Of a stretch of DNA of 23,528 bases, positions 1-23,528 are shown piece by piece; position 1 is the first letter of the stretch; every line of letters begins with the position of its first letter. A program made the translations under genes and the position numbers. The DNA is from Myxococcota bacterium (GTDB lineage Bacteria; Myxococcota_A; Bradymonadia; UBA4248; JAVFAO01). The notes under the pieces were generated by a model. It made no database searches. It was not told the origin of the DNA and saw nothing but the letters and a program-made list of their open reading frames with translations. The stretch covers positions 1 through 23,528 of the forward strand of contig JAVFAO010000065.1 in the NCBI GenBank assembly GCA_034002465.1. The letters are read 5' to 3'.

Positions 1-348
1 GATCTCGTGAACGGCCTGCAGTGTCACCAGTGGACAGTCCACGGGCCAGACCAGATAGGCTGCCGCCTCGACCGAGGCGAGGCCGAGGCGCAGCGAGTCG
101 ATCATGTGGGTGCTCGCCCAATCTGGGTTGTGCACCCAGCGCACCTCGAGTCCAGCGTGTGCCTCGACCACGCGTGAGGCCTCGGCACCCACCACGACCA
201 CTGGACGTGCGGTGGGGAGCTGGCTGCAGGTGGCGGCGATGCGCTCGAGGAAGCTCTGCTCCTCGAGCTTGGCCAGCGCTTTGGTGATGCCCATCCGCGC
301 ACCGCGACCAGCGGCGAGGACGATGGGACGAATGGAGGTGCTGTCCAT
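1..348 (-). CDS. MobA-like NTP-transferase domain protein (molybdenum-cofactor nucleotidyltransferase family). The N-terminal ~115 aa are in the window; the 3' end lies beyond the left edge.
   Basis: Minus-strand ATG at 348-346. My translation is MDSTSIRPIVLAAGRGARMGITKALAKLEEQSFLERIAATC...WVHNPDWASTHMIDSLRLGLASVEAAAYLVWPVDCPLV. The LAAGxGxRMG glycine-rich loop and the D-x-P-L motif are typical of the MobA/MocA family. It is absent from the ORF track because no stop falls inside the window. Confidence 0.6.
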   Translation of the reverse strand, partial: MDSTSIRPIVLAAGRGARMGITKALAKLEEQSFLERIAATCSQLPTARPVVVVGAEASRVVEAHAGLEVRWVHNPDWASTHMIDSLRLGLASVEAAAYLVWPVDCPLVTLQAVHEI

Positions 349-406
349 GTCAGCCTTGTCGACTGGGGAGAGACCTGCGCTCAGGCAGCTCGTCGACAGG
401 ATGCGC

Positions 407-3208
407 CTAGTTGACCGAAAGCACCAGGTTGCCGTAGGCGGGGACTGTCGCGGGCAAGGTGCCGGTGTTGCCGTCTTGGTCGACGTAGCTGCCGCTCAGG
501 CCACAGCCGAGGGACATACCACTGCCGCTACGGTTGACGCCCACCAGGACGGTTTCCCCATCACGGGTCATTTTGTAGGACCAGCGATCGTTGGAGACCT
601 CACAGGTGCTTCGCGCACCGCCGCGAAGCGCCTTGTGTTGCTGTCGGAAACGGCCGAGCTTGGCGACCCAGTTCTTGGTTTCGGTCTCGTAGCCTTGGAG
701 GCCCGAGAAGCGCATCATGTGGCGGTTGTCGGGATCGGCCCCGCCAGGCTCGCAGATTTCGTCGCCTTGATAGACCAAGGGCGGCGGAGGGGAGGTGAGC
801 AAGATGGTGAAGGCTGCGCGCATTTTGCCTGCGTCATTGCCAGACTCGTTGAAGGCGCGGGTGACGTCGTGGTTGCCGATGAAGTAGGGCATCAACGCGC
901 CGTTCCAGACTTGCGTCTGATAGTAAGTGTCGCGTTCATCAGTGGTGGCCTTGACGCTGCTCAGGTTGGTGCCGCCGAGCACGTTGTCCTTGATGGCGTA
1001 GTAGAAGCCGAACTCGAACTGACCAGTGAGTTTGTCGTCGCCAACGTAGAGCCCCAGCATGTAGGTGCCGCCATCGAAGGTTTCACCGACAGTGTAGAAG
1101 GGCACGCCAGTGACCTCGAGATCTTGGCGAATGCGGCTGCGTGTGGTGGTGGTGAAGTCCATGACCATGTGCTTGACAGCGTCGAGGCGGAAGCCATCGA
1201 AGTCGAACTCCTGTGCCATCCAGATGGCGTGGTCGACGACGAGCTGCATGACCTGCTGGTTGCTGTAGTTGAGATCGGGCAGGTAGTTGGTGAACCAGCA
1301 GACGATGGGCTGATCCCAGCCGCAGATGTAGGGATTGCCGGGGCTATGGAACCAGTCGTCGTTGGGCCGATCATCCCAGAGTGGGGCAGTGGAGCCGTAG
1401 GCGTCATTGGCGTTGGTGATGCCGTAGACATGGTTGGCCACGAAATCGACCAGGATCCGGATGCCCTTGGAGTGTGCGAGCTGCACGAGCTCGTGCAGCT
1501 CGGCTTCGGTGCCGAAGTGGGGGTCGATGGGGGAGGTGATGCCAGGTAGTGGGTTGCGGTCGGTCCAACCCGTCGCGATGGGCCAGTAGGAGTGGTAGCC
1601 GGAGAAATAGCGGTTGTAATCGTTGAGCCCTCGGCCAGCGCCATCGGTGTTCAGAATAGGAGAGCTGATCCAGATGGCGTTGACGCCCATCTGTTCGAAG
1701 TAACCATCCTCGAGTTTGGCGATGATGCCTGCAAAGTCGCCACCTTGCCAGTTGGCTGCGCTATCGACGCCCGTCACCGGGGCGTTGTTGCTGCCCTTGC
1801 CGTCCAAGAAGCGGTCGGTCATGACCTGATACAGGAACATGTCTCTCCACTCGAACTTGCTGCTCTCCAGCCACATCGGCAGATAGAGATCATTACTGCG
1901 TTGACCAGCGCTGTCGACGACGCGGAAGAGGTAGGTGTATTTGCCGTTGGCAAGCCCAGTTGCAGAGATGTCGAAGATGCCGGTCTGGTCATCGTAGCTG
2001 CTATTGAGGTCGACGAGCTCACCGTTGAGGGTGATTCGGCTCTGGGCGAGGTCGATGGGGTTGTTGCCGGTGTAGCGCACCTGCAGTGAGTAGCCGGTGG
2101 CGCTGATGGTGGGCTGGGCCACCAGGGTCAGCAGTGGGCCGTCGCCGCTTCCTTGGCAGGTGTGGGTCGCGAGGTTGCAGGTTTGCCCCGAGCCACAGTC
2201 TGAGTTGGCGCCACAGCGACCAGCCGCCGGGCGACAGGCGTCACTGACGCACTGTTGCCAGTCTTCGCAGGTGACGCCGCCACACTGCGTGCTGCCGCCC
2301 TCGATCTGGGCCACCCCCACATTGGGCGTGCCTTTGATGACGCCGTCGAAACCGCAGTAGGTCCAGCTCTGCCCATCGTTCAGGCTGTAGCGGAAGAGGT
2401 AGTAGCGGGTGCCGCCTTGGTCCATCGAGAAGGGAGCGGAGAACTCGTTGTTGTTGCCGCAAGTGGTGCAAGCCGGGTTGAAGCTCGCATCGACCCACTG
2501 GATGTCCGTTGCGATCACTGGGTAGCCGACTGCGACGCCGCTTTGCCCAAGCTGCGCCTTCAGTCCTGCAGGTACGGCCGAGAAGGGCGTGTTGAAGGTG
2601 GGGTCGGAGTCGACATAGAGCTGGCTGTAGACCGTCACCGCTGGGTCACCTACCGAACCGGCGATCGAGAGCGGCCACTGAATGTTGCACCAGTGAATCT
2701 CGGGCGCCGTGTCCGCCACGCAGCTCGTCCCCTCGGGCATGAAGCCGAACGGACAGTTGCAGACTGGGTTGGTGTTCGCATCGACTGAGCACACGCCGCC
2801 ATTCCCGCAGTCCACCGCAGCGCAAGGATCGGAGACGCAGGTGTGAGCAACGCGATCGCAGACCTCTCCGCCGGTGCAATCGCTGTTCGTTTCACAGCGC
2901 CCCGGATTGAGATAGCACTGACCATCACGACACGACTCCCACTCCTCGCAGACCACGCCGGTACAGCTCGGCAGCTCCGTGTCCGTGTCGACGTCGGTAT
3001 CCTGATCGACCTGGTCCTGGTCCTGATCGGGCGTGTCCGAGATGGTGTCGGTTTCGCCGTAGGCGTTGTCGTTGATCAGATCGTCGAAATCATAGCCATC
3101 ATTAGGTAACTCGAGATCCTCGGGCGGCGTGACGACCGACTCGTCGTCACATCCCCAGAGGCCACCAAAAGCGAGCGCCACAAAAAAAAGCACTGTGAGC
3201 TTGCGCAT
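407..3208 (-). CDS. Secreted lipoprotein of the GH13 alpha-amylase family, with N-terminal acidic linker, two Cys-rich modules (one EGF-like) and a beta-sandwich domain.
   Basis: ORF 407..3289. I place the start at the ATG at 3208 (MRKLTVLFFVALAFGGLWGC, signal peptide plus lipobox), which has AGGAG 7 nt upstream. GH13 signatures: GYHSYW, GFRLDAVKHM (region II), GIRILVDFVANH. Cys-rich modules: CTGVVCEEWESC...CNCPFGFMPEGTSC and CGGVTCEDWQQC...ANSDCGSGQTC. TAG stop at 409-407. Confidence 0.85.
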   Translation of the reverse strand: MRKLTVLFFVALAFGGLWGCDDESVVTPPEDLELPNDGYDFDDLINDNAYGETDTISDTPDQDQDQVDQDTDVDTDTELPSCTGVVCEEWESCRDGQCYLNPGRCETNSDCTGGEVCDRVAHTCVSDPCAAVDCGNGGVCSVDANTNPVCNCPFGFMPEGTSCVADTAPEIHWCNIQWPLSIAGSVGDPAVTVYSQLYVDSDPTFNTPFSAVPAGLKAQLGQSGVAVGYPVIATDIQWVDASFNPACTTCGNNNEFSAPFSMDQGGTRYYLFRYSLNDGQSWTYCGFDGVIKGTPNVGVAQIEGGSTQCGGVTCEDWQQCVSDACRPAAGRCGANSDCGSGQTCNLATHTCQGSGDGPLLTLVAQPTISATGYSLQVRYTGNNPIDLAQSRITLNGELVDLNSSYDDQTGIFDISATGLANGKYTYLFRVVDSAGQRSNDLYLPMWLESSKFEWRDMFLYQVMTDRFLDGKGSNNAPVTGVDSAANWQGGDFAGIIAKLEDGYFEQMGVNAIWISSPILNTDGAGRGLNDYNRYFSGYHSYWPIATGWTDRNPLPGITSPIDPHFGTEAELHELVQLAHSKGIRILVDFVANHVYGITNANDAYGSTAPLWDDRPNDDWFHSPGNPYICGWDQPIVCWFTNYLPDLNYSNQQVMQLVVDHAIWMAQEFDFDGFRLDAVKHMVMDFTTTTRSRIRQDLEVTGVPFYTVGETFDGGTYMLGLYVGDDKLTGQFEFGFYYAIKDNVLGGTNLSSVKATTDERDTYYQTQVWNGALMPYFIGNHDVTRAFNESGNDAGKMRAAFTILLTSPPPPLVYQGDEICEPGGADPDNRHMMRFSGLQGYETETKNWVAKLGRFRQQHKALRGGARSTCEVSNDRWSYKMTRDGETVLVGVNRSGSGMSLGCGLSGSYVDQDGNTGTLPATVPAYGNLVLSVN

Positions 3209-3370
3209 CGACCGTCTCCTACATCCACCGTCCACCGCCGACAGTGGCTGGGAGCAATGTAGCAGAAACACCTCCATCTGCAAGACCATCCGAAGCTGTT
3301 TTCAAAGCTCTGAATAGTACTTGTGTTTTTCGATAGATCACGGAGGCAATCGGCGCGGCGACCGCGACGT

Positions 3371-4588
3371 TCAGCCCGATTCCGAGGAGCTCCGCGTCGT
3401 CTCGTGCACGCCGACACAGCAGTTTCGGCCGCGGCTCTTCGCCACATAGAGGGCACGATCTGCCAAGCTGAACAACGAACCGCGACCCAGCGACTGGGTG
3501 GTCGACACGGCCACCCCGACGCTGACCGTCACCTCGCCAGCGCCGAGGCCCCCCAGGCTCGCGAACTCCACCGATTCCCGCAGCTTCTCTGAGACGCGCA
3601 TGGCCTCGTCCTGGCTGACGCCGCCAGTGAGGATGACCACGAATTCCTCGCCGCCATAGCGAGCGATGAGGTCCTCTGCGCGCAGCTTGCTGCGCAGCAG
3701 GGTGGCGATGTCCTTGAGAACGGCGTCGCCACACTCATGCCCGAAGCGATCGTTGATCGCCTTGAAGTGGTCGATGTCCAAGACCAGCATCGCCAACGGC
3801 CGTCCTGTGCGGCTGGCCCAGTGCATCTCCTGCTCGAGCCGCTGCTCGTAATGACGGCGATTGAAAACCCCGGTCAGACCATCCACCGAGGCCATCTCCG
3901 CGAGTCGCATGTGGAGCTGGGCCTTCTCGATGGCGATGGCGGCGAGGTTGGCGAGGGTGGAGAGGGCGCGTTGGTCGTTGGCGTTGATGGGGCGCTGGTT
4001 GTAGGCGTTGTCGACCAGGACCACTCCCAACATGCTCTCCTGCAGCGCGATGGGGACCAGCGCGAAAGGAGAGAAACGCAGCCACTCACCGGATGTGGTT
4101 TGATAGGCAGCGACGTGATCATTGCTGACGAGCATCTCCCGCTTGGCAGCACAACGCGCCACCACATGGACCAAGGGGAGCTCGTGCTGGCTCCAATCCA
4201 GCTCTGGCGCTGCAGCTTCGATGTGGATCGAGACGTCCGAGAGCGCGCGCGTCAGGGCTTGGGCGCGCGGATCCTGCGCTGCACCATAGGAGTCGATCAA
4301 GCTCTGCAGATCGAGACCGATATCCTCGATGGCTTCCCAGATGCGGTGCGCCTCCTCTTCGTTGGCCGGCCCGATGGCTGAGGACGTGCGCAGCTCGCTG
4401 CGACGTTCACGGGTGAGGAAGAGCACCGCTCGGTTGAAATTCAGACCGTCGCCGTGAGTGATCCCCGACATGATGATGTGGAGGATCTGGTCCAGGTCCA
4501 GAGCAGCAAGCATACCGCGGGTAACCGTGAGCTGGAACTTCAGCTCCTTGAGGAGCACGCTATCTTGGGGTGCGAGGTGCTCATTCAT
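3371..4588 (-). CDS. GAF-domain diguanylate cyclase (GGDEF output, GGEEF active site with RxxD I-site).
   Basis: ORF 3371..4753. Start chosen at the ATG at 4588 (MNEHLAPQD), which overlaps the stop of the upstream PAS gene as ATGAATGA. RYGGEEF active site with RAED five residues upstream (I-site). The N-terminal ~250 aa are GAF-like. TGA stop at 3373-3371. Confidence 0.8.
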   Translation of the reverse strand: MNEHLAPQDSVLLKELKFQLTVTRGMLAALDLDQILHIIMSGITHGDGLNFNRAVLFLTRERRSELRTSSAIGPANEEEAHRIWEAIEDIGLDLQSLIDSYGAAQDPRAQALTRALSDVSIHIEAAAPELDWSQHELPLVHVVARCAAKREMLVSNDHVAAYQTTSGEWLRFSPFALVPIALQESMLGVVLVDNAYNQRPINANDQRALSTLANLAAIAIEKAQLHMRLAEMASVDGLTGVFNRRHYEQRLEQEMHWASRTGRPLAMLVLDIDHFKAINDRFGHECGDAVLKDIATLLRSKLRAEDLIARYGGEEFVVILTGGVSQDEAMRVSEKLRESVEFASLGGLGAGEVTVSVGVAVSTTQSLGRGSLFSLADRALYVAKSRGRNCCVGVHETTRSSSESG

Positions 4589-5780
4589 GCGAATCGTCCC
4601 GCGGTGGTGGCTTCGCCGGGTTCTCAGGCGGAGAAACACTTGCGTCCGAAGCATCAGCCCTTGCTCGAGCCAGTCGAGCTGCGGCTGGCGCGCCATGTCG
4701 TTGGGCCATGACCTGCTCACTGACCCGACGTGCACAGTCTGGGCAGATGCCATGCGAGAAATCTGCGTCGGAGTGCTCGCTGATGTAGACTTCGAGCTGC
4801 TTCCAATACCCTTGGTCGTCCCTGATCATTTTGCAATTCGCACAGATCGGGAGCAATCCGGTGAGCGTCTTCACCTGCGTCGCCGCAGCCCTCAGCTCTC
4901 GAATCAAGGCTTCTCGCTCCTCCTCAGCGCGTTTGCGTTCGCTCACATCGAGACCGATGGCCCAGCTACGCCAGCCGGGCACGCTGTGTGTGCGTGAGAC
5001 GATGGACCAGGCCACGATCCGCCTGCTCCCGTCCTTGCAGCTGATCTCTGTCTCCATGTCGATGACTTCCCCACGCATGGCATCCCAGAGCTCACTCAGC
5101 CGAATCCGATACTGGGTATCGGGATAGAGCAGCTCCAGGAGATCGGTGCGTCCCAGCATCTCTGAGGCGGCATAGCCGGTGACCCGCACGCACTCCTGGT
5201 TCCACAGCACGATGCGCCCCATTTCATCGACGGCATTGAGCAGCACTGGCATGTGCTGGACCACGAGCTGAAGACGCCTTTCACTACACAGCAGAGCAAG
5301 CTCGGCGGCTTTGCGCTCGGTGAAGTCTTCGACCAAGGCTTGAACATGGCTGACCTCGCCCTGCGCATCGAAGACTGGAGTCATATGGTAGCGAAAGTGA
5401 GCGGTCTTCCCCCATTTCGTGGTATACAGAGCATCACCAACGACCGCTCGACGCTGTGCGAAGCAAGTGCGAAAATGCTCACTGATCCCAGAGCGCTTGA
5501 GGGGCTCGAAGGTGAACATGTTGATTTGCTGTGTATCCTGGGCAGACGGCGAGCCGAGCAGACGCAGCACCATGGCATTGGTGCTCGTGATGCGGCCGTC
5601 GTTGGAGACCTCCAGCACCCCCAAGGGAGCACTCTCAACGAGCTCCCGATAGCGGGCAAGGTGCTGACGTTCGTCACGAAGCTGAGCTTGAGCCAAGGCG
5701 AGTTCGCCTTCGAGTCTGAGCACCCGCTCGGATTCATCTCCAGTGCGAGACTCTTCTGACTCGTGAGGGGTCTTGCTCAT
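4581..5780 (-). CDS. Tandem PAS/PAC sensor protein with a C-terminal Cys/His (CxxC...HGICPxC) zinc-ribbon-like module and no recognisable kinase or other output domain.
   Basis: ATG at 5780, TGA at 4583-4581. N-terminal coiled coil followed by two PAS-like segments. C-terminus LLPICANCKMIRDDQGYWKQLEVYISEHSDADFSHGICPDCARR. Translationally coupled to the downstream GGDEF gene. Confidence 0.8.
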   Translation of the reverse strand: MSKTPHESEESRTGDESERVLRLEGELALAQAQLRDERQHLARYRELVESAPLGVLEVSNDGRITSTNAMVLRLLGSPSAQDTQQINMFTFEPLKRSGISEHFRTCFAQRRAVVGDALYTTKWGKTAHFRYHMTPVFDAQGEVSHVQALVEDFTERKAAELALLCSERRLQLVVQHMPVLLNAVDEMGRIVLWNQECVRVTGYAASEMLGRTDLLELLYPDTQYRIRLSELWDAMRGEVIDMETEISCKDGSRRIVAWSIVSRTHSVPGWRSWAIGLDVSERKRAEEEREALIRELRAAATQVKTLTGLLPICANCKMIRDDQGYWKQLEVYISEHSDADFSHGICPDCARRVSEQVMAQRHGAPAAARLARARADASDASVSPPENPAKPPPRDDSHE

Positions 5781-5804
5781 TCGCCTGCCGCAGGTTCTCG
5801 TTGC

Positions 5805-5866
5805 CTGAGTTTTTGTCGATGGGGCGCTTGGCCCGGTTCCCCAAGTTTTTGTCGATGGGGCGGGTA
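5805..5866 (-). repeat. Family A short dispersed repeat, about 1.5 tandem units, in inverse orientation relative to the other copies.
   Basis: Reverse complement reads ...CCCATCGACAAAAACTTGGGGAACCGGGCCAAGCGCCCCATCGACAAAAACTC. This matches the 36-bp unit AAGTTGGGGGAACAGGCCAAGCGCCCAATGGACAAG found at 8751, 11449, 17084 and 20163. Confidence 0.7.
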
Positions 5867-6187
5867 CAACAGAGTCAGCGCAAAGCGCTCAGGACTGGAC
5901 GATACGACAAGTGCCGCTGCATCCCTTAGCCATTTCACCTCAACAGCACACCGCAGTTCGGCATTCCGAGCCGAAACCGCGGGCCCTGTGCCGCCCAAAC
6001 GCACGAGGCCGAGTCGCTTTCATGGGCCAAAGGATGGTCGATGAGGACAACAGGGCGCAAGCGCGCTCAGCAGCTACCGCTCGAGCACCTTCTTCGTAGC
6101 CCAGCCGCAGTCGCATTGCAAGCTTTGCCCGGATCGTGAACGCACGCTGCGGCCGCAACGCATGCACTTGGCGTCACTTCGAGCGCG

Positions 6188-6391
6188 TCAGCTCTCGCTA
6201 TCCTCGGGCTCGCTGCCGTGTTCTTCGCTGTCGAGCTCATCGAGCGCTGCACAGTGCCGATCGATGTGTTCCAAGGAGCATTGTAAGCTGATGCAAGCCT
6301 CTCGGAGGCGTTGCAGGCTGTCCTCGAGACCGAACTTCGCGGCCTGGAGCTGTGTCGCCAGCTCCACGAGCTTGGGATCGGAGAGGCTCAT
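6188..6391 (-). CDS. Small acidic hypothetical protein (67 aa), last gene of the mfd / SurA-like cluster.
   Basis: ATG at 6391 lies 3 nt after the TGA of the upstream PPIase gene (TGAaacATG). High GC3, acidic C-terminal tail (DELDSEEHGSEPEDSES), no recognisable domain. Confidence 0.45.
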   Translation of the reverse strand: MSLSDPKLVELATQLQAAKFGLEDSLQRLREACISLQCSLEHIDRHCAALDELDSEEHGSEPEDSES

Positions 6392-6394
6392 GTT

Positions 6395-7498
6395 TCAGCG
6401 GGCCTGCTGTGCTTCGGCGCTACGTTTCTGGGCCGTTTCGGCAATGTCCACATTGAGTCGTCGCTTGACGAAGCGACGCTTGGCCAGGTTCGAGATCCAG
6501 GTCTCAATCAGCTTCTGACCTTCGAGGTTGATCAGCTCGGCTCGGCACTCCTCCATGGTCTGTTGCCAGCTCTCGCTGCTGCTCTGAGAACGTCCATCGA
6601 CGCGGAGGATGTGGAACCCCTTCTCGGTCTCGATGATATCGCTGAGCTCGCCAACTTCCAACTCGAATACAGGGCCAAACTCGGCGCTCAGATCCGATCG
6701 CGTAAAACTGCCAAGTTGTCCGCGTCGTTTGGCCGACATGCCGGCAGAGAACTGCTCTGCAACGTCCTCGAAAGCCAGACCCTCCACGCGAACCATCTGA
6801 TAGAGTTGACGTGCCGCGGCATAGCGCACGGCGTCAACCGCCTCCCACCACGCCGGATAGAGCTTGGCCCAGGACGATTCCTGGCCGAGCTGAGCGTCCA
6901 GGGCTTCAGCGGTGACCACAATCTGGCTCAGCTCGAACTTCTCTGTACTCTGCCCCTCGGGCTGCTTCTCCCTCGCACAGGCTTCGACGTCGGGGGTCGA
7001 AACATCAACCTGTCCGCCAAGCTCGGTGCGCACCACGAACTGCGAGCGGAGCTCGTCCCGCAGGAAGCGCCGGAACGCATCCCAAGGAATGCCCTGCGCT
7101 CCCATCAGCGCCCTGTACTGCTGTTCAGTCTGACGGGTGCGTTGGTAGAGCATCTCGAGGCGCTGGTCGACCTCAGCATCGCCAACAGGAGCCTGCAGCT
7201 TGGCTGCCTCCGCGGACAAGAGACGGGTCTGGATCAGACGCTCGAGCAGCATCTCCAAAACCTGCGCTCGGTCGGCTGCGCCGTCCAGCGCTTCGACTCG
7301 CTGATTGGCGCTGGCGAGTCGAATACGGGCGTCGATGCGCAGGTCGTTGAACGTCACCACCTCGTCTTCGATGATGGCCACCACCCTATCCAGGGTTTCG
7401 GCACGAGCATCGGGGACACAGACGAGCAAGACGAAGAGCGAAAGCAAGCCGCTTGCTGTGGCAAGACCGGGAGTGCGGGGGCACGAAACTGCTGCCAT
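6395..7498 (-). CDS. SurA-family periplasmic chaperone / parvulin-type peptidyl-prolyl cis-trans isomerase.
   Basis: Signal peptide (LLSLFVLLVCVPDARA). SurA-N-like LDRVVAIIEDEVVTFNDL. Parvulin domain AEQFSAGMSAKRRGQLGSFTRSDLSAEFGPVFELEVGELSDIIETEKGFHILRV. ATG at 7498. Confidence 0.8.
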   Translation of the reverse strand: MAAVSCPRTPGLATASGLLSLFVLLVCVPDARAETLDRVVAIIEDEVVTFNDLRIDARIRLASANQRVEALDGAADRAQVLEMLLERLIQTRLLSAEAAKLQAPVGDAEVDQRLEMLYQRTRQTEQQYRALMGAQGIPWDAFRRFLRDELRSQFVVRTELGGQVDVSTPDVEACAREKQPEGQSTEKFELSQIVVTAEALDAQLGQESSWAKLYPAWWEAVDAVRYAAARQLYQMVRVEGLAFEDVAEQFSAGMSAKRRGQLGSFTRSDLSAEFGPVFELEVGELSDIIETEKGFHILRVDGRSQSSSESWQQTMEECRAELINLEGQKLIETWISNLAKRRFVKRRLNVDIAETAQKRSAEAQQAR

Positions 7499-7519
7499 GA
7501 AGAACTCGCAGAAGGACCG

Positions 7520-8491
7520 TCAAGGTCGGGTAGAGCCAGAGATGGCGTCAGAGAGCGAAGGCTCGAGAATCTCAACCCGAGCCGTCGCCATCACCTCGGC
7601 GACGTGAGCTTGCCAGGCGCGCGCTGCCGCGGCCTCGAGCGCGTCGTTCGCCAAGATCACACGAAGCTCGCTGGCTGGCAAGGGCTTGGCGGCGATTCGC
7701 TCGCGCACGTTCACCAGATAACAGCAGGACTGAGGCAGCGAAAGCAGCGCTCTCAGCCCAAGACCCGCCTCGGCAAAGAGGGCATCCGCCACCGCGTCAT
7801 CCAGCGCGCCCCGCGCCTCAGCGCGAGAAAATGGGCCCAAGCTCGCCTGGTTGGGCGACTCCTCGGTGTAGCTGCGCGCAAGCTCGAGGAAGAGCGCATC
7901 GGGGTTACCCGAGGGGTGCCACAAACTGGCGCCGCGCAGCATCGCAAAGGCCGTCATCAAGCGGCGCGCTCGCTGTGGGCTGCGGGTGAACAGAAGATCG
8001 ACGGTCAGTTGCTCGGGACTCTGCCAACGCTCTGGCTCGGCGCGCAGCGCCGCCTCGACGTCTTCGGGCGTCGGCGGCGCCACCTGTTGCGCTGTCTCTT
8101 GCCCGAGCTCCTGGCGGCGCTGCTCAATCATCTGCTCGCGGGTGTGGAGCTGTACCCACGCATCTTGCTGGAGACCCTGCTCGACCGCCATCTGTCTCAG
8201 CAACACGAAATTGATCATTTCACCGAAAATGCGCATGTAGCCCGTCTGCCCTTGCACCGCCTCGCGCAGGTAGCTGGGCATGGACGTGATGGTCGCCTCG
8301 AAGCGCGCGACGCTTATGCCCTCTCCATTGATTCGGCCGAGCACCCGCGACGCGCTCTGCTCGCGCTCGCGTTGCTCCACCTCTTCCTGTCGCTCGGCTT
8401 TCGAGCATCCCCAGGTCAAACTGAGCAAAAGCGGGACGAGCAGCGCGAGCTGCAAGGCCTTCCTGAGACTCCTCTTGATGACCCATGTCAT
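7520..8491 (-). CDS. SurA N-terminal-domain-like lipoprotein chaperone (PpiD/SurA_N family).
   Basis: ORF 7520..8530. I prefer the ATG at 8491 (MTWVIKRSLRKALQLALLVPLLLSLTWGC, lipobox), which has GGAG 9 nt upstream. SurA_N-like segment RINGEGISVARFEATI...NFVLLRQMAVEQGL. Confidence 0.7.
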   Translation of the reverse strand: MTWVIKRSLRKALQLALLVPLLLSLTWGCSKAERQEEVEQREREQSASRVLGRINGEGISVARFEATITSMPSYLREAVQGQTGYMRIFGEMINFVLLRQMAVEQGLQQDAWVQLHTREQMIEQRRQELGQETAQQVAPPTPEDVEAALRAEPERWQSPEQLTVDLLFTRSPQRARRLMTAFAMLRGASLWHPSGNPDALFLELARSYTEESPNQASLGPFSRAEARGALDDAVADALFAEAGLGLRALLSLPQSCCYLVNVRERIAAKPLPASELRVILANDALEAAAARAWQAHVAEVMATARVEILEPSLSDAISGSTRP

Positions 8492-8585
8492 GACACGAGC
8501 TCCAGCGTTCGTCGGCTGGTGGTTTTGCACACGCCCCGGAGTCCTACACTCCCAAAGGAGCGCAACGGCGTCTCAGTGGCGTCGG

Positions 8586-8635
8586 CAACAATCCGATTTC
8601 AAAGGGATTCCAACGGGCATCGCCCGAGGCGTGGC
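8586..8635 (+). repeat. Family C repeat copy C1 (CAACAAxxxGAxxTCAAAGGGATTCCAA-GGGC-loop-GCCC).
   Basis: caacaatccgatttcaaagggattccaacgggcatcgcccgaggcgtgg. Near-identical core at 13703 and 17003. GGGCatcGCCC forms a hairpin. Confidence 0.6.
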
Positions 8636-8685
8636 AGAGCTCATCAGTAGCATTCGTTCGCTCTCGGGCACCAAGCTCTCGACAG

Positions 8686-8749
8686 CCGCAATTCCGACGG
8701 AATGTCAAGAAGATGCGTGCCCTTCGCGCACTTTCGATCGGATTCAAGT
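8686..8749 (+). repeat. Family B hairpin repeat copy B1.
   Basis: ctctcgacagccgcaattccgacggaatgtcaagaagatgcgtgcccttcgcgcactttcgatcggattcaag. A second copy at 22586 is about 80% identical. Internal ATTCC/GGAAT stem and outer CTCTCGAC/GTCAAGAG imperfect stem. Confidence 0.65.
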
Positions 8750-8750
8750 A

Positions 8751-8787
8751 GGGAAAACAGGCCAAGCGCCCAATGGACAAGAAGTTG
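8751..8787 (+). repeat. Family A repeat copy A2 (single unit), immediately 3' of B1 and 18 nt downstream of the mfd stop.
   Basis: gggaaaacaggccaagcgcccaatggacaagaagttg. Confidence 0.7.
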
Positions 8788-8805
8788 CTGAACCCCTCCA
8801 TCCAT

Positions 8806-11800
8806 CTAGCGGCAGCATGAGGCGAGCTCTCGCAAGTAGGCCTTGCAGGTAGCGACCAAAGCCGCCGCTTCGCTCGGGCGCAGGTAGCGCACGAGGCGCA
8901 GATCCTGACGGAGAACATAGCGTTTTGGCTCGGCGAGCACCAGGGATACCACCCGATTCGGGTCGAGACCGCTGTTCTCGCCGATGTTGATGGTGATCGC
9001 GGTGTTGTTGGCGTCCACCCCCATGACGCCGAGTGCGCGTAGCAAGAGCTTGACCTCGAAAAGCTCACGCAGCCCCAGCAGCTCTCGGGGTGCCGCGCCG
9101 AAGCGGTCGACGATCTCTCCGAAGATACGATAGAGCTCGTCGATATCTGCTGCCGCCGAGAGACGTTTGTACAGCATCAGCCGGAGCTGCACGTCCGGGA
9201 CATAGTCGTCGGGCAGATAGGCCTCGATGGGGAGGTTCACCTCGGGTTCGACCCGCGACTCCAGCGGCTTGCCAGAGAGCTCGGCGATGGCCTCATCCAG
9301 CAACTCCGTATACATGTCCAGGCCCACGGTCATGATGCTGCCGTGCTGCTCGGCACCGAGCAGGTTGCCTGCCCCTCGCAGCTCCAAATCGAGCTGGGCT
9401 ATCTGAACGCCGCTACCGAGCTCGGTGAAGCGGGTGATGGCATCGAGACGGTCGTGCGCGGCCTCGCTGAGCTTCTCATCTGCAGGGATCATCAAGTAAC
9501 AATGCGCCCTCTGGCTCGAACGCCCCACACGCCCACGCAACTGGTACAACTGCGCCAGACCCAGAGTGTCCGCGCGGCTGACAATCAGGCAATTGGCGTT
9601 GGGGATGTCCAGGCCACTCTCGATGATCGTCGTGCACACCAGTACATCCGTTTCGCCACGGATGAAATCGAACATCACGTTCTCGAGCTTGCGCTCGTCC
9701 ATCTGCCCATGGGCCACAGCGATCCGGGCCTTCGGACAGAGGCTGGCCAGCTGCGTGGCACACTGCTCGATGGTCTGGACACGGTTGTGCAGATAGAACA
9801 CCTGGCCACCGCGAGCGAGCTCCTGCTCGATGGCGTCGCGGATGGCGCCGTCGGTTTGTCTCGCCAGGTAGGTGCGCACCGCCAGACGATCGTCGGGCGG
9901 CGTCGCGATCACCGACAGATCACGAAGCCCCATCATGCTCATCTGCAGGGTGCGCGGGATCGGCGTTGCCGTCATTGACAGCACATCCAGTGGCGTATTC
10001 CCATCAATCTGCTGGGCGAGTACTTTGATCTTCTCCTTATGGGCCACCCCAAAGCGATGCTCCTCATCGATGATGAGCAGCCCCAGCGACCGGAACTTCA
10101 GATCGGACGAGAGCAGTCGGTGGGTTCCAATGAGCACGTCCACGCTGCCCTGGCTCACTCCCTGCAGAATGGCCTTGGTTTCTGCGGCTTTGCGGAAGCG
10201 GCTCAGCGACTCGACGCGCACCGGGTAGTTGGCGAAGCGGTTGCGGAAGGTGGCAGCGTGCTGCTCCGCGAGGATCGTGGTGGGGACCAGCACCACGACC
10301 TGCTTTCCGTCAAGCACCGCGCGGAAGGCGGCGCGTACCGCCACCTCGGTCTTGCCAAAGCCAACATCGCCGCAGACCAAGCGGTCCATCGGCCGCGCTT
10401 TGGCCATGTCCTCGAGCACCGCGTCGATGGCGGCGGCCTGATCGACCGTTTCGTTGAACGGGAAGGAGCTTTCGAAGTCTCGGAAATACTCGTCTCTGGT
10501 GGAGAAGGCAAAGCCTGGACGAGCCGCCCGCTCGGCATAGAGTGAGAGCAGGTCGATGGCCAGGGCCTTGACGCTCTCGCGGACCTTGGCTTTGCTCCGC
10601 TCCCAGGCGGTGCTGCCCAGGCGATCGATGCGCGTGGGCTGCTCTCCGCCTGCGAACTTCTGTACGCTTCCCAGCCGGTGAACCGGGACATAGAGCTTGT
10701 CCTCGTCGGCGTAGCGCAGCAACAGAAAGTCGCCACGGATGCCACCCACCTCGAGGTTGAAGAGCCCTTCGTAGCGGCCAATGCCGTGCTCGCCGTGCAC
10801 CAGGAAATCCCCCGGTCGCAGCTCGCGGAACGAGAGCAGGGCGCGCTCGGTACTCGCGCTCTTGGCGCTGCTCTGTCGCGTTTTGCGCGCGCCAAAGAGC
10901 TCTTGGTCGCTGATGATGGCCAGGCCCAGCGCAGGAAAGCGTTCTCCGCTCGTGAGTTTGGCGCGGAGGAGCTGCACCTCCTTGGCAGGAGGCTGGCTCG
11001 GCGCGATGAGGCGTGCGGGAAGCCCGCTCTGCATGGCCGCGGGGATGCCGTGTAGGGGTAGCTGCTCGAGCAGGCGCTCGGCGCGTCCGCTGCTGCTGCA
11101 GGCAATCGCGATGGTCCCGTAGACCTCTGCGAATTGCTTCAGCTTCTCGGCGAAGGCAGGAATCACCTTGTCTGGGCCGAGGCGCTGCCTGAGCGCGCTC
11201 AGATCATGGTTCCCGAGGCTGTCGAAGCGTAGCGGGGTGTCGCTCTCGAGCCTGCTGCACAGCCGTGGTAGAGGGCCAATGGCATCCGCCCACTGGGCGG
11301 GGCGCAGATAGAGCTCCTCTGGTGGGAAGGCGAGCAGCTCCGAGGCGAGCCGCTGTTGGTATTGCTCCTGGGCGCGGTCGAAGAGCTGCGTTTGGGCGTG
11401 CTGGATGGCGTCCTCGTCGACGAGCATCAGCAGACGTCCATCCATGAACTTGGGGGAACAGGCCAAGCGCCCAATCGACAAAAACTCGAGCGGGGTTTCC
11501 AGGTGCTCGAAGAAGGCGGGCATCAGCGCTTCGATGCCGAGGAAATGGCGGCCGTGGCCAAGCTCGGTGAGCACTTTGCGCAGGGATTTGGTGGGGAAGT
11601 CGAGTTGGTCACCAAGCTCTCGCAGCCGATTCCTTGCGACGAGCAGCGATTGCTCGTCGAGGATTTCCTCTCGAACAGGGCAAATGTAGAGGCCGCTCAG
11701 CGTGCTGGTCCCGCGCTGGGTGTCAGGGTCGAAGTGGCGTAAGGTCTCAACCTCGTCGCCATCGAGTTCGATGCGCACAGGCTGGGCATAGACGGGGCTG

Positions 11801-12528
11801 AAGACGTCGACGACACCCCCTCGTACGGCAAAAGTGCCAGGATCTTCAACGGATTGCACAGGGGCGTAGCCGCAGCTCAAGAGCCGCGTGCGCAGCTTCG
11901 TCAGGTCCACCTCGTCACCTGTGCCCAAGATCAGGCTGAGCGCGTCCAGGCTCTGCCGCGGTGGGCAGCGTCGGCACAGCGCTTCGACCGAGGTGATGAG
12001 CAGCGGTGGCGCTTCTCCGAGGTGCAGGAGAAAGAGTGCGGCGAGGCGCGCAGCGACCGTCCGTCGGTTTGGTGCGATGCCGCTGTAGGGGCTCTGATCC
12101 ACCGACGGCAGGAGCATGCAGTTCGCTTCACCCGCGAAGAAGCTGCACTGCTCGAGAAGCTCTTCTGCCTTGCTGCTGCTCGAGGTGACGAGAACCACCG
12201 AGCGCTGCCGCGAGCTGACCAGCTCGCTGGCGAGCAGCGCGCAGCTCAGTGGGCTCGCTCGCATGACCTGGCGCGGTGGTGCAAGGCCGTCCCAGCCATC
12301 GACCAGCGCGGCCCAATCGAAGCACGAGGCGGCCGCAGCACGCTCCAGCTCGCTGCCTACTGACTCGGGCTGCGCGGTGTGGACCTGCTCTTGGGGTTCC
12401 TCTTCGAAGCCTACGAGCAGGCCGTCTTCGTCGACCTCGAGCTCGCTCTGCTCGTCTTCGATTTCGTCAAAGAATGCAGGGTCTTCGATGTGTTGGACTG
12501 GTTCTGGGGCAGGGTGACGTACGTTCAT
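8806..12528 (-). CDS. mfd: Transcription-repair coupling factor Mfd.
   Basis: 1240-aa ORF. Mfd hallmarks: CGDVGFGKTEVAVRAAF (Walker A), LLIIDEEHRFGV (DEEH box), TATPIPRTL, QLRGRVGRS, TRG-like VGLDMYTELL, and UvrB-homology N-terminal modules. ATG at 12528 but no clear SD. The first ~70-88 aa are acidic and unlike the E. coli Mfd N-terminus as I recall it, so the true start may be internal (e.g. the ATG at 12264). Confidence 0.9.
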   Translation of the reverse strand: MNVRHPAPEPVQHIEDPAFFDEIEDEQSELEVDEDGLLVGFEEEPQEQVHTAQPESVGSELERAAAASCFDWAALVDGWDGLAPPRQVMRASPLSCALLASELVSSRQRSVVLVTSSSSKAEELLEQCSFFAGEANCMLLPSVDQSPYSGIAPNRRTVAARLAALFLLHLGEAPPLLITSVEALCRRCPPRQSLDALSLILGTGDEVDLTKLRTRLLSCGYAPVQSVEDPGTFAVRGGVVDVFSPVYAQPVRIELDGDEVETLRHFDPDTQRGTSTLSGLYICPVREEILDEQSLLVARNRLRELGDQLDFPTKSLRKVLTELGHGRHFLGIEALMPAFFEHLETPLEFLSIGRLACSPKFMDGRLLMLVDEDAIQHAQTQLFDRAQEQYQQRLASELLAFPPEELYLRPAQWADAIGPLPRLCSRLESDTPLRFDSLGNHDLSALRQRLGPDKVIPAFAEKLKQFAEVYGTIAIACSSSGRAERLLEQLPLHGIPAAMQSGLPARLIAPSQPPAKEVQLLRAKLTSGERFPALGLAIISDQELFGARKTRQSSAKSASTERALLSFRELRPGDFLVHGEHGIGRYEGLFNLEVGGIRGDFLLLRYADEDKLYVPVHRLGSVQKFAGGEQPTRIDRLGSTAWERSKAKVRESVKALAIDLLSLYAERAARPGFAFSTRDEYFRDFESSFPFNETVDQAAAIDAVLEDMAKARPMDRLVCGDVGFGKTEVAVRAAFRAVLDGKQVVVLVPTTILAEQHAATFRNRFANYPVRVESLSRFRKAAETKAILQGVSQGSVDVLIGTHRLLSSDLKFRSLGLLIIDEEHRFGVAHKEKIKVLAQQIDGNTPLDVLSMTATPIPRTLQMSMMGLRDLSVIATPPDDRLAVRTYLARQTDGAIRDAIEQELARGGQVFYLHNRVQTIEQCATQLASLCPKARIAVAHGQMDERKLENVMFDFIRGETDVLVCTTIIESGLDIPNANCLIVSRADTLGLAQLYQLRGRVGRSSQRAHCYLMIPADEKLSEAAHDRLDAITRFTELGSGVQIAQLDLELRGAGNLLGAEQHGSIMTVGLDMYTELLDEAIAELSGKPLESRVEPEVNLPIEAYLPDDYVPDVQLRLMLYKRLSAAADIDELYRIFGEIVDRFGAAPRELLGLRELFEVKLLLRALGVMGVDANNTAITINIGENSGLDPNRVVSLVLAEPKRYVLRQDLRLVRYLRPSEAAALVATCKAYLRELASCCR
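11449..11486 (+). repeat. Family A repeat unit embedded in frame inside the mfd coding sequence.
   Basis: cttgggggaacaggccaagcgcccaatcgacaaaaact. On the mfd (minus) strand it encodes ...PLEFLSIGRLACSPK... The same peptide motif LSIGR(L/S)ACSP is what the tandem array at 20163-20312 encodes on its minus strand. Confidence 0.7.
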
Positions 12529-12572
12529 GAGAGATAGGTTTGGAAACGGCTCTGCGTGATGGGCTGCAGCGT

Positions 12573-13640
12573 TCAGCTGTCATGGGGGTTGGGAGTGCGG
12601 GGATAATGGTCCCTGGGGAGCTCGCCGACGACTGGGACGTCGGCGATGGCGAGGAAGCGCTCGATCTGGCGCTCGATGTAGAAGGCTTGTTCTGGTTCGC
12701 TGAGGCCTCTGGCGATGGCACGTTCCTTCTCGCCCAGGACTGCGACCACCGAGTAGGTGCGCAGGAAGGTAGAGGCTTCTCGTCCATCGGTCCTGTCTTC
12801 TCGGCAGAAGATCTGTTCGATTCGCGAGGCTTCCACGGGGCGCACCGGGAACCATTTGATGGGGCCGTGCTCGATGCTGAGGCTGCGGTTGTCGACGCGG
12901 ACGGTGGTCTCGTTCTGGGCGAACGCGACGAGGACGTAGACGCCGACTCCAAGGACAGCGAAGAGACCAGCGACGGTGACCAGGGTCGATTGGAAGATGG
13001 CGGCCAGCAGGCTAATGAAGATGATGCCGATGAGCAGAAAGAGCACGAGCGCCGGCCCGCGTCGTCGGGTATAGGCCCAGGGGTATTGCAGGTAGAGCGC
13101 TCCACCTTGTATCCAGAACTTCATGTTTTCTGGGAGCTCTGCGGCACCCACGGCGATCAGCGGACCGCTGCTCATGGGAGGGAGGTCCGGGCTCAAGCCC
13201 CAGTTCTCTCGTCCGAGCAGCTGCATGGCGCCGCGGACGAAGGCGAGGACAGTGGTGAAGTCGCTCTCGGCCATGTTGGGGGCGACGAGCTCGAGCTGGG
13301 GCAGGGCGTCGAGGGGGCCCAAATTGCGGGTGCGGGTTTTCAGAGCGAGTCGTTGCCACTGACCGTCTTGGCGTTGGCGCAGCTCGAGAAAGAGGACGCT
13401 GGGGTCTCGACCGCGGCTGAGCACCGCTGAGAAGCTTTGGCTGGTGTCGATGCTGCGTCTTTCGCCCCGGCGCGAGATGGTGACCGCTTCGGAGCTGCAC
13501 TCGAAGATGGCGCCGGGTAGGTCGATGGGGGCGGTGAAGTTGCCGTTGAGCCTGGGCTCAGGGAGAAAGGCCAGGGCCTCCTCCGGAGAGACAAGCGGGC
13601 TGAAGGCTGGTTGGCCAGGGTTGGAATACACGCTGCTCAT
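12573..13640 (-). CDS. Hypothetical membrane protein (two central transmembrane helices).
   Basis: 355-aa ORF with very high GC3. TM segments LVLFLLIGIIFISLLAAIF and LVTVAGLFAVLGVGVYVLVAF. The opposite-strand ORF 12540..13430 is G/D/E-rich antisense noise. Stop lies 45 nt upstream of the mfd start. Confidence 0.6.
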   Translation of the reverse strand: MSSVYSNPGQPAFSPLVSPEEALAFLPEPRLNGNFTAPIDLPGAIFECSSEAVTISRRGERRSIDTSQSFSAVLSRGRDPSVLFLELRQRQDGQWQRLALKTRTRNLGPLDALPQLELVAPNMAESDFTTVLAFVRGAMQLLGRENWGLSPDLPPMSSGPLIAVGAAELPENMKFWIQGGALYLQYPWAYTRRRGPALVLFLLIGIIFISLLAAIFQSTLVTVAGLFAVLGVGVYVLVAFAQNETTVRVDNRSLSIEHGPIKWFPVRPVEASRIEQIFCREDRTDGREASTFLRTYSVVAVLGEKERAIARGLSEPEQAFYIERQIERFLAIADVPVVGELPRDHYPRTPNPHDS

Positions 13641-13702
13641 GGGTCAAGGCTTGGACTGCGAAAGTGGAGGAGCTGGCTGTGTTCGCCCATCGATGCGAAG
13701 AA

Positions 13703-13742
13703 AAAAAGAGGGATTCCAGAGGGCTAGCCCTCCGATGGGTGT
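13703..13742 (+). repeat. Family C repeat copy C2.
   Basis: aaaaagagggattccagagggctagccctccgatgggtg. GGGCTAGCCC is a perfect palindrome. Compare C1 and C3. Confidence 0.55.
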
Positions 13743-13870
13743 GGGGAAGCGGCGCGAAGCGCAAGCAAAGGACTGCTCGAGCCGTGGGTGGAGACCGAGC
13801 AAAGAAGCGCGGCTCAAGGCCAACGCCGGAGTCAGCTTGTCAGATTTGTGGGCACCTGTCGACCAGATGC

Positions 13871-15190
13871 TTAGTCGATGGCGGTGCAGGTACCGAGGGA
13901 TGGTGCCAGCCCCTGCTCACACTCTCCGACGCTGCCACCGACGCAAGCATCGTTTCCACTACAATCTGCTTCGCTCCAACAGGAGCCTTCCAGAAGCAGG
14001 TTCAAGCAGTGGCCGCCCTCACAGCGATGGCTGCTACAATCTGAGTGTGTCTCGCAACACTCGCACGTCCCGGCTGCAGCAAGCGGCACCCAGGCATCAG
14101 AGCAGGACTCAGCTTCCAATCGCCGGCAAAGCTTCATTTCGGAGGCACAGTCTCTTTGTGTCCAGCATTGCCCTGGACTGAGCAGTGGAAGTCGTTCGAG
14201 ATCACGACAGACACTGTCCAGACACACCAATGGAGCATCGCAGTCTTCCTGCACACTGCAGCAGTGTGTGCAGTAGCCTGGCCGCTCGGGCCACGGTTCA
14301 CTTGGGAACAGGGTCTGCGAGCAGAAGTCGTCGTTGAGCGGGCCGCAGTGGAGATCCTGGAAGCAGCCCTCGTCAGGGCTGGCATATCCAGTCTGACAGA
14401 AGTCGCCCACGCAGACCTCGCCCAAGCCAGGGCAGTGCCCCAGAAGGCCGCACTTCTCGGCAATGCGCGGCTTGCAGATTCCATCGATGGTCAACGATGC
14501 GCCTTCGCAGACCTCGTTGAGCAAACAGTGACTGTTCAAGCGGCAGCCCGTCTCGGGCTTCTCGAGGCAGAGCGAATCCCCATCAACGAACACGCAATCA
14601 CTCTCGGCACAGTTCTCACACTGAGGCGGCGTACAGGTTCCAGCTTTGGGAACACAAGAGACGCTGGTGCAAGCGCAGGACTCGACGCCCACGCAGACTG
14701 GCGTCTCTTCCTCGCAGTCAGCGTGTGCCCAACACTGGGGTGATTGCACAGGGGGCACACAGAGAGTCCCGTTGGTGTCCAACGACTCGAGGCATTGCTT
14801 GTTGCCCTTGGTGCACGCAGAACAGGGCTTGCAGTTCGAGTTCGGGATGAGGTCTTGATCGATGGCGTCGGTGGTGGTGTCTGGGACCTCTGTCCCGTCG
14901 TTGCCATCCACGCCGTCATAGCTGTCCGTATCGACCACCTCGGGCAGGTCCTGAGGGAGGGTGTCCACGAGCTCGGGGAGCAGCTCTGCTGCGTCTTCGT
15001 CGAGATCCTTGGGTGGCAGAACGAGGTCAACGTTGGGGACGTCGACTGGAGTGTCCGCCGTTTCCGCCAGCAAATCCTCGAGCTGCAGAGGATACTGGCT
15101 GGGGTCTTCGAAAGGCATGCAGCTCATCGGGAACAGGCCGACGAGCGCCAGAAGACTGACCCGGAAGACCCGGAAGAAAGAAGGGCTCAT
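13871..15190 (-). CDS. Secreted cysteine-rich repeat protein (acidic N-terminal linker followed by about 10 Cys-rich modules).
   Basis: ORF 13871..15271. I prefer the ATG at 15190 (MSPSFFRVFRVSLLALVGLFPMSC, signal peptide) with GGAG 7 nt upstream. Repeated xx(D/S)DC...C...C modules (AHADCEEETPVC, RDCASEMKLC, HSDCSSHRCEGGHC, EADCSGNDAC) resemble the Cys-rich modules of the amylase at 407..3208. Confidence 0.7.
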   Translation of the reverse strand: MSPSFFRVFRVSLLALVGLFPMSCMPFEDPSQYPLQLEDLLAETADTPVDVPNVDLVLPPKDLDEDAAELLPELVDTLPQDLPEVVDTDSYDGVDGNDGTEVPDTTTDAIDQDLIPNSNCKPCSACTKGNKQCLESLDTNGTLCVPPVQSPQCWAHADCEEETPVCVGVESCACTSVSCVPKAGTCTPPQCENCAESDCVFVDGDSLCLEKPETGCRLNSHCLLNEVCEGASLTIDGICKPRIAEKCGLLGHCPGLGEVCVGDFCQTGYASPDEGCFQDLHCGPLNDDFCSQTLFPSEPWPERPGYCTHCCSVQEDCDAPLVCLDSVCRDLERLPLLSPGQCWTQRDCASEMKLCRRLEAESCSDAWVPLAAAGTCECCETHSDCSSHRCEGGHCLNLLLEGSCWSEADCSGNDACVGGSVGECEQGLAPSLGTCTAID

Positions 15191-15285
15191 GTTTCGCTCC
15201 AAGACGAACGGCCCGGTCCATGTACCTCGACGAGCGCAGGGTGTCGGTGGGCCCAAAGCCCACTCTAGCAAACCGGCAGTCCCGG

Positions 15286-15313
15286 TTCAAAAAGCCCGAG
15301 CGGATTTCCGCTC
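15286..15313 (-). terminator. Putative intrinsic terminator downstream of hslO.
   Basis: On the minus strand: GAGCGGaaatCCGCTC hairpin followed by GGGCTTTTTG. It lies about 30 nt after the hslO stop. Confidence 0.4.
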
Positions 15314-15344
15314 TTGGCCACGCTCAGGCGAGCCTGGACACGGC

Positions 15345-16142
15345 TCAGTTCACCATTGCGCCGGAACCATCGCCGTCATCGTCGGCTTCCTGCCGAGTCA
15401 GCACATACGCCCGGCCACAGCGCGGGCACTCGATGTGGAGCTGCGCCTCGCTCCCCCAAAGCTCGGCTTGTTGCGCATTAGAGATGCTGCCGACCACTAG
15501 CCGCAACCACTGCTCATCACAGCGGCAACCGTACCAATAGAGCTTCTCGTTGGTCTCCTTGGCCTCTCCCTGGGTCCAGCGCTCCACCGTCTCGATGAGG
15601 GCAGCCTCATCGAGTCCGGCGAGGGTCGTGAGCTCTGCGCCAGGCAGGGCCTGGACGAGTACGCAGCGACCATCCTCAGACATCCCCAGCCGTGTGGGGA
15701 TTTGCTCTGAGATGCTGAAAAACTGCTCGATGACGGAGAGCGGGTCACAGGTCTCTGGAGTGAAGCTGCTCTGGCGCAGCGGGCCGTTTTCACGCTGGCG
15801 CTGAAGGACGACCAAGGACTTCGAGGCCTCCGCTTCGCGATGGCGCAGAGACACGAAGCCCTCTGGCTCTGCCGCGCAAAAAAAGCCCCAGGGGCTCTCG
15901 GGCAGCGTCATCGTCCAACCCCAGCTCTCGTTTTCCACGAAGCTCATCGCGCCCAGGATGGCAGCAGCGAGCAGCCGTTTGCCCATTTGGGACACCGCCT
16001 CGGGCGGCGTCGGAATGCCGTGACGTTGATGATACTGCTGCCACGCATCCAAGACGGCTCGAAGCTCGCCTTTCACCACGAGGAGCCCGTGTTCTTCGTG
16101 TAAGAATCGATAAAAATGTGCAAAAACGGGCATCTCAGACAC
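15345..16142 (-). CDS. hslO: Hsp33 redox-regulated chaperone.
   Basis: C-terminal zinc centre YGCRCDEQ...HIECPRCGRAYVLT (CxC...CxxC) and N-terminal FYRFLHEEHGLLVVKGELRAV typical of Hsp33. GTG start at 16142 with GAGGAG 7 nt upstream (alternative ATG at 16133). Confidence 0.8.
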   Translation of the reverse strand: MSEMPVFAHFYRFLHEEHGLLVVKGELRAVLDAWQQYHQRHGIPTPPEAVSQMGKRLLAAAILGAMSFVENESWGWTMTLPESPWGFFCAAEPEGFVSLRHREAEASKSLVVLQRQRENGPLRQSSFTPETCDPLSVIEQFFSISEQIPTRLGMSEDGRCVLVQALPGAELTTLAGLDEAALIETVERWTQGEAKETNEKLYWYGCRCDEQWLRLVVGSISNAQQAELWGSEAQLHIECPRCGRAYVLTRQEADDDGDGSGAMVN

Positions 16143-16276
16143 AGCCTTCTCCTCTCTCGCGGCGAAAGGTTCGCCACGAAAGGCGCATCATGGCCGCCGT
16201 CGCAGGCTTGTCAAGCCCAGCTCTGCAGTCCTAGACTGGCCCACGGGATGAACCAAGCCCAAGGAGGAATTGAGCC

Positions 16277-16768
16277 ATGACCCAACGTAGCATCGAGGAG
16301 CTCCTCAATGACGCAACCCAGGCTGCTCAAGATCGTCTTCTGGAGTACGCTGATGAGCTCATTGCTCAGGTCCTGGAACGTGAGCCAGAGAACCTGAGAG
16401 GACTAGATTTGCTCGGCTTTGTTCGCTACTTTCAGGGCGATCCAAAGGCGGCCGAGGAAGCCTGCAGAAAAGCCCTGGCCATCGAGCCAGAGCACGCCTA
16501 CGCGCACAAGGGTCTGGGGCTGTGTCTGGCCAAACAGGGCCAAGTCGAGCAAGGTCTCGAGCACCTGCGGCACGCCATTGAGCTGCGCCCCAAGTGGATG
16601 GACCCTCGCTGGGATCTTACCGTAACGCTGATCCAAGCCCAGCGCTTCGAAGAGGCCGAGGCCAACCTGAGCGAAACCGAGACCGCTTTCCCCGCAGCCC
16701 GTGCAAGGCTGGCGGGCTTGCGCAAGCACCTCGAGAAGGCTCGACAGAGCGCTGGCCAGAGCGCCTAA
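16277..16768 (+). CDS. Small tetratricopeptide (TPR) repeat protein.
   Basis: AAGGAGG 8 nt before the ATG. TPR-like repeats (AEEACRKALAIEPEHAYAHKGLGLCLAKQGQVEQGLEHLRHAIELRP). Confidence 0.7.
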   Translation: MTQRSIEELLNDATQAAQDRLLEYADELIAQVLEREPENLRGLDLLGFVRYFQGDPKAAEEACRKALAIEPEHAYAHKGLGLCLAKQGQVEQGLEHLRHAIELRPKWMDPRWDLTVTLIQAQRFEEAEANLSETETAFPAARARLAGLRKHLEKARQSAGQSA

Positions 16769-16967
16769 GGCCTTCGCTCAGTCTCGCAAGCCGACCCTGC
16801 GCCTGCAGATCCTCGCGATTACTCAGAGGGCTTTCGATTCCTTGGCGTTCGCGCTTGCAAGCAGAATGCGCCTGCTCTATGAATGATGGCGCGTGATCGA
16901 ATGCCTCGTCGAGGGGATGCAGCAGCCACCTGCGTGTCCGCTCCCTCGACGCGCACGAGCCAAGGGG

Positions 16968-17042
16968 TGAAACAGGCCGAGCCCAATCAGCAACAAATTG
17001 AAATCAAAGGGATTCCAAGGGCGAAGCCCTTTGGCGGGGCGA
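16968..17042 (+). repeat. Degenerate family A unit fused to family C copy C3.
   Basis: aacaggccgagcccaatcagcaacaaattg (A-like), then aaatcaaagggattccaagggcgaagccctttggcgggg (C, with GGGCgaaGCCC hairpin). Confidence 0.55.
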
Positions 17043-17083
17043 GGGGCAGAGCCCCGCAATCGTATTCACATTCAACAGGTCAT

Positions 17084-17131
17084 GGGACTAGGCCAAGCGC
17101 CCAATCGACAAGAAAATCAGACGACTAGGCC
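17084..17131 (+). repeat. Family A repeat copy A4 (about 1.3 units), 40 nt upstream of the MVP start.
   Basis: gggactaggccaagcgcccaatcgacaagaaaatcagacgactaggcc. Confidence 0.6.
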
Positions 17132-17170
17132 GGCAGCGAGGAGCTGTAACAAGCGGAAGGGGGAGCAGCA

Positions 17171-23528: not shown

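Follow-up and report, generated by a model that had tools for sequence, protein, structure and literature searches.

Interspersed repeat modules between mfd and a SurA-like gene of a Myxococcota bacterium: a probable mosaic of non-autonomous elements

Results

Three repeat families in the mfd–SurA-like spacer

The analysed window (23,528 nt) is one entire contig of a MAG of an uncultured Myxococcota bacterium. The mfd gene occupies positions 8806–12528 on the minus strand. The open reading frame of the neighboring SurA-like gene begins with GTG at 8530, and its likely real start is ATG at 8491, with GGAG just before it. The spacer of approximately 200 bp between the mfd stop codon (8806) and the SurA-like gene contained one copy each of the repeat families C, B and A:

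8582–8640, plus strand: C1 (family C), leader TCGGCAACAA, core AAAGGGATTCCA at 8601–8612, hairpin CGGGC-ATC-GCCCG, then GGCAGAGC; alignment z-score of 11.5 against C2
8644–8745, plus strand: B1 (family B), imperfect palindrome of approximately 100 nt folding as a single long hairpin, with imperfect terminal inverted repeats GCATTCGTTCGC ... TCGATCGGATTC
8746–8792, plus strand: family A, a single unit and the 9–10-nt beginning of a further one (CAAGTAGGGAAAACAGGCCAAGCGCCCAATGGA|CAAGAAGTTG), antisense to the mfd–surA transcript

The initial annotation had described a cluster of three repeat families here, and this was borne out: C, B and A were all present and each recurred in the window far above chance. 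The copy of B was confirmed as well, with its end at about 8745 and its start moved from 8686 to about 8644, i.e., approximately 40 nt earlier. With the coordinates reported here, repeats account for about 24% of all intergenic sequence in the window, and at least four modules make up this dense system of the MAG. Scans of the spacer for sigma-70-like promoters and intrinsic terminators revealed nothing convincing, the sole site being a 5-bp stem in the A unit (8758–8772). One large structured RNA across the spacer was ruled out since the whole-spacer fold z-scores were only −0.9 and −0.6, significant on neither strand.

Family A: a 36-nt unit, single or in tandem

Family A, the commonest of the modules, is a 36-nt direct-repeat unit. 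It is found either as a lone copy or in head-to-tail arrays, which comprise from 2 to at least 9 units. Its 25-nt core AGGCCAAGCGCCCAATSGACAAGAA had eight matches in the window at up to three mismatches versus none in 100 shuffles: at 5810–5834 (minus strand), 8759, 11460, 17090 and four within 20178–20310. Besides the spacer copy, the following copies were recognized:

5800–5872, minus strand: about two A units, whose end lies 20 nt before the start of the PAS gene (5780)
11443–11478, plus strand: one A unit, in frame and antisense within mfd, encoding Mfd residues 351–362 (SIGRLACSPKFM)
16965–17000, plus strand: degenerate A unit directly abutting C2
17073–17118, plus strand: single A unit, roughly 55 nt before the start codon of the MVP gene
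20155–20317, plus strand: tandem array of 4.2 A units of 36 nt with 94% identity, plus a terminal partial unit

TRF assigned a period of 36 nt and 4.2 copies to 20161–20312. The second unit of the first copy is partial (5836–5862), and the score of the degenerate unit (z 7.2) was attained by none of 1000 shuffles.

The A unit has no stop codon in any of the six frames. A single unit has no stable fold (−3.9 kcal/mol, z +2.2), pairing being possible only between neighboring units; there is an internal 5-nt inverted repeat (TTGGG...CCCAA) and no terminal one. Single units are bounded by similar 9-mers (CAAsAAsTT), themselves part of the repeat period. Since these flanking 9-nt direct repeats are not identical within a locus (6 of 9 positions at mfd), they do not demonstrate a target-site duplication. 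Family A was found in both orientations relative to transcription.

An A unit inside mfd

The mfd copy, absent from the earlier list of copies, consists of exactly one 36-nt unit, identical to the A consensus at 32 of 36 positions, and the coding sequence is continuous on both sides of it. The 12 encoded residues are missing from all 39 homologues compared, which show a gap of 8–13 residues at this position; in E. coli Mfd the gap falls between residues 274 and 275. Despite the insert, the ORF is uninterrupted and every Mfd domain is preserved. In the structure model the insert is a coil between a helix and a strand, with pLDDT below 50 at residues 354–359 and the rest confident, and is thus a predicted disordered loop. 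In the readable sequence, mfd holds the only documented intragenic copy of A.

Family A across the genome

A six-frame translation search with A returned 27 'hypothetical proteins', nearly all from the same MAG (RBU37_*, plus the JGI twin annotation). These A-bearing proteins were spread over about two dozen contigs, with 1 to at least 9 units each and at least 100 units counted. The reading frame often changed within single arrays, and the gene callers used five of the six frames. Copies of A were seen on two additional metagenome contigs. Independent assemblies contain the unit, namely the JGI Ga0116164 contigs L005 and L006 and the ENA contig L010. Some contigs (P0138, P0128) terminate within A arrays, so array lengths may be collapsed. 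The matches listed in a scan of genome contigs with the A core were at chance level and uninformative on the source genome; they fell within genes of Thauera, of Streptomyces and of a Myxococcales MAG that is unrelated. In the readable sequence of this organism (23.5 kb and three short contigs), the only transposase seen was an IS21-family istA on L006, 1 kb from an A copy; the contig studied here encodes neither a transposase nor a RAYT-type gene.

Families B and D: palindromes at the 3' ends of genes

Family B recurred twice in the window, once as a reversed relative named D, which the earlier inventory of B had missed:

22555–22650, plus strand: B2, a solo copy whose terminus (AAGTGA, minus strand) includes the stop codon of ORF 22639–23517
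20000–20093, minus strand: D, reversed B relative with B-like ends AAGTGAGCG ... CGAGAGCGAACGAAT and a different palindromic interior; its terminus includes the MVP stop codon (20003–20005)

B1 and B2 are 79% identical over 90 nt (8644–8733 versus 22555–22644), with an alignment score of 106 versus 17.7 ± 3.4 in shuffles; for D against B the score was 45 versus 17.9 ± 2.9. B/D is an imperfect palindrome of about 95 nt with conserved ends (AAGTGAGCG... / ...CGAACGAAT) and divergent interiors. In B1 the terminal repeat GCATTCGTTCGC matches the reverse complement GAATCCGATCGA at 8 of 12 positions. B1, B2 and D each fold as one long hairpin. That of D is stable (−52.9 kcal/mol, z −3.6), and the z-scores of B1 and B2 are weak. 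B1 folds better on the minus, transcribed strand (−35.1 versus −27.5 kcal/mol), the gain coming from G-U pairs. Each of the three visible B-type copies follows a gene immediately on its 3' side, with one and the same relative orientation, and two of the three include the stop codon. D was also seen next to A arrays in three other predicted proteins, namely P0126 and, from a single locus, P0140 and P0144.

Family C: a 12-mer followed by GC hairpins

Family C consists of a conserved 12-mer and subsequent GC hairpins. The core AAAGGGATTCCA occurs three times in the window at up to one mismatch (8601, 13707 and 17006) versus 0.09 expected, and the pairwise alignments of the three visible copies gave z-scores of 11.5, 6.3 and 3.9. 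The copies outside the spacer are:

13702–13760, plus strand: C3, core AGAGGGATTCCA, hairpin GAGGGC-TA-GCCCTC; a probable decayed A unit just before it (z 3.1)
17001–17062, plus strand: C2, core, hairpins AAGGGC-GAA-GCCCTT and GCGGGGC...GCCCCGC; fold z −2.3

The base of the stem varies and yet stays complementary (C-G; AA-TT; GA-TC). The fold z-scores of C1 and C3 are weak. C is found in both orientations relative to transcription, has no visible terminal inverted repeats and frequently adjoins the 3' end of an A unit.

Relatives and database searches

In the relative L007, whose Mfd is 54% identical, the gene order is mfd, SurA-like, SurA-like, with an mfd–surA gap of 4 nt. No A core was found there, and a repeat survey of its 23.7-kb locus revealed no dispersed non-coding repeat family. 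Judging from this single distant relative, the mfd/SurA-like junction was probably a tight operon junction in the past. Two other Mfd relatives were uninformative in this respect, since they have no SurA-like gene after mfd and no mfd–surA synteny.

The sole Rfam match at E ≤ 1 was sub-threshold, a chance hit inside the mfd coding sequence. Phage records, plasmid records and viral contigs gave no match to the repeats. No Pfam or NCBIfam match was obtained for the A repeat peptides, and no protein-family match for A, B/D or C. A chimeric six-frame protein query of B and C found nothing at E ≤ 10, a null result that is uninformative given the stop codons in both families and the divergence between copies. 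CRISPR, tRNA, tmRNA and known-RNA readings were rejected.

Arrangement of the modules

Constant co-occurrence in a fixed order would have marked the three families as one longer element, according to the initial annotation. On this contig and in the ORF-derived data they were neither always together nor in one order. Solo modules are A in mfd and in L006, B2, and C, in that an A remnant before C1 was rejected (z −0.2) and C3 has only a weak one. A decayed C upstream and a decayed A downstream of B2 were likewise rejected, being no better than shuffles (z 0.2–0.8). The combinations in the window are C-B-A at 8582, A'-C-A at 16965 and D-A(n) at 20000. D-A(n) also occurs at the loci of P0126 and P0140/L010 (P0144 is an ORF called on L010), and A(n)-C-like arrangements are found in P0135 and P0142. 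In P0139, C-A is inverted relative to an A array, and in P0136 a reversed A array is followed by a reversed C core, which corresponds to the forward order C-A(n). The modules thus form a mosaic and not one fixed element, because they occur alone, variously ordered and in both orientations.

Discussion

We consider it likely that the cluster is a mosaic of three independent, lineage-specific, non-autonomous selfish repeat modules of the MITE/REP/BOX-like kind, which accumulated at tolerated spots. The mobility of the modules is inferred from their distribution. The initial annotation had spoken of an actively spreading set of non-autonomous elements. The second part of this description is supported by the dispersal of A, its clean insertion into mfd, the variable combinations and order of the modules and a relative devoid of the repeats; active spreading is at most a possibility, the identity between repeat copies being 65–95%.

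An enzyme whose gene lies in another part of the genome would mobilize the modules in trans. A may enter either strand, even in frame within a gene, and its arrays may lengthen and shorten when slippage or unequal recombination takes place between the 9-nt direct repeats (CAAGAAGTT) at the unit boundaries. The modules may pile up because certain intergenic spots tolerate insertions, or because they preferentially insert beside one another. The hairpins of B and C, now placed within the mfd–surA transcript, could serve as 3'-end, stability or attenuation structures, in the manner of REP, BOX and SPRITE elements.

The earlier alternative of a modular structured-RNA family fails for A, in which a single unit does not fold, both orientations occur and one copy lies within a coding sequence. 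B and C, both of which form hairpins, may have such a role as a secondary, co-opted one. A stronger version, in which the modules are primarily functional cis-acting RNA structures (terminators, stabilizers, attenuators) or small RNAs duplicated for their usefulness, is rather unlikely. The stable hairpins of B, D and C2 are in its favor, as are the covarying stem base of C, the greater stability of B1 on the transcribed strand and the 3'-end position of every B-type copy. However, no U-tract follows the hairpins and the terminator scan picked up none of them, Rfam gave no match, the fold z-scores of B1, B2, C1 and C3 are weak, C does not keep one orientation relative to transcription, and L007 lacks any such spacer.

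It is quite improbable that C-B-A represents one composite mobile element of about 210 nt, similar to BOX (boxA, repeated boxB, boxC), of which the other loci are decayed or truncated versions. The arrangement A'-C-(short B-like stub)-A at 16965–17118 does resemble A?-C-B-A at 8570–8792; moreover, A abuts C at several loci and B-type modules abut A arrays at several others. Nevertheless, B2 stands alone, any C or A remnant at its sides being non-significant (z below 1), and the A units in mfd and L006 are likewise solitary; the orientation in which D meets A is the reverse of that of B1, the C-A pair of P0139 is inverted with respect to an A array, and the composite as a whole is not enclosed by terminal inverted repeats.

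The idea that A is a self-targeting 36-nt mobile unit, inserted beside its own terminal 9-nt motif CAAGAAGTT by an HUH/RAYT-like or other enzyme, is a long shot. If true, each insertion would create a new target, head-to-tail arrays would arise with no need for slippage, and ORFs could receive single units in frame. Such a mode of proliferation would be distinct from that of classical MITEs and REPs.

A role of the A arrays as binding sites for a nucleoid-associated, regulatory or partition-type protein, with functional importance of the 36-bp spacing, seems very unlikely. The strict 36-bp period and the highly conserved 22-nt core would fit, as would the arrays often found just upstream of gene starts (5800–5872, P0121/P0148, L006) and one copy at the start of a ParB-like gene. 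On the other hand, the number of copies varies between 1 and at least 9, with unit lengths that shift the frame, both orientations are used, one unit sits in the mfd coding sequence, the flanking genes have no common functional theme and no candidate binder emerged.

That A encodes a genuine repeated peptide (LGEQAKRPMDKK repeated), as small repeat proteins or N-terminal extensions, is extremely improbable. All its frames are open, ORF 20048–20317 codes for four perfect A-derived peptide repeats and two units in L005 lie 108 nt apart within one shared open frame, but arrays are read in five of the six frames with changes inside single arrays, in-frame stops interrupt the copies at 8746 and 17073 (in the latter a TAG in the frame otherwise giving LGEQAKRP), the mfd unit is read antisense and neither Pfam nor NCBIfam matches. 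An artefact of metagenome assembly, to which contigs P0138 and P0128 ending within arrays might point, can practically be dismissed, as the same units appear in independent assemblies (JGI Ga0116164 L005 and L006; ENA L010) and the mfd insertion is in frame within continuous coding sequence.

The mosaic of non-autonomous modules appears to be no new kind of system and resembles pneumococcal BOX/RUP/SPRITE or E. coli BIME. BOX, RUP and SPRITE are several small (<200 bp), non-coding, hairpin-forming interspersed repeat families of one lineage, and BOX has a modular build in which the central boxB is tandemly repeated a variable number of times (Croucher et al. 2011, PMC3049150; PMC10969869). The families described here are likewise small, non-coding, hairpin-forming and lineage-confined, and SPRITE is enriched at the 3' ends of genes as B and D are. 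They differ in having no sequence relationship, in being GC-rich within a 62% GC genome, in the presence of A also without end-modules and in their variable order and orientation. Instead of the fixed end/tandem/end architecture of BOX, A has varying partners (B1-A, D(reversed)-A(n), A-C, C-A), and some modules stand by themselves.

The mosaic elements REP/BIME of E. coli were reportedly described by Gilson, Bachellier and colleagues, and RAYT transposases by Nunvar in 2010. REP/BIME are lineage-specific, reach hundreds of copies, and their hairpins affect mRNA stability and termination. Both systems are mosaics of short repeated motifs in intergenic spacers of operons. REPs, however, are imperfect palindromes of 20–40 nt in alternating orientation, whereas A is non-palindromic, does not fold as a single unit and is repeated head to tail.

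By likeness, the mycobacterial interspersed repetitive units MIRU and the STAR elements are the closest match for module A. MIRU units are said (Supply et al. 1997) to measure 46–101 bp and to have small ORFs coupled to the flanking genes. STAR elements of staphylococci consist of short motifs separated by spacers (PMC3532100). MIRU, STAR and A all consist of intergenic direct repeats scattered over numerous loci, where the tandem arrays differ in copy number and frequently lie in operons; A arrays, with 1 to at least 9 units each, were seen on about two dozen contigs. Unlike them, A is a spacer-less 36-mer with no consistent frame, present also in a coding sequence. In place of unit ORFs in phase with and overlapping the flanking genes, as in MIRU, frames switch and stops flank several copies.

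Selfish repeats that sit in frame within housekeeping genes, where they contribute a peptide segment that the protein fold accepts, are known from Rickettsia palindromic elements (Ogata et al. 2000, summarised in PMC10969869) and from intragenic ERIC/RU elements (PMC2759123); the former are palindromes of about 100–150 bp, many of them intragenic. The mfd unit is similar in being an in-frame insertion in a housekeeping gene that adds a peptide segment in a predicted loop and leaves the ORF and domains intact; the segment is absent from the 39 homologues. It differs from the Rickettsia elements in its length (36 nt), its lack of a palindrome and the one documented intragenic copy. In size (36–100 nt), multiple dispersed copies and non-coding nature, A, B/D and C conform to MITEs, which measure less than about 300–500 bp. 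With CRISPR, A shares a 36-nt repeat in regular arrays. The A arrays are not CRISPR: the units abut without spacers, the arrays are small and number dozens, the contig has no cas genes and no Rfam CRISPR-DR match was found.

To our knowledge, good descriptions of small interspersed repeats exist for a few model bacteria and hardly any for Myxococcota or uncultured lineages. Three clean features stand out here: arrays of a 36-nt unit at dozens of loci, the one-unit in-frame insertion in mfd, and a palindrome flush with stop codons. Such repeats break assemblies, as seen from the contigs ending inside arrays, and create spurious 'hypothetical proteins' in the annotation of MAGs (27 in this case). 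The repeats could be used as strain-typing loci, and the system would be tractable for studying how repeats of this sort spread and whether hairpins at an operon junction alter expression.

The mfd–surA spacer and its repeats

The initial annotation had packed three repeat families, C, B and A, between mfd and a SurA-like gene, and this arrangement was borne out once the coordinates were corrected; the B copy (B1) is present but spans 8644 to about 8745, so that its start, formerly placed at 8686, was wrong by about 40 nt. The A core gave eight matches in the window and none in shuffled sequences, the C core AAAGGGATTCCA three matches against 0.09 expected, the C copies aligned pairwise with z scores of 11.5, 6.3 and 3.9, and B1 and the second copy, B2, shared 79% identity across 90 nt. 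The window is one whole contig, 23,528 nt long, from a metagenome-assembled Myxococcota bacterium; by our own repeat coordinates, the repeats make up about 24% of its intergenic DNA. The Rfam search of the window found no family match for them. The sole Rfam match with E below 1, Ysr141 at 10183–10442 (+), reached 25 bits versus a gathering score of 196, lies on the antisense strand within the mfd coding sequence and was rejected as a chance match. The viral contigs of IMG/VR lacked the A core; the spacer 8492–8805, which holds A, B and C, had no match in phage or plasmid records.

Gene identities, where named, come from Pfam and NCBIfam matches:

407–3289, minus strand, alpha-amylase
3371–4753, minus strand, GAF-GGDEF
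4581–5780, minus strand, PAS
6395–7498, minus strand, SurA-like PPIase
7520–8530, minus strand, SurA-like PPIase
8806–12528, minus strand, mfd
12573–13640, minus strand, hypothetical gene
13871–15271, minus strand, hypothetical gene
15345–16142, minus strand, Hsp33
16277–16768, plus strand, TPR
17171–20005, plus strand, major-vault-protein (MVP) homologue
20572–21300, plus strand, V4R/XylR_N
21653–22642, minus strand, SDR ORF (homology from residue 67 onward)
22639–23517, minus strand, hypothetical gene

The long ORF 6311–8650 (+) had no Pfam or NCBIfam match and was rejected as a gene; it shadows the PPIase genes on the antisense strand, and the C-B-A cluster therefore sits in a spacer flanked by minus-strand genes that run in the same direction. 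For the first SurA-like gene, the most likely start is ATG 8491 rather than GTG 8530, judging by the GGAG 8 nt upstream of this ATG, the lipoprotein-type signal peptide downstream, and the alignment to the homologue in L007 (relative GCA_964454015.1), which begins 19 residues later than the GTG start (GVG...) implies. Depending on the start chosen, the spacer measures 275–314 nt.

Other features of the contig were recorded. The PAS and GAF-GGDEF ORFs overlap by 173 nt in different frames, which may mean that one PAS-GAF-GGDEF diguanylate cyclase gene has been split by a frameshift (sequencing error or pseudogene). About 520 nt (5873–6394) between the SurA-like stop and the A units hold no convincing gene; the ORFs there lacked Pfam or NCBIfam matches and the region lacked an Rfam match. 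The MVP homologue of this Myxococcota MAG, a relative of the eukaryotic major vault protein, has 944 residues and matches MVP_shoulder (1e-18), Vault_3 and Vault_4. Two strong palindromes are unrelated to A, B or C: a 12–13-bp perfect stem at 22506–22545 (fold z −3.3), between B2 and the start of the SDR gene, and the 20-nt perfect palindrome GGCGAGCGGCCGCTCGCC at 20405–20424, upstream of the V4R gene.

Module A is a direct repeat open in six frames

The A unit is the 36-mer CAAGAAGTTGGGGGAACAGGCCAAGCGCCCAATSGA, and an array of 4.2 units with a 36-nt period lies at 20161–20312. Isolated copies comprise one unit plus the first 9–10 nt of the next and are thus flanked by similar, non-identical 9-mers that follow the pattern CAAsAAsTT. 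A unit on its own does not fold (z +2.2), a dimer does (z −3.1), with adjacent units pairing via TTGGG/CCCAA and GGCC; since only neighbouring units pair, A is a direct repeat and not a palindrome. Its orientation relative to local genes is mixed: sense at 5800, 17073, 20155 and in the metagenome contigs L005 and L006, antisense at 8746 and within mfd.

The unit contains no stop codon in any of the six frames, and its six translations were for this reason used as the query. They retrieved 27 predicted 'hypothetical proteins', nearly all from the same MAG and spread over about two dozen contigs (locus tags RBU37_03350 to RBU37_27995, plus the JGI twin annotation of the MAG). The arrays held 1 to at least 9 units and used five of the six frames, often switching frame inside a single array, hence they are non-coding DNA translated by accident. 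Genome-wide A counts, derived from such accidental ORF calls, are lower bounds; the nucleotide sequence read for the organism comprised 23.5 kb and three short contigs. The annotated proteins themselves (P0121–P0148, at least 27), being A arrays translated in various frames, are annotation artefacts of a repeat open in six frames. In P0121/P0148 the A translation is fused to the N-termini of real genes, and in P0138, where the contig ends, to a real protein's C-terminus.

Scanning JGI metagenome contigs for the exact pattern added L005 and L006, both from one sample. Downstream of a helicase-like ORF, L005 carries two A units with a spacing of 108 nt; in L006 (1–2926) a ParB-like ORF has a single unit at its 5' end, both ORFs being identified by reading only. 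In L006 an IS21-family istA, likewise identified by reading only, follows the ParB-like ORF; no other transposase was seen near any of the copies. The ENA contig L010 shows the order D, two A units, about 180 nt and an inverted decayed A. The 72-nt segment between the A units of L005 (158–229, minus strand; …GAGACTCGCTGCGAAGGCAGCCCGAAGGGTGCGTGCCATGGATGGCAGGCAACAACTTG) has a protein-level counterpart in P0124 (…TRCEGSPQGACQGWHATTWGN…), and on this recurrence it is probably a fifth repeat module preceding A arrays. A shorter CCATGGATGGC motif lies ahead of the window array at 20109–20119.

An A unit inserted in mfd

Positions 11443–11478 are one A unit, which agrees with the consensus in 32 of its 36 nucleotides and is read antisense and in frame as residues 351–362 (SIGRLACSPKFM) of Mfd. 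This Mfd matches MDX9720645.1 at 100% identity, and its next relatives are only 54% identical. In the alignment, all 39 Mfd homologues showed a gap of 8–13 residues (11 in most) exactly at the insert; in E. coli Mfd it falls between residues 274 and 275. The mfd ORF is intact, and every Mfd domain was detected with Pfam. When the first 620 residues were modelled with AlphaFold (mean pLDDT 85.7), the insert came out as a coil between helix 346–351 and strand 366–369, and residues 354–359 have pLDDT below 50, a feature shared within the confident fold only by the linker 551–565. As modelled, the insert carries the signature of a tolerated selfish-DNA insertion into a surface loop, of the kind reported for Rickettsia palindromic elements (RPE; summarised in PMC10969869).

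Modules B, D and C

B1 and B2 (22555–22650) each form one long imperfect hairpin. D (20000–20093) aligned over its full length with the reverse complement of B1 (score 45 versus 17.9 ± 2.9 for shuffles) and has both B ends, AAGTGAGCG... and ...CGAGAGCGAACGAAT, enclosing an interior unlike that of B and again palindromic (−52.9 kcal/mol, z −3.6). By analogy, such shared ends around different palindromic interiors would have the look of MITE subfamilies; the MITE hallmarks (terminal inverted repeats, target-site duplication, parent IS) are partly visible at most. All three elements lie directly after a gene and in the same orientation relative to it. The terminus AAGTGA holds the stop codon in two copies (MVP, 20003–20005; ORF 22639–23517, at 22639–22641), so the element may have reshaped the C-terminal end of MVP. 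In L010 the D terminus is again preceded by unrelated sequence.

Module C is made up of a leader, an invariant core, (A/G)AGGGATTCCA, and a GC hairpin, whose inner stem GGGC/GCCC is constant across the three copies. The stem base varies and stays complementary (C-G in C1, AA-TT in C2, GA-TC in C3), a covariation that with three copies is suggestive only; C2 carries a second hairpin (fold z −2.3).

That B, D and C are primarily RNA structures is a rival only in its strong form. The B1 fold is steadier on the minus (transcribed) strand (−35.1 vs −27.5 kcal/mol) because several mismatches turn into G-U pairs, an anecdotal hint of RNA-level relevance. The terminator scan did not report the B/D hairpins, no U-tract follows them, and C runs against transcription at two loci and with it at one. 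A co-opted RNA-structure role would be compatible with a selfish mosaic.

One element or several

The initial annotation held that families always found together in a fixed order would be one longer element. In the reachable data this was not the pattern, since modules also occur alone and B-type modules adjoin A in either orientation. Solo A units are the mfd and L006 copies, and B2 had no significant adjacent C or A remnant in the alignment (z below 1). Some neighbourships recur. C2 comes immediately after a decayed A unit (z 7.2), C3 probably does so too (z 3.1), and the alignment found no such unit before C1. Peptides P0135 and P0142 match an A array that continues into a C-like core, P0139 the reverse complement of this arrangement, and P0136 an A array and then a C-type core, both reversed, i.e., C then A(n) in forward order. 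D followed by A units was seen in the window and in P0126, P0140 and P0144, which represent two further loci, as P0144 is called on L010, the P0140 locus. From these arrangements, the C-B-A cluster is best described as a mosaic with preferred neighbourships.

In L007 the order mfd, SurA-like, SurA-like is kept, with the next gene 4 nt after mfd. No A core was found there, and in a survey of its 23.7 kb the only repeats were coding ones of low complexity, with no dispersed non-coding family among them. L008 and L009 are two further assemblies of this relative. The short gap and the lack of repeats suggest that the 275–314-nt spacer is derived, as judged from one distant outgroup, two other relatives being without mfd–surA synteny.

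Discussion

The best overall analogue of the mosaic is the pneumococcal BOX, RUP and SPRITE set, in which one element is modular with its central module in tandem, different families cluster, and one terminator-like family is found at gene 3' ends. Taken alone, module A is most like the interspersed tandem direct repeats MIRU or STAR, the mfd copy behaves like RPE, and the spacer mosaic resembles BIME. We do not claim membership in any of these families, as there is no sequence similarity. Three assignments were discarded: A is not palindromic as REP would be, the mosaic lacks the fixed architecture of BOX, and the A arrays lack the spacers of CRISPR.

The modules are lineage-specific, non-coding and multi-copy, with A copy number varying between loci, and we regard a selfish mosaic as the likely reading. 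The modules would be non-autonomous and mobilised in trans, and A arrays would grow or shrink by slippage or unequal exchange between the direct repeats bounding the units. Modules might pile up because spacers tolerate insertions or because elements target each other; BOX, RUP and SPRITE are reported to accumulate together or target each other (PMC3049150; PMC10969869). The hairpins now within the mfd–surA transcript may uncouple or tune how the downstream PPIase genes are expressed.

Altogether, the modules are akin to known small interspersed repeats and of modest interest. Three specifics are the most useful: the in-frame insertion of exactly one unit in mfd, the array-forming 36-mer open in six frames, and a palindromic module that supplies stop codons.

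What the first reader, a model, noticed from the sequence alone, without database searches (positions are those of the whole stretch)
11449..11486. 36-bp dispersed repeat unit inserted in frame inside mfd
Within the mfd CDS there is a segment that is near-identical at nucleotide level to the family A unit found intergenically at 5805, 8751, 17084 and 20163. On the mfd strand it encodes PLEFLSIGRLACSPK, the same peptide the tandem array encodes on its minus strand. Compared with E. coli Mfd as I recall it (FF..SEPLPPLFSYFPANTLLV), this inter-domain linker is about 12 aa longer here, which is exactly one 36-bp unit. The unit has no stop codon in any of its six frames. This is the behaviour described for Rickettsia palindromic elements and similar MITE-like repeats that colonise coding sequence without disrupting it.
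Basis: partly seen in the sequence, partly recalled or inferred. Interest (0 to 1): 0.8.

Follow-up and report, generated by a model that had tools for sequence, protein, structure and literature searches.

The report
Short dispersed repeat inserted in mfd
A copy of a 36-base repeat that is scattered through this uncultured myxobacterium's genome sits in frame inside the DNA-repair gene mfd, adding 11-12 amino acids to a floppy surface loop; this echoes known cases such as the Rickettsia repeats, but the element is much smaller and not palindromic.

Summary
Window 11446-11487 (+ strand, antisense to mfd at 8806-12528) is a full single copy of a 36-nt repeat family. Other copies lie at 5807-5862, 8742-8790, 16961-16999, 17073-17117 and in a 4.2-unit tandem array at 20161-20313. 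The mfd copy is 30-39/42 identical to 13 other copies; chance expectation is 0.

It is read through in frame as EFLSIGRLACSPKF. None of 74 Mfd homologues, nor E. coli Mfd, has residues there. The net gain is 11 residues against the closest orthologues, not exactly 12. An AlphaFold model places it in the only low-confidence internal loop, inside D1b of the UvrB-homology module, not in an inter-domain linker.

The family is genome-wide in this MAG: repeat arrays are translated in about 35 spurious ORFs on more than 20 contigs. It also occurs in two other metagenomes, is copy-number variable, and is strongly intergenic.

It is not a palindromic element. Single units fold no better than shuffles, there are no terminal inverted repeats or inverted doublets, and multi-copy loci are direct tandem arrays. 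Lacking stops in all six frames is unremarkable here (26% of 36-mers).

Best reading: a passenger insertion of a small minisatellite-like dispersed repeat. It behaves like RPEs but is not one. Its mobilisation mechanism is unknown.

The parts
11446..11487 (+). Single copy (about 1.15 units, 42 nt) of the 36-nt repeat, lying antisense inside mfd. It is translated on the minus strand as EFLSIGRLACSPKF (Mfd residues 348-361).
   Evidence: (nhmmer E = 6.7e-14)
8806..12528 (-). mfd (transcription-repair coupling factor), an intact 1240-aa ORF with all Mfd domains.
   Evidence: E = 5.5e-233 to E. coli Mfd 6x26/2eyq
5807..5862 (-). About 1.5 units of the repeat in reverse orientation, intergenic, 27 nt upstream of the ATG of the PAS-domain gene 4581-5780(-). 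Its 3' end (ATCGACAAAAACTC) is the same as that of the mfd copy.
   Evidence: (I2: 41 nt, 90%)
8742..8790 (+). About 1.25 units, intergenic between the convergent genes 6311-8650(+) and mfd; it lies 16-64 nt beyond the mfd stop codon.
16961..16999 (+). Degenerate copy with a 2-nt deletion, intergenic.
   Evidence: weak nhmmer hit at 16969-16988, plus reading of the sequence
17073..17117 (+). Single copy, intergenic, about 55 nt upstream of the ATG of gene 17171-20005. A decayed partial unit follows, to about 17140.
20161..20313 (+). Tandem array of 4.2 units of 36 nt, intergenic between 17171-20005(+) and 20572-21300(+). It is annotated in GenBank as a hypothetical protein (P0134), which is most likely spurious.

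Best explanation
**What it is.** The segment is a passenger DNA insertion. One complete single-unit copy of a lineage-specific 36-nt repeat has become part of mfd. The family consensus is TTGGGGGAACAGGCCAAGCGCCCAATSGACAAGAAG.

**The family.** It exists as dispersed single units of about 41-42 nt and as head-to-tail arrays of 2 to 9 or more units. It is spread across the whole genome of this Myxococcota MAG, almost always between genes. Array copy number differs between assemblies, so it behaves like a dispersed minisatellite.

**Why the mfd copy survives.** The net length change is a multiple of three (+11 to +12 codons). That copy has no stop codon in the frame used. It also landed in a length-variable, disordered surface loop of domain D1b in the UvrB-homology module. 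All catalytic and interaction motifs of Mfd are untouched.

**What is shown and what is inferred.**
- Shown: the nucleotide identity, the absence from orthologues, the loop location, the genome-wide abundance and the intergenic bias.
- Inferred: the peptide (FLSIGRLACSPKF) has no function of its own.
- Unknown: how the unit spreads. Units are not palindromic and lack terminal inverted repeats, so hairpin- or TIR-dependent transposition (REP/RAYT, MITE, RPE) is unlikely.
- My best guess: a sequence-specific trans-acting enzyme that recognises the invariant 25-nt core (AGGCCAAGCGCCCAAT-S-GACAAGAA), or microhomology- or template-switch-mediated copying. Arrays would then expand and contract by slippage.
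For: Identity with the family:
- 6 core matches against 0 expected.
- nhmmer E = 6.7e-14 for the mfd copy.
- Its mean identity to 13 other copies is 35.2/42, against 33.8/42 among the others, so it is not decayed.

Insertion, not ancestry:
- 24/24 and 74/74 homologues lack it.
- E. coli Mfd has an 11-residue gap there.
- 77 kb around the mfd genes of the two closest relatives holds no copy.

Tolerated site:
- In the AF2 model (pLDDT 89.4) the only internal stretch below pLDDT 50 is residues 354-362, which is the insert.
- The model matches Mfd N-terminal structures 3hjh, 2eyq and 2b2n.
- The loop varies by up to 5 residues among orthologues.
- The mfd ORF and its invariant motifs are intact.

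Genome-wide non-coding family:
- 27 hits to a six-frame translation of the unit, 17 of them with RBU37 locus tags (the same MAG). They lie on more than 20 contigs, and the reading frame switches inside arrays.
- 8 more array ORFs were found.
- Further copies are on L005, L006 and L011-L014.
- 5 of 6 window loci lie in the 11.3% of the window that is intergenic, P about 1e-4.

Copy-number variation: P0126 (3+2 units) and P0154 (1+1 units) appear to be the same locus.
Against: - No empty-site allele or close relative (more than 54% identity) is available, so the junctions, any target-site duplication and the age of the insertion cannot be fixed.
- The net gain (11 codons against the nearest orthologues) does not equal the 36-nt unit or the 42-nt repeat-like stretch. 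The event therefore involved either a slightly shorter ancestral loop or loss of a few target bases.
- Raw reads could not be inspected, so an assembly error is not formally excluded.
- The rest of the MAG could not be read as DNA, so there is no census of CDS copies and no candidate mobilising enzyme.
- The invariant 25-nt core and its frequent position just upstream of gene starts could mean the element has a cis-acting function, which a pure 'passenger' view ignores.
Confidence: 0.78

Rival explanations
1. It is a true MITE/RPE/REP-type element. On this view a palindromic or TIR-bearing non-autonomous transposon is mobilised in trans by an IS or RAYT transposase, and it inserts in frame as Rickettsia palindromic elements do.
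For: - The behaviour matches: a dispersed, mostly intergenic repeat with an in-frame copy in a housekeeping gene that orthologues lack (RPE description in PMC10969869).
- A weak TTGGG...CCCAA complementarity exists inside the unit, and the 4-unit array folds well, z = -4.8.
- AACT occurs at both edges of the mfd copy.
Against: - Single copies fold no better than shuffles, z = -0.46, -0.35, +1.23, +0.46, -0.56.
- The left arm of the putative stem is the least conserved part of the unit.
- There are no terminal inverted repeats and no inverted doublets. Every multi-copy locus is a direct tandem array.
- The unit is 36 nt, against about 100-150 nt for RPEs.
- The 'AACT' repeat is simply the periodic unit running 1.15 times, as in other single copies.
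- No transposase lies in the 42 kb examined.
Confidence: 0.08
2. The unit is a functional cis-element, such as a protein-binding site or an RNA leader motif. On this view the copy in mfd, or the peptide it encodes, has been recruited for regulation (for example antisense or internal transcription) or for a new Mfd property.
For: - A 25-nt non-palindromic core is nearly invariant across 14 copies.
- Several copies sit within about 20-60 nt of start codons (5807-5862, 17073, L006, L011).
- GGAAC-N16-CGAC inside the unit loosely resembles an ECF-sigma promoter (my reading of the sequence, not tested).
Against: - The putative -35 and -10 positions are the variable ones, while the 'spacer' is the conserved part.
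- Arrays of up to 9 units and copy-number variation do not fit a regulatory site.
- Orientation relative to the downstream gene is not consistent: L011, L013 and L014 are reversed.
- The sigma-70 and terminator scans are at background level.
- There is no Rfam match, even at E up to 1.
- No + strand gene lies downstream of the mfd copy within mfd.
Confidence: 0.08
3. It is an assembly or binning artefact: a repeat k-mer was spliced into the mfd contig.
For: The window is a short-read MAG contig, and repeats of this family break contigs elsewhere. P0138 and P0128 are partial ORFs that end inside arrays.
Against: - Both flanks continue the same mfd reading frame and align to orthologues without any other disturbance.
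- A mis-join would link two different loci rather than add 33-36 nt in frame.
- The copy has its own private substitutions, so it is not a copy-paste of another locus.
Confidence: 0.04
4. The mfd loop is ancestral, and the repeat family derives from it or resembles it by convergence.
For: None beyond the shared sequence.
Against: - The segment is absent from all 74 homologues.
- The family has dozens of loci and a diverged subfamily in another metagenome.
- 39/42 nucleotide identity cannot be convergence.
Confidence: 0.01

Closest known systems
Rickettsia palindromic elements (RPE)
   Same: Both are dispersed non-coding repeats with copies inserted in frame in unrelated housekeeping genes. The copies add a peptide that orthologues lack, at sites compatible with the protein fold (PMC10969869).
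   Different: RPEs are about 100-150 bp, palindromic, and encode a conserved peptide of 30-50 aa. They are described as dispersed single elements rather than head-to-tail arrays (my knowledge), and nearly half of them are intragenic. Here the unit is 36 nt, is not palindromic, forms tandem arrays, and only 1-2 of 14 loci are intragenic.
Bacterial MITEs (e.g. Coxiella QMITE1/2, Correia, ERIC)
   Same: Both are small non-autonomous repeats, mostly intergenic. Some copies overlap or extend ORFs in frame (PMC5896051).
   Different: MITEs have terminal inverted repeats and target-site duplications and are usually 100-400 bp. None of these features is present here.
REP / REPIN-RAYT systems
   Same: The unit size is similar (20-40 nt), both are extragenic and abundant, and REPs occasionally form higher-order arrays (PMC3116915).
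   Different: REPs are imperfect palindromes organised as inverted doublets that form hairpins, with a RAYT gene nearby. Here there are direct head-to-tail repeats, no hairpin signal and no RAYT in the DNA held.
Mycobacterial interspersed repetitive units (MIRU-VNTR); comparison from my own knowledge of Supply et al. 1997/2000
   Same: Both have minisatellite-like units of tens of bp, dispersed at many intergenic loci as direct tandem arrays. Copy number varies between strains, and units can be read as small ORFs.
   Different: MIRUs are 46-100 bp and sit between genes of operons. A single unit inside a conserved housekeeping enzyme is not a described feature. There is no sequence similarity.
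Very small mobile dispersed repeats of cyanobacteria (SDR; Elhai et al. 2008, from my own knowledge)
   Same: Both are elements of only a few tens of nt that appear as precise insertions in genes and in other repeats without destroying them.
   Different: They come from a different phylum and have different sequences. SDRs are described as having small inverted termini or hairpins. I could not test membership.

Membership tests
Rickettsia palindromic element-like (RPE-like) in-frame repeats | Dispersed repeat with a copy inside a CDS, in frame, absent from orthologues | tested here: met
Rickettsia palindromic element-like (RPE-like) in-frame repeats | Palindromic sequence able to form a stable hairpin | tested here: not met
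   Single copies fold at z = -0.46 to +1.23 relative to shuffles
Rickettsia palindromic element-like (RPE-like) in-frame repeats | Size about 100-150 bp; a high proportion of copies are intragenic | tested here: not met
   The unit is 36 nt. Of 14 loci in 42 kb, 1-2 are intragenic, and 5 of 6 window loci are intergenic.
MITE | Terminal inverted repeats | tested here: not met
   No inverted arms within copies; I also read the 14 aligned copies directly.
MITE | Target-site duplications of variable sequence flanking each copy | tested here: inconclusive
   Both edges of the mfd copy carry AACT, but this is part of the periodic unit and is seen at other copies too. No empty site is available.
MITE | A related autonomous IS with matching ends in the same genome | not testable with these tools
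   The rest of the MAG could not be retrieved as DNA.
REP/REPIN-RAYT | Imperfect palindrome; inverted doublets (REPINs) | tested here: not met
   only direct tandem arrangements were found.
REP/REPIN-RAYT | RAYT (IS200/IS605-like Y1 transposase) gene flanked by the repeats | not testable with these tools
   None in the window or loci, but only about 42 kb of the genome was seen.
Dispersed minisatellite (MIRU-like) | Direct tandem arrays of a unit of tens of bp at many dispersed intergenic loci | tested here: met
   intergenic bias
Dispersed minisatellite (MIRU-like) | Copy number varies between strains at a given locus | tested here: inconclusive
   P0126 (3+2 units) and P0154 (1+1 units) share the inter-array spacer sequence. 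This is protein-level evidence for one locus only.
Mfd / transcription-repair coupling factor (the host gene) | UvrB-interaction domain, CarD/TRCF RID, DEAD and Helicase_C motor, and TRCF C-terminal domain, in that order | tested here: met
   Pfam hits are all above gathering scores; E = 5.5e-233 to E. coli Mfd structures.

The most novel reading that the evidence does not exclude
The 36-nt unit could be a new kind of very small mobile DNA. On this reading it is non-palindromic, lacks TIRs, and is copied to new sites through recognition of its invariant 25-nt core by a dedicated, still unidentified enzyme or by a template-switching route. It would then be able both to seed minisatellite arrays and to write 11-12-residue loops into conserved proteins. 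That would make it one of the smallest self-propagating units known in bacteria and a tractable natural system for loop insertion in proteins.
Probability: 0.2. Interest if true: 0.7.

Novelty: new variant of a known kind. Interest (0 to 1): 0.45.

Why it matters
In-frame colonisation of genes by short repeats has been documented mainly in reduced intracellular genomes such as Rickettsia and Coxiella, and for palindromic elements.

This case shows the same outcome in a large, free-living, high-G+C Myxococcota genome, with a much smaller, non-palindromic, array-forming unit. If the family proves mobile, its mechanism cannot be the hairpin- or TIR-based ones known so far.

There are two practical points:
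- The arrays are annotated as dozens of spurious 'hypothetical proteins' and break MAG contigs. Recognising the family would improve annotation of this lineage.
- The Mfd insert marks a D1b loop that appears to tolerate 11-12 extra residues.

Tried and rejected
1. Scan of genome contigs for the core pattern. It returned only chance matches in unrelated genomes: L001-L004, of which L002 was read and lies in a CDS with unrelated flanks.

2. The metagenome scan returned only two small contigs. The window's own contig was not returned, so that collection does not hold this MAG.

3. The look-up of encoding contigs could not reach this MAG's proteins. A DNA-level genome census was therefore impossible.

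4. Peptide searches for single-unit insertions in other proteins:
   - The six-frame tandem query detects only stretches of about two or more units.
   - An X-padded version found no candidate at all, not even Mfd itself. That is a technical failure, not evidence of absence.
   - The profile search of representatives kept all 33 columns, so it again recovered only arrays. P0155-P0157 in that list are unrelated repeats.

5. I considered a promoter or terminator role. The consensus scans are at background level, and the conservation pattern is the wrong way round for an ECF-type promoter.

6. Rfam gave nothing at gathering threshold or at E up to 1. Viral contigs, phage and plasmid collections gave nothing.

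7. I suspected an orientation rule (unit co-directional with the downstream gene) from the window copies, then dropped it after seeing L011, L013 and L014.

8. I considered a 4-nt target-site duplication (AACT) and then downgraded it. It is part of the unit's own periodicity, and the net gain against the nearest orthologues is 33 nt, not 36.
Full report
**1. What is in the sequence**

The window is a complete 23,528-nt contig of an uncultured 'Myxococcota bacterium' MAG; its Mfd protein, P0001, is on record from NCBI and JGI. The ORF at 8806-12528 on the minus strand encodes a 1240-aa protein with the full Mfd domain set: UvrB_inter, CarD_TRCF_RID, DEAD, Helicase_C and TRCF. It matches E. coli Mfd structures at E = 5.5e-233.

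Inside this ORF, window 11446-11487 reads on the + strand GAACTTGGGGGAACAGGCCAAGCGCCCAATCGACAAAAACTC.

- Tandem Repeats Finder reports a 36-nt period, 4.2 copies, at 20161-20312, with consensus CAAGAAGTTGGGAGAACAGGCCAAGCGCCCAATGGA.
- A 29-nt core of that unit matches six times in the window with 3 or fewer mismatches, including 11450-11478. The shuffle expectation is 0.00.
- The repeat finder and an nhmmer profile add 17073-17117, a reverse-oriented 1.5-unit copy at 5807-5862, and a degenerate copy near 16961-16999.

**2. The copy is translated, and it is an insertion**

On the mfd strand the 42 nt read EFLSIGRLACSPKF, residues 348-361. The array's minus strand encodes NFLSIGRLACSPNF in the same frame.

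- In an alignment of the 24 best Mfd homologues, every one has a gap of 8-12 columns at this spot; most show 11.
- In a 75-sequence alignment, none of 74 homologues has a residue opposite query positions 354-359.
- HMMER aligns E. coli Mfd with an 11-residue gap between S275 and Y276.
- Between two conserved anchors (GIEAL ... FPP) the query has 72 residues. The three closest orthologues and the mode have 61, and the range is 60-65.

The gain is thus 11 residues against the nearest relatives and 12 only against the shortest. The repeat-like stretch is 42 nt, which is the usual span of single copies elsewhere: about 1.15 units, ending ...AAGTC.

The closest orthologue is only 54% identical, and no insert-free allele is available. 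The exact junctions, and whether the AACT found at both edges is a target duplication or just the unit's own periodicity, cannot be settled.

The mfd copy is as close to the family as any intergenic copy. Its mean identity to 13 others is 35.2/42, against 33.8/42 among the others, and it is 39/42 to the L006 copy. It is not an old relic, and it cannot be convergence.

**3. Where it sits in the protein**

I modelled Mfd residues 85-520 with a 75-sequence alignment.

- Mean pLDDT is 89.4 and pTM is 0.86.
- The only internal stretch with pLDDT below 50 is model residues 270-278, which are protein residues 354-362, inside the insert. It lies between a short helix and a beta strand.
- The model superposes on the E. 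coli Mfd N-terminal structures 3hjh, 2eyq and 2b2n, with Foldseek E = 1e-21 to 1e-25.

The site is about 64 residues past the UvrB-interaction domain D2 (Pfam match at 201-286) and opposite E. coli residue 275. [quoted passage not shown] 2006). It is a loop inside a domain, not an inter-domain linker. Orthologues already vary by up to five residues there. All invariant Mfd columns are conserved in this protein, so nothing suggests a pseudogene.

**4. What the repeat family is**

I could not retrieve the rest of the MAG as DNA. As a substitute, I searched the protein database with a six-frame translation of the tandem unit.

- The search returned 27 'hypothetical proteins'. Seventeen carry RBU37_ locus tags of this same MAG; the rest are from JGI (9) and ENA (1). 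Together they lie on more than 20 different contigs.
- Their sequences are runs of the unit's peptides, up to 9 units. Several switch between the three frames of a strand within one array. Unit length therefore varies by plus or minus 1 nt, and the arrays are non-coding.
- A profile search of 1.84 billion representative proteins added eight more array ORFs.
- Copies also occur on two other contigs of JGI metagenome Ga0116164 (L005, L006).
- There are further copies on an ENA contig of what looks like the same species (L011) and in JGI metagenome 3300044603. One array there, on L012, is a diverged subfamily that keeps the 36-nt period.
- P0126 (3+2 units) and P0154 (1+1 units) share the sequence between their two arrays. 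They look like one locus with different copy numbers.
- The 77 kb around the mfd genes of the two closest relatives holds no copy. Viral contigs, phage and plasmid collections have none, and Rfam has no match.

Within the window, five of six loci fall in the 11.3% of DNA that is intergenic (binomial P about 1e-4).

**5. What it is not**

Single copies fold no better than dinucleotide shuffles as RNA, with z from -0.46 to +1.23. Only the 4-unit array folds well, which is trivially explained by the short TTGGG/CCCAA complementarity repeated four times.

The left arm of that putative stem is the least conserved part of the unit. The invariant part is a non-palindromic 25-nt core, AGGCCAAGCGCCCAAT-S-GACAAGAA. 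There are no terminal inverted repeats and no inverted doublets, and every multi-copy locus is head-to-tail.

The defining structural features of RPEs, MITEs and REP/REPINs, as described in PMC10969869, PMC5896051 and PMC3116915, are therefore tested and not met. The behaviour is RPE-like. The anatomy is closer to a dispersed minisatellite such as MIRU (my knowledge).

It carries no weight, however: 26% of 36-mers from this 62% G+C window share the property, and the copies at 8760 and 17091 do contain stops.

**6. Does it colonise coding sequence in general?**

In the 42 kb of DNA I hold that carries the family, I count 14 loci. One is clearly intragenic (mfd). One is probably intragenic: in L006 the unit follows the fourth codon of a ParB-like ORF whose upstream ATG has a GGAGG 9 nt before it, giving MNEN-LGEQAKRPIDKK-SAMQ.... 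I could not check that ORF's homologues.

Several database ORFs run into or out of arrays at their ends (P0138, P0121, P0147, P0154). These look like gene-calling extensions rather than internal insertions. No multi-unit insertion inside a domain-bearing protein was found. Single-unit insertions in other proteins were beyond the sensitivity of the searches available.

**7. Mechanism and rivals**

The best-supported account is a passenger insertion (confidence 0.78). One unit of a selfish or neutral DNA repeat was copied into mfd. It was retained because the change kept the frame, introduced no stop, and fell in a tolerant surface loop.

How units reach new sites is unknown. The absence of hairpins and TIRs argues against RAYT- or IS-type mobilisation. 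A core-recognising enzyme or a microhomology or template-switch route is my inference. Arrays would then grow and shrink by slippage.

The rivals are:
- a genuine MITE/RPE-type element (0.08);
- a functional cis-element or exapted peptide (0.08). The core is suspiciously invariant and often near start codons, but orientation is inconsistent, consensus promoter and terminator scans are at background, and the variable positions are the ones a promoter would need;
- an assembly artefact (0.04), unlikely because both flanks continue the same gene in frame and the copy has private substitutions;
- an ancestral loop as the source of the family (0.01), which is refuted by the orthologues.

**8. Verdict**

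The labels 'palindromic', 'MITE-like' and 'linker' do not hold, nor does the weight placed on stop-free frames.

This is a new variant of a known phenomenon, not a new category. It is unusually small, non-palindromic and array-forming, and it occurs in a free-living Myxococcota genome. Interest is moderate (0.45). It would rise if a whole-genome census showed many in-frame copies or a novel mobilisation mechanism.

Noticed in passing
window 17171-20005 (+): A 944-aa protein with Major Vault Protein domains (MVP_shoulder E = 1e-18, Vault_3, Vault_4). This is a bacterial homologue of the eukaryotic vault shell protein, flanked on both sides by copies of the 36-nt repeat.
   Followed up: no
window 8595-8635, 13700-13735, 17000-17040: A second small repeat family: AAAGGGATTCCA followed by a short G+C-rich hairpin (GGGC-N3-5-GCCC), at three intergenic sites. 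At 8582 and 16987 it is preceded by a decayed tail of the 36-nt unit (TCRGCAACAA...). The same juxtaposition is translated in P0139 from another contig (GLALWNPF...FLSIGRPGCSP), so the two families may form a composite element.
   Followed up: partly
window 8644-8733 and 22555-22644: A 90-nt direct repeat, 79% identical, lies in two gene-end regions. The first copy starts at the stop codon of gene 6311-8650. The second overlaps the annotated 5' end of the short-chain dehydrogenase ORF 21653-22642, whose Pfam domain starts only at residue 67. Its function is unknown.
   Followed up: no
L006 1938-1979 (-): One unit sits immediately after the fourth codon of a ParB-like ORF (HTH_ParB, ParB_N). 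A GGAGG lies 9 nt upstream of that ATG, and a second in-frame ATG follows 18 codons later. This is possibly a second in-frame CDS insertion, in the forward frame (LGEQAKRPIDKK).
   Followed up: partly
P0126 vs P0154 (database proteins, no DNA available): These appear to be the same locus in two assemblies, with 3+2 and 1+1 units around an identical spacer. In P0154 the second unit abuts what looks like a lipoprotein signal peptide (IVALSLVLAGC), so the unit may supply its start region.
   Followed up: no
L012 10343-10483: A diverged subfamily of the repeat (forward unit CTTGGGGGAACTGGCCAAGCGACCAATCGACGAAAA, 3.9 units, period still 36) lies in JGI metagenome 3300044603. Contigs from that same metagenome (L013, L014) carry units almost identical to the window's.
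   Followed up: partly
window 8806-12528 (-), Mfd residues 1-90 and about 838-845: Compared with E. coli, this Mfd also has an acidic N-terminal extension of about 70 residues and a 6-residue insertion (QIDGNTPL region) in the first motor domain. Neither resembles the repeat.
   Followed up: no
window 20110-20454 (+) and about 35 database ORFs: Arrays of the unit are annotated as 'hypothetical proteins' (for example P0134 = RBU37_07880 in this window). Several contigs of the MAG end inside arrays (partial ORFs P0128, P0138). The family therefore both inflates the gene count and fragments the assembly.
   Followed up: partly
window 8758-8772 (-): The copy just beyond the mfd stop codon has an altered left arm. 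On the mfd strand this creates a weak stem followed by TTTTCCC, which the scan picks up as terminator-like. The total number of such hits is at background level.
   Followed up: no
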